NCBI GenBank assembly: GCA_963706575.1
Contig: CAVPNL010000005.1
Coordinates: 160,001 to 224,000 of the forward strand
Direction of reading: 5' to 3'
Source: an uncultured delta proteobacterium
GTDB lineage: Bacteria; Desulfobacterota; Desulfobacteria; Desulfobacterales; JAHEIW01
Length of the DNA stretch: 64,000 nt
Shown: piece by piece, positions 1-64,000 of the stretch
Position numbering within the stretch: position 1 is the stretch's first letter
Layout of the letters: the number at the start of each line of letters is the position of its first letter
The notes under the pieces: model-generated
Told to the model about the DNA's origin: nothing
Database searches by the model: none
What the model saw: only the letters and a program-made list of their open reading frames with translations
Position numbers and translations under genes: made by a program

Positions 1-90
1 TTGATCTAGTCTTTCAAATGCAGGATCATCTTTGGACTAAACTCAACTGATGAGCGCAAAATCGATCGGTCCATTCTGAAAGGCCAAAAA

Positions 91-1783
91 GTGTTATTGA
101 GTTTCTCAAAACTAAAAATTTGGGGTATTGTTTTTCCAATTTTCTTTGTCATCATTTTTAAGGCTTTGCCGTCACAGTCGATGGCATCGCCGATTCAGGA
201 GCTCCTTAGAAACCGAATTGAATCCGGAGGGATCCCGATCAAGCTATCTGTCGGTAAAGAGACCATTTATGCGGCAGTCGTATTGCCGGTCTTTTATGAA
301 CGCCGAACCTTTCGCCCGGCCTGGGTCAATGAAAAAGGGCCTTTGCCTCAGGCCAAATCCTTGCTCCAGGCCATCCTAACGGCTGACAGGGAGGGATTGC
401 GGCCCGATGACTATCACCGGAATAAAATCGAGCACCTCTTGTCAGAGATCCGGCAGACGCGTAGGATTTTTAGACCGCCGAACCCCCGGTTGCTGGTCGA
501 CCTTGATCTGTTGTTAACCGATGCCTTTTTAATTTATGGTTCCCATCTCATTGCCGGCAGGATCAATCCGGAAAGGATTGATCCCCAGTGGTTTGTCAGT
601 CGGCGTGAAGCTGATCTGGTAAAGGTGATTGAAAAAGCCCTTTCGTCCGCCGAATTCGAAAAAGCTTTACAATCGCTGCTTCCGCTGCACGCCGGCTATG
701 AAAGGCTGCGTAAAACATTGGCCCTTTATCGCAAAATTGCCGCAAACGGAGGTTGGCCTTCTGTTGCGGCAGATCTCCGGGTGAAGAAAGGAGATCTGGG
801 CGATCAAGTTTCTATTTTAAGACAGCGCCTGGCATCCGAAGGATTTATTGAAAAACCAACTTCGGCCCCCAGTCCGTTATTTGATGATGAGCTGGAACAG
901 GCGCTCAAAAAATTTCAGATCCAAAATGGGCTTGAACCGGATGGTGTTTTAGGCAGGCAGACAATAAAAGCGTTGAACATCACCGCTGAAGAACGGATCA
1001 GACAAATCATCGTCAATTTGGAGCGCTGGCGCTGGCTGCCGCAAGATCTTGGCAGCCGCTATATCCTGGTGAACATCGCCGGTTTTTATCTAGATGTCAT
1101 TGAAAACCAAAAGCCGGTTATGGATATGCGAGTCGTTGCCGGCAAAACCTATCGACGCACACCGGTATTTTCGGATAAAATAACTTATTTGGTCATGAAC
1201 CCCTATTGGGCGGTTCCCAAAACCATTGCTGAAGAAGATATTTTGCCGGTGGCCAAAAAAGACCCCGCCTTTCTGGAAAAGCAAAAAATCAGGATTTTCC
1301 AGGGCTGGGGAACAGATACCAAAGAAATCGATCCCGGCACGGTTGACTGGCAGGCTGTGACAGCAGCCAATCTAGACCTTCGCTTTCGGCAGGAACCCGG
1401 CCCCCAGAATGCGCTCGGTCGCGTTAAATTCATGTTTCCCAATCAGTTTGACGTTTATTTGCACGATACTCCCTCACGAGAGGCTATTTGCCAAGGCCCG
1501 CAGGGATTTTAGTTCCGGCTGTATTCGAATCGAGAAATCAACTGAACTGGCCGAATATCTTTTAAGAAACCATCCGGATTGGCCGGTGGAAAAAATTCGA
1601 CTTGCGCTCACGGGTGATGAAAGCGTTGAAAAAACCATAAAACTGCCTGAACCGGTCAATATCCATATCCTGTACTGGACGGTGTGGGTTGGCAAGGATG
1701 ATTTGATTCACTTTAGTCCGGATATCTATGATCGCGATAAAGCGTTAGATGAAGCCATGCAGGAGCCGCCGCCGGGCGCCTAG
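91..1783 (+). CDS. L,D-transpeptidase, YcbB/LdtD-like (scaffold + PG-binding + YkuD domains); one frameshift near 1482
   Basis: N-terminal signal peptide; PG-binding FQIQNGLEPDGVLG; NLERWRWLP; RQEPGPQNALGRVKFMFPN..YLHDTP. The catalytic SSGCIR is in the next frame (ORF 1409..1783); removing one G at about 1482 joins the frames. Confidence 0.9.
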
Positions 1784-1829
1784 CTTGCCAATCGATTTGA
1801 TTCGAAAAATAAAAGAGGCAACCACAGCG

Positions 1830-2799
1830 ATGCGAAATTTCATTGGTTTTTTCTGGTTAAATCTTATGGTCGTTCTTTTTTGGGTTCATCCGTCTGTGGC
1901 GGATTGCCAACAATTTTCGTCTCAAAGAGCCGGCTTTTCCATAAACGTCAACCATATCGAAAACCCCTATGAGATTATGACCGTTTTTGCGTTACCCAAT
2001 GAAAGCCTCAAAATTGAGGTCAAAAAAAAGAACGCAGCAGATGAATATCGGCTTTATTCTCCAGAGGGTAAAATTATTCCAGCGGCAAGCCGTCACTGGG
2101 ATTGGCGCGTTCCAGCCAAACCGGGCCGCTACCTACTGAAAATTGCAAATGTTGATCATCAGCGTACCATGTCATTGAATGTTTTTGTCATGGTGCCATT
2201 TGACCGCATAAAAGGAGAATATTTAAACGGATTTCAGGTCGGCAAATACCCGCAAATTGCCTTTAAGAGGCTTGCCATCTATAAACCCCCACGGGGCTTT
2301 GTTGAAGTGACCCCGCAAAATGAAGACACATTCATTTCCCCGCATTTCAAATTAAAACAATTTCTGTGTAAGCAGAGTGGCGGATACCCCAAATATCTGG
2401 TTCTGAAAGAAAAGCTGTTGCTCAAACTGGAACTGATTCTATCAAAAGGTCAATGAAAAGGGCTATCGCTGTGATACCTTTCACGTTATGAGCGGCTATC
2501 GGACGCCTTATTACAACAACGCCATCGGCAACGTAAAATACAGCCGGCACATCTACGGTGGGGCTGTGGACATTTTTATCGATGAAAATCCGAAAGACGA
2601 CATGATGGACGATTTAAACCAGGATGGAAAAATCGATTACAGGGATGCGGCGGTTATATACCGGATCATCGATGAACTGTATGGAAAAAAGTTTTATGAT
2701 CCGTTCCTAGGAGGGCTGGCCCGGTATAAAAAAACCAATAACCACGGTCCCTTCGTCCACGTTGATGTCAGGGGTCGGCGCGCTCGCTGGGGCTACTAA
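1830..2799 (+). CDS. Secreted peptidase M15A-family Zn metallopeptidase; frameshift near 2445
   Basis: Signal peptide from ATG 1830; ISPHFKLKQFLCK; next frame has SGYRTPYYN..SRHIYGGAVDI..FVHVDVRG (M15A Zn motifs). Confidence 0.85.
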
Positions 2800-2841
2800 A
2801 AAAAGATAGGTTGTTTTTTTAATGCGTTGCAGTGCTTTATC

Positions 2842-3843
2842 CTATCGCATTGGCAGCGGCAGAAGATGCAACAGATACCAGATCAAAGCCGCGACGACGG
2901 CGGTGCCGGGAATGGTCAGTATCCAGGCCCATACGATCCGGTAAGCCACTCCCCATCTGACGGCCGACAACTTGGTGGTCGCGCCAACCCCGATGATGGC
3001 TCCCGTAATGGTGTGGGTGGTTGAGACGGGAATGCCGCCGACCGTTGAAAGCAATATCGAGGATGCCGCCGCCGTCTCGGCACAGAATCCGTGAACCGGC
3101 TTGAGCTTGGTCACTTTCATTCCGAGGGTCTCGATGACACGCCAACCACCGGCCAGGGTACCCAGCGCGATGGCGGCATGGCAGATCAGAACCACCCAGA
3201 AAGGCACATGAAATTCGCCTTTCAAATAACCGGTGCTGTAAAGCAGCACCGTAATGATTCCCATGGTCTTCTGGGCATCGTTGGTGCCGTGACCGAGGCT
3301 GAATGCGGCTGCGGAAATCAGCTGCAGTCGTCGGAACCAGCGGTCCACCCGTTGGGGGGTGCGGCGACGGCAGATCCAGTAAACGGCAACCATAAACAGA
3401 TAGCCCAGAATGGTGCCGACCAGCGGTGCCAATACGATAAAAACAGCGATTTTCAGCAATCCGTGCCAGACCAGGGCATCGAGGCCGGCCTTTGCCATGC
3501 CTGAGCCCACCAGCCCACCGACCAGCGCATGGGAGACGCTGATCGGCAGCCCGATATACGTGCAGGTGTAAGTCCACAAAATGGCGGCGCATAAGGTGGA
3601 AAGAATCAGGACGGCATCGACCACACCGGGATCGACGATCCCTTTGCCGATGGTGGTGGCAACATGGACGCCGAAGAAAAAGGCAGCGACCAGATTAAAA
3701 AACGCGGCCCATAAAACCGCCAGCCGCGGAGACAGCACGCGGGTGGAGACCACTGTGGCAATCGAGTTGGCGGCATCGTTCATGCCGTTGAGAAAGTCGA
3801 ATATCAGGGCGACCATAACGATGAAGATAATAAAAGCCAGCAT
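2842..3843 (-). CDS. pit: Inorganic phosphate transporter, PiT family
   Basis: NGMNDAANSIAT and HGTNDAQKTMG signatures, LPISVSHAL, PVSTTH; hydrophobic. Confidence 0.95.
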   Translation of the reverse strand: MLAFIIFIVMVALIFDFLNGMNDAANSIATVVSTRVLSPRLAVLWAAFFNLVAAFFFGVHVATTIGKGIVDPGVVDAVLILSTLCAAILWTYTCTYIGLPISVSHALVGGLVGSGMAKAGLDALVWHGLLKIAVFIVLAPLVGTILGYLFMVAVYWICRRRTPQRVDRWFRRLQLISAAAFSLGHGTNDAQKTMGIITVLLYSTGYLKGEFHVPFWVVLICHAAIALGTLAGGWRVIETLGMKVTKLKPVHGFCAETAAASSILLSTVGGIPVSTTHTITGAIIGVGATTKLSAVRWGVAYRIVWAWILTIPGTAVVAALIWYLLHLLPLPMR

Positions 3844-3860
3844 GGCGTCAGATTCCCCGC

Positions 3861-4491
3861 TCAAGCATTCTCCAGAACAATGCCTTCGATAATGTCGGCC
3901 ACATCCTCGCATTGGTCGGTGGCTGTCTCGATGTGTTCCAGAATATCCTTCCACTTAATCAATTCTTTGGGGTCATCTTCTTCTTGAAACAAACGGGCAA
4001 TGGCCTGTTGATACGCCCGGTCGGCTTCATTCTCCAGGTGATTCAGTTCAACGGCCAGCGCCAGGAGACGATCGGACTGTTTGCCCAGCTGTCTTAGAAG
4101 GCCGACCATCACCGCTACCTTTTCTGTGCCCTGGACCAGCAAGTCGGCCAACCGGATGGCCTCTTGCATGGCATTGCGGGGATTATATAATTCAAGCAGG
4201 GAAGAAACGGCTTCGGTCGTGTCGAGAATATCATCCAGGCCAACGATCAACCGCAGAATGTCCTGCCGATCAAACGGCGTAACAAAGGTCTTGTGCAGGG
4301 TTGCGATGCTGCGATGGGTCAGTTCATCGGCTTCAGATTTCGATGCTTTTTATGCGGCGCGCGGCTTCATCATAAGGGCTACCTTTTTCGAGCATGGTTC
4401 GGAGATCTACGGCCGCCTGCGTCATCAGGGTGCAGATCTTCTCGAAATTGTCAAAAAAGACCTCCTCCCGTGGAATGATGGAACGAAACAT
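3861..4491 (-). CDS. DUF47 / PhoU-like phosphate transport regulator; frameshift near 4339
   Basis: Reconstructed MFRSIIPREEVFFDNFE..IESEADELTH..TFVTPFDRQDI..LENEADRAY..ATDQCEDVAD; directly upstream of pit. Confidence 0.9.
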
Positions 4492-4617
4492 GGCTCACCT
4501 CTTTGCTAATCGATTCACTTTCACGACGCCAAAAAAGCCCAAAAATGGTAGAGGAATAAGTGAAGAATCTAAAATTAGATGTGTATTCGCTTGGTTGAAG
4601 TCGGAATGGTCATGGTA

Positions 4618-5085
4618 TTAACTTTGACCATCTTCTTCACGAACACTGAGCAGCGGTACCGGGCAATGACGAAACATCTTTTCAGCCTGAGAACCGAACA
4701 GTATTCCGGCGATATTGCTGCGCCCTTTGGTACCCATTACCACCATATCTACTTTTTCCGCTTTGGCTGTTTCGATCAGCTCTGCAAAAGGTACCCCCTT
4801 TTTGATCAAAAACCGATTGGGGATCCGGGTGCAGTTCGTCTCTTTCAACAGGCGCTGCATTTGCTCGGTACGATCATCTATGAGACCATTGATGTAATCT
4901 TTCAGCGATATCTTATCCGTGTGGATCGTGATTTGATTGACCATGTCAATATCCCGCTGATTGATGACGTTGACAAAAATCAGTTCCGAATCTAAGTCCT
5001 CCGCCAGACGACCTGCGTGATCCGTGATTTTAGCTGAAAATTCAGAAAAATCGACCGCGACCATGATTTTTTTAACTTTGCCCAT
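4618..5085 (-). CDS. Universal stress protein
   Basis: KIMVAVDFS..DMVVMGTKGRS..FGSQAEKMFRHCPVPLL. Confidence 0.95.
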   Translation of the reverse strand: MGKVKKIMVAVDFSEFSAKITDHAGRLAEDLDSELIFVNVINQRDIDMVNQITIHTDKISLKDYINGLIDDRTEQMQRLLKETNCTRIPNRFLIKKGVPFAELIETAKAEKVDMVVMGTKGRSNIAGILFGSQAEKMFRHCPVPLLSVREEDGQS

Positions 5086-5245
5086 TTTGCTTCCCTCCAG
5101 CTAATTTTGTAAGTATATGTTCGCTGTTCGCAAAAATGTATCCGTTCTCTCTAAAAAGCGCTTCATCTATTATTTGAATACCCCAGCCGAGATTTTTTAA
5201 TTCCTGATTGATGTGAAAATCGCCTGGTTATCTTTTGAGCTTTAT

Positions 5246-5692
5246 TTATTCAGCCCACCGTGACCGAACAATAAAAAGCGGGCGATCTACCCGGTTTAAA
5301 ATGCCGGCGGCAACACTGCCGTAAAAAATGCGGGAAAGCCCTCCATATCCATGACTCGTCATCGCGATGAGGTCTACATCTTCAGTGTTTGCGGTCTCAA
5401 TTATCTTTTCTACAACCGGTCCATGCGCAACCAGCGTTTTGCAGGCAATACCTTTATCCCGGAACTTGGATGCAATACCTTCGAGGTATAATTCGTTATC
5501 TTTCAATTTTGCGTTGAAAGCTTTCTCACTGATGATAGTAAAAGTTTCTCCAATACCATCGGCGTAAATAGGTTCGATAACCTTAATAAGGACGACAGTT
5601 GCCTGAAATCGGCTCGCCAACTCTCTCACATGGGGACGTATCATTTCCGCTCTTTTCGATCCGTCTAAAGGAACCAGGATTTTCTCGTACAT
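5246..5692 (-). CDS. Universal stress protein
   Basis: KILVPLDGS..DLIAMTSHGYGG..YGSVAAGILNRVDRPLF. Confidence 0.95.
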   Translation of the reverse strand: MYEKILVPLDGSKRAEMIRPHVRELASRFQATVVLIKVIEPIYADGIGETFTIISEKAFNAKLKDNELYLEGIASKFRDKGIACKTLVAHGPVVEKIIETANTEDVDLIAMTSHGYGGLSRIFYGSVAAGILNRVDRPLFIVRSRWAE

Positions 5693-5894
5693 GGTTAGAC
5701 TCCTTTGTTATTGTCTTCTGATCGGCGTTCATTAACCCAATAAAACACAAAACGAAAATAATCACAAATCCCGATATGTATCGTTTCAAATCAAATTATA
5801 GAAAAATGCCATCGATCAACGTGAATAGGGTCGTGGTGCGAAAAGAATGGCCGTTTACCAGATCGTTCTTCGTTCCCAAGGCAAAAATATATGA

Positions 5895-5910
5895 GCAAAG
5901 CATGTGCCAA
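5895..5910 (-). promoter_or_regulatory. sigma54 -24/-12 promoter for the usp-usp-(DUF47-pit) genes
   Basis: Minus strand TTGGCACATGCTTTGC = TGGCAC-N5-TTGC, about 200 bp upstream of the USP start at 5692. Confidence 0.75.
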
Positions 5911-6606
5911 TTTAAGGACGATCCAGGGGTGAATTTTATGATGCAGAAGAATTCAAATCGGCGGACAGCATATTTAGGATAAATATCCAAGAGTTTGCGC
6001 ATTAGATAAAATTGTTTGTTTCTGCGACGCGATAATTTTTTTTGCAGACTGCTAATGCTGGCTTAAATAGGCGCTGATAGACGTTTGAAAACGAGATAAA
6101 TTGGTTCTGCTTTCATATTTCAATCAGAACTGGGAGTTCTATATTCGCATCCAGCAGAAACTTGTCTATTGAAGAAAAATATAACTGGTGCTTTCCCAAG
6201 TGCTTGTGGAAAAACAAATTTAGCTATGTTAGTATCAACAATTCCATTGGTACAAAAACAGATTAAGATAAATTGCCTGCGGAATTAGCTGCACAGCTTG
6301 AAGCATTAGAAAAAGGGATGAATGGCTATGGAAAGCCAAATCTCGAAGACAAAACCGTAATGAGCTGAAGCCACAGGAGCCAATATTTCATTGAATTTGG
6401 ATTTATGGAAATCGCTTCCCTGTGCTGGTTAACCGCTTATTTACCCAGTCATGCCGGATGCAAATATACGGCATGAAGGACTTGCTGCTTTCCCAGGAAC
6501 AAATCAGCAATTTCGACCGTGCCATGGACGTAAAAGAAATCATGGACGCGGAAAAGAAGAAAATAAAAGACTGATTCTGAACGGCAAAAAAAAATATAAA
6601 ACCGAA

Positions 6607-6681
6607 TTTGAAAAGGTAGGCGTGGCAGGCTTCTTCGGTAGTAAAGCGCGCGTCGAAGGCAGCTTGGTTGCCGGGAAGGTC
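6607..6681 (-). mobile_element. Possible IS1595-family transposase N-terminal remnant
   Basis: DLPGNQAAFDARFTTEEACHAYLFK resembles the IS1595 transposase N-terminus; the resemblance stops immediately after. Confidence 0.4.
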
Positions 6682-6735
6682 CCCGGTAATCGTGGATAGG
6701 GCTCTATTTGCGGAGCGCTTCCGCATTTGCTGCCG

Positions 6736-7509
6736 TCAAGGCACGATATCGCCAACGCCGTCCAGTATATAGCGGGGGCGGTAGGCAAAGCGCTCAAGAT
6801 CCGCCCGGCTGGTTACACCGCTTAGGACCAGGACGGTTTCGATCTCCGATTCGATGCCCGCAATGATATCGGTGTCCATGCGGTCGCCCACAATGGCTGT
6901 CTCTTCGCGGCGGCAGCCCAGCTTTTTCAGGGCATGGCGCATCATCAAAGGGTTGGGCTTGCCGACAAAGTAGGCCTTGGAGCCGGTGGTGAGCTCGATC
7001 GGCGCGATGAGCGCTCCTGTGGCCGGCACAATCCCGTTTTCGGTCGGATCGGTCAAATCCGGGTTGGTACCGATCAGTTTTGCCCCCTTGCGGACGAGAT
7101 GGACGGCACGCTCCAGCCTCTCATAGCTGTAGTTCCGCGTCTCGCCGACCACGACATAATCGGGATTGGTGTCGTTCATGGAAAAGCCGGCGTCATACAG
7201 CGCGTTGGTGAGACCGGCTTCTCCGATCACAAAGGCGCTGCCGCCCGGACACTGCCGCGATAGAAATCCGGCGGTGGCAAGTGCGCTGGTGTAAAAGTTA
7301 ACCTCGTCTACTTGCATCCCCAGGCGGATCATTTTCTCGTGAAGTTCCCTGGGCGAACGCTCACTGCTGTTAGTCAGGAATAGAAACTCTTTGCGCTCTA
7401 TTTTTATCCAGTCCAGAAATTTTATTACCCCCGGCAGCAGCCGGTTACCGTGGTAAATTACCCCGTCCATGTCGCAGACAAAGGCTTTTTTTGCGCGTAA
7501 GGCATCCAT
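6736..7509 (-). CDS. nagD: HAD-IIA hydrolase, NagD-like nucleotidase
   Basis: DMDGVIY, LTNSS, GTNPD, VGKPN, VGDRMDTDI. Confidence 0.9.
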   Translation of the reverse strand: MDALRAKKAFVCDMDGVIYHGNRLLPGVIKFLDWIKIERKEFLFLTNSSERSPRELHEKMIRLGMQVDEVNFYTSALATAGFLSRQCPGGSAFVIGEAGLTNALYDAGFSMNDTNPDYVVVGETRNYSYERLERAVHLVRKGAKLIGTNPDLTDPTENGIVPATGALIAPIELTTGSKAYFVGKPNPLMMRHALKKLGCRREETAIVGDRMDTDIIAGIESEIETVLVLSGVTSRADLERFAYRPRYILDGVGDIVP

Positions 7510-7647
7510 GGGGAAATCCTTTCAGTTTTGTCTCAGGTATGTATTGCTGTTCGGGTCTGGTTTCAGATTACCGGTAAAGATTTTTTTGATAATGAAAAGA
7601 TTATATTGAAATTGGTTTTGTGCGTCAATCGAGCAAAGGATTTTATA

Positions 7648-8667
7648 ATGGACACAATATTTTTAATGAGTTTGCTTACCTGGATCGGGATTTTTTTCTG
7701 CATATCCCAATCCGCCATGTTTTCCGGCATGAATCTGGCTCTTTTCAGTATCAGTCGACTCAGGTTGGAAGTGGAAGCCGACCTCGGAAATAGTGATGCT
7801 TCCATAGTTCTGAATATGCGAAAAGATTCGAATTTTTTATTGACAACGGTTCTTTGGGGAAATGTTGGAGTCAACGTCCTGCTGACGCTGCTTTCCAATT
7901 CGGTACTGGCTGGAGTTTTTGCTTTTTTATTTTCCACCGTGATCATCACCATCATCGGCGAAATTATGCCACAGGCTTATTTCTCCCGTCATGCCTTGCG
8001 CGTGGCTTCAATGCTGGCACCGATATTAAAATTTTATCAGATCCTGTTATATCCGGCTGCCAAACCGACTGCCAAAATATTGGACGCCTGGCTGGGGGCT
8101 GAAGGAATCCAATATTTCCGGGAGCACAGCCTCAGGGAAGTCATCAAAAAGCACATTGAGGCCGATGTGTCCGATGTGGATCGCCTGGAAGGGATCGGAG
8201 CGCTGAACTTTTTGGCCATCGACGATCTGCTGGCCGTTGAGCAAGGCGAGCATATTGATCCGAACAGTATGATATCATTGGAATTTCAAGAAGATTTGCC
8301 TGTCTTCCCATCATTTGAAAGATCAACCTCGGACCCCTTCTTGAAACAGATAGAAGCCAGCAAGAAAAAGTGGGTTGTACTTACTGATTCGAACGGAGAA
8401 CCGCATTTTACGCTGGATTCCGATGCATTTCTGCGGGACGTGCTTTTTGAGGAAACACCGATAAACCCTATAGGATATTGCCATCGCCCGATAATTATTA
8501 AAGATCCAAGCGTGCCACTGGGCAACGTCTTATGTCAACTCAAAGAGTGCGTGCATTGCATGCGGGATGATATTATAGATCGGGATGTGATTCTCATATG
8601 GGGGCACGAGGAAAACCGCGTTATCACCGGGGCAGATATTCTGGGCAGGTTGTTAAAAGGAATATGA
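7648..8667 (+). CDS. CNNM/DUF21-domain membrane protein with degenerate CBS region
   Basis: SAMFSGMNLALFS..LLTTVLWGNVGVN..IIGEIMPQA; C-terminal VITGADILGRLL; ATG 7648 after AGGA. Confidence 0.85.
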   Translation: MDTIFLMSLLTWIGIFFCISQSAMFSGMNLALFSISRLRLEVEADLGNSDASIVLNMRKDSNFLLTTVLWGNVGVNVLLTLLSNSVLAGVFAFLFSTVIITIIGEIMPQAYFSRHALRVASMLAPILKFYQILLYPAAKPTAKILDAWLGAEGIQYFREHSLREVIKKHIEADVSDVDRLEGIGALNFLAIDDLLAVEQGEHIDPNSMISLEFQEDLPVFPSFERSTSDPFLKQIEASKKKWVVLTDSNGEPHFTLDSDAFLRDVLFEETPINPIGYCHRPIIIKDPSVPLGNVLCQLKECVHCMRDDIIDRDVILIWGHEENRVITGADILGRLLKGI

Positions 8668-8742
8668 CGAATACGCAAGAGATTGCATCCAAAGAAAGGG
8701 ATTAACTTGATAATTCCCTGCAACTCGCTGCAGGGAGGTTCA

Positions 8743-9279
8743 TTATTTTGCTGTGTTTTTCAGATAATTAGCGTCAAAAAGATAAAGGGGCCGGAAAAGA
8801 GCAGCGCCTCCCGTTTGATGATCTCTTTCACGAATGCTGAGGAGCGGCACCGGGCAGCGGCGAAACATTTTTTCAGCCGTCGAGCCGAATAAAATTCCGG
8901 CGAGATCGCTGCGTCCTTTGGCCCCCATGATCACAATATCAACTTGCTCTTCTTCGGCGGCAGTTATTAATTCTATGAAAGGGATTCCCGTCCTAATCAC
9001 TACCCTGTGGGTGATATTGGTGCAGCTTGTCTTTTCCATCAATTTTTGCATTTTTTCAGCTCTTTCGCGCTTGAGCTTGCTGATATAATCATCCACCGAC
9101 AGGTTTTCTGAATGATAAACAAACGCTTGCTTGATGGCATTGATATTCAGCTTATTGATGACGTTGACAAATACCAATTTTGCTTTTAAATCCTCTGCAA
9201 CACCTCTGGCATATTTCACAATTTGCACCGAATATACTGAAAAATCGACAGCTACCAATATCTTTTTAATTCTACTCAT
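8743..9279 (-). CDS. Universal stress protein (close paralogue of 4618..5085)
   Basis: KILVAVDFS..IMGAKGRS..FGSTAEKMFRRCPVPLL. Confidence 0.95.
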   Translation of the reverse strand: MSRIKKILVAVDFSVYSVQIVKYARGVAEDLKAKLVFVNVINKLNINAIKQAFVYHSENLSVDDYISKLKRERAEKMQKLMEKTSCTNITHRVVIRTGIPFIELITAAEEEQVDIVIMGAKGRSDLAGILFGSTAEKMFRRCPVPLLSIRERDHQTGGAALFRPLYLFDANYLKNTAK

Positions 9280-9344
9280 TTCGTCTCACCATAGTTGAAT
9301 GAAACCATTACGTGCTTCATGAGCGCCGTTATGAATGAAATGGA

Positions 9345-10589
9345 TCAGGCGCTTTTTGCGGTTGGTTGATAAGCCACGATAGGTTTTCCCTGACCCACAA
9401 CCACATCCGCAGTGATGATGCATTCGTGAACATATTTCATGGACGGCAGTTCGTACATGATATCCAGCAGGCAAGCTTCCAGAATCGTGCGCAAACCTCT
9501 GGCCCCTGACTTGCGCTGGGTGGCTCCGGTGGCAATCGTCTCGAGTGCGTCTTCCGTAAATCTTAAGTTTACTCCCTCCATTTCAAAAAGCTTCTGAAAT
9601 TGTCGGATCAAGGCGTTTCTGGGTTCTTTCAATACCCGAATCAAGGCCTCTGCGTTTAAATCGTGCAGCGGTGCGATCACCGGCAGGCGACCCAAAAACT
9701 CCGGAATAAAACCGTATTTCAACAGGTCTTCCGGCTGGACTTCCTTGAGAATGTCACCGATACTACCTGCTTTGTCGTGCGCGATTCTGGCGCCATACCC
9801 CATAACTTTTGAGCCCATGCGGCTTTGAATAATTTTCTCCAGTCCGGTAAACGTGCCGCCGCAAATAAACAGGATGTTGCGGGTGTCAATCTTTATGAAG
9901 TCCTGCTGAGGATGTTTGCGGCCGCCTCTGGGCGGCACACTGGCGACGGTGCCTTCGAGGATCTTCAAAAGCGCCTGCTGGACCCCTTCACCCGATACAT
10001 CCCTACTGTCTGAGGAAGCGCCTGTCTTCCTGGCGATCTTGTCGATTTCGTCTATGTAGACAATTCCCTGATGGGCTCTGTCGATATTGTAGTCAGCGTT
10101 TTGCAGCAAATACAGGATGATGTTTTCGACATCCTCGCCGACATAGCCGGCTTGCGTTAACGGGGTTGCATCGGCGATCGTAAAGGGCACATCTAGAAAC
10201 CGGGCCAGGGTTTGGGCCAGCAAGGTCTTGCCGCTGCCGGTCGGCCCGATTAAAAGTACATTGCTTTTTTGGATTTCGACGTCCGCGCCGTGAATACCGC
10301 TGTCAAGACGCTTGTAATGGTTAAAAACAGCTACCGATAGGATCTTTTTAGCCGTTTCCTGCTCAATCGCGTATTCATCCAGTTTTTCTTTGATTTCTTT
10401 TGGCGTCAGCCTGTGCGGTAATTTTTTTGTACCCCCTTTTTTTTCTTCTTCTAAAAGTTTATTGCACAGGCGGACGCATTCGTCACAGATATGCACCGCC
10501 GGCCCGGCAATTAATTTTTTTACTACGGATTGTTCCTTGCCGCAAAATGAGCAAAACAGGCTGTTACCGTAATTATTGTCCTCTAACAT
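9345..10589 (-). CDS. clpX: ATP-dependent Clp protease ATP-binding subunit ClpX (probable second paralogue)
   Basis: C4 Zn finger CSFCGK..ICDEC, Walker [13 protein letters not shown] pore loop, IDEIDK, RKH loop, GARGLR. Confidence 0.95.
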
Positions 10590-10654
10590 TACATCCAGCC
10601 TTCTACTTCTCTAGTCCAATTTGTGTTTTCGCCATAAATACGTTTTATTGTTGC

Positions 10655-11647
10655 CTAAAATAAGGACCCGCTATGCGAGCCAGGCCAATTGACAGATGGA
10701 TTCAATACGGATCTTTTTCGACCCACCGTAAATTTATGGGTCCACGTCAATAGTTTTCTGCGAAATGGATGAGCGAGTAATCTCTTAATATTTTCGATTT
10801 GGGACTCCGCAGCTTTTTCTCCCTGCAAGATGACCTCTTCATAGTTCATAAAATTGGCCCAATCCACCTGCCTGACAGCTGGTTCTATCAGAAGGTCGGC
10901 GGATTCTCGCCCCCGACGACTCAAATGGTAACCCATGATTTCCGTGGCACGGGTTATCGCATCAATACCGTCTCTGATGGAAGTGGATTGCTTAATGCTC
11001 AATCCGACATCCACCGCGACAATAACGTCTGCTCCAATGTCTCCTATCAGATCCGCCGGCAGGGGATTAGCAACACCACCGTCCACCAGTAACCTTCCGT
11101 TCCAGGGCATGGGTGGCATAAAACCGGGTACCGCGCAACTTGCCATTACTGCCGCAATCAGCTGTCCCTGGTTCAGGACAATTTGTTCACCTGTATAGAG
11201 ATCGACTGCCAACGCGTTAAACGCAATGGCTGTTTGCTCGATGTTGATATCCGCTACAAAGGCTTCAACGGCATCTCTCATATCTTTCTTAGAAAACAAG
11301 GCATTTCTAAACATGGCCAGGCTGACAAAAACTTCTTTCTGTGCAAAGCGATAAATCCGATCGAACCAGTCGGCTTTTGTGCCGTCGTCCCATTGCATTC
11401 TGCAGAGCAATTTGAGATTCTTTGCATTATTACCATCTGATCCAAGAACTTCCAGGAGCTTTTGTTTCAATGCCTCGGCATCGGGGTTTGTGGCATAGGC
11501 GGCTCCCACCAAAGCCCCGATACTTGAGCCTACGATCATATCAATGGGGATATCGTTACGCTCGAGCACTTTTAAAACACCAATGTGGGCCAGTCCCCTT
11601 GCGCCGCCGCCGCCCAGGGTCAATCCCAGTTTGATGCGTTTACGCAT
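10655..11647 (-). CDS. Patatin-like phospholipase (NTE/RssA-type)
   Basis: GGGGARGLAHIG, GSSIG, DGG motifs. Confidence 0.92.
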   Translation of the reverse strand: MRKRIKLGLTLGGGGARGLAHIGVLKVLERNDIPIDMIVGSSIGALVGAAYATNPDAEALKQKLLEVLGSDGNNAKNLKLLCRMQWDDGTKADWFDRIYRFAQKEVFVSLAMFRNALFSKKDMRDAVEAFVADINIEQTAIAFNALAVDLYTGEQIVLNQGQLIAAVMASCAVPGFMPPMPWNGRLLVDGGVANPLPADLIGDIGADVIVAVDVGLSIKQSTSIRDGIDAITRATEIMGYHLSRRGRESADLLIEPAVRQVDWANFMNYEEVILQGEKAAESQIENIKRLLAHPFRRKLLTWTHKFTVGRKRSVLNPSVNWPGSHSGSLF

Positions 11648-11851
11648 TGGCTTGAATATCTCCAAAAAATGGTGAGAAAAAACGGGGAAGGGTTGAATTT
11701 TGAAAGAACGCTAATCCTATTTTTGAGATGGATTCTAGTCGTTTTCCCGCGTTCCACATACGATACTTCTTTTTTCTTTGCCCCGCCAAAAAAAATGTTC
11801 GCCCACGGATCCCGGGAGTTAAATTCGGGTGCACCATGCTCTATATGCACA

Positions 11852-11867
11852 GCAATCCATATGCCAA
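11852..11867 (-). promoter_or_regulatory. sigma54 promoter for patatin-clpX-usp
   Basis: Minus strand TTGGCATATGGATTGC = TGGCAT-N5-TTGC. Confidence 0.75.
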
Positions 11868-12116
11868 ATATTTAACCTGCTGAAATCAATATGATTAATT
11901 TTTTTTATGAATCGCGGATCGGAACTTGCAGTTCGGGTATCGAAAAAAATCGGAATCGGGAATTCCCCTCCGGCGAGGGTTTTGACTTCACAGCCTTCCT
12001 TAGGAACATTTTCCTTAAAAAGATTTTATTTGGCAGTAGCTATTTTCTCATAAGATTCAGGTACTTTTAAGGCGCATCCATTCCTTTGCGTCATGTATTT
12101 ATGCCCTGTGATAAAA

Positions 12117-12132
12117 TTGGCATATCAATTGC
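12117..12132 (+). promoter_or_regulatory. sigma54 promoter for the eRF1-like gene and downstream genes
   Basis: TTGGCATATCAATTGC = TGGCAT-N5-TTGC, about 55 bp upstream of the start. Confidence 0.78.
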
Positions 12133-12188
12133 CTATGAAAGATATTTTTGATCCTGATTTTAAAATTTGAACGAAATGGAGAATGGGA

Positions 12189-12617
12189 ATGAAAGCCTAT
12201 CAAAAAAATTATGTCGGTCTCTGGCTGGACCATCGCCAGGCAGTTATTGTGTCCATCACAGATGACGCTGAAACCATCAAGCGTATCGGTTCCGACATCG
12301 AACGCAAAGTCAGATTGTCCGGCGGGTCTCGCACCGCTAAAACGCCCTATGGGCCCCAGCAGGTTTCGGTTGACGGCAAGCAGCAGGAACGGATAAATAG
12401 ACAGTTGCACCAGTACTATCAACAAATCATTAGAAGAATTCGAGATGCCGCTAAAATCCTGATTTTGGGTCCGGGAGAGGCAAAAACCGAACTAAAAAAA
12501 GAAATGGAAAAATCCAGGGAACTCGCGTCAAAAAAAATTACGGTGGAGCCGGCAGATAAAATGACCGAAAGGCAAATTGCCGCCAGAGTCAGACAGTTTT
12601 TTACGGGTTCCCAATAA
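12189..12617 (+). CDS. Stand-alone eRF1/aRF1 domain-2-like protein (bacterial archaeo-eukaryotic release-factor-like)
   Basis: VGLWLDHRQAVIV..ILILGPGEAKTELKK..EPADKMTERQIAARVRQFF pattern; LSGGSR at the apparent GGQ-loop position. Confidence 0.65.
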   Translation: MKAYQKNYVGLWLDHRQAVIVSITDDAETIKRIGSDIERKVRLSGGSRTAKTPYGPQQVSVDGKQQERINRQLHQYYQQIIRRIRDAAKILILGPGEAKTELKKEMEKSRELASKKITVEPADKMTERQIAARVRQFFTGSQ

Positions 12618-12745
12618 AATCGTATTCGCCTTCGCCAGAATACTTCAAGGAAAACCGGCGACTCGACGGAGCTTGTCGAAGTCAGCAAGATGGATCCCCT
12701 GTTCCTATTTTTAAACCTGAATAAAAAAATGTGATGGAGTCTGTT

Positions 12746-13396
12746 ATGCTAGAATTTTTTTTCAAAAAAGAGCGCCAGCTCGAATCGCTGATTTACAGTT
12801 ACCTGGAAAATATGGGCAAAATTCAAAAACATTTTGCCAAGGCCATGAATATTTGCCTGAAAGAGGGTGTCAGTGACGATTTTTGTTTTCTGATGGATCA
12901 GACCCACAAATTTGAATCCAGAGCGGACGACCTGCGGGACGAAACCAACGAGTTGATGTATAGTCGTGCCCTGATTCCAGAATCGCGGGAGGACATCATG
13001 GCACTGCTCGAACGCGTTGATGGGATTCCGCGATCTTTTGAGCAAATCTTAAATATGATCCGGACCCAAAAACTCTCTTTCCCCGAATTTCTGATTCTTG
13101 ACATTCAGGAACTCATCCGGGTTTCAATGGAAAGCTGCGACCTGATGGCCAAGCAGATTGATGTGTTGCTAAAGAAAAAAGAAGGTATCAGAGTGCTGAT
13201 GTCGACAATCGATCAAAACGAGAGCCATTGCGATCATATTGAGCGACGGATTATCACCAAGATTTTTGATTCGGATCTCGAGCCTTTCTTAAAATTGCAA
13301 TTAAAGGAAATGGTCATCGTTATGGGCGAAATCTCGGATCAGGCCGACAGAGTATCCAAACGGATAAACATTATGACCATGAAAAGGCGGATATAA
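12746..13396 (+). CDS. DUF47 / PhoU-like phosphate transport regulator
   Basis: ESRADDLR..LIPESREDI..ESHCDHIE..ISDQADRVS; stop overlaps the start of pit. Confidence 0.9.
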   Translation: MLEFFFKKERQLESLIYSYLENMGKIQKHFAKAMNICLKEGVSDDFCFLMDQTHKFESRADDLRDETNELMYSRALIPESREDIMALLERVDGIPRSFEQILNMIRTQKLSFPEFLILDIQELIRVSMESCDLMAKQIDVLLKKKEGIRVLMSTIDQNESHCDHIERRIITKIFDSDLEPFLKLQLKEMVIVMGEISDQADRVSKRINIMTMKRRI

Positions 13397-14340
13397 TGCT
13401 GTCGCTTCTGGGAGGAATCTTTCTGGGCTGGTCCCTGGGCGCCAATGATGCATCCAATGCCTTCGGTTCAGCAGTGTCGTCACGCATGGTGAAGTTCTGG
13501 ACAGCTGCGATTTTAGCCTCGCTTTTTGTGGTGCTGGGAGCCATCCTCGAGGGCCGGGCCGGAATCGAGACATTGCAAGGTCTGACCGGGTTGACACTCA
13601 AAATGGCGGTTGTCTCATCGGTTGCCGCCGCTGTCACGGTCTCCATTATGACCCTGCTGGGTCTGCCGGTGTCGACTTCCCAGGCGGCTGTCGGCGCCAT
13701 TTTAGGCATCAGTTTTTTGAACAAACAGCTGAATGTTGCCGGTTTGGGCAAAGTGGTTGCATGCTGGTTCGGCACTCCGATCGGCGGCCTGCTGCTGGCG
13801 ATCCTACTTTATAGGGTACTGGCGGTGTTTTATAATCGCAGCCGAATGGATATGTTCGAATCCGACATCCTGCTGCGTCTGGCTTTGATTGTTGCCGGGT
13901 GTTATGCGGCCTACGCCCTGGGAGCCAACAATGTTGCCAATGTAACCGCTGTCTTTGTGGGAGCCGGGCAGTTGACTGTTTTCAGTGCTTCGGTGGTGGG
14001 CGGTTTGAGTATTGCCCTGGGTATTCTGACCTTCAGCCGCAGAGTCATGGAAACGGTTGGGAAAAAGCTGGTGCGTCTGGATCCTTTTTCGGCCCTTGTG
14101 GTGGTCCTGGCCGAAGGCCTTACGGTTCATTTTTATACATTTGTCGGGGTTCCGGTTTCGACGTCCCAGGCGGTGATCGGGGCCGTGTTAGGCGTGGGAG
14201 TCGTCAAAGGGATCAACACGGTCAGCCGGCGGACGCTAAGCAATATTTTGATCGGATGGTTACTGACACCGGCAATTGCCTGTTTTATTGCTGTTGCGCT
14301 CTATTTTGCCGTTAATCTTCGATTTATGCCTGAGTTCTGA
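13396..14340 (+). CDS. Inorganic phosphate (anion) transporter, PiT family
   Basis: LGANDASNAFG, LPVSTSQA, LGANNVAN, PVSTSQAVIG. Confidence 0.92.
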   Translation: MLSLLGGIFLGWSLGANDASNAFGSAVSSRMVKFWTAAILASLFVVLGAILEGRAGIETLQGLTGLTLKMAVVSSVAAAVTVSIMTLLGLPVSTSQAAVGAILGISFLNKQLNVAGLGKVVACWFGTPIGGLLLAILLYRVLAVFYNRSRMDMFESDILLRLALIVAGCYAAYALGANNVANVTAVFVGAGQLTVFSASVVGGLSIALGILTFSRRVMETVGKKLVRLDPFSALVVVLAEGLTVHFYTFVGVPVSTSQAVIGAVLGVGVVKGINTVSRRTLSNILIGWLLTPAIACFIAVALYFAVNLRFMPEF

Positions 14341-14406
14341 GCAAATGGCACTGATCTTCATGCTGAATCATGATGGCCTGCTGATAATTATCACACGAGG
14401 TTAAAC

Positions 14407-15780
14407 ATGCCTGAAAATAAAGTAAAAGATCAACCGCAACCGCTACATTTAGGGGAATTGATTCAATCCAACGACACAGCTCAAATCGAGGCTGTTTTTG
14501 AGGATTTACCGCCTGTAGAAATGGCCCGCATGATTTCCAGCCTCAATAAAGCCGATCACATTCATCTTCTTGAATTGCTGGGGCCGGAGGAATCCGCAAG
14601 CATAATTTCGAAAATATCCGGTCTGGGCGCGGCGGATATGGTTGCGCAACTGACTTCCGAACAGGCGGCACCGATTGTAAGTGAATTGCCACGTCAGCTG
14701 CAGGTCAACCTTCTCAGGCGCATGAGGAAAAATAGAGCCAGCGAGATACTGCACGCCATAAAACCGCACAAAGTCAAGAAGCTCGAAAGACTCATGCGTT
14801 ATCCGGAGAATACGGCCGGCGGATTGATGATCACCGAATATCTTTCATACCCTGAAGGCCTGCGGGTCAAGGCGGTCCTGGATGATCTGCGTGAACACGG
14901 CGAGGCCTATTCTGATTTTGATATTCAGTATGCCTATGTGGTTTCTGAAAGAGGCCATTTAAGCGGTGTGTTGCGGTTGCGGGACCTTCTCATGGCACCC
15001 AGAGACAGGGTGCTCAGCGAAACGATGATCAAAACGCCGCTGCACGTCAACATCAATGACTCCCTGCGGGATTTGAAGGATTTTTTCAGGCAGTATACGT
15101 TTTTGGGAGCGCCGGTAACCGACGATGAAGGCAAACTGGTCGGTGTTATCCGGAGTTCATCTGTGAGAGAGGCGGCCAACCGGCAGAACAACCAGCTGTT
15201 TTTAAAATTTGCCGGTATCGTCGGCGGCGAAGAGTCCAGGAACATGTCGCTGTTCAAGCGATCATCCCGTCGCCTGTCCTGGCTCAGCATCAACATTGTT
15301 CTTAACATTATTGCCGCCAGTGTGATTGCTTTATACCAGGACACCCTGGAAAAGGCGATTGTGCTCGCTGTTTTTCTGCCCATTATATCTGATATGAGCG
15401 GTTGTTCGGGCAATCAGGCCGTTGCCGTAAGTATCCGTGAATTGACGTTGGGGCTTGTGCGACCCCGGGAATTGGCCCGGGTGCTGGCCAAGGAATCTGC
15501 CATCGGTATGATCAACGGGATCGTGCTGGGAATTTTACTTGGAGGCGCGGCCGTCCTCTGGAAAGGAAATCCCTGGCTTGGATTGGTAGTCGGCGTTTCT
15601 TTGGCGGCCAACACGCTGGTGGCGGTGAGTTTCGGCGGACTGGTTCCGTTGATTCTGAGGGGTATGCGCACCGATCCGGCCCTGGCATCTGGGCCGCTTC
15701 TTACAACCGTGACGGACATGTGCGGGTTTTTCTTTGTGTTAAGCTTTGCGTCGATACTGCTTCCCAGGTTGGCAGGATAG
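14407..15780 (+). CDS. mgtE: Magnesium transporter MgtE
   Basis: MgtE_N + CBS pair (YPENTAGGLM), FLPIISDMSGCSGNQ, DPALASGPLLTTVTD. Confidence 0.95.
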   Translation: MPENKVKDQPQPLHLGELIQSNDTAQIEAVFEDLPPVEMARMISSLNKADHIHLLELLGPEESASIISKISGLGAADMVAQLTSEQAAPIVSELPRQLQVNLLRRMRKNRASEILHAIKPHKVKKLERLMRYPENTAGGLMITEYLSYPEGLRVKAVLDDLREHGEAYSDFDIQYAYVVSERGHLSGVLRLRDLLMAPRDRVLSETMIKTPLHVNINDSLRDLKDFFRQYTFLGAPVTDDEGKLVGVIRSSSVREAANRQNNQLFLKFAGIVGGEESRNMSLFKRSSRRLSWLSINIVLNIIAASVIALYQDTLEKAIVLAVFLPIISDMSGCSGNQAVAVSIRELTLGLVRPRELARVLAKESAIGMINGIVLGILLGGAAVLWKGNPWLGLVVGVSLAANTLVAVSFGGLVPLILRGMRTDPALASGPLLTTVTDMCGFFFVLSFASILLPRLAG

Positions 15781-15788
15781 GAAGGCTG

Positions 15789-17576
15789 ATGAAAAATATT
15801 AGCAAAAACAGTAAAATAAAAAACTCGAATGATTCAAATTTACGTGCTGATCATGCAGATTGGTCTAACCATTTGGATACAAAAGCATATTTCAGGAAGC
15901 TCAAATTGCGTTTAGGCATCGGCCTCCTGATTTCTTTTGTTGTGCCGTTGATCGCCTTATCTGCGTATTTTCATTTTCAGTTTAACTTTACTTTGAAAGA
16001 GAATGCCAAACTTAATCTGATTGCCGTTTCCGAGAGCCAGAGAAATACCGTCGATCTGTTTCTACAGGAAAGAGTCGTCAATATTTTCAGTCAATTCCAA
16101 AGTGGAGAATTCAGCCTGACACCTTCTCGGCACACCATGGAAAACTATCTGAGAAATCTAAGACGGGTCAGCGATGCATTTATTGACGTGGGTTTTCTAG
16201 ATGAAAAAGGTATCCAGATCGGCTATGCCGGTCCATTTCCCCATCTGCAGGATAAAATTTACGCCGATGAACGCTGGTTTGTAACCCTGATGCAACAGGA
16301 CCGGAACCACTTTATCAGCGACATCTATCTTGGTTTCAGAAATAAGCCCCATTTCACCATTGCCGTAAAGCAGATAATCGACGGCAATCTGTATGTGATG
16401 CGCTCAACCCTTGATCCGGATAAATTTTACATGTTTTTACGGACGATCAATCACGGCAAAGGTGCAGATTCCGCGCTGATAAATGATGAAGGCATCTACC
16501 AGATCGCGGATCCCGGTCGCGGGAAACTATTCGGATTAAGCGATTTCCAGCCTTCGAATAAAACGGGGTCCGGGGTTCAGGAAATTAAAAAAAACGGCAC
16601 TGCGATCCTGGTTGCCTATGCCTGGCTACAGGAGACGCCGTGGGCTTTGATCGTAAGAGAGCCCTTAAACATATCCCACGGGCAGATGTACCGGGCCAGA
16701 CAAATCATTATTGCCAGCACTATGCTAATTATCGTTATTGTTGCCATAGTGATCTGGTTTGCGACCAACAAGCTAATAAAAAAAGCCCAAAATAACGCCG
16801 AAAACCGGGAAGAGCTCCAGCTGCAGCTCCTGCATGCCTCCAAGCTGGCCTCGGTGGGCGAATTGGCCACCGGTGTGGCCCATGAGATCAACAACCCCCT
16901 GGCCATCGTCATTGCCACCACCGGTGTAATCCGGGATATGCTGAACCCGGAGTTTGACCTGGACGCCAGCCCAGAAAATATCCTCAAGGAGCTGGATACG
17001 GTTGATACGGCCGTTTATCGGGCGCGGGTCATTACCCGGCAACTGCTGGATTACGGGCGCAAGAATCCTCCCCGCCCGGTGGCCTGCAATCTGAATCAAC
17101 TGTTGGACGAGGTGATGAGCGGCTTCAAGCAGCGTGCATTTGAAGTCGAAAACATCAAGATAAAAAAACAGTATGACCCTGAATTGCCTTTTGTCCTTGC
17201 GGATCCCGATCAAATCCGCCAGGTATTTTTAAACCTGATCAACAATGCAGGTGATGCGATCAGCGCAGCGGGCACAATCACGATTACCACCACCGGCGAA
17301 GGTGATCACGTGCGGGTGACGATTATCGACAGCGGCCGGGGGATGACTGCCGAGCAGATGAAAAAAATATTCGATCCTTTTTATACCACCAAACCGGCGG
17401 GCAAGGGCACCGGCCTGGGCCTGAGCGTTTCCTTGAGTATTGTGAAGTCCATGGGCGGGTCCATCGATGTTCAGAGCATGCCGGGAGCCGGGAGTTCATT
17501 TACAGTTTCATTGCCAATCGACACAACAGAAAGGGGCAACGATGCAGCGGCAACCAGTGACAGCGGACAAAAATAA
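15789..17576 (+). CDS. Membrane sensor histidine kinase (Cache-like periplasmic domain, NtrB-like transmitter)
   Basis: Two TM helices, H-box GVAHEINNPL, NLINNAGDA, DSGRG, FYTTK, GTGLGL. Confidence 0.95.
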   Translation: MKNISKNSKIKNSNDSNLRADHADWSNHLDTKAYFRKLKLRLGIGLLISFVVPLIALSAYFHFQFNFTLKENAKLNLIAVSESQRNTVDLFLQERVVNIFSQFQSGEFSLTPSRHTMENYLRNLRRVSDAFIDVGFLDEKGIQIGYAGPFPHLQDKIYADERWFVTLMQQDRNHFISDIYLGFRNKPHFTIAVKQIIDGNLYVMRSTLDPDKFYMFLRTINHGKGADSALINDEGIYQIADPGRGKLFGLSDFQPSNKTGSGVQEIKKNGTAILVAYAWLQETPWALIVREPLNISHGQMYRARQIIIASTMLIIVIVAIVIWFATNKLIKKAQNNAENREELQLQLLHASKLASVGELATGVAHEINNPLAIVIATTGVIRDMLNPEFDLDASPENILKELDTVDTAVYRARVITRQLLDYGRKNPPRPVACNLNQLLDEVMSGFKQRAFEVENIKIKKQYDPELPFVLADPDQIRQVFLNLINNAGDAISAAGTITITTTGEGDHVRVTIIDSGRGMTAEQMKKIFDPFYTTKPAGKGTGLGLSVSLSIVKSMGGSIDVQSMPGAGSSFTVSLPIDTTERGNDAAATSDSGQK

Positions 17577-19611
17577 TTTAAAGCCAACGATCCTAATTAT
17601 TGATGACGAGGACCGCTTCCGGCAGGCGCTGGCCCGGCAGCTTGAAGTCAGAGACTTCAACGTCCTGGACACCAGCAACGGCGAAGATGCCATCAAAATC
17701 GTGCGTCACGACAATCCCGAGGTGGTCATCCTGGACCAGAAGATGCCGGGTATGGACGGTATCCAGACCTTAAAGGAGATCAAAAAGATCCGACCCGAAG
17801 TACAGGTGATCATGCATACCGGCCACGGCAACCTTGAAGCGGCCCGGTTAACCGGCAAGCATGATGTTTTTTGCTATCTTGAAAAACCCAGCACCCTGGA
17901 AGATTTGATAAAGGTGGTCAGGGATGCTCTGGAAGAGCGAGTCAATGCCCTTGCCCGTCACGAGATACCGGAAATTCAAAAAAGCGGACTCAAAGATTGG
18001 CTGATCGGCGTGCATAATGCCCGGCCGGGGATCATTCTGCTGGGCCTCATACTTTTTGCGGGCATGGTACTGATGCCGATGCCTCGACAGCTTGAAACCT
18101 TTCTGGTATCCAAAAAAACCGGAGAAATGGGGGAGGCCGTTGCCGGCTATTCCGATTACCGTCAGATGGAGGTCGGCCAGAGCATTGCCGAGTATTATAC
18201 CCGCAAGGCAAAATTGTACACCAAAACAATTGCCCCGGACGGCAAAGTGGTCAAGACTCCCCTTAGCACGGAGCAGGTCGCGCGGCGCGCCAAAGTCATG
18301 GTGGGAATTTTGCTGGTGGCGGCGATTTTCTGGGCCACCGGCGCCGTGCCCATCGGCATTACGGCCCTGCTGGTCGGCGTGCTGATGTATTTCTTCGGCG
18401 TGTTTCCCGCCGATCAGGTGGCACAGGCTTACGCCAAGGATTCGGTCGTTTTCATTTTCGGTGTTTTGGCCCTTGCCGCGGCCATCAGCAAAACCGGGCT
18501 GGATCGCCGCATCGGCATTTTGCTGTTGGGCACCAGCACCTCCCTAGCACGCTTTGCCTTCATTTTCGGACCCCTTTTAGCCGTTACAGCCGCTTTTCTG
18601 TCCGAACATGCCCTGGTGGCCTTCATCGCGCCCATTTTGATGCTTGTCTACCTGGGGGCGATCCGAACTGCCGGCTTAAAAAAGGACAAGAGTCTGGTGG
18701 TCATGCTGCTACTGATGCTGACATTCTGCGGCAATGTCGGCGGGCCCGGATCCCCTGCGGCCGGCGGGCGCAACGCCGTGATGCTGGGTATTTTCTCGGA
18801 TTACGGGGTCAGCCTGTCTTTCGGGCAGTGGGTTAAAATGGGAATGCCGTTTGTACCGGTTATGGCAGTGGTAATCGCGGCCTATTTTTTGCTGGTTTTT
18901 CGGAAAAAGGTGAAGATCAAACCCATCAATATTGCCGCCGAGGTCCGGCGCGAATCCGAAAAAATCGGAAAGATGACAGCCGATGAGTACAAAGCCGCAG
19001 GGGTTCTCATACTCGTTATCGTCTTGTGGACAACTCTTTCCAGCCGGTTTGGCATGGGCGGGCCGGTCATATTGTGCCTGGTGCTGTTGAATATTCTTGG
19101 GGTCCTTCGCTGGCGGGATATCAACAACATTCACTGGGATGTTGTGGCCTTGTACGCGGCGGCCAGCGCCATGGGATATGGGCTGGCCGCTACCGGAGCG
19201 GCCCTGTGGCTGGCCAGCAGCTTTATGTCTGTGCTGCCTGAAATTCTAAAGAGCGGAATCGGTCTGTGCATCTCCACCAGCTTTATCACCGGTGCTTTAA
19301 CCAATTTCATGAGCGACGGCGCCACGGTGGCGGCGGTGGGCCCGATAACCGTTCCTATGGCGACTCTGTCGGGGACCTCGCCGATTATGGTGGGGCTGGC
19401 GACCGCGTTTGCCTCTTCATTTGCCCATATGCTGATCATCGGCACACCCAACAACGCCATTGTTTTCAGCATGGCCAAAGACCCCGATACCGGGGAGCAG
19501 CTGCTGACGATGAAAGACTTTTTCATCCACGGCTTTGCGATTTTTGTTCTCAGCCTGGTGGTATTGTGGCTGTGGGCATTCTTCGGCTACTGGAAATGGA
19601 TAACCTTTTAA
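17542..19611 (+). CDS. Receiver domain fused to an SLC13/DASS anion permease
   Basis: N-terminal IIDDE..ILDQKMPGMDG..HTGHG..YLEKP; C-terminal multi-TM region with GGPGSPAAGGRNA, TNFMSDGA, IIGTPNNA; one uninterrupted frame. Confidence 0.9.
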   Translation: MQRQPVTADKNNLKPTILIIDDEDRFRQALARQLEVRDFNVLDTSNGEDAIKIVRHDNPEVVILDQKMPGMDGIQTLKEIKKIRPEVQVIMHTGHGNLEAARLTGKHDVFCYLEKPSTLEDLIKVVRDALEERVNALARHEIPEIQKSGLKDWLIGVHNARPGIILLGLILFAGMVLMPMPRQLETFLVSKKTGEMGEAVAGYSDYRQMEVGQSIAEYYTRKAKLYTKTIAPDGKVVKTPLSTEQVARRAKVMVGILLVAAIFWATGAVPIGITALLVGVLMYFFGVFPADQVAQAYAKDSVVFIFGVLALAAAISKTGLDRRIGILLLGTSTSLARFAFIFGPLLAVTAAFLSEHALVAFIAPILMLVYLGAIRTAGLKKDKSLVVMLLLMLTFCGNVGGPGSPAAGGRNAVMLGIFSDYGVSLSFGQWVKMGMPFVPVMAVVIAAYFLLVFRKKVKIKPINIAAEVRRESEKIGKMTADEYKAAGVLILVIVLWTTLSSRFGMGGPVILCLVLLNILGVLRWRDINNIHWDVVALYAAASAMGYGLAATGAALWLASSFMSVLPEILKSGIGLCISTSFITGALTNFMSDGATVAAVGPITVPMATLSGTSPIMVGLATAFASSFAHMLIIGTPNNAIVFSMAKDPDTGEQLLTMKDFFIHGFAIFVLSLVVLWLWAFFGYWKWITF

Positions 19612-19674
19612 TCAAGATCAAAGAAAGCATAATCATTTATTCCGTATAAAAGTATACAGAAAGGAGTTACGATT

Positions 19675-20160
19675 ATGGCCGAACCTAAAATTAACCTTCT
19701 AATTGTAGATGACGAAGAGCAATTTTTGGAATCCATCAGCAAAAGCTTGCAGGTACGGGATTTTAACGTTGTTGCCGTCAACCGGGGTGAGAAAGCCATT
19801 GAAGCTGCCAGAAACAACCCCTTCGACATTGCCCTTGTGGATTTGAAAATGCCCGGAATAAACGGCGAAGAGACGCTCAAGGCCCTCAAAGCAGAGCATC
19901 GGTGGATGGAAGTGATTATACTTACGGGCCATGGAACCATTGACTCGGCCGTTGAGTGTACCAAAAGCGGTGCTTATTCATATCTGCAGAAACCCTGCAG
20001 TTTGGACGAGCTTTTGGAGTCCCTAATAAACGCCTACAAAAACAAAGTCATGAACAAGAAAAAAATCGAGGAAAAGAAAATGACCGAATTGCTGAAAATT
20101 TCCCTGGCCGGCTCTCCAAGAGATATTTTGCGCAGATTGAGAGAGATTGATAAAGGCTAA
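19675..20160 (+). CDS. Stand-alone response regulator (REC + short helical tail)
   Basis: IVDDE..VDLKMPG..LTGHG..YLQKP; no DNA-binding domain. Confidence 0.92.
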   Translation: MAEPKINLLIVDDEEQFLESISKSLQVRDFNVVAVNRGEKAIEAARNNPFDIALVDLKMPGINGEETLKALKAEHRWMEVIILTGHGTIDSAVECTKSGAYSYLQKPCSLDELLESLINAYKNKVMNKKKIEEKKMTELLKISLAGSPRDILRRLREIDKG

Positions 20161-21602
20161 TGGGAATTTCATCATTTACAATACTGATTAAAGGCGTGAT
20201 CGGCTGGAAAGCGGTGGTGGATATTGTCCTGATCGCTACGGGATTGTTCTTTTTATATCACACCCTGCTTCGGTTAGGGACCTGGCGAATCCTGGCCGGC
20301 ATCATGCTTGCTGCGTTTCTGTTTTTCATCGCCAATGTCATGGACCTCAGAGGCCTGGAGTGGATTTTCGGCAACTTCAGCCATGTGGCCGTCATCGCTC
20401 TGGTTGTGATTTTTCAACCGGAGCTCAGAAAAATATTCGAACGGGCCGCATCGGTCAGGCGATTTGAAATCCGTGATGCCGGGGCTGAACTGTCCCGTAT
20501 GATCATGGATTCCATGATCAAACTGGCCGCGCAACGCCGCGGTGCGATTGTGGTCTTTCCCGGCAAGGAACCTGTTCAGGAATGGCTCTCGGGTGGTTTC
20601 AAACTGGATGCCAGGCCCAGCATCCCGCTTATCATGAGCATTTTCGATCCAAACTCACCGGGACACGATGGCGCTCTGATCATTCAAAAGGGAAAATTTA
20701 CACGTTTTGGGGTGCGCTTACCCATCTCACAGAGCTCAAAGCTTCCGGATGAATTCGGCACCCGCCATCATGCGGCCATGGGTTTGTCCGAAAAGTCGGA
20801 TGCGCTTGCGATTGTCGTTTCCGAAGAACGGGGAAAAATTTCGATATTTAGCAATGGTAAGTTTCGGCAGCTTGATGACCCTGAAAAACTTGAGAGGGCC
20901 ATCACTTCACACTGGAAACACACATCATCGTATCCCTTCGAGCTTCCCGAAGGAAAGAAACGATGGTTGGTGCTTTCACAAATTTTTATCAGCCTATGTC
21001 TGGCGGTTTTTTTCTGGTCGGCACTCATCATTGCTCAGGGAGAAATGCTGGAAAAGATCGTGACGGTGCCGGTGGAATATACGGCCTCGCCTGCGGATCT
21101 CATTTTGGTCGGAGACAAGCAAAAAGAAGTCCGGCTCCATCTGGCCGGTTCGAAGGCAGATCTTGATTCAATCAATCCGGCAGAGTTGAACATAAAAATA
21201 GACCTGTCCAAAGCCGTACCCGGAAAACAGATTTTTCTGATTGGCGGAGAAAATTTGCGATTACCCAGGAACGTAAAATTGCTGGATATGGTTCCCTCCA
21301 GCATGGAGCTCACCCTTGCGCCAATTGTGGAACAGGAAGTCAACATAAAGCCGCAGCTGATAGGAAAACTTCCCGCCGGCCTGAAGATTATTAAAATAGA
21401 AGTGATACCCCCCAAAATAAAGGTCCTTTCTCCTGAAGCCGACGGGAAAAAACAGGTCGTTGATGTCATTACGACACCAATTTATCTGGAGAGCATTTAC
21501 GATGAAACCAGGCTCTATTGTAAAATTATTGCACCGCCGGCTGTTCAGCCGGTAGACAAGCGCTGGCCGGATGTCGAGGTGGTGATCAAGGTGGGGCGCT
21601 AG
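20160..21602 (+). CDS. Diadenylate cyclase CdaA fused to CdaR/YbbR-like domains
   Basis: 3 N-terminal TMs, IFQPELR, RRGAIVVF, GHDGALI, GTRHHAAMGLSE, VSEERG; then a TM and YbbR-like VTVPVEY..VRLHLAG..IDLS.. Confidence 0.9.
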   Translation: MGISSFTILIKGVIGWKAVVDIVLIATGLFFLYHTLLRLGTWRILAGIMLAAFLFFIANVMDLRGLEWIFGNFSHVAVIALVVIFQPELRKIFERAASVRRFEIRDAGAELSRMIMDSMIKLAAQRRGAIVVFPGKEPVQEWLSGGFKLDARPSIPLIMSIFDPNSPGHDGALIIQKGKFTRFGVRLPISQSSKLPDEFGTRHHAAMGLSEKSDALAIVVSEERGKISIFSNGKFRQLDDPEKLERAITSHWKHTSSYPFELPEGKKRWLVLSQIFISLCLAVFFWSALIIAQGEMLEKIVTVPVEYTASPADLILVGDKQKEVRLHLAGSKADLDSINPAELNIKIDLSKAVPGKQIFLIGGENLRLPRNVKLLDMVPSSMELTLAPIVEQEVNIKPQLIGKLPAGLKIIKIEVIPPKIKVLSPEADGKKQVVDVITTPIYLESIYDETRLYCKIIAPPAVQPVDKRWPDVEVVIKVGR

Positions 21603-21803
21603 CAATGTTTTTGCGAAAAATCTGCGCAACCGAAGTCATGGACTAAATTTCTTTTCTAAGATTTGCATTTGTATTTCAAAAAAAAAGAAGCTTTTGGAAA
21701 AACAGGACACCCGACAGCAAATTGGCAGGAAGGATTAGCACATGAATCGGATAAAAACCTTCATCGTCGCAAATTCGTGGTAAAATCGAATTTAATATCA
21801 CCA

Positions 21804-23036
21804 TCACCAGCGCATACGGACTTCCTGGATCGCCTGGGGGGTACTGCGCTCAATGGTGAACGAGATCCCCCTTCTTTTGATGACCGTACCCGGTGCGGGT
21901 ATCTCGCTGGATTTTTCTAATAAAAATCCGGCCAGCGTCGCGTATTTTCCCTTGGGGAGTTGGATGCCCAGCTCTTCCTCAAGGCTGTCAACCTCGATGC
22001 GGGCACTCACCATGTAGTCTCTTTTAGAAATTTTACGTACCCATTGCACCGGTTTTTCACCGCTGTCATATTCATCTTCCATTTCTTCCACCACCTCTTC
22101 CATGATATCTTCCATGGTGACGAGTCCGGCCGCACCGCCGAACTCATCGACAACGACCGCCACCGTATCACCGTCCTTGCGCAGATCCAGGAGCAGCTCA
22201 CTGATATTTTTTGATGGCGGGACGAATCGAACCTCGCGGATAAAGGGCTTTATGGGTTGGTGGCCGTCGGCGCCGAGAAGTTCCAGTGCGTTTAATACGC
22301 CCACGACTTTATCTACGCGTTCGGCATATACCGGCAGGCGGATGTGGGCTTCCGCATGTGCCAGCTCAATGGCGTCGCCGCAGGTGGTGTCCTGTTCAAT
22401 GGCGGCCACATCAATCAACGGAATCATTACTTCATAAGCGGTTGTCTCTGAAAAGCTGAAAATGCGCTGGATCATGTCCTTTTCGTCGGGCTGGATATCG
22501 CCTTCGGCAGCCGGCATCTGCAGCATGGTAAGAATCTCTTCGCGAAGGGTGAAGGGATTTTGGATATTTTGCCCGAAACGCCATGTGAGCAGGCGCGTCG
22601 TCAGCGTGAATACAATGAGTATGGGGTAGAACACATAGGAGGCCAGACGCAGCAGAAAAATCGCACGCGGGGTGATCGTGTTGGCGCGCTGCTGGAAAAT
22701 ACTTTTAGGCACAATTTCGCCAAAGATCCAGATCAAAGGCGCCACCAGGACAATGGCAAACCAGCTGTGTTGTTCCCCGAATAATTCGATCATCAAGGCC
22801 GTAACGATGGTGGTGTTGCTGACCACCGCAATATTGGTACCCACCAGCGTAGTGGACAGCAACCATTCCGGTTTTTTAAGCATTTCCAGGGCCAGTTTTG
22901 CCCCGCGGGAACCTTTGGCAGCTTCATGGCGCAGCTTCATCTGATCCGCGCTCACGACGCCGATTTCTGAACCGGAAAAGAAGGCCTCCATCAGAAGGAA
23001 GACCAAAATTAAAATCAGGGTCAACAATATGTCCAT
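21804..23036 (-). CDS. CNNM-CBS-CorC hemolysin-family Mg2+/Co2+ transporter (CorB-like)
   Basis: FFSGSE, LVGTNI, FGEIVPKS, VVDEFGGAAGLVTMEDI, YATLAGF. Confidence 0.92.
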   Translation of the reverse strand: MDILLTLILILVFLLMEAFFSGSEIGVVSADQMKLRHEAAKGSRGAKLALEMLKKPEWLLSTTLVGTNIAVVSNTTIVTALMIELFGEQHSWFAIVLVAPLIWIFGEIVPKSIFQQRANTITPRAIFLLRLASYVFYPILIVFTLTTRLLTWRFGQNIQNPFTLREEILTMLQMPAAEGDIQPDEKDMIQRIFSFSETTAYEVMIPLIDVAAIEQDTTCGDAIELAHAEAHIRLPVYAERVDKVVGVLNALELLGADGHQPIKPFIREVRFVPPSKNISELLLDLRKDGDTVAVVVDEFGGAAGLVTMEDIMEEVVEEMEDEYDSGEKPVQWVRKISKRDYMVSARIEVDSLEEELGIQLPKGKYATLAGFLLEKSSEIPAPGTVIKRRGISFTIERSTPQAIQEVRMRW

Positions 23037-23094
23037 GGTTTCACTATCGACTCACTTGAAGCAATCCGGTACGTCGGGTGCCTGCCTTGCGGTT

Positions 23095-23240
23095 TAGAAG
23101 TAGTATCAAAACCCCATCTGAGGCCCAATGGCTGCGTTGCAGGCCTCCGATAAATGCTCACATACCCATGTATGCTGCGCTTTCTCGATCGGCCTGCGCC
23201 TTGCCCTTGAACCTGATCTGAGGTTTTGAAATTACTTCTA
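23095..23240. mobile_element. MITE-like element, 146 bp
   Basis: Imperfect TIR TAGAAGTAGTATCAAAACC / GGTTTTGAAATTACTTCTA with central CATACCCATGTATG palindrome. Confidence 0.7.
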
Positions 23241-24572
23241 ATCATTATCGCCCTGCTTTTGAATTGGATTCTCGGCAGCATCAGGCGGTTTTTCTTCAGT
23301 TGGCGCCACTTCCGGGGTTTTTTCAAACTCCACGGTCTTAATACGGTTTTCTTCTACTTCGATAACCCTGAAGCGGAATCCGTCGATTTCGATTTTGTCC
23401 CCTTCGGGTGGAAGTTCACCGTAATGGTGCAGCAACAGGCCACCGATGGTTTCGCCCCATTCCACAGAAAGATCCGAATCCATTTGCTGATTGAATTCTG
23501 CGATCGGCATACTGCCGTCCACAGCGTAGCGACCCTGACCCAGATCTTTGATGCTGACCTGATCCACCTCGTCCGACGGACTGTGAATTTCACCGAAAAT
23601 GCACTCCAGCAGGTCTTCCATGGTGACCATGCCGGTGATACCGCCATATTCGTCAACGGTGAGGGCAATGGATAATTTGCGCTCCCGGAAGGTGCGGAAA
23701 AGATCGGCGGCCAGTTTGGACTCCGGGACGAAATACGGTTTTCGCAAAAGTCTTTGCAGGCGGTGCGGATCCCGGGAAAATTCCTCGATGTCGATTCCCA
23801 GAAGATCTCTTGCGTGCAGAATACCGCAGACATTATCCCGGTTTTCCTGATAGATGGGGATTTTGGTGTGACGGGATTTGCATACCTCGACGATGATCTC
23901 TTCCAGCGGTATATCCATGGCCAGAAAGAAGATGTCAGATCGGGGTGTCATGACATCTTCCAGGGTCTTGTTGCCAAAGTCAAATATCTGCTCAATAAAC
24001 TGGGCTTCAAAATGATCCAGCGCACCTTCACCGACCGCCTCCCGGGTGAGGATTCTGAACATATCTTCGGTGATGATATTGCCGCGGGAGCGGTCCTTGC
24101 CGATAATAAGTGTAATAATCCAGTCTGCTACCTTGCGCACCACAAATCGTAGCGGCTTGATCAAGCGGGCAAACAACTCTATGAGCTTGCTCTCGAAGCC
24201 GGCAAAGGCAATGTTGTGACGGATGGCCAAAACCTTGGGGGTAATTTCACCCAATAGCAGCAGCAGCGGCACCATAATGAGAAGGTTTATCCATTTTTTT
24301 TCGGCGCCGAGCACCTTTATTACAATGGCTGCTGAGATAACTGAAGCGGTTACATTTACCAGTTCGTTGCCGATCAGGATGGTGATGATGAGTCGTCGGG
24401 GCTGACTTAGCAGACGCTGGATGAGGCCAATTCGGGGATGTTGGTCCCGCCGCATTTGCTCCAATTGTATATCGCTCAGGGAAAAGAGTGAGGTTTCGGA
24501 ACTGGAAAAAAAGCCTGAAAGACCCATCATGACAAGAAAAAGGCCGACTTCAAGCCACAGGACATAATCCAT
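23238..24572 (-). CDS. CNNM-CBS-CorC hemolysin-family Mg2+/Co2+ transporter
   Basis: FFSSSETS, LIGNELVN, GEITPK, VMTPRSD, VDEYGGITGMVTMEDL. Confidence 0.92.
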   Translation of the reverse strand: MDYVLWLEVGLFLVMMGLSGFFSSSETSLFSLSDIQLEQMRRDQHPRIGLIQRLLSQPRRLIITILIGNELVNVTASVISAAIVIKVLGAEKKWINLLIMVPLLLLLGEITPKVLAIRHNIAFAGFESKLIELFARLIKPLRFVVRKVADWIITLIIGKDRSRGNIITEDMFRILTREAVGEGALDHFEAQFIEQIFDFGNKTLEDVMTPRSDIFFLAMDIPLEEIIVEVCKSRHTKIPIYQENRDNVCGILHARDLLGIDIEEFSRDPHRLQRLLRKPYFVPESKLAADLFRTFRERKLSIALTVDEYGGITGMVTMEDLLECIFGEIHSPSDEVDQVSIKDLGQGRYAVDGSMPIAEFNQQMDSDLSVEWGETIGGLLLHHYGELPPEGDKIEIDGFRFRVIEVEENRIKTVEFEKTPEVAPTEEKPPDAAENPIQKQGDND

Positions 24573-25007
24573 GATTTGATAAGTACTCGTTTTTTATGGG
24601 GTGGATTAAGAATAAAAAGTGAATTGGTTATCATCCCAGATTTAGTTTAACGTTTCGAAACTTCAAGTAAACGCGAGCAACTAATTAATTTTTATCGAAA
24701 ACAAAGGTGATTGTCAACTCGGTTTTTGCACCGGTGGCGATACTTAAATCCATATGAATATAACGAACGGGCAAGCGCCGGGTTTCCGCCATCTTCAGGC
24801 AAATCGGTCTGTTATTTTCTGTGGCCTAAGATAAAGACCGCCAGAGCGACTATGCCGAAGTCAAATGGAGTCTTTTTTTTATTTTACCTTTTGGTTGATT
24901 TTGGTTTCATTACTGAATAAATTGTAGCAGATCTTTGTTGAATATAATCCATTTTTAATAGAGGGAGAAAAATGACATAATTGTGCTTTTTCATCGATTT
25001 TATAAAA

Positions 25008-25076
25008 TCGCGGCTGGAAGCCGCTCCCACCCCACGAGTCGATCCCTTTCTATGTGGGAGCGGCTTCCAGCCGCGA
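25008..25076. repeat. REP-like inverted doublet (GTGGGAGCGGC class)
   Basis: TCGCGGCTGGAAGCCGCTCCCAC..GTGGGAGCGGCTTCCAGCCGCGA; second copy at 49798. Confidence 0.8.
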
Positions 25077-25154
25077 AAAACCGACAATGCATCTGACTTT
25101 TGCATCAATTCATTTAGCAACGGCTTTACTATAACACAAGCTAAACGATGATCC

Positions 25155-26117
25155 ATGTTGACCTACGTGCTTTTTGCCATCGGCTTCGTCTTTTTGATCA
25201 AAGGAGCGAACTTCCTGGTTGACGGCGCTGTTTCTGTTGCCAGACGCCTGAATGTATCCGACCTGGCTATTGGGTTGACGGTGGTTGCCTTTGGTACCTC
25301 GACCCCGGAATTATTTGTCAACATCATTGCCAGTTTCAAGGGCAACAGCGACATTGCCATCGGCAATGTGCTGGGAAGTAACATCGCCAATGTTTTTCTG
25401 ATCCTGGGGATATCCTCGGTCATTTATCCGCTTGCTGTTACAAAGAGTACCGTCTGGAAAGAAATTCCGTTTAGTTTGCTGGCTGCCATTGTCCTGTTGT
25501 TTACGGCCAATGATCAGATCCTCGATGGTGCCGGCGGATCTGTACTGACGAGAATTGACGGACTCATCTTTCTTTGCTTTTTTACGATTTTTATCTATTA
25601 TACATTTTCCATTGCAGCTCGGGTAGAAGGGATGGAGCAGCATGTTCCCGCCAAACATAATGGATGGCTTCGGTCATTGCTGTGTATTATTGCAGGGTTG
25701 GTCGGGTTAACCATCGGCGGGAAATGGATCGTAGACGGCGCCATTGTCCTTGCCACAAAATTGGGGATGAGCGAATCGTTGATCGGATTGACCATCGTCG
25801 CTGTAGGGACATCATTGCCCGAACTGGCCACCTCGGCTGTGGCGGCTTATAAAAAGAATGTGGAAATTGCCGTGGGCAATGTTGTGGGGTCAAATATTTT
25901 CAACATCTTTTTCGTTCTGGGAATCAGCGCCACCATTAAGCCGCTGCCGTTTCAATCGAAGAATAATATCGACCTCGGTGTCGTGATTTTCTCCAGTCTG
26001 ATGCTGTTTTTCTTTATGTTTACCGGGAAAAAGCGTTCTTTGGACCGCTGGGAGGGAATCGTTTGTTTGATACTCTATTTCGGCTATGTCGCATTTCTCA
26101 TTGTTAATGAACCATAA
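25155..26117 (+). CDS. Calcium/sodium antiporter (CaCA, YrbG-like)
   Basis: Alpha repeats GTSTPE..GNVLGSNIAN and GTSLPE..GNVVGSNIFN. Confidence 0.95.
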   Translation: MLTYVLFAIGFVFLIKGANFLVDGAVSVARRLNVSDLAIGLTVVAFGTSTPELFVNIIASFKGNSDIAIGNVLGSNIANVFLILGISSVIYPLAVTKSTVWKEIPFSLLAAIVLLFTANDQILDGAGGSVLTRIDGLIFLCFFTIFIYYTFSIAARVEGMEQHVPAKHNGWLRSLLCIIAGLVGLTIGGKWIVDGAIVLATKLGMSESLIGLTIVAVGTSLPELATSAVAAYKKNVEIAVGNVVGSNIFNIFFVLGISATIKPLPFQSKNNIDLGVVIFSSLMLFFFMFTGKKRSLDRWEGIVCLILYFGYVAFLIVNEP

Positions 26118-26158
26118 CGCTAAAAGCCTTTATCTTAGTGAAAATAAGGATAAAAGAA

Positions 26159-26687
26159 ATGAAAAAAGTCTTGCTCTTTTTGATCTGTTTGGCAGTCCTT
26201 TTGAGCCCCTGCCCATTATTTGCGAAAGAGAAGCCGGTTCGATTTCTCGGATATTCAGCCTGATCTGGAGTCCGCAATTGGTAAATTGTCTACGTATATT
26301 AATATACTTGAAGACATTCAGAACAAGTTGGATGCATCCGCCAGGGCCAACCAAAATTACAACGAACAGAAAAACCTTTTTCTCTCCTCTCAATTGGCGA
26401 TCACAACCATCACCGCAATCCTGGAGTATAATCGTGACTTGTTGATCCTCTTTGGCGACTTAAAGGAAAAGAACCGCAAAAAATTTTATGAAGTCAGAAT
26501 TGAAAGCCTGGAGACCTCTATTACCCAGATCAACAATATGCATAAACAGATTCAGATTAACTACACGATTTTACCACCCGATTTTTTTGAGCAGGTCCAT
26601 GTAAACACGGAGCGCAAAGTCATCATGTCCTCGATAGCGTCATTGGAAGCGTGTGTTGAGCTCTTAAAATCCGTCAACCAAAAATAA
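26159..26687 (+). CDS. Hypothetical secreted alpha-helical protein; frameshift near 26236
   Basis: ATG 26159 gives signal peptide MKKVLLFLICLAVLLSPCPLFA, which joins ORF 26220..26687 after a 1-nt shift. Confidence 0.6.
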
Positions 26688-26721
26688 AAACGATCCGTGA
26701 CCGGCAAGGAGATGAAAAAAC

Positions 26722-27807
26722 ATGCAAAAAAAGATCAGAAGAACTGCCAAATTTATCAAGAAGTCATCCAAAAAAGCCGGTATGTCCCCCGGAATCCTGG
26801 TACATGTCGGAGAACAGAAGATCGAGACAGCCAGGATCACCTTGATGGGTTACGATCAGGCTCGTTTGGAAGAAAAGCAATTAAAACGCATTGAAGAATC
26901 TTTTGACTTTAAAGACACGCCGCCGGTTAGCTGGATAAACATCGACGGGCTTCATGAGGTCGAGTTGATTGAAAAAATCGGCACCCATTTCAACATTCAC
27001 CCGCTGACTCAGGAAGATATCGTAAATACCGGTCAGCGTCCCAAGGTAGAAGATTTCGAAGAATACGTTTATCTTGTATTTAAGATGCTTAAATTTGACG
27101 AAACGACCGGCCATATCACCTCCGAGCAGGTGAGTCTGATTGTGGGGCCCCATTATTTGTTATCCTTCCAGGAGACTGAAGGTGATGTCTTCAATTCTGT
27201 GCGCGAGCGTATCCGCAAGGGACGGGTTCATATTCGCAAATCCGGGCCCGATTATTTGGCCTATGCCCTGATTGATGCCGTGGTGGACCACTATTTTTTA
27301 ATCCTTGAAAAAGTGGGTGAAAGAATCGAGCACTTCGAGGAGCGCCTTCATGTACAACCGACGCCGGAAATTCTAAAGGACATATATGATCTGAAAAGAG
27401 AATTGATCTATTTCCGCAAGCAGGTATGGCCGATCAGGGAGGTCCTGAGTACCTGGCAAAAGACAGAATCTGCTATTGTTCAAGAAGCCAATAAAGTTTT
27501 TATCCGTGATGTGTATGATCATACGATTCAGGTCATCGATACGATTGAATCTTTTCGGGATATCATTTCGGGTTTGATGGATCTGTACCTGTCCACTGTG
27601 AGCAATAAAATGAATGAGGTCATGAAGGTGTTGACCATCATGGCCACCATTTTCATACCGCTGACGTTCGTGGCCGGCATCTATGGAATGAACTTTAAAT
27701 TTATGCCGGAGCTTGATTGGAAGTGGTCTTACCCGATTCTGTGGATTTTGCTGATTGTCATTTTTTCCGGCATGATGTTTTATTTCAAACGCAAAAAGTG
27801 GTTTTAG
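26722..27807 (+). CDS. corA: Magnesium/cobalt transporter CorA
   Basis: WINIDGLH, HPLTQEDI, QRPKVE, GIYGMNFKFMPEL, KRKKWF. Confidence 0.96.
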   Translation: MQKKIRRTAKFIKKSSKKAGMSPGILVHVGEQKIETARITLMGYDQARLEEKQLKRIEESFDFKDTPPVSWINIDGLHEVELIEKIGTHFNIHPLTQEDIVNTGQRPKVEDFEEYVYLVFKMLKFDETTGHITSEQVSLIVGPHYLLSFQETEGDVFNSVRERIRKGRVHIRKSGPDYLAYALIDAVVDHYFLILEKVGERIEHFEERLHVQPTPEILKDIYDLKRELIYFRKQVWPIREVLSTWQKTESAIVQEANKVFIRDVYDHTIQVIDTIESFRDIISGLMDLYLSTVSNKMNEVMKVLTIMATIFIPLTFVAGIYGMNFKFMPELDWKWSYPILWILLIVIFSGMMFYFKRKKWF

Positions 27808-27876
27808 GGAAGGGGTAGGATTTTGCAAGCAGGTTTTTGGCAGGGGTCGAAAACCGGACCGAATTCCACTGAATCA

Positions 27877-28896
27877 TTATCTGGCAGACTTCTCGAATTG
27901 CTGCATGACGAATGGTCTTAACGTTGCCTCGCAGTATTCTTTTAAATGACCCTCCAAATTTACCAGGGGAATCTCGGCCCGGGCCATGGCGCGATGGCCG
28001 CCGGCGTTTCCAAAAGGACCGAAGGCTTTGCTTGCCAATGAACCGGCATTTTTTCGAAGGCCGTCATTGCGAATAACGACTACCAGGTTTTTGCGGTAAA
28101 TTCCGAAGACGACTGCCCAGGTTACTTCGTGACATTTCATAAAAAAATCGGCGACGAGCACCAATGTATCCTGGGAATGAACCCGACCCAGATAACTGAA
28201 AATTTTTCCTTTGCGGAGCCGCCTGTTTTCAAGCGCCTGCTGAAAATACGGCAGTTCCGCCAGTCCCATTTCGGCGGTTTCGATTCTGCTCAGCAGGTGC
28301 ATGTTGGCATACGGGAAAAGAAAGTGAAAGGCTTTTACATCCTCCTCCAGGGCGCCGGCCTCAAAATTGCGGGTATCTGCTCGAATGGCGTAGACCAGTG
28401 CGGTAGCCAGACTTTTGGAGGGCCTTATTTTGGCCGCATGCAGGTATTGCGTCATGATAGTGGCGGTTGCCCCGTATTCAGGCCGGATGTCGACAAAGGA
28501 GGCTTTCACCGGCATAACCAACGGATGATGGTCGATAACCGCATCGTATTTAAATTTTGCGAATGATTCATGATGATGGGGTTGGCCGTCAACCAGCAGA
28601 ATTTTGGAATAGTTTTGTGAGTCGATCTTATTGAGTCTTGCCAGGGGGATCTTGAGCAGCCTTTTCATTGTGAGATTGTCAAATCGCCTGATTTCATTGA
28701 AATGTGCAATCGTCACCGTATGGACCCGGCGCCAGAGGATGCGCTTCAGCGCCATGGCTGATGCCATGGAATCCGGGTCGGCATCTATGGTAACCAGGAT
28801 CCTGTCCTTTGGGCTGAAGAGATCAAAGAGCTTTTGGAGGTTATCGCTGATTGACCTCGGTTTGCCGTGTCGCGGTCTGGATTTGTCTGTGGTCAT
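27877..28896 (-). CDS. DHH/DHHA1 phosphoesterase (NrnA/DhhP-like)
   Basis: DADPDSMASA, IDHH, GATATI, ADT, AGGHRAMA. Confidence 0.9.
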   Translation of the reverse strand: MTTDKSRPRHGKPRSISDNLQKLFDLFSPKDRILVTIDADPDSMASAMALKRILWRRVHTVTIAHFNEIRRFDNLTMKRLLKIPLARLNKIDSQNYSKILLVDGQPHHHESFAKFKYDAVIDHHPLVMPVKASFVDIRPEYGATATIMTQYLHAAKIRPSKSLATALVYAIRADTRNFEAGALEEDVKAFHFLFPYANMHLLSRIETAEMGLAELPYFQQALENRRLRKGKIFSYLGRVHSQDTLVLVADFFMKCHEVTWAVVFGIYRKNLVVVIRNDGLRKNAGSLASKAFGPFGNAGGHRAMARAEIPLVNLEGHLKEYCEATLRPFVMQQFEKSAR

Positions 28897-28959
28897 GGGT
28901 TCACCTGTTTTGCTGCTGTCCCTGATTTCGAGATGTTCCCGCCGGCGAAGTTAGCACAA

Positions 28960-29895
28960 TTATTGGCCTCCAACGATAAGATCATACGGCACGTTCGGAT
29001 CCAGTTGCAGAACCATGGCCCCGCCGGAGAAGGCCCGGACAAAGCCGTCTGTTGCCGAAACGACAATCGCCGTGGCGGCCGTCCGCTTTGTGACGGCGGC
29101 GGCAGCCAGGTGTCGGGCGCCAAAGCCGGGTGGGATTTTCACCTCGACATCAAAGGTGGCCAAAAAAGCTCCGGCGGTCTGAATAAAGCCGTCACCGCGG
29201 AGAACAAAAGCGCCGTCGAGTTTGGATAACTCAACGAGCGCATTCTGGGTATCTGAATCGGTAAGTCTGCGATCGGCGTCCTCGTGACCCTGGAAAGGAT
29301 TGGGAATAAGCTGTTTGGAACCCTTTAAGACTTCAACCGAATCGCCCAGCATGATAATCGTCCCGATGTTCTTTCCGCTGCGGGAGATTTGGCCAATTTT
29401 GCAGGCAACATTAATTGCAACCTCCAGGACGCTGGGCCGAATACCGTCGGTCAGTTTCAGAAGGTCGGAAACCGCGAGATACTCGATGCCCGCTTCTACA
29501 TCTCCCAGCACAACCAGGTCGCCTTTCTCTTTGCGGTAAACATTGCGACCCAACGCGCATAAAGCCAGATCGCCGACAGAAATACGCTGTGATCTGAGGG
29601 TAACCGACAGCATATGTCGAACCTGGTTGTGTCTGTCAATTGCGCGAATGGGCAGTCGTACTGTTTCCAGGCCTTTTTCTGTCAGGGTGTCATAGGTCTC
29701 GGCGTTAGTTGTGGCGGCAATGACCCGAATCTGTTGGGAAAGACTATGGATCTGGATCGCCAAAGCCCCGGTTTCAGTGGCACATATGATAACATCGGCC
29801 GGCGCTGCCTGAGCAATGCGAACAACCATTTTTGCCAGGTCTTCTGCGGAGCGAAGCGTCTCTTTTTTAAGATTATCGAGGCTATGCTGATCCAT
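28960..29895 (-). CDS. Diadenylate cyclase, DacZ/CdaZ-type (PK_C-like N-terminus + DAC domain)
   Basis: N-terminal IICATETG..VIAATTN; GKNIGTIIMLGD, LIPNPF, LSKLDGAFVL, GFGARHLAAAAVT, IVVSATDG. Confidence 0.85.
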   Translation of the reverse strand: MDQHSLDNLKKETLRSAEDLAKMVVRIAQAAPADVIICATETGALAIQIHSLSQQIRVIAATTNAETYDTLTEKGLETVRLPIRAIDRHNQVRHMLSVTLRSQRISVGDLALCALGRNVYRKEKGDLVVLGDVEAGIEYLAVSDLLKLTDGIRPSVLEVAINVACKIGQISRSGKNIGTIIMLGDSVEVLKGSKQLIPNPFQGHEDADRRLTDSDTQNALVELSKLDGAFVLRGDGFIQTAGAFLATFDVEVKIPPGFGARHLAAAAVTKRTAATAIVVSATDGFVRAFSGGAMVLQLDPNVPYDLIVGGQ

Positions 29896-30114
29896 ACTTC
29901 CCCCTTTTGTTTGCCGGGTGCCGGAATCCGAATTCCGCTAAATCCGTATCTTTAAAATAATCATGAAATGAAAAAATTTCGACCCGGCATGGACCCCAAA
30001 GTCTTTTTTGTTATAAATAGGGTTGCTTCGCTTGTTATGATGATTAACCTCCTTGTTTAACTATTATCGCGATCTAAAATTATCAACAATTTTTAACTTT
30101 AAGGCCGAATTATT

Positions 30115-32475
30115 ATGGCACCGGAAATCATCCTTGCGCTGTCTATTCTGATCGTTGCGGTTATATTTTTAATAACAGAATGGATCCCGATGGAGGTCAC
30201 CGCCCTGCTGTCGCTTGGAGCGGTTGCCCTAACCGGCCTGGTAACACCGGGTGAAGCTCTGGCGGGGTTCAGCAACCCGGCCGTCATCACGATTTGGGCG
30301 GTATTTATTCTGAGCGGGGGCTTAACCCGAACAGGGGTTGCCAATGCTATCGGCCAGTTTGTGTTGAGGCTGGCGGGCAGCAGTGAAACCCGCATGATCG
30401 TCGTTATCATGCTCAGCGCCGGTGTGATGTCCGCCATCATGAATAACGTGGCCGTGGCGGCTTTGCTGCTTCCGGTGGTCATGGATATTGCGCGCCACAC
30501 GGGAAGCCCGCCTTCAAGGCTCCTGATGCCGCTGGCATACGGCTCACTGCTGGGGGGGCTGACGACCCAGATCGGTACGCCGCCGAACATCCTGGTCAGT
30601 GAAGCCCTGCGGGATGCGGGATTAAAGTCGTTTACCTTTTTCGATTTTACGCCCGCGGGCCTGGCGATTATGCTTTGCGGCACTGCATTTATGGTTTTTG
30701 TGGGGCATCGATTTTTGCCCCGGCGTGATGTTGCCAAAGAATTAACCCACAACAAAACCATCGACTGGGAAAGCCAATCCGATACCGAGGAGCAGCTGTT
30801 CAATATCCGTATTCCGCCCGATTCGATGCTCATAAACAAAACGCTGGCCGAAAGCCGATTGGGGTCGGCCTTGGGCTGGAACGTGGTCGGCATCGTTCGC
30901 AATCAAGAAATACGACCCGCTCCGGGACCCGCTGAAATCCTGCAGGCCGGAGATCAGTTGACGGTTGAAGGCAGCATTGAAAATTTAAGGGAATTGAAGA
31001 ATTGGCAGCAGTTAATTGTTGATAGGGGTGGAATTGATATCCAAGAGCCCTATTCAGGTGACATCAAACTTGGAGAAATAACCCTTGCGGGAAATTCCCC
31101 GCTTATCGGCAAGACGCTAAATTCGATCGGTTTTCGCGGTCGATTCGAAGCCAATGTGCTGGCAGTTCGCCGAAGTGACCGCATCAGACGCACCAATCTT
31201 CAGGACATGCCGCTGGAGCGCGGTGATGTGCTTCTGATTGCCGGGCATCATGAACGCCTGGACGAATTTGAGAATATTTCCGGGTTCGAGCAATTCAGGT
31301 TCGTTTCCCGATCCGAGCTTATCGATATTTATCATCTCGACGAACGCCTGATGCTCATGACGGTGCCGCCGGATTCCGCCATGATCGGAAAATCTTTGAA
31401 AGACAGCCGGCTGGGAGAAAGCCTCGGCAGCCGGGTTCTGGGGATTCAGCGGGGCAACGATCCGATCCTGATGCCGGAACCCTGGGAGACCCTGCAGGCC
31501 AATGACCGGTTGGTGGTCGAAGGGCGTCTGTCGGATTTTGAAATCCTGCGGGAGCTTGAAAAGCTGATCATTGAACGAGGGACCCGTCCGGACATCAAGG
31601 CGCTGGTTGCGGGAAATGTCGGGCTGGTGGAAACCATTCTTTCGCCGCATACGACGATAGCTGGAATGACGCTGCGTCAGCTGAATTTCCGTGAAAAATA
31701 CGGTTTAAGCGTATTATCCATATGGCGTGAGGGAAAGGTCTACCGCTCCAACCTGCGGGATATGGCCTTGCGGTTCGGCGATGCCCTGCTTCTTCTGGGT
31801 CCGCGAAATAAGTTGCAATTGCTGGGCAGTGAGCCTGATTTTATCGTGCTGACGGGAACAGCTCAGGAAGAGCTGCGGCTGGAGAAGATGAAATATTCAA
31901 TTATAATTATGGTCGGCATCTTACTGCCGGTTATCATCGGATGGGTACCGATATACATCGCTGCCGTAATCGGTGCGGCCTTGATGGTCCTTTTCGGGTG
32001 CCTGTCCATGGATGAGGCTTATCGACAGATTGAGTGGAAAGCCGTCTTCCTGATCGCCGGACTGCTGCCGCTGGGTACGGCATTGGATCAAACCGGGGCT
32101 GCCAAGATGATTGCCGAGGGCGTTGTCACCTTTGTCGGCCCGTTTGGGCCCCGGGCGGTCATGTCGGGGCTGGTGGCACTGACATTTCTGGCAACCTGCT
32201 TTGTGCCGACAGCTGCACTGGTGGTTCTCATGGCGCCTATCGTTTTAAGCACCTCAGTCAATATGGGACTGGCTCCCCATGCCCTGCTGATGGCGGTTGC
32301 CATGGCGGCGTCGGCGAGTTTCATGACACCCATTTCGCACCCTGCCAATATTCTGGTGATGGGGCCGGGGGGATACCGCTTTATGGATTATTTCAAAGTC
32401 GGCGGATTACTAACGCTGGTCGTTCTGCTGGTTATTGTGTTTATCCTGCCGCTTTTTTGGCCGCTTGCGCCTTAA
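30115..32475 (+). CDS. SLC13 permease with about four TrkA-C (RCK_C) domains
   Basis: GFSNPAVIT, MNNVA, IGTPPNI; repeated P-x-S-x-x-I-G-K-T-L..GD-x-L units; TPISHPANILVMGPGGYRFMDY. Confidence 0.92.
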   Translation: MAPEIILALSILIVAVIFLITEWIPMEVTALLSLGAVALTGLVTPGEALAGFSNPAVITIWAVFILSGGLTRTGVANAIGQFVLRLAGSSETRMIVVIMLSAGVMSAIMNNVAVAALLLPVVMDIARHTGSPPSRLLMPLAYGSLLGGLTTQIGTPPNILVSEALRDAGLKSFTFFDFTPAGLAIMLCGTAFMVFVGHRFLPRRDVAKELTHNKTIDWESQSDTEEQLFNIRIPPDSMLINKTLAESRLGSALGWNVVGIVRNQEIRPAPGPAEILQAGDQLTVEGSIENLRELKNWQQLIVDRGGIDIQEPYSGDIKLGEITLAGNSPLIGKTLNSIGFRGRFEANVLAVRRSDRIRRTNLQDMPLERGDVLLIAGHHERLDEFENISGFEQFRFVSRSELIDIYHLDERLMLMTVPPDSAMIGKSLKDSRLGESLGSRVLGIQRGNDPILMPEPWETLQANDRLVVEGRLSDFEILRELEKLIIERGTRPDIKALVAGNVGLVETILSPHTTIAGMTLRQLNFREKYGLSVLSIWREGKVYRSNLRDMALRFGDALLLLGPRNKLQLLGSEPDFIVLTGTAQEELRLEKMKYSIIIMVGILLPVIIGWVPIYIAAVIGAALMVLFGCLSMDEAYRQIEWKAVFLIAGLLPLGTALDQTGAAKMIAEGVVTFVGPFGPRAVMSGLVALTFLATCFVPTAALVVLMAPIVLSTSVNMGLAPHALLMAVAMAASASFMTPISHPANILVMGPGGYRFMDYFKVGGLLTLVVLLVIVFILPLFWPLAP

Positions 32476-32554
32476 ATGTAATTGCGGGCCTAGAACCTAA
32501 TCTGAGGTTTTGAAACCACTTCCAGTTGTGTCCTACAAATAAGGTACAAAATGA

Positions 32555-32623
32555 CCGTCACTCCCGCGCAGGCGGGAGTCCAGCTCAAAGACGCCTGGAT
32601 TCCCGCCTGCGCGGGAATGACGG
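32555..32623. repeat. dRS3/REP-like inverted repeat
   Basis: CCGTCACTCCCGCGCAGGCGGGAGTCCAG..CTGGATTCCCGCCTGCGCGGGAATGACGG. Confidence 0.8.
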
Positions 32624-32669
32624 ATGGGTAACACGCCTTAGGACGGAACAATATTTCTGGGACATCACA

Positions 32670-33683
32670 CTAGCTGTCCCCAATAATATCTTCTTTAAAA
32701 TCCGCTATAACGGGTTCAATACCGGCGAGCCGCTCGATTCGGGCAATGTGAATCACCGCATCACCCTGGTGAACGAGCGGCAAATTCAGCCGGCCGATGA
32801 CCATCCCGGACACGGGCGATTCGATCGCTACTTCATGGCCGCTGAAGGGATCGGCAATTTCCCCGATCTTTTTGTTTTTGCCGACTTTGGCGCCGAGCGG
32901 GACATTCATGTGCAGAATGCCGGAGGCCGGCGCGCGAATCCAGGTAGTGGCATCGGCGATCAGCGGCTCGATGACCGCTTTGCGTGCCCGGATTCGCCTG
33001 AGCATCCCGATGGCTTCCATGACCGACAAGATACCGCGGATTCCGGCTCGAATGGCGACTTCATCGAAGCGCAATGCCTCACCGGCCTCGTATAGCAGAA
33101 AAGGGATGCCTTTTTCGGCCACCGCCTGGCGCAGGGAACCATCGCGGATGCTGGCATTAATAATAACCGGAACTCGGAAAGCCTCCGCCAGTCGCAGTGT
33201 ATCCGGATTCTCTATGTCCGCACGAATCTGCGGCAGGTTGGTGCGGTGATTGGAACCGGCGTGCAGATCGATACCGTGGGTGCTGTTGGCCACGATCTCG
33301 TTCATAAATATGTCCGCCAGTTGCGATGTCAGGGAGCCTTTCTCGGAACCCGGGAAAAAGCGATTGAGATCGCGGCGATCGGGGGAGTAACGCGACTGCT
33401 GCAGAAACCCGTAAACATTTACCACCGGAACGGCAATCAGCGTACCTCTCAGTTTTTTGATTTTTTTGAGTTTCATCAGCCGCCGGATGATTTCAGTACC
33501 GATGATTTCGTCCCCGTGAATGGCGGCACTTACAAACAATCGCGGGCCTTCTTTCTGGCCGTGAATGACGTGAACCGGCATCGTCATTTCGGTGTGGGTA
33601 TACAGACGGGCCACCGGTACATGGATCGTGGCTTGCTGGCCGGGCTTTATTTTTGAACCGGCTAGTGATACAGGCGGTCGCAT
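32670..33683 (-). CDS. Succinylglutamate desuccinylase/aspartoacylase (M14) family protein
   Basis: AAIHGDE, DLNRFFPG, IDLHAG, YEAGE. Confidence 0.9.
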   Translation of the reverse strand: MRPPVSLAGSKIKPGQQATIHVPVARLYTHTEMTMPVHVIHGQKEGPRLFVSAAIHGDEIIGTEIIRRLMKLKKIKKLRGTLIAVPVVNVYGFLQQSRYSPDRRDLNRFFPGSEKGSLTSQLADIFMNEIVANSTHGIDLHAGSNHRTNLPQIRADIENPDTLRLAEAFRVPVIINASIRDGSLRQAVAEKGIPFLLYEAGEALRFDEVAIRAGIRGILSVMEAIGMLRRIRARKAVIEPLIADATTWIRAPASGILHMNVPLGAKVGKNKKIGEIADPFSGHEVAIESPVSGMVIGRLNLPLVHQGDAVIHIARIERLAGIEPVIADFKEDIIGDS

Positions 33684-34589
33684 TAGCCTTTCCCTCTGGT
33701 TCGGGTTTTTCCGGGCCCGGCGTTTTTTTCGATATATTCGATGATCATGCCGGCAACATCTTTGCCGGTGGTTTTCTCGATGCCCTCCAATCCGGGCGAA
33801 GAGTTAACTTCCATGACGACCGGCCCGTGGTTGGATCTGAGCATGTCGACACCGGCCACCCTTAGCCCCATGATTTTGGCCGCCCGGACCGCTGTGGAAC
33901 GCTCTTCAGGGGTGATGCGCACTTTGCTGGCACGGCCGCCACGGTGGAGGTTGGACCGGAATTCTCCTTCGAGGCCCCTTGCGCATCATGGCGGCAACAA
34001 CCTTATTGCCGATGACCAGGCAACGAATGTCGGTGCCGCTGGATTCCTGGATGAATTCCTGCACCAGAATATTGGCTTTTAGACTCCGAAATGCCTGAAT
34101 AACACTCTGGGCGGCCTTTTGGGTCTCGGCCAGCACAACACCGACGCCCTGGGTGCCCTCGATCATCTTGACCACCAGCGGTGAGCCGCCCACAAGATCG
34201 ATGAGATCGTCGGTAAACACCGTCGAATGCGCGAAACCGGTGACCGGCAGGCCGATGCCTTTGCGGGCCAGCAATTGCAGGCTGCGCAACTTGTCCCGCG
34301 ATCGGCTGATGGCAACCGATTCGTTGAGGCAAAATACGTCCATCATTTCAAATTGCCGCACCACCGAAGTGCCGTAAAAGGTAATCGAAGCGCCGATACG
34401 CGGGATAATGGCATCGAAACCTTCTAATTTCTCGCCTTTGTAATGAATGGCCGGGTGATGCGAGGTAATGTTCATGTAGCAGCGCAACGGGTTAATGACG
34501 TGGACTTCATGGTCGCGCTTTCGGGCGGCTTCAATGAGGCTTTGGGTAGAGTAAAGCTCCCGTTTGCGGGAAAGTATGCCAATTTTCAT
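33683..34589 (-). CDS. rimK: RimK alpha-L-glutamate ligase; frameshift near 33975
   Basis: [39 protein letters not shown]; next frame [23 protein letters not shown]. Confidence 0.93.
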
Positions 34590-35083
34590 TTTTTTGCCTT
34601 TTTTAGCGTTTCAGTTTTGTATGTTTTTGCCAGTGATCGCCCGGTTCGGTAGGATCGCCCTGGATTTATCAGAAATCTATTTTCGACCGCTTTGCGTCCG
34701 AGCAGCATCCTGAACAGCATCAGGTCTCTGTTGGTCAGCGTAATGTCGATCGGCCAACTCACGGCCCCCATCACTGCTGTTGTCCGGATTACATAACGTT
34801 TCTCAATATGGCCACCTGAATCCTTTACCCGGCGCTTCTCCAACACCGGTGCTTCACAGAACCGTTCGATATCTTTTCGGCGCTGCAGCGGATGGATGCC
34901 GAATCGCACCATTCGTTGGCCGTTTGCGACAAACTCCTCCAGATTGAATGTATGCAGGGCTGAGGTGCGGGCGCCCGTGTCGATTTTGGCCTTAACCGCA
35001 GGTATACCCAGATCCGGTAACCCGATCCATTCCTTCCAACCGATTATCGCATTTGGCTGGGTGTTCTTTTTTTTCATTTTCAT
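34586..35083 (-). CDS. RimB-like retropepsin-type protease (RimK-associated)
   Basis: [26 protein letters not shown]; stop overlaps the rimK start. Confidence 0.9.
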
Positions 35084-35268
35084 CCTTCCTAAAGCCGCCC
35101 AAAGATTAGTCACAAAGGCGCTTAAGCCATTATGTTCTTACCGTCTCATTTTTCATGATTCGAAAGTTTAAAAATTGATTTAGAGTAAAAAAAATCTCTA
35201 TATGGAAGGTTAATAGACGTGTCAATATTTAATATTTTAGACCAGAAATTGGCGCCGGTCTTCACTCA

Positions 35269-36501
35269 TCACGTTGCCGGGCGGGGTCGGTTTTCAAGCA
35301 TTTCCACGAAGGCTTCGATGCGGGTTCGCAGTTGGCCTTCGGCAAAATTGCGGGTGTCCATACAATCCACTTCAAGATTCAGCACCGGCACATTGATTTC
35401 CTTGAGTCCGCTGCTGATCAGCCCCCTGGCGCCCGTGCCCTGGCGGCAGCCCCAGTGGCAGGGATTGATGGCGCCATCCAGTTTATAGTTCCGGGCCAAT
35501 TTTTGGAGGTGCTGAACTCGGTTTTGCATGTTGACGTTTAACGGTTTTGCGATAGCGCGGCGCGCCATCCCGGTAAAAGGGTCATCCGGGTCAATGGAAT
35601 CCCAATAGATGTCGTTCAATTCATCGCAAACAATGTTGGCCTGATATTCTTTTTCAAGCAGGTCGACCAGGGGATTTTTAAACTGAATCCGGTTTTGGAT
35701 CCATAACAGCCGGATCTTTTCATCGGGCACCCCCTGGATTCCATTATCGATCCTGGCGCTGAATTCGTCTTTGTACGCCTGGGCAATCTCTATGGCGGAA
35801 TCCGTACCCAGAAATAACAATATGACGAGGCCGAAATTAATGAGCAGACGGCCGTCTGTCGGTGAGGGCACTTTTTGGGCGAGTCGATACATGTCTTGCA
35901 TGATTTCCCGGGCTCGATTTGTTTTATCGACAGCCTGGTGTAATTTGTTTTCATCGAGCGGTTCGCCCGTATGCTGGGAAATAAAGTCAACCATATCCTT
36001 TATTTGGTCCGCCAGATACTGTACGCTTTGCTCGGATTGTTCCTGGGGTACGTTTAAAACGAATAGGTCTTTTTTAAACATGTGCGCCAGGTTTTCCAGT
36101 ACCGCAACACCTCCGGAGCAGGGACAGGTGCTGGCGATGAGAAAATCCGGCTCGGGCATGATTCCTTTTCTGGCGGCCCCGATGACCGAACGGTGGAAAC
36201 CGCAGGTATCTCCGACAAAGCCGGCCTGTTCGGCCTCTTCCAGAAAAGTATCTGCCATGCCGGTTGAAGCCAGCACAGCACCCACAAATTCGACAAAACA
36301 GGAAGTGATGCCCATGGCGTTAAGCAAATCAAATGGGGCAGCGATACCGCACCAGGCAACCTGATCCTTACCGGAGTATAAGCGACTGCCGAGTCTGGCA
36401 ATCTCCAACGCATATTTTTTCCTGGGATTGGGTAGATTCGGATCTTGCAAAATCTTGGCCTCAATTCCGGATGCCAGGTCTTGAAAGTATTCGTACATCA
36501 T
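35269..36501 (-). CDS. 2-hydroxyacyl-CoA dehydratase subunit (HgdA/BcrB-like)
   Basis: DTCGFHR, TCPCSG, HWGCRQG, LEVDCMD..GQLRTRIEAFVEML. Confidence 0.88.
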   Translation of the reverse strand: MMYEYFQDLASGIEAKILQDPNLPNPRKKYALEIARLGSRLYSGKDQVAWCGIAAPFDLLNAMGITSCFVEFVGAVLASTGMADTFLEEAEQAGFVGDTCGFHRSVIGAARKGIMPEPDFLIASTCPCSGGVAVLENLAHMFKKDLFVLNVPQEQSEQSVQYLADQIKDMVDFISQHTGEPLDENKLHQAVDKTNRAREIMQDMYRLAQKVPSPTDGRLLINFGLVILLFLGTDSAIEIAQAYKDEFSARIDNGIQGVPDEKIRLLWIQNRIQFKNPLVDLLEKEYQANIVCDELNDIYWDSIDPDDPFTGMARRAIAKPLNVNMQNRVQHLQKLARNYKLDGAINPCHWGCRQGTGARGLISSGLKEINVPVLNLEVDCMDTRNFAEGQLRTRIEAFVEMLENRPRPAT

Positions 36502-36527
36502 GGGGAATCACCTTTTTCAAATTGAGA

Positions 36528-37589
36528 TTAATCAAGCATTTCGATAAACGCTTCGATTCGAGTTCGTTGCTGTTCGATGGATCGCAGGCTGCAGTCTCCT
36601 TCGAGCAGCAATAACGGAATGCCGGCTTGGCGCAACGTCTCGCGTACTGCCGGCAGGCGATCCAGGTAGGGGTCGCAGAATTTGATGGTTTGGCCAATAA
36701 CGCCTCTGGCACCGGAAGCCTGAGCTCGAGTCAGGATGTCTTCGGCCATCTTCAGCGGTTGGCGCGGGTCGAATGTCCGGGCACAGGGCGGCCGGGTTAA
36801 CAGGCTGCGGGAAATCTGGAGAACCAGATTTTTGTTCTCATTAATATCCATGGGAGTGAATAATCTTGAGCCTGTGCAAAGATCATCTTCGATAATGCGG
36901 GCACCGCAGGATTCGAACAGCCTCAGTGCTTCAGGGTCTGCCAGGACATTGCCGAATAGAAAAACAGGGATTCCGTCACTCTCAGGATCCTCTGATTTCG
37001 GTTCCGCCAGCGCCTGTTTTAGGCTTCGTGCGCTTTTTGCGAAGGGCGTCGTCATCGCTTCATTATAAAGCGTTTGCATTCTGGTGCTGCTCCCTGCCAG
37101 TGTACCTTGGCGTACGCGCTCCCGCAATCTGGCAAAAAGGGGGGGTAGCTGGTTGTATCGCTGGATGCTTGTTTCTATATCGCTGTTGGTGATGTTGCGC
37201 CCGCGCCACTCTGAAAGCGCTTCCATCAGACGGGCAAGCTCTTTGGCAAAAAAAGTAACCGCTGGCTCATCGGAGATAACCGGCAGGTCCAGCAAGATGA
37301 TGTTATCATCAGGCCGCACCTGCCGCCAGGCATCACATACCCTGCGCATCGCATCGCAGCTGTTTATAAAGACGACACCCGCAAGACCCGGAAGATCCTT
37401 GCTGATGGCACGATCCAGAATGCGCTTGACATGCGGGCAGAGATTGTCGTGCAGCAGCTGCCCGGCCTGATCCGGGCACGCGCTCATCGGCAGAATGCGA
37501 TAGGGCGTATAGCCGGCTGCATCGATTAAGACCAGTGGCGCATAAGCACAGGCATAACCCATTTTTTCAGTTTTTTTAGGCATATCCAT
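36528..37589 (-). CDS. 2-hydroxyacyl-CoA dehydratase subunit (HgdB/BcrC-like)
   Basis: NLCPHVK, NSCDAMRR, DDLCTGSR, KFCDPY, RTRIEAFIEML. Confidence 0.88.
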   Translation of the reverse strand: MDMPKKTEKMGYACAYAPLVLIDAAGYTPYRILPMSACPDQAGQLLHDNLCPHVKRILDRAISKDLPGLAGVVFINSCDAMRRVCDAWRQVRPDDNIILLDLPVISDEPAVTFFAKELARLMEALSEWRGRNITNSDIETSIQRYNQLPPLFARLRERVRQGTLAGSSTRMQTLYNEAMTTPFAKSARSLKQALAEPKSEDPESDGIPVFLFGNVLADPEALRLFESCGARIIEDDLCTGSRLFTPMDINENKNLVLQISRSLLTRPPCARTFDPRQPLKMAEDILTRAQASGARGVIGQTIKFCDPYLDRLPAVRETLRQAGIPLLLLEGDCSLRSIEQQRTRIEAFIEMLD

Positions 37590-37748
37590 TTCGGCTCTCC
37601 ATCGTGTTTCACGAGCAACCGTTCTAATTCAAGAGTTTAATTGGTTAGCAAAGCAAAAATACCACGGCTTTGTTAGAGGCGATATGCGGTTCGGGATTGC
37701 ATCTGTCCCTTCAATTCCCTAAACCAATAAAACCAATTGAACAACTAA

Positions 37749-37832
37749 GTAGGGCAGCCCTCTGCGCGGCGCGCCGTAGCTTTAGCGAAGGCGGGTGGCT
37801 GCCATGGAGGTCGGCACGGAGGCCGCCCCTAC
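37749..37832. repeat. GTAG-class REP doublet with a nested small palindrome
   Basis: GTAGGGCAGCCCTCTG..GGCCGCCCCTAC, interrupted by CGCCGTAGCTTTAGCGAAGGCG; related copy at 53005. Confidence 0.7.
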
Positions 37833-37878
37833 TTCTTACTTCGAAATTCCTTGTTCGATATTGGGTATTCTTATTTTA

Positions 37879-38328
37879 TTACCTATTTTCATCGTTCGCA
37901 TTGGCGAGTATATGTCGCAATAAATTTTTGGTTTGCGAGATACCCTCCTGCGGGATGCCGGCAAAGACCTGGGTAATCACCCGGTCTACCACGTTTAGCA
38001 CCGGATCACGAACCTGGCGGCCAATTTTTGTTAAATGAATTCTCAGCACCCGGCGGTCAGTCAGGTCTGTCGTGCGCGCAACCAATTCATCGCGTTCCAT
38101 ACGATCCAGCAGGCCCGTCATGGTTGACGGCTCCAGTCCGGCTTTTTTGCTAAGCTCGATCACTTTTAATCCATCCTCCTGCCACAGGCTCATCAGCACG
38201 CATAAATACGCCGGTTTTACCTGTTCAACCCCTGAGGATGCGAATTCTTTCTTCAGGGCGGCCGTCACCAACAGGCTGACGCGTGATATCAGATAATATG
38301 GGCATTCTTTAAGTGAACTCAGCATCAT
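37879..38328 (-). CDS. MarR family transcriptional regulator
   Basis: STMTGLLDRMERDELVAR..DRRVLRIHLT..G. Confidence 0.93.
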   Translation of the reverse strand: MMLSSLKECPYYLISRVSLLVTAALKKEFASSGVEQVKPAYLCVLMSLWQEDGLKVIELSKKAGLEPSTMTGLLDRMERDELVARTTDLTDRRVLRIHLTKIGRQVRDPVLNVVDRVITQVFAGIPQEGISQTKNLLRHILANANDENR

Positions 38329-38348
38329 TTTTGTCCGCCTTTTTACCA

Positions 38349-38375
38349 CGTATACGGATTATACGTATACGAAAT
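38349..38375. promoter_or_regulatory. Candidate MarR operator
   Basis: Palindromic CGTATACG twice (38349-56, 38364-71) just upstream of marR; TTGACA on the minus strand at 38385-90. Confidence 0.5.
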
Positions 38376-38711
38376 ATTGTGCTGTGTCAACTGTCCTTTT
38401 TTGTAATTTTAGCGTTCATCTCAATTAATATATTTTAACCGCCTTCACCTAAATTTAACTATTGCATAAATTTCGCTATGAAATAAACATATGCTGTCGA
38501 TCTTTAATGGAGGCGCTTGCCGAAAGCTAAAAACGAATTGTTTGAAATCGGTTAATCATGCTAAAAAGGGTGGGTCGTCTGACGTAATCAAAAGGGCCAT
38601 CCATTTATTTGGGATTTCGGGTTATTTGCCGTGGACCCATCGGCCTGCAAACAAATATTATCAGACATAGGGAGCAACTTACTCAGAAAGAAAGTAACCA
38701 AGGAGGGAGCA

Positions 38712-40064
38712 ATGGACCGGGATGATGTTGTCAAAAAGATCAAAGATGCGATGATTAAAGGTGAAATCCCTCCTTGGAAGGCTGATGACGAGGCGGCAAA
38801 AATGGGTATTACGGTGCCTGAGAATATTGTTGTGGGGACCATGGCCCGGCGTGCCTTTGTCGAAGAGAAAAGCGGTCAAAAATTTTGCCACATTGTCCTC
38901 CCTGAAAAACCGTATCATACGGGCTACCGGTGTCCAAAAGATGGCACGCTCTGGACTTTGGCGGCGGATGATACTTACGTGCGATGCGGCATGTGTGCAA
39001 CACCACTGGAAGTGCTGCCGGAAAACGAGCGTCACCAACCACTGGTCAACAATTACATCGGCGGGGTGGAAGATTATTATAGCTATGCGGGGGAGGTCAC
39101 CGTCAGCGGGGAAGTCAAAAAAACCTTTCAAAATATTCTCTGTTGGGGGCCGGGCGTCGGGCATCTGGGCATCAGTGTGGGATGCTTTCGACTCAACCAA
39201 TTCGGTCCCATTGAGGTGAAAGTGTCCGATTGGGGGGTTGCCGCCAGAAATTTAGCGTTTGTGTTTGATACCGAGGGCGAGCGTGAAAAAGCCCAATCGC
39301 TGATCAAAGAGAATCTTTCCGATGTCATCGCCCAGATGACGCGCTCGCATCTTTCGGAATGGAAGGGAGAGGTATTTGATGTTAGTTTTTTATATAAACA
39401 ACATCATGCAGATCGCATTTTGCATTGTTGTTTTTACACCCGGTTTTCCGATCACCGCGGCCATGGTCAGACTTCACATAGCGTGGGGTTGGCGAAAAAT
39501 CTAATCGATGATTTATTCGCCCAAAGCAATATCAAATGTCGGCTGTCTGTCGTCGGTATGGGAAGAGACGGTGATCTCAAGCCATCTCCGCGAAATAGGC
39601 GCGGACGTTACGTATCCGCACAACAGATTATTCCAATTAAAGACTTCGAAAAACTTATCGAGCGTCCGATCGACGATTTTCTTTCCTATATCGAGCTTGA
39701 TCGACAAGGCGTGTTGGAAGAAATCGGATGGCCGGCCTACACCGGTATGGGAGGGGAAATTATCCCCGCCTTTTATCGAACCATGAAAAACAACCCCAGA
39801 CCCTATCTGGTTTCATGTTATCAAAAGGTTTATGCTTATTGCCGTGGGACGGATTTGATCTTTGGTGTCGAATTGCCCAACGTTGAGGTGGGTATTACCT
39901 CGAGTCCGGAGGGCATTATATCGCCAATGGCCAGAGAGGCCCTAAAAATTGCCGGTATTCACAGTGCCAAGGAATTTGCGGCTGCCGCCGCGGCGATAAC
40001 GCTTGGGGGTGAATTTAATTTTGCGACCCTTCATATTCAGGAACGAATGTACACCGGCAAATAA
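38712..40064 (+). CDS. Divergent HMG-CoA reductase-fold protein with Zn-ribbon insertion; function unknown
   Basis: Collinear by eye with archaeal class I HMGR: ARRAFVE, NNYIG, AGEVTVSG, GC, DLKP..RGRYV, LPNVEVG, AREAL..AKEFA..LGGEF; RBS AGGAGG before ATG 38712. Confidence 0.7.
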   Translation: MDRDDVVKKIKDAMIKGEIPPWKADDEAAKMGITVPENIVVGTMARRAFVEEKSGQKFCHIVLPEKPYHTGYRCPKDGTLWTLAADDTYVRCGMCATPLEVLPENERHQPLVNNYIGGVEDYYSYAGEVTVSGEVKKTFQNILCWGPGVGHLGISVGCFRLNQFGPIEVKVSDWGVAARNLAFVFDTEGEREKAQSLIKENLSDVIAQMTRSHLSEWKGEVFDVSFLYKQHHADRILHCCFYTRFSDHRGHGQTSHSVGLAKNLIDDLFAQSNIKCRLSVVGMGRDGDLKPSPRNRRGRYVSAQQIIPIKDFEKLIERPIDDFLSYIELDRQGVLEEIGWPAYTGMGGEIIPAFYRTMKNNPRPYLVSCYQKVYAYCRGTDLIFGVELPNVEVGITSSPEGIISPMAREALKIAGIHSAKEFAAAAAAITLGGEFNFATLHIQERMYTGK

Positions 40065-40772
40065 ATGGATGTATTACCCAAAAAGATTTCCTATCCTGCC
40101 GGGGATACAAGCGTTCCCGGCATTTTATACTTGCCTGATGATCGAGCTGCATGTGCTGCGGTGATTATTTTTCACGGGAGTGATGGCTTCAAATCCAATC
40201 ATGAGATGATCGCTCGGAAGCTGGCGAAAGAAGGATTTGCCGCGTTGGCGTTGACCTGGTTCGGTGGTGCGTCGGCGCGATCGCTGTGGAGCGCTGTTCG
40301 CGCTGACGATATCTTGCAGGCGGTTGCTTTCTTAGAACAACAACCGGCGGTGGATGCGGACAGACTGGGTTTGATCGGATTTAGCCGGGGCGGCGGTTTA
40401 GCCTTGATTATGGCGGCGCTGATCCCACAAACCAAAGCAGTCGTTAATTATTTTGGGCTGACCGCCTGGAAAGCCGGTTTGGAAGAATTTGGTCATTTGC
40501 CGCTGAACGAATCCGAACCGCTGGATTTTATCCAGAAGCTCAGTTGCCCGGTTTTATCTTTTCACGGGGAAAAAGATACGGTGGTTCCTGTTAATAACGC
40601 CATCGACTTGGATACCGCGTGTAAAAAATATGGTGTCAATCACCGGTATATACTTTATCCGGGTGTCAATCATTCGTTCATCTGGCCGGGCGATAAATAT
40701 GACCGAAAGGCCCACCTGGATTCATGGGATAAAACGCTTCGATTTTTAAAAACTAACCTGAATTCTTTTTAG
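40065..40772 (+). CDS. Dienelactone hydrolase-family alpha/beta hydrolase (Ser nucleophile)
   Basis: FHGSDG, GFSRGG, HGEKDTVV, YPGVNHSF. Confidence 0.88.
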   Translation: MDVLPKKISYPAGDTSVPGILYLPDDRAACAAVIIFHGSDGFKSNHEMIARKLAKEGFAALALTWFGGASARSLWSAVRADDILQAVAFLEQQPAVDADRLGLIGFSRGGGLALIMAALIPQTKAVVNYFGLTAWKAGLEEFGHLPLNESEPLDFIQKLSCPVLSFHGEKDTVVPVNNAIDLDTACKKYGVNHRYILYPGVNHSFIWPGDKYDRKAHLDSWDKTLRFLKTNLNSF

Positions 40773-41024
40773 AGATCTAACATGGTTTTACCGATTGGGT
40801 TTGATAGGAACATGCTTTGCAGGGTGCAGGCTTTGATCTATTGATTAACATGTGATACGGATCTTAATTTATAAACCCACGCTGAAACCCATTAATGAAT
40901 AATTGAACTCAGTCAGTATACGGACAAAACTTATCTGATCCGATTTTCCTGTACGCCATCTATCCATCTATAACTTGGACCGTTTCAATATTACACACAA
41001 TTCAAAACTCATAGGAGCATAACA

Positions 41025-41882
41025 ATGGTTACCACAAAGCCGGTTGACACCCAGGAACCTACGATTACCCGTAAAGAAATTCTTTTTCTGCAGGATGAAA
41101 ATTTTAACAGCAAAAATGTATGCGTGGTTACCGGTGCCGGTACCGGGATTGGGCGGGCGACAGCCGTTGCCACAGCTGCCAATAATTTAATGACGGTGGG
41201 GCTGGATATCAACGCCGAAGAGGGGCATAAAACCTGTAAAATAGTTGATGAAATCGGGGGCAAGATGGTCTTCATCAAAACTGATCTGACCAAAGATGAT
41301 GACCTTGAAAATGCCATCCAGCAAGCGGCCAAGCTGGGCACCATCAAATACCTGGCCAACATTGCCGGGGTGCAACACATTGATTCGGTGGATAATTTTC
41401 CCATGGAAAAATACGATTTGATGCAACGCCTGATGCTCAGAGCCCCATTTTATCTTTCCAAACTGGCCATTCCCCATATGAGAAGCAGCAGCGACGGGAT
41501 CGGCGTTATCGGCAATATGGCGTCGGTCCATGCCCATATCTGCACCAAGAATAAGCCGGTTTACAATATTACGAAATTCGGCTTGAAAGCATTGAGCCAG
41601 TCCATTTCAGCGGAAGGAGAGGGTAATATCCGTTCTTTTACGTTGAGCACGGGCTTTGTCAAAACGCCGCTGGCGTTGAATCAGATTGCCGCCCAGGCCG
41701 AGCAGCGCGGCATTACACCCGAAGAAGTCGTCACGGATGTGATGATGGGCAAATCACGTATCAAGGAGATGATGTCGCCGATCGAAGTCGGCAATCTGTT
41801 TGTTTTCGGGTTTTCAAGATTTGCCAGATATCTTATCGGCGGGGATATGCTGTTTGATGGGGGCATGGTTTTGACCTATTAA
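41025..41882 (+). CDS. SDR oxidoreductase, 3-hydroxybutyrate dehydrogenase-like
   Basis: TGAGTGIG, AGVQHI..FPMEK, ASVHA..NKPVYNITK, GFVKTPL. Confidence 0.8.
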   Translation: MVTTKPVDTQEPTITRKEILFLQDENFNSKNVCVVTGAGTGIGRATAVATAANNLMTVGLDINAEEGHKTCKIVDEIGGKMVFIKTDLTKDDDLENAIQQAAKLGTIKYLANIAGVQHIDSVDNFPMEKYDLMQRLMLRAPFYLSKLAIPHMRSSSDGIGVIGNMASVHAHICTKNKPVYNITKFGLKALSQSISAEGEGNIRSFTLSTGFVKTPLALNQIAAQAEQRGITPEEVVTDVMMGKSRIKEMMSPIEVGNLFVFGFSRFARYLIGGDMLFDGGMVLTY

Positions 41883-42231
41883 TCCATCCAGATTTGTCGC
41901 GTTTAGATGATTGTTAATCTTCACCAGCGGCTCCGATTGCATTCTTAGAATATATCATAGCTGAATATTATTTAAGAATAAAACTGAATTTAGAAGGTAA
42001 TGTCCAATCAATATTTAGTCTTGACAATACGTGAGCGGATTGAGATTAGTAAGGATGCCAAAATCATCCGTTTGAAAGCATTTTGTTATCATACATGATG
42101 ACAGATAAAAGTCTCGTCTTGCGACATAATAAGTGTTGGTTAAACTTAGACACAAGGAAGGAGGTGAGAAGAGGCGTCGCGAATAGGGTCGGAGGATTAA
42201 AGGGATAAACCTTACACATACGGAGGAAAAA

Positions 42232-43357
42232 ATGAAAAAAATAGCATTTTTCCTTTTTATCGCAAGTCTTGCCGTGGTTTTTGCACTCGGCTCCACAGCT
42301 CTGGCGGCCGAAAAAGTCAAATGGCGCATGGGCAGCACCTGGACACCCGCCATCAATCTCTACCATGGCGACCACGCCATGATCCAGTACGTGAAAGAAA
42401 TGACCAATGGCGATTTTGATATCAAATGGTTTCCGTCCGGATCCCTGATGGGGGCTTTTGAGTACTTCGATGCCTGCAGTAAAGGCGTTGTGGAGGCTGT
42501 CGGGGATTGGCCCAGTTACTGGGTGAGCAAGGATCCGGCCTTTGATTTCCTCGGTTCCATGCCGTACGGTTTTACCAACATGGATTACATGACCTGGTAT
42601 TATCAGTTCGGCGGTGAGGCCCTCTACAATGAGGCTTACGGAAAATTCGGCATGCGTTATCTCAATCTGGGATCAACGACCTCTGAGTCCGGATTCCGGA
42701 CGACCGAAAAGACCGGGCCCATCAGATCCATCGCGGACTACAAAGGCAAAAAGGTTAGAACCCCGGCGCGGGCCACCATCTGGATTCTGGAGCAACTTGG
42801 CGGCACACCGGTTAAGATGCCCGGCGGTGAGATCTATCTGGCGGTGGAAAGAGGCACCCTGGATGGGGCCGAGTTCAGCGCACCCGGTATTGACTGGGAG
42901 ATGGGCTTTGCCGAGATCACCAAGTACTGGAGCGTGCCCTGCTGGTTTCAGCCGGCATCTCAGGTCGGTGTCATGATTAATGAAAAAGCCTGGCAGAAGC
43001 TCTCCCCGCAATACCAGGCCATCCTGAGAACTGCCGCCAGGGCGGCGGCCATGGAAAGTCTGACTTTTTACGAGGCCGACTCCGGCAGAGCCATTGAGAA
43101 ATTTATCGCTAAAGGGCACCGAGATCGTCAAACTGGATGATGCCAGCCTGGAAAAGCTGGATGAGCTGTCGGGCGAATACATCATCATGTCGGCCAAGGA
43201 GCGCGGCGGGCTTTTTGCCAAGATCCTGAAATCCCAGATGTTATACCTCAATGAATATAAGGACTGGCGCGATATGACCGGCAAATTCGGTTTTGGGTTC
43301 CATCCCTCTTATGTGGATAAGGTGTTGGCAGAGCTGGATAAAATGGGTGTTCAATAG
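42232..43357 (+). CDS. dctP: TRAP transporter solute-binding DctP; frameshift near 43113
   Basis: Signal peptide, KWRMGSTW, GKKVR, GEIYLAVERGTLDGAEF; C-terminus in ORF 43094..43357. Confidence 0.9.
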
Positions 43358-43364
43358 GCTTAAG

Positions 43365-43403
43365 AGAGACCTTTGGAGACAATTCTTCAAAGGTCTCTTT
43401 TTT
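43365..43403 (+). terminator. Hairpin/intrinsic terminator after dctP
   Basis: AGAGACCTTTGGAG-ACAATT-CTTCAAAGGTCTCT-TTTTT. Confidence 0.7.
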
Positions 43404-43470
43404 CAATGTCGAGTGGGTACCGCATTCGGGCTTGACGTAAAAATTTACAGCTAAATTCAAGGTATTTCAG

Positions 43471-43979
43471 ATGCAGCTGAAAACGATTTTAAAAGGTTTC
43501 GACGGGATCAGCGAATGGTCCGGCAGGATTTTTGTCTGGTTGATCATTCCGCTGACCGTTGTGGTGGTTTTTGAGGTAATTTCCCGCAGAGTCTTTAACG
43601 CGCCGCACATCTGGGCGACTGAGGTGACCAACTACCTTTACGGCCCCCACTTTATGCTGGTGGCGGCCTATACGCTTTTGTATAAATCGCACGTCAGCAT
43701 CGACATCATTTACGGTCGCTATTCGCCGCGCACCCGGGGCATTCTGGACATTTTTACCTATCTGGTTTTTTTCTTTCCATTTTGCATTATCGTTTTCTAT
43801 CAGGGCATTGTGTTTGCCCAGACATCCTGGTCCATCGGTGAGACCAGCGAGTCGGCCGCCCTGAGAATTGTTCCCTTAATTAAAACCGTCATTCCGTTAC
43901 GTTTGGATTGCTGTTGATCCAGGGATTGGCCAATTTTATACGCAGTATTATGCTCGTCGTCAGGGGAAAAGAAATATGA
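43471..43979 (+). CDS. dctQ: TRAP small permease DctQ; frameshift near 43896
   Basis: FEVISRRVFNAP, HVSIDII; restored tail TFGLLLIQGLANF..GKEI* overlaps the dctM ATG. Confidence 0.88.
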
Positions 43980-45302
43980 GTCCGGAATTTATCACCATCG
44001 GTATGTTTGTGGGGCTTTTAATCGGCCTTTTTTTAGGCCACCCGCTGGCCTTCGTCCTTGGCGGTCTGGCGGTGATATTCGGTTATTTTGGTGACTGGGG
44101 CACGCGCCAGTTTTTACATGTTTTTAAACCGGACCTGGGGCATCATGGACAATTATATCCTGGTATGCATCCCGCTGTTTATCTTTATGGCGCAGATGCT
44201 GGATCAATCCGGTGTGGCCGAAGATCTCTTTGATACCATGCGCTACCTGTTTGGCCCCATCCGCGGGGGAATTGCCGTTGCGGTGGTGGTGGTTTCGACA
44301 TTATTCGGTGCTTGTACGGGGATCATCGGCGCGTCGGTCGTCACCATGGGTCTTTTGAGCATGCCGGTGATGCTCAAATATAATTACAATAAACGACTGG
44401 CATCCGGAGCGGTTTGCGCCGGGGGCACGCTGGGGATTCTGATTCCCCCCAGTATTATGCTGGTGGTTATGGCGGACCAGGCCGCCACATCGGTGGGCAA
44501 GCTTTTTGCCGGTGCGATTATTCCCGGACTGATTCTGTCGGGTCTGTATATCGGCTACATTTTGATTCGTTGTGGGTTCAAACCCCATGAGGGGCCGCCC
44601 CTGAGCAAAGAAGAGCGACAGGCGATCACCAAGTTTCAGCTGCTCAAAATGGTGCTGAAATCGATGGTGCCGCCCATGATTCTGATTCTGGGTGTCCTGG
44701 GCTCCATCTTTGCCGGCATTGCCACCCCGACTGAAGCCGCCGGAGTGGGCGCTTTGCTGGCCTTTATCATGACCGTGGCTTACGGCAAGTTCACCTTTGA
44801 AAACCTTAAAACAGCCGTCATCAATACCGCCAAAACCACCTCCATGGTGATCCTCATTTTGGTGGGGGCGGCCTGTTTTGCCAGTATTTTTCTGGGTTCC
44901 GGCGGCGGGGAGGTCGTCCAGGATTTTATTCTGGGAATCGGTTTCGGCAAATGGGGCACGTTTATCGTCATGATGATTATCCTCTTTTTTCTGGGGATGT
45001 TCATCGACTGGATCGGCATCATCATGATCACCTTTCCGGTTTTTTTGCCGATCGCGCAAGAACTGGGATTTGACAAGGTCTGGTTTGTGGTCACCATGGC
45101 CGTGATGCTGCAGGACTCTTTTTTAACGCCACCCTTTGGTTATGCCTTGTTTTACCTGAAAGGCGTCGCACCACCGGAAGTGAAAACATCAGATATTTAC
45201 TGGGGCGCCTTTCCCTTCTGGCGGCTGATGGAAGTCGGCCTGATCATTGTTGTGGTGTGGCCATCCACCATCACCTGGCTGGCGAATATATTGGTGAAGT
45301 AG
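43976..45302 (+). CDS. dctM: TRAP large permease DctM; frameshift near 44100
   Basis: IPLFIFMA, GGTLGILIPPS, ATPTEAA, SFLTPPFG. Confidence 0.92.
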
Positions 45303-45368
45303 CAATCCTGAGGTTTAAATGTAACTTGTTCTAACGACTTGTAAAAAATTAAGCAGAACTTAATTCGT

Positions 45369-45500
45369 AAATCCGAAGCACGAAATCCGAAATTCGAAAC
45401 AAATTCTAAATCTCAAATTCCAATGATCAAAACAGGTTTTGAATTTTTGTCATTCGATATTCGAATTTGTTTCGGATTTCTTGTTTCGGATTTCGATTTT
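45369..45500. repeat. Long imperfect hairpin of 7-mer-like repeats (AAATCCG/CGGATTT)
   Basis: AAATCCGAAGCACGAAATCCGAAATTCGAAAC..GTTTCGGATTTCTTGTTTCGGATTTC. Confidence 0.7.
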
Positions 45501-45571
45501 TTAAAATTTGTATCTGTCGAGATAAAAGCACAGCGAGAATAATTAGGAGGAAAAAAGAAAGGAAGACGACC

Positions 45572-47217
45572 GTGCTAAAGCCTGGCAAAAGCTATAAGGA
45601 GGTCTACAATTCTTTCTGCTGGGAGATCCCGCAGCACTATAACATCGGGGTGGATATTTGTGACAAATGGGCCCGGCAATCCGATCGTCTGGCCCTGATT
45701 TATGAAAATGAAAGCGGCCAGTGTCGAAAAATACACCTTTGCTGATCTAAAGGGGTTATCCAACCGGATGGCGAACGGCCTTAAGGCCAACGGCATCGAG
45801 CAGGGTGACCGCTTTGGGATCCTGCTGCCACAGTGTCCCGAAACGGCCATCAGTCATATTGCCGCTTACAAGCTCGGCGCCATCGCCATTCCGCTTTTCA
45901 CACTTTTCGGCACCGATGCCCTCGAGTATCGTCTGTCCAACAGCGAAGCCAAAGGCATCGTCACCGATAGCGCCAATCTGCCGAAGATCATGCAAATTCG
46001 GCAGAACCTGCCGGATCTGGAAGTGGTGATCGTCACCCGCGGTGAAAAAGGGGATAACGTTCTGGATTTCGGCAAGCTGATCGAAAAAGGATCTGCCGAT
46101 TTTAGATCCGGTTAAAACCAAAGCTGACGATCCGGCCCTGATTATTTACACATCGGGGACCACCGGCCCGCCTAAAGGCGCGCTGCATGCCCACCGGGTG
46201 TTACTGGGGCATTTGCCGGGTGTGGAGTTTCCGCACAATTTTTTCCCTCAAGAAAATGATTTCTTCTGGACACCGGCGGATTGGGCCTGGATCGGCGGCC
46301 TGATCGATGTGCTTTTTCCCAGCTGGCACCATGGTATTCCGGTTCTGGCGCACCGCGCCAAGAAATTTGACCCGGAAGAAGCCTTCCACCTGATTGCCAG
46401 ATACAAAATCCGCAATGCGTTTATGCCGCCGACCGCTTTGAAACTGATGCGTCAGGTTAAAGATCCCCGCAGCCGCCACAAATTTGAAATGCGGAGTATC
46501 GGCAGCGGCGGTGAAACATTGGGTGAAGAGCTTCTGGATTGGGGCAAAGATGTGTTTAATTTGAACATCAATGAATTCTACGGGCAGACCGAGGCGAATC
46601 TGGTGGTAGGCAATTGTGCAACGGTCATGACCAATTTGCCCGGTTCCATGGGCCGAGCCGTTCCCGGGCACACCGTCGCGGTGGTAGATGATTCGGGTCA
46701 ACCCCTGCCGACGGGAACCGCAGGTGAGGTTGCCATCAGGCGTCCCGACCCGGTCATGTTCTTGGAATACTGGAAGAATCCGAAGGCCACCGCTGATAAA
46801 TATGTGGGCGATTGGTGCCTGACGGGCGATCTGGCCAAACAGGATGATGAAGGGTATTTTTGGTTCGTCGGCCGCAAGGATGATGTCATTACCAGTGCCG
46901 GCTATCGCATCGGGCCGGCCGAAATTGAAGACTGCATCATGAAACATCCGGCCGTGGGTATGGTGGCGGTTGTCGGCAGCCCGGATGAAGTGCGTACCGA
47001 AATCGTAAAAGCCTTTATTGTCCTCAAGGCTGATGTTGCTGCGGGTGACGAGGTGGCTGCGGATATAAAGCAGTTTGTCAAAGTCAGACTGGCAGCCCAT
47101 GAGTACCCGCGGGAAATTGAATTCGTCGACGAACTGCCAATGACCGCCACCGGGAAAATCATGCGCAAGGATTTAAAAGCGCTGGAGCGTGAACGCAAGA
47201 TGAAGAAAAAGTTATGA
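45572..47217 (+). CDS. Acyl-CoA synthetase (short/medium-chain, AMP-forming); frameshifts near 45722 and 46104
   Basis: YNIGVDICD, YTSGTTGPPKG (restored), ADWAWIGG, YGQTE, TGD, GRKDDVI, TATGKI. Confidence 0.9.
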
Positions 47218-47241
47218 TCTGGAACGGACGAATTTGAGAAG

Positions 47242-47320
47242 CCTCACGCTAAGCCGCAAAGATCGCAAAGAAAAACCATAGAAAAGTATAATCTAAAAAT
47301 CTTTGCGCCTTTGCGTGAGG
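47242..47320. repeat. CGCAAAG-type inverted repeat between convergent genes
   Basis: CCTCACGCTAAGCCGCAAAGATCGCAAAG..CTTTGCGCCTTTGCGTGAGG; related copy about 50552-50617. Confidence 0.65.
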
Positions 47321-47338
47321 TAAATATGTAGAAAGAAG

Positions 47339-47833
47339 CTAATCTTCCTCCGGTAGGCGTATGACTAAAACCGGCGTCTTACAGCGCCTGAGCACCCGTC
47401 GCGACACGCTTCCCATCAATGTATCTGCCAGAACGCCGTGGCCGTGGGCACCCATAACGACCATATCATAGCTGTTGTTTTCAACTTCCAGCAAAATTTC
47501 GTCTACCGGGTTACCGATTTTGACCATAATATTGTCGGTGATAAACGGACATGACGGAAGATCCGCCTGCACATCATCACAGAACTTCGTGAGCCTGGAT
47601 TTGATGGTATCAAGAACCTCTTTTTCATTACGCCCCCGCAGCTCCTCCCACTTATCTTCTCCGATGATGTTAATCACCAGGCTGTCGGTTGTGGGAGAGA
47701 TATCTTCTAAAACGTGAAAGATGGTGACGCCGGCGTCGTATCGATTGGCCAGGCTGGCCGCATAACCAAACGCATAACGGGCGTTTTCTGAAAGATCTGT
47801 CGTGTAGAGAATTTTGTTTATTGCAGGTATCAT
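47339..47833 (-). CDS. Universal stress protein
   Basis: KILYTTDLSENA..VVMGAHGHG..MGSVSRRVLRRCKTPVL. Confidence 0.95.
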   Translation of the reverse strand: MIPAINKILYTTDLSENARYAFGYAASLANRYDAGVTIFHVLEDISPTTDSLVINIIGEDKWEELRGRNEKEVLDTIKSRLTKFCDDVQADLPSCPFITDNIMVKIGNPVDEILLEVENNSYDMVVMGAHGHGVLADTLMGSVSRRVLRRCKTPVLVIRLPEED

Positions 47834-48003
47834 TTTTTCCTCCGGGGCTATGTCTGCACCATCCGTTCGGCAGACCTGATGGGGGTTGCATTATCTTAGA
47901 GATTACCTGAATTTTGTACCTAAATAACCATTTGCAAAATTCAGGTATTAAGATAAAAGATAAACTGGAATATAATGATAACTTTAAACGGGTTCAAGTT
48001 AAA

Positions 48004-48306
48004 ATGTCTGAAACAACGGAACTGATATTAGGTATCGCTGCCCTCATAGCCGTCATTACCCTTACGAGAAGGTATCACGCCTGGCGAATTAAACGGGCTT
48101 ACATTTTCATCATCGATGATCTTAAAAAAAACGGTGCGTATAGTGCCCATTCTGCTGTGGACCTGCCTTATGCCAAAAGAAATCTGTTAAAAATGGGCCT
48201 GCGGCAGCACCATCCCCAGGCCCTTGACCATCTCATCATGGAAAATATTGTCGGCAAAACCGAAGACGAACGCTATTACCTCGTTCAGGAAAATGTCGGC
48301 CTATAA
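48004..48306 (+). CDS. Small hypothetical membrane-anchored protein
   Basis: N-terminal TM LILGIAALIAVITL followed by RR; terminator-like hairpin over the stop. Confidence 0.65.
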   Translation: MSETTELILGIAALIAVITLTRRYHAWRIKRAYIFIIDDLKKNGAYSAHSAVDLPYAKRNLLKMGLRQHHPQALDHLIMENIVGKTEDERYYLVQENVGL

Positions 48307-48317
48307 GCCGACATTTT
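48290..48317 (+). terminator. Intrinsic terminator-like hairpin
   Basis: AAAATGTCGGC-CTATAA-GCCGACATTTT. Confidence 0.55.
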
Positions 48318-48459
48318 GTTATTCGTTATTTGTTATTTGAAAAAATCCTGTATGAATTTTTTTACTCTTTTTAATTACCGCGGATGATTGGAGGTTAATT
48401 TCTCATTTTAAAATGATGAAAATATCCGCAGATAATCCAATAGCCAATAACGTAAAACG

Positions 48460-48483
48460 AAAACGGGCCTATTGGCCCGTTTT
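48460..48483 (-). terminator. Bidirectional terminator-like hairpin after HOT
   Basis: AAAACGGGCC-TATT-GGCCCGTTTT. Confidence 0.65.
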
Positions 48484-49761
48484 CTACCACAGGGTGAGTG
48501 AATCTAAAAACAGCTGCTTCAAATCCTCAGCGCTCGCCGGCCGCGGGGATAATTTGGTCACCCGGTGCTGAGGCAATGTTCCCTCCACCAGTTTATCAAC
48601 ATCATCCGGCCCATAACCCACGGCGCTGAGCCCGTTGGGCATTCCCACCTTACGCATGATCTCTAAAATGGCGTCGGCCAGGAGTGGACCGGCGTCTTCA
48701 GGTGAGGCACCGGTAATATCTTTGCCCATCAGTCCGGCGGCGTTCAGATGCTGAGCAGGATTCGCCGAAGCCGTAAATCGAAAAACCGCCGGCGCGTTCA
48801 AGACGACTGCCATCCCGTGGGGAACCAGCGGGTGATCCGGCGGATACCCCTCGGGCACATAATCGCGCACCATTCCCGATACGGGATACGACATGCCGTG
48901 AGGCAGATGACATCCGGCGTTTCCAAAGCCGATGCCGGCATAGGTGGCTGCCAGCATCACTTCTCCGCGGGCCTCATCATCGGAAGGATCTTCAATGACC
49001 CGAATCAGGTACTGGGAGATCATTTCAATGGCCCGGGAAGCCCAGATGTCGGAGATGGGATTGGAGCCTTGATATGCGGGGCGCATCCCGGGATGATCGG
49101 GAGCCGGCCGCTGGTTGTAAGGCAGCGCGGTCATGGCTTCCAGCGCGTGGGTCAGTTGATCCAACCCGGTGCAGGCGGCAATCATTTTGGGAAGCGCCCG
49201 GGTATTATTGGGATCGACAATGCCTTTTATCGGCCGCAGCGCGCGGTGCGCAATTCCGGTTTTGGCGTGCATTTCCAGATAATCAAAAATGGCCACGCCG
49301 GTCGTTTCACTACCGGTACCGGCCGTTGTCGGGACCGCTACCAGCGGTTTTAAGGGCCCGGGGACGGGTTCGCCTTTGCCGACCGGCGGATTCACGTAGG
49401 CCATAAAATCTGCCGGATAGGTCGCATACAGGTTGGCGGCCTTGGCGGTGTCCATGCTGGACCCCCCGCCGACCGCGACAAAGCCGTCGAAATTGCCGTC
49501 TTCGGCAAACTGAATGGCCTCTTTAAAAGAAATATCCGTTGGTTCCACACTGGCCTGGTCATATAACACGGCATCGATGCCATGTTTGTTTAAAGCGTCA
49601 AGCGTCACGGCAACCGGCTCCTCATCTGCCAGATGGGGATCAGTGACGACCATCACCCGTCTGGCACCTTGTTCTTCCATGTCCCATCCGACCTCGCGCG
49701 TAACGCCTGGCCCGTACTTGATACTGGATGTATCCATCGAGAATGCTGTTTCTAGTGTCAT
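48484..49761 (-). CDS. Hydroxyacid-oxoacid transhydrogenase (HOT/ADHFe1-like iron-containing ADH)
   Basis: SSIKYGPGVTREVG, GGGSSMDTAK, PTTAGTGSETTG, RPAYQGSNPISD, GNAGCHLPHGMSYPVSG, PHG. Confidence 0.9.
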   Translation of the reverse strand: MTLETAFSMDTSSIKYGPGVTREVGWDMEEQGARRVMVVTDPHLADEEPVAVTLDALNKHGIDAVLYDQASVEPTDISFKEAIQFAEDGNFDGFVAVGGGSSMDTAKAANLYATYPADFMAYVNPPVGKGEPVPGPLKPLVAVPTTAGTGSETTGVAIFDYLEMHAKTGIAHRALRPIKGIVDPNNTRALPKMIAACTGLDQLTHALEAMTALPYNQRPAPDHPGMRPAYQGSNPISDIWASRAIEMISQYLIRVIEDPSDDEARGEVMLAATYAGIGFGNAGCHLPHGMSYPVSGMVRDYVPEGYPPDHPLVPHGMAVVLNAPAVFRFTASANPAQHLNAAGLMGKDITGASPEDAGPLLADAILEIMRKVGMPNGLSAVGYGPDDVDKLVEGTLPQHRVTKLSPRPASAEDLKQLFLDSLTLW

Positions 49762-49797
49762 GATTCTTATCCTCCATTGTTCAAAATTATTTTTCAA

Positions 49798-49859
49798 ATC
49801 GCGTCTGGAGGCCGCTCCCACATCAAATGAATTCGGTGGGAGCGGCCTCCAGCCGCGAT
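49798..49859. repeat. REP-like inverted doublet (same family as 25008)
   Basis: ATCGCGTCTGGAGGCCGCTCCCAC..GTGGGAGCGGCCTCCAGCCGCGAT. Confidence 0.8.
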
Positions 49860-49884
49860 AAATTTCAACAACTGCGCAGGCAGG

Positions 49885-50526
49885 CTATTGAAGATCGATG
49901 AAACTCCTGGCGATCGTCACCGCTTCGGCGGCGTCTTCCCCGTAGGCGTCGGCTCCGATTCTTTCTGCAAAATCTGCATCTACCGGTGCGCCGCCGATCA
50001 TCACTTTCACCTTTTTACGGATACCCCTGTCTTGCAGCAGATTGATCACATTCTCCATCTCCGGCATGGTGGTGGTGAGCAGGGCCGATAAACCCAGGAC
50101 CTGTGGTTGAATCTCGTTGACTTTATCGATTAGCTTCTCAACCGTAACGTCGACACCCAGGTCGATAACCTCCAAGCCGGCGCCCTCCAACATCATGGCC
50201 ACCAGATTTTTTCCAATGTCGTGCAGGTCACCCTTGACCGTGCACAAAACGACCTTTCCCTTGCTTTGTTCTTCATCTTCTTTTAACAAGGGTTTGATAA
50301 TATCCAGCCCCTTTTTCATCGTCACGGCGGAGACCAGCATTTCCGGCACAAAAATTTCACTCTTGGCAAAGCGATCACCCACCACATCCATGGCGGCAAT
50401 TAAGGCCCGGTTGATGAGGTCATCCAGGTTGGCTTTTTCCTGAATTGCTTTTTGCACAAGGGCTTCGATCTCCTTATGCTTGCCGGCGATCACGGTATTT
50501 TTGATTTCTTCAAGCAATTTTTCCAT
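49885..50526 (-). CDS. Methyltransferase-cognate corrinoid protein
   Basis: FVPEML, GDLHDIGKNLV, LSALLTTTM, IGGAP. Confidence 0.95.
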   Translation of the reverse strand: MEKLLEEIKNTVIAGKHKEIEALVQKAIQEKANLDDLINRALIAAMDVVGDRFAKSEIFVPEMLVSAVTMKKGLDIIKPLLKEDEEQSKGKVVLCTVKGDLHDIGKNLVAMMLEGAGLEVIDLGVDVTVEKLIDKVNEIQPQVLGLSALLTTTMPEMENVINLLQDRGIRKKVKVMIGGAPVDADFAERIGADAYGEDAAEAVTIARSFIDLQ

Positions 50527-50657
50527 TTGATTTTTTCCTTGTTAATTTTTTACCGCAAAGCTGCAGAGGGCGCAGAGCCTTTAATTTTAAAAAAAACGCT
50601 GCGATCTCTGCGTCTCTAACGAATTCAGTGGGTGGGCGGTGAGAGATAACCAACCCG

Positions 50658-51668
50658 CTAATACCCCTCGTGGGCGGCTTCTACGATAGCTTTCAAGTTC
50701 TCCAATGGGGTCGACAGCGGAATTGCGCATTCCGGGCCGATGATGTTGATGCCGGCCTCAACGGCATAACGCACCTGCTGGTGAACATCTTCAGGAGTTC
50801 CCTGATAAAGCACCTGGGGGTTATTGACGTTTCCTACCAACGATACCTGTTGCCCGATTTTTTCCACTGCCATTTTGGCATCGACCTGCCATTCCATATG
50901 ATAGGCATCCACACCGGATTGGGCGAAATATTCCAAGCGGTCGGAGCAGTCGCCGCACACATGCAGGATCAACGGGCCTTCAATTTGGGCAGTAACTTCC
51001 TGATGGATCGGAAGCAAAAGTTCCTTGTAATGATAGGGACCCACCAGGTTCCCGGTGACATGGTCTGCCATAACGACGATATCGGCCCCCGCCTGGAATT
51101 GAGCCTGCGCAAAGGCAATGGTTACCGGCATCAACTGTCTTAGCAGTTTTGTCACTTTTTCGGTTTCTCCCATGCCGATTTGGAGCAGAAAATTCTGAGT
51201 GCCGGCCATGTGATAGGACAGCGTCCAGGGGCCCATCACTTTGCCGACTATGGCTACTTTTCCACCCACCTGGCGCCGCAGAATCGACAACGCTTCCAGG
51301 ACAACCTTCATGGATGGTTTTTCCAGAAGGTGATCCGGCACCACCACATCTGAAAAATCTTCATAAGGAAAATTTTTATTGTCCGGCATGCGGTCCCGAT
51401 TCCCCCAGTCCACCATGCATCCTAAAGCCGCGCCTTCCTGCTGCACACTGTATTCCGGCATGACGGTATCAAAGCCCAAAATCTCATGGCCGGCCAGGGC
51501 CAAATCGGCCATGGCATTGGCATCCAGATGCGCATCCGGAAATGAAACTCCGGCGGCATCCATGAGACCATGACAAACAATGGAGGTGGGATTTCCCACC
51601 GGTGGCCGTTCGCCTTTGCGACCGTTGAACATGGCCGACATCACCAGGTTGTAAGAAGATGATTTCAT
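50658..51668 (-). CDS. MtaA/CmuA family Zn methyltransferase (URO-D fold)
   Basis: PDAHLDANAMA, GPWTL, LHVCGD (HxC), GNVN, GPECAI. Confidence 0.9.
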   Translation of the reverse strand: MKSSSYNLVMSAMFNGRKGERPPVGNPTSIVCHGLMDAAGVSFPDAHLDANAMADLALAGHEILGFDTVMPEYSVQQEGAALGCMVDWGNRDRMPDNKNFPYEDFSDVVVPDHLLEKPSMKVVLEALSILRRQVGGKVAIVGKVMGPWTLSYHMAGTQNFLLQIGMGETEKVTKLLRQLMPVTIAFAQAQFQAGADIVVMADHVTGNLVGPYHYKELLLPIHQEVTAQIEGPLILHVCGDCSDRLEYFAQSGVDAYHMEWQVDAKMAVEKIGQQVSLVGNVNNPQVLYQGTPEDVHQQVRYAVEAGINIIGPECAIPLSTPLENLKAIVEAAHEGY

Positions 51669-51691
51669 GTTTAGAACCTCCAATTCAAAAA

Positions 51692-51832
51692 TCAGGTGTC
51701 AGGTGTCGGGTGTCAGGTTTCAGAAAACAAAGGTCAGACGACAGACGGCAGATAAAAAAAATTGAAGATGAAGCACCCGATCTGTCCCCTGTCATCTTTT
51801 TACTGACACCCGACACCTGACACCTGAAACCT
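51692..51832. repeat. Heptamer hairpin (CAGGTGT)n..(ACACCTG)n
   Basis: TCAGGTGTCAGGTGTCGGGTGTCAG..CTGACACCCGACACCTGACACCTGA. Confidence 0.8.
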
Positions 51833-51889
51833 TACATCACCGCCCCGATATGCCACGGCACGAACTCGTAATCGCCAAAGCCTAAATTT

Positions 51890-52765
51890 TCATTCCAGTC
51901 CCGACTGTTCCCGAATGCTGCGGCCGATGGCAGAGACATCATCGTCACCATAGCCTCTGGCGATCAGGCCGTTTTCGATTTGGGCCACCAGTGCCGTGGC
52001 AGGCAGTGTGACTTCTAGCTCACGGGCGGTGTCCAGAGCAATCCGCAGATCCTTATGGTGCAACCTGACCCGGAAACCAAGCGGGTAAGTGTTGTTGACC
52101 ACATTGATGCCCCTGTTGTGTAAAACCCATGAGCTGGCGGCTCCGCCGCTGATGGCCTGGATCACTTTTTCCATATCCAGGCCGGCTTTCATGCCCAGGG
52201 TTAAACCTTCGGCCACGGTAAGATAGGTGCCGGAAATGAGAATCTGGTTGATCGCTTTGGTAATTTGACCGGCGCCGATGGGTCCCACATGGGTGACGGT
52301 TTTTCCCATGATCTCCAATATGGGCAGTGCTTTTTCGAAATCGGCGGCATCTCCGCCGACCATAATGGCCAGGGTTCCCTGCTGTGCCCCTTCCGGCCCG
52401 CCGGAAACCGGTGCATCCAGCATTTTTATGCCTTTTTTGCTCAGTTCTTCCGCCATTTGACGGGTGGCTGTCGGGCTGATAGTGGACATGTCGATGACAA
52501 TTGCGCCTTGCGGAGCGCCTTGGATGACGCCGTTTGCACCCAGAACCACCGCCTCAACATCCGGTGTATCGCTGACCATGGTGACAATTATCTCGGCGCC
52601 CTCTGCGGCTTCCTTGGGCGATTGCGCCCGCTTGGCGCCTTCTTTGGCAACGGCTTCTTCCTTTTGCCGGGTGCGGTTATGAACGGTGACTTCGTGACCG
52701 GCTTTGAGAAGATTGAGGGACATGCCGATTCCCATGGTACCCAGACCGATAAATGCAATTTTCAT
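51890..52765 (-). CDS. Beta-hydroxyacid dehydrogenase (GarR/MmsB family)
   Basis: FIGLGTMG, DMSTISP, DAPVSGG, KAINQ, KDL. Confidence 0.92.
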   Translation of the reverse strand: MKIAFIGLGTMGIGMSLNLLKAGHEVTVHNRTRQKEEAVAKEGAKRAQSPKEAAEGAEIIVTMVSDTPDVEAVVLGANGVIQGAPQGAIVIDMSTISPTATRQMAEELSKKGIKMLDAPVSGGPEGAQQGTLAIMVGGDAADFEKALPILEIMGKTVTHVGPIGAGQITKAINQILISGTYLTVAEGLTLGMKAGLDMEKVIQAISGGAASSWVLHNRGINVVNNTYPLGFRVRLHHKDLRIALDTARELEVTLPATALVAQIENGLIARGYGDDDVSAIGRSIREQSGLE

Positions 52766-52841
52766 GTTTGTCCTCCCTTGTGCGTAGGTATTATAAATCA
52801 ATTGTAGAGATAGTTTGGTAGTGATTTAGCTTAAACATTAT

Positions 52842-53139
52842 AGGTTCAGGGTTCAGGGTTCAAAGGTTCCGGTTTGCAGATTATACAGATCACCAGAAGA
52901 TTGCTTTGAGCCCTATTTTTGACTTGTCATTTTCCGGCCTGAGTTGTCCTCCAGGGGCTCTGACTTGTCGTTTTCCGGCTTAATCCGGCAGGTCCATAAA
53001 GGCTGTAGGGCTGGCCTCTGTGCCAGCCATCAAAAGGCAGCCGCAGAGGGCTGCCCTACGCTCCGGTTTTTAGCTGATCTCTGACCTCTGTCTTCTGTTA
53101 TCTAACTTCTGAACCCTTGAACCCTGAACCTTTGAACCT
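52842..53139. repeat. Nested repeat: (GGTTCAG)n hairpin enclosing a 19-bp direct repeat and a GTAG REP doublet (53005..53059)
   Basis: AGGTTCAGGGTTCAGGGTTCAAAGGTTC..GAACCCTTGAACCCTGAACCTTTGAACCT; TGACTTGTCRTTTTCCGGC x2; GTAGGGCTGGCCTCTG..CAGAGGGCTGCCCTAC. Confidence 0.75.
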
Positions 53140-53144
53140 GACAC

Positions 53145-54525
53145 CTACAAAAAGATTTTCCCCGGATTGAGCAGGCCTTTGGGGTCAATCAGGTCTTTGA
53201 TCTGACGCATGAGATGATAACTCTGACCGTGCTCCAGTTCCATATATTTCCGTTTTCCGATACCAATACCATGTTCGCCGGTACATGTGCCGCCAAGCTC
53301 TACCGCACGGGTCACAATCTGATCGTTGATTTTTTCCAATGTTGACCATTCTTTTTCATTGTCGGGGTCGCCCACCAGAACCACATGCAGATTCCCATCT
53401 CCGGCATGTCCAAAGACATAACCGGATGCCTTGTTATCGTCTACCAGTTTCTGCGAAAAAACGATCATTTCAGGGTAGCGGGAAATGGGAACCGCTGCAT
53501 CCACAATGAGGGTTTCATTGCCCGGATGGGCGCGGTGAATGGTTTCCCAGGCTTCGTGGCGGGCGCGCCAGAGTTCGATTCGTTCACTGGCTTCCACGCC
53601 GAATCTAAAACCGGTCGCACCGCAATCTTCACATAGTTCTTTAACGAGATCGGCGGTTTCCTGCAGGGTGGCTTTGCTGATGCCGTGAAATTCACAGAAA
53701 AGGGATGGTACTTCCGGCAGCCCCAGATCTTTTTCACGGTTCATCAGGTTGATGAGTTCCGGTGTCAGTAATTCAAGCGCCGCGGGTTCCAATCCGGAAC
53801 CGATCATCAAGGACACGGTCTGAGAGGCTTCATCCAGTTCGTTAAATGTTATCGTAATTGCCAGATGGTGGGTGGGAATACCGGTGAGCCGAAGCGTGGC
53901 TTCGGTCACCACCCCCAGGGTGCCTTCAGATCCGACAAACAGCCGGGACAAATCATAACCGGAAGAGGATTTATGCGCTTTGCAGCCCGTATGGATAATG
54001 TTGCCCTGGGGTAACACAACCGTGAGTTTCATGACATAATCTTTGGTCGCTCCGTATTTGACGGTTTGCACCCCCGATGCATTATTGGCGATCATTCCGC
54101 CGATGGACGCATCGGCACCGGGGTCGGGCGGAAAAAACAAACCCTGCTTTCCGGCCTGGCGGTTCAACTCCTTTCGCAGCACGCCGGGCTGGACATCGGC
54201 CTGAAGATCCTGGGGCCGGATTTCCAGAATTTTATCCATCTGCGTCATGTCCATTACCAATCCGCCCCGGGTGGGTACAGGGTTTCCCTCTGTACTGGTT
54301 CCGGCGCCCCACGGTGTGACCGGCACTTCCTGTTCATATGCCCAGGTCAAAATGCGGGATACTTCTTCGGTGGTATGCGGCCAGATAATTCCGGCGGGCA
54401 GGACACCCTGGTGTGCCGAAATATCATGCAGATGCAGTTCACGATTGGACTGGCCGGTTGAAAACCGCTGCGGATCCACACAGGCCGATAAAGCCGAAAT
54501 TTGGTCCTTGTGTAAATTCCTTCAT
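53145..54525 (-). CDS. FAD-linked D-2-hydroxyacid dehydrogenase (Dld/GlcD family); probable frameshift just after ATG 54525
   Basis: PWGAGTS, FPPDPGA, GSEGTLG, GHAGDGNLH, TGEHGIG, LNPGK. Confidence 0.9.
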
Positions 54526-54645
54526 AATTCAATTCTCCCGGGATTTTTATCTCTGATCAGGCCGACAGGTGCCGAAAAGTATAGGAAATGGTTGAGAATC
54601 TTCACGTGTATATTAGCAAAATGGGCAAGGATCAATAAAAAATAT

Positions 54646-55998
54646 TCAACCGCCTCGCTGCGGCCCATTCTGTCTTTTTCGGCACAGGTAATCAAAAAGG
54701 TTCAGATTTTGGCAAAGTTCGGCCCTATAAACCGGTATCGTGTAGGGGCCATCCGGGATGACGGCAACCTGTTTGTCATTCTGAAGCCGCACACAGGATT
54801 GCAGGGTCTCGGATAAAGATGTCACCTGCCGCACACCGGTAATCGATTGCTGACTATCCGACAGCATTTTACTATAGAGGTGAATTGAGCCGAGACGCAT
54901 GGGCTTAATCTGCATTTCAGTCTCCCATTCATCAATTTCGGCGATCTGCTTGGAATTTAAATGCTTCAAAAATTTTTCAGGTCCCATCTGCTGCAACTGT
55001 TTCTGCGCCTGAATATACTCTTTTGAGCCGATGCCTTCGGAACACTCGGATACAATTACCAGATTGCCGCCTGGCTTCAGGATGTCCATGGCACCCACCA
55101 TGCCTTTAACGGTCTGGTAATAGTTTTTATCCAGCGGATAACCACCGCCGCTGGTGATAATTGTGGCGAATTTTTGCGCCACCGGAATTTCGACAAATGG
55201 TTTAAGAAATTTTACCGCCTCCAGGTGACTTTTTTCGATTTCGCCATAGTTGATAAAGGCCATGCGGCGCTGCTCATCGATAACGGTGTTTATGGCCATT
55301 GTCTTCGGAAGTTTTTGCACAATTTCCAGCTGGATTTTGTGAAGAGGATTGCCTTCGAGCACACAGTTGGCTGCTTGCGGATCTTCAAGATAGCGCGCGG
55401 TGTGGAACCGACGAATGGTATCCTGATGGGCAATACCGGGCATAATCACTTTGCGGCCACCGGAAAATCCTGCCATAAAATGAGGTTCCACCAGGCCGGT
55501 GACGATTTTTAGATCGGCGTCGACAAAACGGCGGTCCAGGCGAATCGGTAAACCATCTGTGGTCTTTCCGAGGTCGGTATGGTCTTCGGCGTTTCGTGCG
55601 TAATGGTTCTCCACTTTTACGGTATCCAGCACCCAGGAATCACCGACCAGTTCTACAAGCTCAGCGCCTTGATTCGGGCGGTGAAGGCCCGTGGCAACCA
55701 GGATGGTAATGGCATTTGGTTGAATACCGTCTTCAATTAAGCGGCGGAGCAAAACCGGCAAAATGGTTCCATTCGGCACGGGTCGCGTTATATCGCATAT
55801 TAATATACAGACGGTCGAAGCATTTTGGGCTGATTCCGCCAAGGGTGGTGCGCCGACAGGGTTGCTTAGCGCCTGCTGTAGAGACTGCTGCGGATTTTCA
55901 AGCAGGGGCATGTCTTTTTTTTCAATCCGCACAATGGACCAGTCGTCCGGGAATTCGATATCCAATCCAGTTTTGCCGTATTTCATCTTAATCTGCAT
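54646..55998 (-). CDS. larA: Nickel-pincer-dependent lactate/hydroxyacid racemase, LarA family
   Basis: CDITRP, ATGLHR, EPHFMAGFSGGRK, YPLDKNYYQTVKG. Confidence 0.88.
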   Translation of the reverse strand: MQIKMKYGKTGLDIEFPDDWSIVRIEKKDMPLLENPQQSLQQALSNPVGAPPLAESAQNASTVCILICDITRPVPNGTILPVLLRRLIEDGIQPNAITILVATGLHRPNQGAELVELVGDSWVLDTVKVENHYARNAEDHTDLGKTTDGLPIRLDRRFVDADLKIVTGLVEPHFMAGFSGGRKVIMPGIAHQDTIRRFHTARYLEDPQAANCVLEGNPLHKIQLEIVQKLPKTMAINTVIDEQRRMAFINYGEIEKSHLEAVKFLKPFVEIPVAQKFATIITSGGGYPLDKNYYQTVKGMVGAMDILKPGGNLVIVSECSEGIGSKEYIQAQKQLQQMGPEKFLKHLNSKQIAEIDEWETEMQIKPMRLGSIHLYSKMLSDSQQSITGVRQVTSLSETLQSCVRLQNDKQVAVIPDGPYTIPVYRAELCQNLNLFDYLCRKRQNGPQRGG

Positions 55999-56193
55999 AC
56001 CAATCCTCCTGTTCACAATGTGCGCATATTTTGCAAGCAGCGACTTGACGAGCGTAATTGCTTCACCCCGTCCCGGGCGCAACTGTCGGCCCGATGTTAG
56101 TGGCAAACTTCTGATAAAAGAGTGCGCCGAGTCCCCATACAGACCAGGCCAGACGGAAGCGGAGGTGCATTTCTGTGCATCGGGGTTACCTGC

Positions 56194-56862
56194 TTAAGAT
56201 AAAATGAGAACAATCAGTTCCTTCGGCCCGTGCACCCCGAAGGCAAGGATCAGTTCAATATCTGCTGTTTTGGAGGGGCCGGAAATTAGAACGGCATTCG
56301 TCGGCATTTTTTCCGGCCAATTTTGCGTCTGCATGGCCTCACCAAATGTGTTAAATATTTTATCCGCATCTAGTACGGCGATATGAACCGGCGGGACCAG
56401 AGACATTGAGCGCGGCTCTTTTTTATCCGGCCAGAGAATAACCGCGCCGGTTTCGGCAATTCCGCCCAGCGTTGAGGTGATGGCGGCATCCGTATGAAAT
56501 AACCGATCTTTAAAATTTTCGATATGACCCAAGTAGGTGACCAGTTCCGGCAGTCCGTCATTTTCATCTTCAGCCGGCCAATGTTTTTGAAGTGTATCAC
56601 CGACGATTGTTTGCGGTGCGTATAGCAGCGTTTTTATGTCACGCTTTTTCAGGATGCCTTTTAAGGGTTCGATCCAATTTTGGGCCTCGACAACATGGAC
56701 CTCTGTACGAACCGCTTCCATAAAGCCTTTTAGTTTATCAATCTTTTCATCACGGCCAAGTTTTTCAAAAGGCAAACCGGATGCCAACGATTCAGGCGAT
56801 GAGACCTGTTTGCCGGCGCCGTGCAATCGGCTCAATATTCGATCCCGTGAGCGGTTACTCAT
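56194..56862 (-). CDS. lutC: Lactate utilization protein C (LUD domain)
   Basis: IAETG, SLVPPVHIA, ISGPSKTADIE..GVHGP. Confidence 0.93.
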   Translation of the reverse strand: MSNRSRDRILSRLHGAGKQVSSPESLASGLPFEKLGRDEKIDKLKGFMEAVRTEVHVVEAQNWIEPLKGILKKRDIKTLLYAPQTIVGDTLQKHWPAEDENDGLPELVTYLGHIENFKDRLFHTDAAITSTLGGIAETGAVILWPDKKEPRSMSLVPPVHIAVLDADKIFNTFGEAMQTQNWPEKMPTNAVLISGPSKTADIELILAFGVHGPKELIVLILS

Positions 56863-58285
56863 TTTCTACTCCCTGTTCTTCGACAAGTTGATGCAAACTT
56901 TTTTTAGCAAATCTCGGAATGGTTCGGTACCGCTTCCACTGCTTTAAGGGGCCCAGTGGCGGGATTTTGGAACCCACAACGCCCATTATTTTACGGCCGA
57001 TGGCATTGAGCCGCGGACGGGTATTGATCACTTCCCACCCTTTCCAGGCCAGCGAATCGGTCAGATTTTGCTGGCAGCCGCATTCTTTTACCGTGCAGGA
57101 TGGTTCGCTGGAATAGCTTTCGTTTCTCAAGCGGCGCAGTAACTGTGGAATGGGTATTTTTACCGGGCAGACCTCGGCACAGGCCTCACACAGGCTGGAT
57201 GCCGTCGCCAAAATACCGGCTTTTTTTAATCCTTCAACCTGGGGATTTAAGATTTTTCCGATAGGACCCGGATAAACAAAACCGTAGGCGTGGCCGCCGA
57301 TGCGAGTATAAACCGGGCAATGGTTTAAGCAGGTGCCACAGCGAATGCACTGCAATGTCTGCCGCAGTTCCGGGTCAGCCAGGATTTCAGAGCGGCCATT
57401 GTCTAAAAAAATCAGATGGACTTCTTGCGGTCCATCTTTTTCACCGTTTTTGCGAGGAGAGGTGATCATATTGACATAGGTGGTGATCAACTGCCCGGTG
57501 GCCGAACCGGTCAGCAAACGCAGCAATGGCGGGACGTCCGCCAATTTTTCGACCACTTTTTCCAGGCCCATTACGGCGATATGCACCGGCGGCACCGTGG
57601 TGCACATGCGGCCGTTGCCTTCATTTTCAACCAGGCAGAGCGTGCCGGTTTCCGCGACTGCGATATTGACGCCGCTCAGACCGACCTGGGCGTCAAAAAA
57701 TTTCTGGCGCAGTGTTTTTCGAGCAATGGCATTGAGCGCTTCAACATCCTCGGTATAGGGTGTATCGGGAATCTTTTTATGGAAGATTTGGGCAATCTGT
57801 TTTTTATTTTTGTGGATCGCCGGTACGATGATATGAGAGGGCTTTTCGTTATTTAACTGGATAATGAATTCGCCCAGATCCGTTTCAGTGGCTTCGATCC
57901 CGTTTTGATCTAAAAATTCATTCAGCCCCATTTCCTCCGAGACCATGGATTTGCCTTTGACCAACCGGATGGCCCTGTGCGCTTTCATGACCCGCAATAC
58001 ATGCTGATTGGCCTCGGCGGTGGTCTCGGCCCAATGGACCTGGATACCATTCCGGGTGCATTTTTCCTCCAGCTGTTCCAGCAGGCGCGCCAGTTTGCTC
58101 AGGGCCCGCTTTTTGATGGCATTCCCTGACTCTCTAAGGCGCTCGGTTTCGTTTTTATCGGAGAATATCTGCTGGCGCTTCTGAATAAAATTTCCCATGG
58201 CAAACTTGAAATTTTTGCGCAGCTGTTTGTCTTTTAGCGCCTGCGAGACGTTTCGGGTAAAATCAAATTCGATATTATTTGCCAT
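56855..58285 (-). CDS. lutB: Lactate utilization Fe-S protein B
   Basis: KGKSMVSEE, ETDLGE, SHIIVPAIH, ENEGNGR, CIRCGTCLNHCP, CEACAEVCP. Confidence 0.95.
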   Translation of the reverse strand: MANNIEFDFTRNVSQALKDKQLRKNFKFAMGNFIQKRQQIFSDKNETERLRESGNAIKKRALSKLARLLEQLEEKCTRNGIQVHWAETTAEANQHVLRVMKAHRAIRLVKGKSMVSEEMGLNEFLDQNGIEATETDLGEFIIQLNNEKPSHIIVPAIHKNKKQIAQIFHKKIPDTPYTEDVEALNAIARKTLRQKFFDAQVGLSGVNIAVAETGTLCLVENEGNGRMCTTVPPVHIAVMGLEKVVEKLADVPPLLRLLTGSATGQLITTYVNMITSPRKNGEKDGPQEVHLIFLDNGRSEILADPELRQTLQCIRCGTCLNHCPVYTRIGGHAYGFVYPGPIGKILNPQVEGLKKAGILATASSLCEACAEVCPVKIPIPQLLRRLRNESYSSEPSCTVKECGCQQNLTDSLAWKGWEVINTRPRLNAIGRKIMGVVGSKIPPLGPLKQWKRYRTIPRFAKKSLHQLVEEQGVENE

Positions 58286-59028
58286 TGATCCGCTCCCAGA
58301 TAAATTCAGCCAGATGCTGTCCTTTTATGGGTGAGTTTTGAAATTTCATAGCGCCATCGATATTCATCAGACACCCGCAATCACCGGCCAATAAACGCGC
58401 AGCACCGGTCTGGCGAATATCTTCAACTTTATCGGCGACCATGGCGCCGGAAATATCCGCGTTGCTTGACCGCAAAGGTCCCGCCGAAACCGCAGCATTC
58501 ACTTTCATTTTGCAGCTCAACCAGCTCAACGTTTTTCAATTGCCGGATCAGTGATTTGGAGTCCTCGATAACCCCCATTTCCCGCAGCGCATGACAGGAG
58601 GAATGCCAGGTGACTTTAACCGGCCGGCCGCGGTCCTTAAGCTTTATTTTTAGCACCTGCACTAAAAATTCGGAAAGCTCAACGATCCGGTTTGAAAATC
58701 GCTTGACCGCATCTAAATTCGAATCTTGGGCAAACAGGTATGGATAGTGATGCTTCATCATCCCGGCACACGATCCCGATGGGACGACAATCGGGTAGTC
58801 CTCCGTAAACAGCTGGATTTGCTGCAGGGCGACCTTCCTGGCCTCTTTGGGGAATCCGGAATTATAGGCGGGCTGACCGCAACAGGTTTGTTCCGGAGGG
58901 AAAATTACCCGGATGCCTTCACGCCGGATAAGGTTGAGTCCGGCCATGCCGGCTTCAGGATAAAACATGTCGATCAGGCAGGTACCAAAATAGTAAACGC
59001 TGTCCGGTTTTTGAGAATATTCACCCAT
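58275..59028 (-). CDS. lutA: Lactate utilization protein A (CCG domains); frameshift near 58460
   Basis: TCLID, QTCCGQPAYNSG, SGSCAGM, HSSCH, CCGFGGTFAVK; next frame ISGAM..DCGCLMNI. Confidence 0.92.
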
Positions 59029-59273
59029 GGTTTTCTGACCCTCTTTAGGGGTTGTACAACTTCGATACGAAGGTTGATCTGCGCCAGCGCAATTTGAATA
59101 TGACGTTTTAACCTTATTTGCGGTCTTTAATCAAGACCAGAATGCGGTGCAGATTGGATCTGCTGAGGCCAGACGGATTACCCAGCGATTTTATATTCGG
59201 GTTTTCATATTATGCAAAATATCTTAACGGAGGAAATTTGCTGTTTGACGCGGCGACGGTTTTGACCTATATC

Positions 59274-59467
59274 TAGAACCCATCTCAAAAATGTCTTTTG
59301 GCCCCATATCTTTGTTGGTGCCTCGCTTTAAATCCTCGACATACAACAGTATGCCTCCGGTTTACGACCCACAAAGAGGATTTAATCAGGCGGGAAGTCC
59401 AGCAACGCTGGAAAGCTCGGCCCCGTCGCAATCTTGAACCAAAATCCTATTTTTGAGATGGGTTCTA
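59274..59467. mobile_element. MITE-like element with perfect 19-bp TIR
   Basis: TAGAACCCATCTCAAAAAT..ATTTTTGAGATGGGTTCTA; internal CATACAACAGTATG. Confidence 0.78.
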
Positions 59468-59561
59468 AATAGCCGGGCACAATTCTTTTTAAAATGTTAT
59501 TTATTTCAAGTCAGACTGTATTTTTAGAGCGGGTTCGTTTTCAGAATAATAGGAGGTGAAG

Positions 59562-61082
59562 ATGAATCTCGGTTTGCTTTTTTCCCACCATGCCCGATAT
59601 CGTCCCGATCATCTGGCTGTCGTATTCGAAGATCAACGCCTCACGTGGTCTGAATTTAACAGACAGATCAATCGTCTGGCAAATGCATTGGTCAACTTAG
59701 GCATTCAAAAAGGAGATAAAGTCGCCACAATTCTTCCGAACTGCCTTGAGTTGCTTGAAATTTACTGGGCCATCGCCCAAATAGGGGCCGTTGTCGTGCC
59801 GGCAAGTACGCTGCTTCTAGAGCAGGCCATGAAAACATTGCTGCAGGATTCAGATTCAGTCTTGCTCATTACCAATTCTCAGTTTGTCGATAAGATCGAC
59901 GCCATCAAACCTGAACTGCCGGCAATTGCTGAGGATCGTTATATTCTGACCGACGGTGCAAACCACGCCGGGTATCTGGATTATCATGCACTGAAGTCAG
60001 CCGCGAGTGATGAGGAGCCAAAGGGCATTGTGGTCAACCCGGATGATGTGTTTAATATCATGTACAGCAGCGGCACCACCGGTCTGCCCAAGGGAATTGT
60101 GCATACCCATTATATTCGCTGTATGTATGCCAACTCATTTGCGGCGGCTTTTCGAATGACGCCCGAAAGTGTGACCATGCATGCCGGGGCGATTGTATTC
60201 AATGGCGCATTTGTTGATTTGATGCCAACGATGTTTCTCGGGGCGACTTATATCCTATTGAGCCAATTTGATCCTGTCAGCTATATCGAAACCGTTGAGC
60301 GCGAAAAGGTCACCCATATCATGGTGGTCCCCGCTCAGATCATTGCAATGCTGAATGCCCCCAATTTTTCATCCAGGGCATTGGAATCGCTGGAGATGAT
60401 CCTTTCATTGGGCGCTCCCTTGCTCAAGCAGCATAAAGCTGAGCTGAACAAACGGTTGCCCGGTAGATTCTATGAACTTTATGGCCTGACCGAGGGCTTT
60501 GTAACCATTCTCGACAAAGAAGATTATGCTGCCAAACCGGATTCAGTGGGCGTACCGCCGCCTTTCTTTGAGATGCGGATATTGGATGAAAGCGGCAAAG
60601 ATCTTCCTCCTGGCGAAGTGGGAGAGATCTGCGGCCGAGGTCCGATTTTGATGCCAAGTTACTACAAACGGCCCGATCTGACCGCCGAGGCCATTCAAGA
60701 CGGCTGGCTGCATTCGGGGGACATGGGCTATGTCGACGACGATGGCTTTTTATATCTGGTAGACCGCAAAAAGGATATGATTATTTCCGGCGGCGTCAAC
60801 GTTTATCCCAGGGACATTGAAGAGATCGTTGCCCGGCATCCGGCCGTGCAGGATGTTGCGGTCTTTGGCATCCCCCACGATAAATGGGGAGAGACACCCC
60901 TGGCGGTTGTAACATTGCTGCAGCCAGGCAGTATTGCCTCAGAAGAACTTAAAAACTGGATCAACCAGCACGTTGCGGCCAAATTTCAGAGGGTTCATGA
61001 TGTGGTCATTGTGGAAGAGTTTCCCCGCAATGTAGCCGGCAAAATTCTCAAGCGTGTTATGCGTGAAGATTATCGTACATGA
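59562..61082 (+). CDS. Class I adenylate-forming enzyme (acyl-CoA ligase)
   Basis: YSSGTTGLPKG, YGLTE, SGD, DRKKDMIISGG, NVAGKI. Confidence 0.92.
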   Translation: MNLGLLFSHHARYRPDHLAVVFEDQRLTWSEFNRQINRLANALVNLGIQKGDKVATILPNCLELLEIYWAIAQIGAVVVPASTLLLEQAMKTLLQDSDSVLLITNSQFVDKIDAIKPELPAIAEDRYILTDGANHAGYLDYHALKSAASDEEPKGIVVNPDDVFNIMYSSGTTGLPKGIVHTHYIRCMYANSFAAAFRMTPESVTMHAGAIVFNGAFVDLMPTMFLGATYILLSQFDPVSYIETVEREKVTHIMVVPAQIIAMLNAPNFSSRALESLEMILSLGAPLLKQHKAELNKRLPGRFYELYGLTEGFVTILDKEDYAAKPDSVGVPPPFFEMRILDESGKDLPPGEVGEICGRGPILMPSYYKRPDLTAEAIQDGWLHSGDMGYVDDDGFLYLVDRKKDMIISGGVNVYPRDIEEIVARHPAVQDVAVFGIPHDKWGETPLAVVTLLQPGSIASEELKNWINQHVAAKFQRVHDVVIVEEFPRNVAGKILKRVMREDYRT

Positions 61083-61274
61083 GATAACCCGGGGCATTTA
61101 GCGCCTGTTGTTTTTCGATTGATACTCGACAAATCGAAACTTCTTATTCTTACCGTTGTCTTCTCATCGATTTGACATTTCGCAAAAAAGTCAACACCTT
61201 GAAAATACTTGTACCAACGTTTGCGGTAGCGTAATATAGCAACTTTGCCTAAGGTTCATATACAAGGAGGCACA

Positions 61275-62654
61275 ATGATCCAGAAGGGAATATTGAAAGC
61301 GTTTAAAGAGGCCGTCGGAGCCGATAATGTTTTCAGCGACCCGGCTGATCTGTATACCTATTCCTACGATGCGGCCGTAGTGGATCCGGTCCTGCCGGGA
61401 CTGGCTCTGCGGCCGACTAACGCTGAGGCATTAAGCCGGGTGGTGCGGCTATGCAACGAAAACCGGCTGCCGTTAACCGTTCGGGGTGCCGGCACCAATT
61501 TAAGCGGGGGGACCGTGCCTTCATCCAGCGGGGTGGTGGTTCTCACCAATGCCCTGAATCAGATCCTGGAAATAAACGAAGCGGATATGTATGCCGTGGT
61601 TGAACCGGGGGTGGTAACGGCCAGGCTGGCTGCTGCGGTGGAAGCCCGGGGCCTGTTTTATCCGCCGGACCCCGGCAGTCAGGCGGTCTCAACCCTGGGC
61701 GGAAATGTTGCCGAAAACGCCGGGGGGTTGCGCGGCTTAAAATACGGGGTTACGCGTGATTATGTCATGGGGCTTCAATTTTTTGATGTCAACGGGGAAG
61801 CGGTGACCACCGGATCGCGAACCGTCAAATGTGCAACCGGATATAACCTGACCGGCCTGATGGTGGGCTCGGAGGGCACCCTGGGCGTATTTAGCAAAAT
61901 TACGCTGAAACTCATCCCGTTGCCGGCGCATCAGAAGGCCATGGTGGCGGTGTTTGATCAAATGGAAAAGGCGTCTGAAACCGTCGCGGCCATTATTGCC
62001 GATCATATTGTTCCGGCAACTTTGGAGTTTATGGACAATTTTACCATTCGTGCGGTGGAAGATTACAGCCGGGTGGGGCTTCCCGTGGATGCCGCCGCGC
62101 TTTTGCTGATTGAAGTCGACGGGCATCCGGCCCAGGTCGAAGAAGACGCCCGCAAAGTCGAATCGTTGTGCCGGAAATTGGGGGCAACCTCGATTAAAGT
62201 GGCAGCCGATGCCGCCGAGCGGGACAATGTCTGGGAGGCCAGGCGCAGCGCCCTTTCAGCGCTGGCCAAGTTAAAACCCACCCTGGTTCTGGAAGATGCC
62301 ACCGTGCCCCGAAGCAAAATTCCGGATATGGTACGGGCCATGCAGGACATCAGCCGGCAGTACGGCATTGAAATCGGCACTTTCGGTCATGCCGGAGACG
62401 GCAATCTGCATCCGACGATTCTGACCGACCGCCGCAACAAACAGGAATGGGAAAAGGTGGAAGCGGCAATTGCAGCCATCTTTGACCGCGCGCTGGAACT
62501 GGGCGGCACCCTCTCGGGCGAACACGGAACCGGGATTGCCAAATCCTGTTTTCTGGAAAAAGAAACCAGCCCGGCCACCATTATTTATTCAAAACGCGTG
62601 AAATCGGCGCTGGATCCGAATAATATACTCAACCCCGGTAAAATTATTGGCTAA
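61275..62654 (+). CDS. FAD-linked oxidase GlcD-like (lactate/glycolate dehydrogenase)
   Basis: RGAGTNLSGG, YPPDPGS, ENAGGLRGLKYG, GHAGDGNLH, SGEHG. Confidence 0.92.
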   Translation: MIQKGILKAFKEAVGADNVFSDPADLYTYSYDAAVVDPVLPGLALRPTNAEALSRVVRLCNENRLPLTVRGAGTNLSGGTVPSSSGVVVLTNALNQILEINEADMYAVVEPGVVTARLAAAVEARGLFYPPDPGSQAVSTLGGNVAENAGGLRGLKYGVTRDYVMGLQFFDVNGEAVTTGSRTVKCATGYNLTGLMVGSEGTLGVFSKITLKLIPLPAHQKAMVAVFDQMEKASETVAAIIADHIVPATLEFMDNFTIRAVEDYSRVGLPVDAAALLLIEVDGHPAQVEEDARKVESLCRKLGATSIKVAADAAERDNVWEARRSALSALAKLKPTLVLEDATVPRSKIPDMVRAMQDISRQYGIEIGTFGHAGDGNLHPTILTDRRNKQEWEKVEAAIAAIFDRALELGGTLSGEHGTGIAKSCFLEKETSPATIIYSKRVKSALDPNNILNPGKIIG

Positions 62655-62714
62655 CCAGCAAAATCCTATATTTTGTCCAATAGCGGCGTTACATCGCTTC
62701 AAAAGGCTCACAAA

Positions 62715-62826
62715 AAAATGATCTAAAATGCCTAAAGTTACGGTGTCGCTGCGTTCCATCTTCTATATAAAATGACAGAATTCCTCAACTTTAGGCACTT
62801 TGAATTTTAGTTCATTTTAGGCATTT
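62715..62826. repeat. Imperfect inverted repeat (AAAATGCCTAAAGTT/AACTTTAGGCA)
   Basis: AAAATGATCTAAAATGCCTAAAGTT..AACTTTAGGCACTTT..CATTTTAGGCATTT. Confidence 0.6.
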
Positions 62827-62902
62827 GAAATTTAACTTTATCCTTAAAATGACAAGACACATTATTTTTTCAACACCAAAAAGACAAAACCGGGAATGAT
62901 AA

Positions 62903-64000
62903 ATGGCCGACATGCAGGAAATTGCAAAGCTGATGCGGGAGCTTGAAGATCAGCTGGTGGTTTGCATGCGCTGCGGGTTGTGCCAGGCAGCCTGCCCGGT
63001 TTTTGAGCAAACCGGCCGGGAAGCCGATGTGGCCCGCGGCAAGCTGGCTTTGCTGGACGGACTGATGCAGGAAATGTTCAGCGATCCCCGGGGTGTATAC
63101 GAGCGCCTCAACCGCTGCCTGCTGTGTGGCTCCTGCGCGGCTAACTGCCCCAGCGGCGTTGACGTATTAGAGATTTTTATGAAAGCGCGTGCCATTCTCA
63201 CCGGCTATATGGGGCTCTCAGCGGCGAAAAAATTACTTCTAAGAGGCATGCTGGTACACCCGAAAACGTTTGACCGTCTGGCGCAATGGGGCGCCAGGTT
63301 TCAACAGATCTTTACCCGACCCGTCAATGATCTTTTGGGCACGTCTTGCGCCCGGTTTGTTTCGCCGTTGCTTTCCGAAAGACATTTTGTGCCCCTTGCC
63401 AAAACAGCATTTCACACGAAAATGCCCTCTCTCAGCACGGATGCGGGAGCATCCGGAATAAAAGTGGCCTTTTTTGTCGGCTGTCTTATCGATAAAATTT
63501 TTCCGCAGGTCGCTGAGGCGACTCTTCAGGTATTGAAGCACCATGGGGTGGGGATCTACCTGCCGGAGGCGCAGGGATGCTGCGGGATACCAGCGGCGTC
63601 ATCCGGTGATACAGCGACTTTCAAACGCCTGGTTCAATACAACCTTGAAATATTTGAAGCCGAAAAATTTGATTATCTGGTGACGGCGTGTGCCACCTGC
63701 ACCTCGACCATAAAAGAGATGTGGCCCGTGCTTATTGCAAAAGAGCCGGGGGAGGTCGTTGCCCGTGCAAAACGAATTTCTGCAAAGACGCTTGATATCC
63801 ACCAGTTTTTAGTCGCTAAAGTGGGGCTTAAAAGGATTTATCAGACAAAAACCGAAAATCCCGTAGGTGTGACTTATCACGACCCCTGTCATCTGAAAAA
63901 GGCACTGGGCGTAGCCGCTGAGCCCAGAGCCGTTCTTGAAGCCAACCCGGGCTACGATCTGAAGGAAATGCATCAACCGGATGCGTGCTGCGGAATGGGA
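62903..64000 (+). CDS. GlcF-like Fe-S/CCG subunit, truncated by the window end
   Basis: Own translation from ATG 62903: MADMQE..CMRCGLCQAACP..ARGK..CLLCGSCAANCP..QGCCG..ACATC..YHDPCH..CCGMG. Confidence 0.9.
   Translation, partial: MADMQEIAKLMRELEDQLVVCMRCGLCQAACPVFEQTGREADVARGKLALLDGLMQEMFSDPRGVYERLNRCLLCGSCAANCPSGVDVLEIFMKARAILTGYMGLSAAKKLLLRGMLVHPKTFDRLAQWGARFQQIFTRPVNDLLGTSCARFVSPLLSERHFVPLAKTAFHTKMPSLSTDAGASGIKVAFFVGCLIDKIFPQVAEATLQVLKHHGVGIYLPEAQGCCGIPAASSGDTATFKRLVQYNLEIFEAEKFDYLVTACATCTSTIKEMWPVLIAKEPGEVVARAKRISAKTLDIHQFLVAKVGLKRIYQTKTENPVGVTYHDPCHLKKALGVAAEPRAVLEANPGYDLKEMHQPDACCGMG

Follow-up and report, generated by a model that had tools for sequence, protein, structure and literature searches.

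HMG-CoA reductases (HMGRs) fall into class I, represented here by the enzymes of Methanothermococcus thermolithotrophicus (6HR7/6HR8) and human (1DQ8), and class II, represented by Pseudomonas mevalonii 1QAX and others. In human numbering, the catalytic residues of HMGR are E559, K691, D767 and H866, as given in PMC11948995. The same paper describes FcrA, an HMGR-derived fatty acyl-CoA reductase that keeps this Glu, Lys, Asp and His, uses NADPH, has a long hydrophobic pocket and often has an N-terminal lipid-carrier domain. Gene X, located in the 64-kb stretch of DNA that was analysed (the window), encodes a protein with the HMGR fold. FcrA is a precedent for X, being an HMGR homologue that acts on another acyl-CoA in bacteria without a mevalonate pathway. 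X differs from FcrA, as portrayed in PMC11948995, in that the tetrad is absent, a zinc-ribbon-like insert is present rather than a lipid-carrier domain, and the neighbouring genes are of the short-chain rather than the wax-ester type.

Class I HMGR and X have a three-part fold in common over X residues 119-445, with Z 32.3 and an rmsd of 2.2 Å over 315 aligned residues for the archaeal enzyme, and Z about 30.8 for the human enzyme (VIA-align). Both contain the RR helix of the N-domain, the Arg of the MTR segment, the cis-loop D-x-K-P-x3-N-x-RG, the (I/V)E(I/V)G strand and the GE(L/F) helix. They differ in that the catalytic Glu, Lys, Asp and His correspond in the X family to Pro/Thr, Leu/Val, Asn-Pro and the chain end (Lys/Arg), the DAMGxN and GTxGGGT motifs for NADPH are replaced, the ribbon is inserted (~45 aa) after the N-terminal helices of X, and the host of X has no mevalonate pathway. 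The superfold is also common to class II HMGR and X (model residues 14-450, aligned to the N-terminus), at a lower structural score than class I (Z 25-26). The class II catalytic residues are absent from X, and the X-family profile gave no match to class II HMGR at E up to 1.

Gene X, its fold and its family

Gene X lies on the plus strand at 38712..40064, stop codon included, and is an intact ORF of 450 aa. A Shine-Dalgarno sequence, AGGAGG (38701..38706, plus strand), stands 5 nt 5' of the ATG. The start was placed at ATG 38712 because homologues are 450-455 aa long, which supports it over the in-frame GTG at 38631. The stop codon TAA (40062..40064) directly adjoins the ATG of the next gene at 40065, which belongs to the dienelactone hydrolase (DLH) family (PF01738, E 1.6e-35). 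An intact frame with a strong ribosome-binding site, and a stop abutting such a hydrolase gene, had both been reported in the first-pass annotation, and both were confirmed. When RNA-library contigs were compared with 38350..41900, exact pieces of 151, 151 and 230 nt were found inside X in two runs of one study, and relatives 90-95% alike in two runs of another study. Since such libraries can contain DNA, these matches are only a weak hint of transcription. The hydrolase gene had no such cover, which carries no meaning.

The AlphaFold model of X (pLDDT 92.9) matched 6hr8_B in Foldseek with E 6.8e-21 (TM 0.63/0.72), and the top 48 of 48 structural entries in VIA-align were HMGRs, the best non-HMGR chain reaching Z 11. 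Chance would not produce a match anywhere near this strength. The X-family profile matched 6hr7 at E 1.1e-27 (HMMER), and hhalign aligned the family with two true archaeal HMGRs over 397 columns with a probability of 99.6% (E 4e-24). Detecting the homology to PDB chains by sequence required the family profile; single-sequence phmmer searches of X against PDB chains returned chance matches only (E above 1). X itself scored 23.9 bits against Pfam PF00368 (cut-off 27), in a match limited to residues 370-437, and its relatives scored 36-47 bits across almost the whole domain, with P0122, P0170 and P0186 exceeding the cut-off. None of the NCBIfam models matched X, and ESM Atlas gave nothing beyond a 54-member cluster without a name, in which 33% of the members carry PF00368. 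X is a true HMGR homologue with the HMGR fold. This had been the reading of the first-pass annotation, and the comparison with HMGR structures by AlphaFold and Foldseek that it had proposed found the match given above.

There are 350 homologues of X. The dN/dS was 0.063-0.104 in eight of ten pairs, the other two being saturated, and the gene is under purifying selection. The idea of a decaying gene, without homologues under such selection, had been kept in view earlier; the 350 homologues, the dN/dS of roughly 0.07-0.10 and a new set of invariant residues speak against it. The distribution is patchy: among 301 genomes of the order, 15 have X. The family extends over sulfate reducers, anammox planctomycetes, Aminicenantes, Thermoplasmatota and DPANN archaea. 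It has no name in any of the libraries searched, and in the literature outside subscription journals no description of the family was found, FcrA alone being recovered. A distant paralogue in DPANN archaea, X', is 22-25% identical to X and has no ribbon. It was found in 2 of the 151 genomes of its phylum, and three more weak matches, at ~110 bits, probably represent ordinary HMGRs. X is a genuine member of the HMGR superfamily, maintained by selection, in a branch not described before and nearest to class I.

The host genome, which is 91.8% complete, contains DXR, and X is its sole match to PF00368. No HMGR, HMG-CoA synthase (HMGS) or mevalonate-diphosphate decarboxylase (MVD) was found in it, and no mevalonate-pathway gene was found in the window, in keeping with an earlier remark that none lay nearby. 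One host GHMP kinase gene gave a borderline match to the mevalonate-kinase model (171.1 bits, cut-off 163); it was rejected as evidence for the pathway because it is isolated among unrelated genes and HMGS and MVD are absent.

Replaced, retained and gained residues

The motif substitutions were checked with the HMMER profile alignment to 6hr7 and the hhalign alignment to the two true archaeal HMGRs, and conservation was counted over 120 sequences (114 close relatives of X and 6 distant archaeal-type sequences). Every substitution that had been noted by eye was reproduced. The ENxIG motif of HMGR reads NNYIG in X, and TTEG reads WGPG, with P147 at the position of the catalytic Glu (Pro in 88, Thr in 25 and Ser in 1 of the 114 close relatives). 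DKKP is replaced by DLKP, which puts L289 at the catalytic Lys position (Leu in 106/114, Val in 8/114). The cis-loop segment of X, G284-RDGDLKPSPRNRRG-R299 (39561..39608, plus strand), has invariant D286, D288, R297, G298 and R299. GQD corresponds to KN(N)P; the two alignments lie one residue apart and neither places an Asp there. At the catalytic Asp position stand N361, kept in 114/114 close relatives, and P362, kept in 120/120 sequences. In the same stretch, G345-MGGE349 ... KNNP362 (39744..39797, plus strand), an invariant Glu, E349, occupies the position of an HMGR Asn. The absence of an evident C-terminal catalytic His held up as well, as hhalign assigned its position to the chain end, K450. 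This last residue is Arg in 69, Lys in 39 and another residue in 6 of the 114.

Both NADPH motifs are affected. The DAMGMN loop is replaced by DHRGHG in the HMMER and hhalign alignments (H248-R-G-H-G252, 39453..39467, plus strand), where G250 and H251 are invariant in 120/120 sequences. The Gly-rich second motif, GTxGGGT, is replaced by GITSSPEG within N390-VEVGITSSPEG401 (39879..39914, plus strand), in which N390, E392, G394 and E400 are invariant. In 114/114 close relatives, other residues stand at all four catalytic positions and in both NADPH motifs. By alignment, X has lost the hydride-transfer residues of HMGR, and NADPH binding has presumably been lost.

The residues invariant in 120/120 sequences include R179, H251, D286, D288, R297-G-R299, E349, N390, E392, E400 and N436. 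X keeps, by alignment, R179, D288, K290, R331 and the aromatic W22 of HMGR, the counterparts of which we take to hold the acyl-CoA and the distal carboxylate. H251, D286, E349 and E400, together with N390 and E392, would surround the place of the thioester carbon and nicotinamide in HMGR. No Cys or Ser nucleophile was invariant across the 120 sequences, and no single residue stood out as the catalytic nucleophile of X.

The zinc-ribbon-like insert, C74-x2-D77 ... C92-x2-C95, is in the N-terminal part of X (38931..38996, plus strand), exactly where a CPKD-x14-CGMC insert had been reported. C74, C92 and C95 were each kept in 114/114 close relatives, and D77 in 112/114, the exceptions being one Glu and one Cys, the latter a fourth Cys in that relative. 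The six distant archaeal-type sequences have gaps here. The model has beta strands at 68-117, and the X profile matched the zinc-ribbon proteins eS27 and an RNA polymerase subunit weakly (E 0.4-1). The putative ligand pattern is three Cys and an Asp, and Asp is unusual as a fourth metal ligand. This Cys3-Asp ribbon probably binds zinc in a structural role. The His/Cys cluster of the first-pass annotation stood only in part. H251 is universal (120/120), but the rest is only partly conserved and mostly lineage-specific: H231, H232 and H441 were kept in 109, 111 and 112 of the 114 close relatives and in 0/6 distant sequences, and among the close relatives C239 was kept in 91, C240 in 102, and H248 and H256 in 77 each.

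Gene neighbourhoods

The gene abutting X encodes a DLH-family Ser hydrolase of 235 aa (40065..40772, plus strand). It is an alpha/beta-hydrolase with the nucleophile-acid-His triad of the family, the G-F-S107-R-G elbow, D171 and H203 being invariant in 9/9 orthologues. Among solved structures, DLH- and MHETase-like hydrolases come closest to it, and it also resembles the C-domains of acyl-CoA thioesterases (PF08840, E 5e-11; matches to ACOT2 and ACOT4). A complex prediction for X and the hydrolase returned a score of 0.00, "no answer", and weighs neither way.

Upstream of X, at a distance of 362 nt, is a divergent MarR-family regulator (37879..38349, minus strand; PF01047, E 2.2e-14), an arrangement seen in 6/58 Desulfobacterota-type (band-A) loci. 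An HGD-D pair resembling 2-hydroxyacyl-CoA dehydratase/benzoyl-CoA reductase (35269..36501 and 36528..37589, minus strand, spanning 35269..37589; PF06050, E 1.2e-73 and 3.1e-57) is also found upstream of X in L001 and L003. Downstream on the plus strand are a short-chain dehydrogenase most like 3-hydroxybutyrate dehydrogenase (41025..41882; TIGR01963, 181 bits, below the cut-off of 307), a homologue of which is near X in 14/58 band-A loci, and genes for a TRAP-type carboxylate transporter, DctP, DctQ and DctM (42232..45302; PF03480, E 3.2e-47 for 42232..43140). DctP and DctM each comprise two overlapping ORFs, and the names DctQ and DctM are our reading of the ORF translations. An AMP-binding acyl-CoA ligase follows as two ORFs, 45702..46115 and 46198..47217 (plus strand; PF00501 and PF13193), and the span 45702..47217 contains stop codons. 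Further hydroxy-acid catabolic genes lie within 47-63 kb of the window.

Of the 43 band-A loci that extend 750 nt or more downstream, 27 had the DLH hydrolase as the next gene (+1, same strand), and in 16 of these the stop of X abutted its start. X and the hydrolase are accordingly often translationally coupled, but the proposed linkage is not obligatory, the hydrolase being missing in the closest relatives of X (95% identity; L001, L045 and L046). A MaoC hydratase was present in 15/58 and a FadX-like CoA-transferase in 8/58 band-A loci, the latter a canonical family-I CoA-transferase (434 bits). Acyl-CoA ligases stand beside X in the window and in L001.

In other lineages, X is partnered by quite different genes. 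In planctomycete (band-B) full-length loci with at least 1100 nt upstream (n=15), a 3-hydroxyacyl-CoA dehydrogenase was at -1 in 12 and an archaeal-type thiolase at -2 in 10. This dehydrogenase has a ~90-aa CxxC...CxxC extension, guessed by eye to be a DUF35 scaffold domain; Pfam found no DUF35, and the AlphaFold model (pLDDT 53.6) was too poor for a structure search. In DPANN archaea, SucC-like and SucD-like genes were directly upstream of X' in 3/3 loci, the alpha subunit exceeding the SucD equivalog cut-off (375.8 vs 336 bits), and a true HMGR and mevalonate genes followed X' in 2/3. No thiolase was found in the two DPANN genomes with X' and the mevalonate cluster (both 0.9-Mb MAGs); the third genome with X' has both thiolase and HMGS. 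The 2/151 genomes that carry X' are too few to correlate it with thiolase absence across the phylum. Band-C loci had an esterase-like 580-aa gene at -1 in 12/44. Other band-C neighbours, namely a Crp regulator, a 132-aa gene of no assigned family and a beta-lactamase-fold gene, and the contexts in Thermoplasmatota give no pointer to CoA esters.

Overall, the neighbours of X point to short 3-oxo/3-hydroxyacyl-CoA metabolism. Partners of 3-oxoacid and 3-oxoadipate:succinyl-CoA transferases are succinyl-CoA synthetase, enol-lactone/dienelactone hydrolase and thiolase. Family I CoA-transferase pathways and X loci have kinds of neighbour in common (DLH-family hydrolase, thiolase, 3-hydroxyacyl-CoA dehydrogenase and succinyl-CoA-synthetase-like genes). 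The folds are unrelated and there is no sequence similarity, which makes this an analogy of working and not membership; by structure comparison, X has neither the family I nor the family III CoA-transferase fold. Enzymes of those two families use a catalytic Glu or Asp to form an enzyme-CoA thioester.

Possible functions of X

The first-pass annotation had read X as an HMGR scaffold repurposed for new, possibly metal-dependent, chemistry, and this interpretation is supported in part. Because the HMGR scaffold is kept and all catalytic residues are replaced, X most likely has a role other than that of HMGR, acting on small CoA-linked acids. From the alignment and the gene context, we tentatively favour a non-redox thioester enzyme, preferably a CoA-transferase, at a little short of an even chance. 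X would carry out no reduction; instead, it would act, without redox chemistry, on the thioester of an acyl-CoA with a short 3-oxo- or 3-hydroxy-(di)carboxylic acyl group. Transfer of CoA from succinyl- or acetyl-CoA to a 3-oxo or 3-hydroxy acid would yield the acyl-CoA, and a Glu or Asp would serve as acyl/CoA carrier. In the Desulfobacterota, the hydrolase would free the acid that X then activates; enol-lactone/dienelactone hydrolase, followed by 3-oxoadipate CoA-transferase and then thiolase, is a known pathway order. The planctomycete set of X, 3-hydroxyacyl-CoA dehydrogenase and thiolase would amount to activation, oxidation and thiolysis, and in DPANN archaea succinyl-CoA synthetase would be followed by X' and then HMGR. 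CoA transfer is favoured because this one activity fits three separate gene contexts. Where a family-I CoA-transferase (8 loci) or acyl-CoA ligases (the window and L001) stand beside X, a second CoA-activating enzyme looks redundant, and carrying the X' context over to X is weak given the low identity, the missing ribbon and the two genomes in 151. Also counting against CoA transfer are the small size of the two MAGs without thiolase, the thiolase and HMGS of the third DPANN genome, the uninformative band-C and Thermoplasmatota contexts, the lack of a residue that stands out as nucleophile, and the absence of the hydrolase from the 95%-identical relatives.

A fuller version of the CoA-transfer reading is doubtful. 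It would make the HMGR fold the origin of a non-redox class of thioester enzymes not seen before, CoA-transferases being the likeliest kind. The side chains of H251, E349, E400 and D286 at the nicotinamide place would attack or activate the thioester that HMGR would reduce, and in some DPANN archaea the paralogue, coupled to succinyl-CoA synthetase within the mevalonate cluster, would supply acetoacetyl-CoA or HMG-CoA from a scavenged acid, replacing the missing thiolase step.

It is unlikely that X is a C-C lyase or synthase for 3-hydroxy-3-substituted acyl-CoAs (like HMG-CoA, citramalyl-CoA, malyl-CoA or citryl-CoA lyase) with a divalent metal on the new Asp, Glu and His. Such lyases have Mg/Mn sites of the His and carboxylate type, which the invariant H251, D286, D288, E349, E392 and E400 resemble, and X keeps the HMG-type pocket residues by alignment. 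The combination of MaoC hydratase, CoA-transferase and X mirrors the itaconate route (CoA-transferase, hydratase, citramalyl-CoA lyase), and the succinyl-CoA-synthetase-like pair beside X' mirrors thiokinase-plus-lyase pairs such as citryl-CoA synthetase/lyase and malate thiokinase/malyl-CoA lyase. However, the SucD score of the DPANN alpha subunit favours a true succinyl-CoA synthetase, and thiolase, 3-hydroxyacyl-CoA dehydrogenase and a lyase make no obvious pathway.

The loss of all four canonical catalytic residues, together with partners that vary by lineage, would also suit a dead pseudoenzyme, an improbable reading in which X binds acyl-CoA as a regulatory or scaffolding subunit and hands substrates to, or organises, its neighbours (the hydrolase, or the thiolase and dehydrogenase). 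The surface zinc ribbon could serve as a docking module, and the hydrolase start abuts the X stop in 16 loci. Yet about a dozen polar residues that map to the old active site are kept in 120/120 bacterial and archaeal sequences at 22-95% identity, which exceeds the usual need of a scaffold, and X is frequently without any fixed partner.

We regard an acyl-CoA thioesterase, acting for example on 3-hydroxybutyryl-CoA from the neighbouring thiolase and dehydrogenase, as quite unlikely. The planctomycete trio would then yield a free 3-hydroxy acid, and acid/base residues lie at the thioester site by alignment. Such an activity would be futile directly after succinyl-CoA synthetase and before HMGR, and the adjoining DLH hydrolase is itself thioesterase-like. 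An oxidoreductase of acyl-CoA or hydroxy acids with another catalytic set or cofactor is likewise a slim prospect. All characterised members of the fold (HMGR classes I and II, and FcrA of PMC11948995) are four-electron reductases, and the small domain, to which NADPH binds in HMGR, keeps its structure in the model of X. X has replacements in both NADPH motifs, though, with an invariant Glu in the Gly-rich loop and an invariant His for the Met of the first motif, and the Glu, Lys, Asp and His positions are kept in 0/114 close relatives, whereas FcrA keeps all four (PMC11948995). A PHA-synthase-like or polymer role, raised by the thiolase, MaoC and 3-hydroxybutyrate-dehydrogenase-like neighbours, was dropped for want of an invariant Cys or Ser nucleophile in X.

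If the non-redox thioester reading is true, X would be the first non-reductase use of the HMGR fold, with the CoA-ester pocket kept and the hydride-transfer apparatus discarded, and several hundred "hypothetical proteins" would gain a name and a testable function. X bears on the activation or processing, in anaerobes, of short 3-oxo/3-hydroxy acids freed by hydrolases, and X' on how some genome-reduced archaea apparently without thiolase feed their mevalonate pathway.

Homology and selection of gene X

Gene X (38712..40064, + strand) was an uninterrupted ORF with AGGAGG 5 nt 5' of its ATG, and its TAA stop (40062..40064) directly adjoined the start codon of a gene of 235 aa (40065..40772, + strand), which bears out the intact ORF, strong RBS and abutting hydrolase gene of the first-pass annotation. 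The downstream product is an alpha/beta hydrolase of the dienelactone hydrolase (DLH) family (PF01738, E 1.6e-35), in which Ser107, Asp171 and His203 were invariant in 9/9 orthologues. The homologue search returned 350 sequences at E up to 1e-3. Because nearly all of the full-length homologues among the 120 listed were 450-455 aa, with 100% query coverage, the start was assigned to the ATG at 38712 (450 aa) and not to the alternative in-frame GTG at 38631 (477 aa).

Used alone, X reached 23.9 bits against the Pfam HMG-CoA_red model (cut-off 27) over residues 370-437 only, and a search of the PDB sequences gave no match. Relatives at 40% identity exceeded the same cut-off across nearly the whole domain, one of them (P0122) with 46.6 bits over residues 158-448. 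A 23-sequence family profile matched the archaeal class I HMG-CoA reductase (HMGR) 6hr7 (E 1.1e-27) and the plant and human HMGRs (E about 1e-14), and hhalign matched the family to two true archaeal HMGRs with a probability of 99.6% (E 4e-24, 397 columns). The AlphaFold2 model of X, built from 57 sequences, had a mean pLDDT of 92.9 and a pTM of 0.91. Foldseek placed 6hr8/6hr7 at the top (E 6.8e-21) and human HMGR next; in VIA-align, the model aligned with archaeal class I HMGR at Z 32.3 (rmsd 2.2 A, 315 residues), human HMGR at Z about 30.8, class II HMGRs at Z 25-26 and the best non-HMGR chain at Z 11. The HMGR relationship first proposed by eye is thus one of true homology, by sequence (profile, hhalign) as by fold (Foldseek, VIA-align), and X is nearest to class I, where both sequence and structure scores were highest.

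The first-pass annotation had allowed for a decaying gene; purifying selection was found instead, with dN/dS of 0.063-0.104 against eight relatives (two more pairs were saturated). The family occurred, always in single copy, in 15/301 sampled genomes of the host order (9/221 high-quality genomes; 8/155 genera), and X is an accessory gene. One copy (G097:C204:3572-4921) carried an in-frame TGA in an otherwise full-length match. Two RNA-library runs of one study contained contigs identical to parts of X, and two from a second study contained contigs of relatives, which hints weakly at expression. Named sources list X as 'hypothetical protein', and no description of the family was found in the literature searched.

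The host genome (5.67 Mb, 91.8% complete) contained no PF00368 match other than X and no match to the HMG-CoA synthase (HMGS) or diphosphomevalonate decarboxylase models; the 64-kb window held no mevalonate genes, in line with the earlier remark that none lay nearby. DXR, of the MEP pathway, was detected at 479 bits. A lone GHMP kinase (G000:C4:386252-387079; L125:9235-10173) scored 171.1 bits versus a mevalonate-kinase cut-off of 163, and its neighbours (a RecJ-like nuclease, a HAD phosphatase and an NTP-transferase-like gene) were unrelated.

Replaced and retained residues

HMGR positions were placed on X through tool alignments (family profile versus 6hr7; hhalign) and followed in a MAFFT alignment of 120 sequences, 114 close (40-95% identity, X of the window included) and 6 distant (22-29%). 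Among the 114 close sequences, the position of the catalytic Glu (147) was occupied by Pro in 88, Thr in 25 and Ser in 1, and that of the catalytic Lys (289) by Leu in 106 and Val in 8. The catalytic Asp (361/362) was replaced by Asn361 (114/114) followed by Pro362 (120/120), and the catalytic His, which falls on the chain end (450), by Arg in 69, Lys in 39 and other residues in 6 of the 114. The first NADPH motif (248-252) read x-H/A/Y-R-G250-H251-G, with G250 and H251 in 120/120, and the Gly-rich second motif (394-401) read G-I-T-S-S-P-E400-G, with E400 in 120/120. The replacements seen earlier in the single sequence therefore extend across the family: X is under selection and has the HMGR fold, but neither the catalytic set nor the NADPH motifs of HMGR. 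The sole related case found, FcrA, is a fatty acyl-CoA reductase derived from HMGR in which, in contrast to X, the catalytic residues are all retained, Glu, Lys, Asp and His alike, according to PMC11948995, the source also of the human tetrad numbering.

Invariant in 120/120 sequences were G117, G148, G153, G157, R179, G250, H251, G284, D286, D288, R297, G298, R299, G345, M346, E349, P362, N390, E392, G394, E400 and N436. Several of these are residues that HMGR also conserves for binding of the HMG-CoA moiety. By alignment, R179 is the Arg of the MTR segment, D288 and K290 belong to the D-x-K-P of the cis-loop, and N295 and the RG pair likewise coincide with HMGR-conserved residues. Position 331 was basic (Arg in 102/114 close sequences, Lys in 6/6 distant) and the aromatic position 22 of the N-domain was Trp in 114/114. 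The HMG-CoA-binding roles of the HMGR counterparts of these residues (R179, D288, K290, N295, RG, 331 and 22) are those given in the structural literature on the human enzyme. Alongside them the family conserves an invariant polar constellation that is new relative to HMGR; its family-specific members H251, D286, E349 and E400 appear, from the alignment, to map to positions lining the nicotinamide and thioester site.

The insert reported in the first-pass annotation was present as C74-P-K-D77 ... C92-G-M-C95, coded by 38931..38996. All three Cys were found in 114/114 close sequences and D77 in 112/114, with a fourth Cys in one relative; the 6 distant sequences lacked the insert wholly. This predicted ribbon would most simply be read as a structural zinc site of the Cys3-Asp type. 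Of the His/Cys cluster also proposed there, H251 proved universal and the rest did not: H231, H232 and H441 were conserved within the close family only, and C239, C240, H248 and H256 were variable.

Gene neighbourhoods

Neighbourhoods were compared in 43 genome loci, 80 metagenome loci and the window, all counts including redundant loci (not de-replicated), and were grouped by identity to X. Band A (at least 60%; 58 loci) was Desulfobacterales-type with one locus labelled Thermoflexales; band B (48-60%; 19 loci) comprised Scalindua/Brocadiaceae, Pirellulaceae and two Thermoplasmatota; band C (35-48%; 44 loci) comprised Aminicenantes, KSB1 and 'Eubacteriales'-labelled MAGs; band D consisted of 3 loci from DPANN archaeal MAGs carrying X', a distant paralogue. 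Recurrent neighbours of X were Ser hydrolases and genes for short 3-oxo/3-hydroxyacyl-CoA metabolism.

In band A, 43 loci extended 750 nt or more beyond X; the DLH hydrolase gene came next on the same strand in 27 of them, and the X stop abutted its start in 16 of those 27. The linkage claimed from the window held to this extent and failed in the other 16 loci, which include the three closest relatives (95% identity; L001, L045 and L046). In L001, the annotated one of these, an acyl-CoA ligase 230 nt downstream took the hydrolase's place. By this comparison, the window block from the hydrolase to the TRAP genes (40065-45302) seems to reflect a recent event of insertion or deletion. Other band A neighbours were a MaoC (R)-hydratase directly upstream of X (15/58 loci), an SDR resembling that of the window (14/58), a 668-aa FadX-like family-I CoA-transferase after the hydrolase (8/58), and a divergent MarR (6/58) accompanied by an HGD-D pair (6/58).

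Several genes near X in the window appeared broken. DctP, DctM and an AMP-binding ligase were each split into two overlapping or adjacent ORFs (42232-43357, 43976-45302, 45702-47217), and a RimK-like ORF (33906-34589) was only 227 aa, its Pfam RimK ATP-grasp match ending at profile position 107/188. Either assembly errors have introduced frameshifts or these are genuine pseudogenes; the ORFs of X and the hydrolase are unbroken. A downstream hydroxy-acid block (47339-62654) encoded an Fe-alcohol dehydrogenase, a B12-binding protein with a URO-D-like methyltransferase, a 3-hydroxyisobutyrate-dehydrogenase-like protein, two FAD-linked oxidases, a LarA-like racemase, LutABC-like proteins and another acyl-CoA ligase.

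In band B, X was full-length and preceded by 1100 nt or more of sequence in 15 loci; in 12 of these a 3-hydroxyacyl-CoA dehydrogenase gene lay directly upstream, and in 10 an archaeal-type acetyl-CoA acetyltransferase came before it; the three genes were on the same strand throughout and overlapped or almost did so. The planctomycete dehydrogenase carried a conserved N-terminal extension of ~90 aa with CxxC...CxxC (L018:6858-7160), found also in L019-L022, L039, L080-L082 and L086, after the archaeal-type thiolase. By eye it resembles the DUF35 scaffold of the archaeal thiolase/HMGS complex, but Pfam gave no DUF35 match, and the model (pLDDT 53.6) was too poor for a structure search. One Scalindua MAG (L036:7735-8645) kept only a broken remnant, small ORFs that together cover residues 220-420 of X, with the upstream thiolase and dehydrogenase missing; the operon seems to have decayed there.

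Band C loci had a 580-aa protein ~67 nt upstream that weakly matched an esterase family (PF00756, E 1.6e-4; 12/44), a Crp-type regulator downstream (9/44) and a 132-aa uncharacterised gene nearby (16/44). In band D, X' directly followed SucC-like (beta) and SucD-like (alpha) genes in 3/3 loci (L041:5565-10238, L042:1269-5885, L043:5775-9203), the alpha subunit scoring 375.8 bits (SucD cut-off 336). Both Aenigmarchaeota loci had X' directly before a true HMGR (E 1e-101, 1e-105) within a full mevalonate cluster, with GHMP kinases and the decarboxylase following; one cluster also held HMGS, an IDI2-like gene and a polyprenyl synthase. Thiolase models had no match in these two genomes (0.9 Mb, possibly incomplete), and the third DPANN genome contained a thiolase and an archaeal HMGS.

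Proposed function

X may bind a short, HMG-like acid as its CoA thioester and act on that thioester by non-redox chemistry. Taken as a whole, the reading of X as a non-redox thioester enzyme is plausible, at slightly under an even chance. Lyase, thioesterase, re-tooled oxidoreductase and pseudoenzyme are possible alternatives.

Among non-redox reactions CoA transfer is favoured, because every context (Desulfobacterota, planctomycetes, DPANN) gains a role by it. In Desulfobacterota X would activate an acid released by the hydrolase; the planctomycete operon would supply three steps, activation, dehydrogenase and thiolase; and in DPANN regeneration of the CoA donor would fall to the succinyl-CoA synthetase next to X', upstream of HMGS/HMGR. 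Analogous pathways are the 3-oxoadipate route and the cycles in which a succinyl-CoA:3-oxoacid or acetate:succinate transferase works with succinyl-CoA synthetase. Against this explanation, true CoA-transferases or ligases already adjoin X, the band C and Thermoplasmatota contexts are uninformative, and X' is distant and rare (2/151 genomes). That X is specifically a CoA-transferase we regard as rather unlikely.

X shares its scaffold with HMGR and lacks the catalytic and cofactor features that define HMGR and FcrA; a reductase annotation is therefore unsuitable. X fits best as a new branch of a known superfamily that has diverged in function, and a non-redox activity, if demonstrated, would be the first for the HMGR fold.
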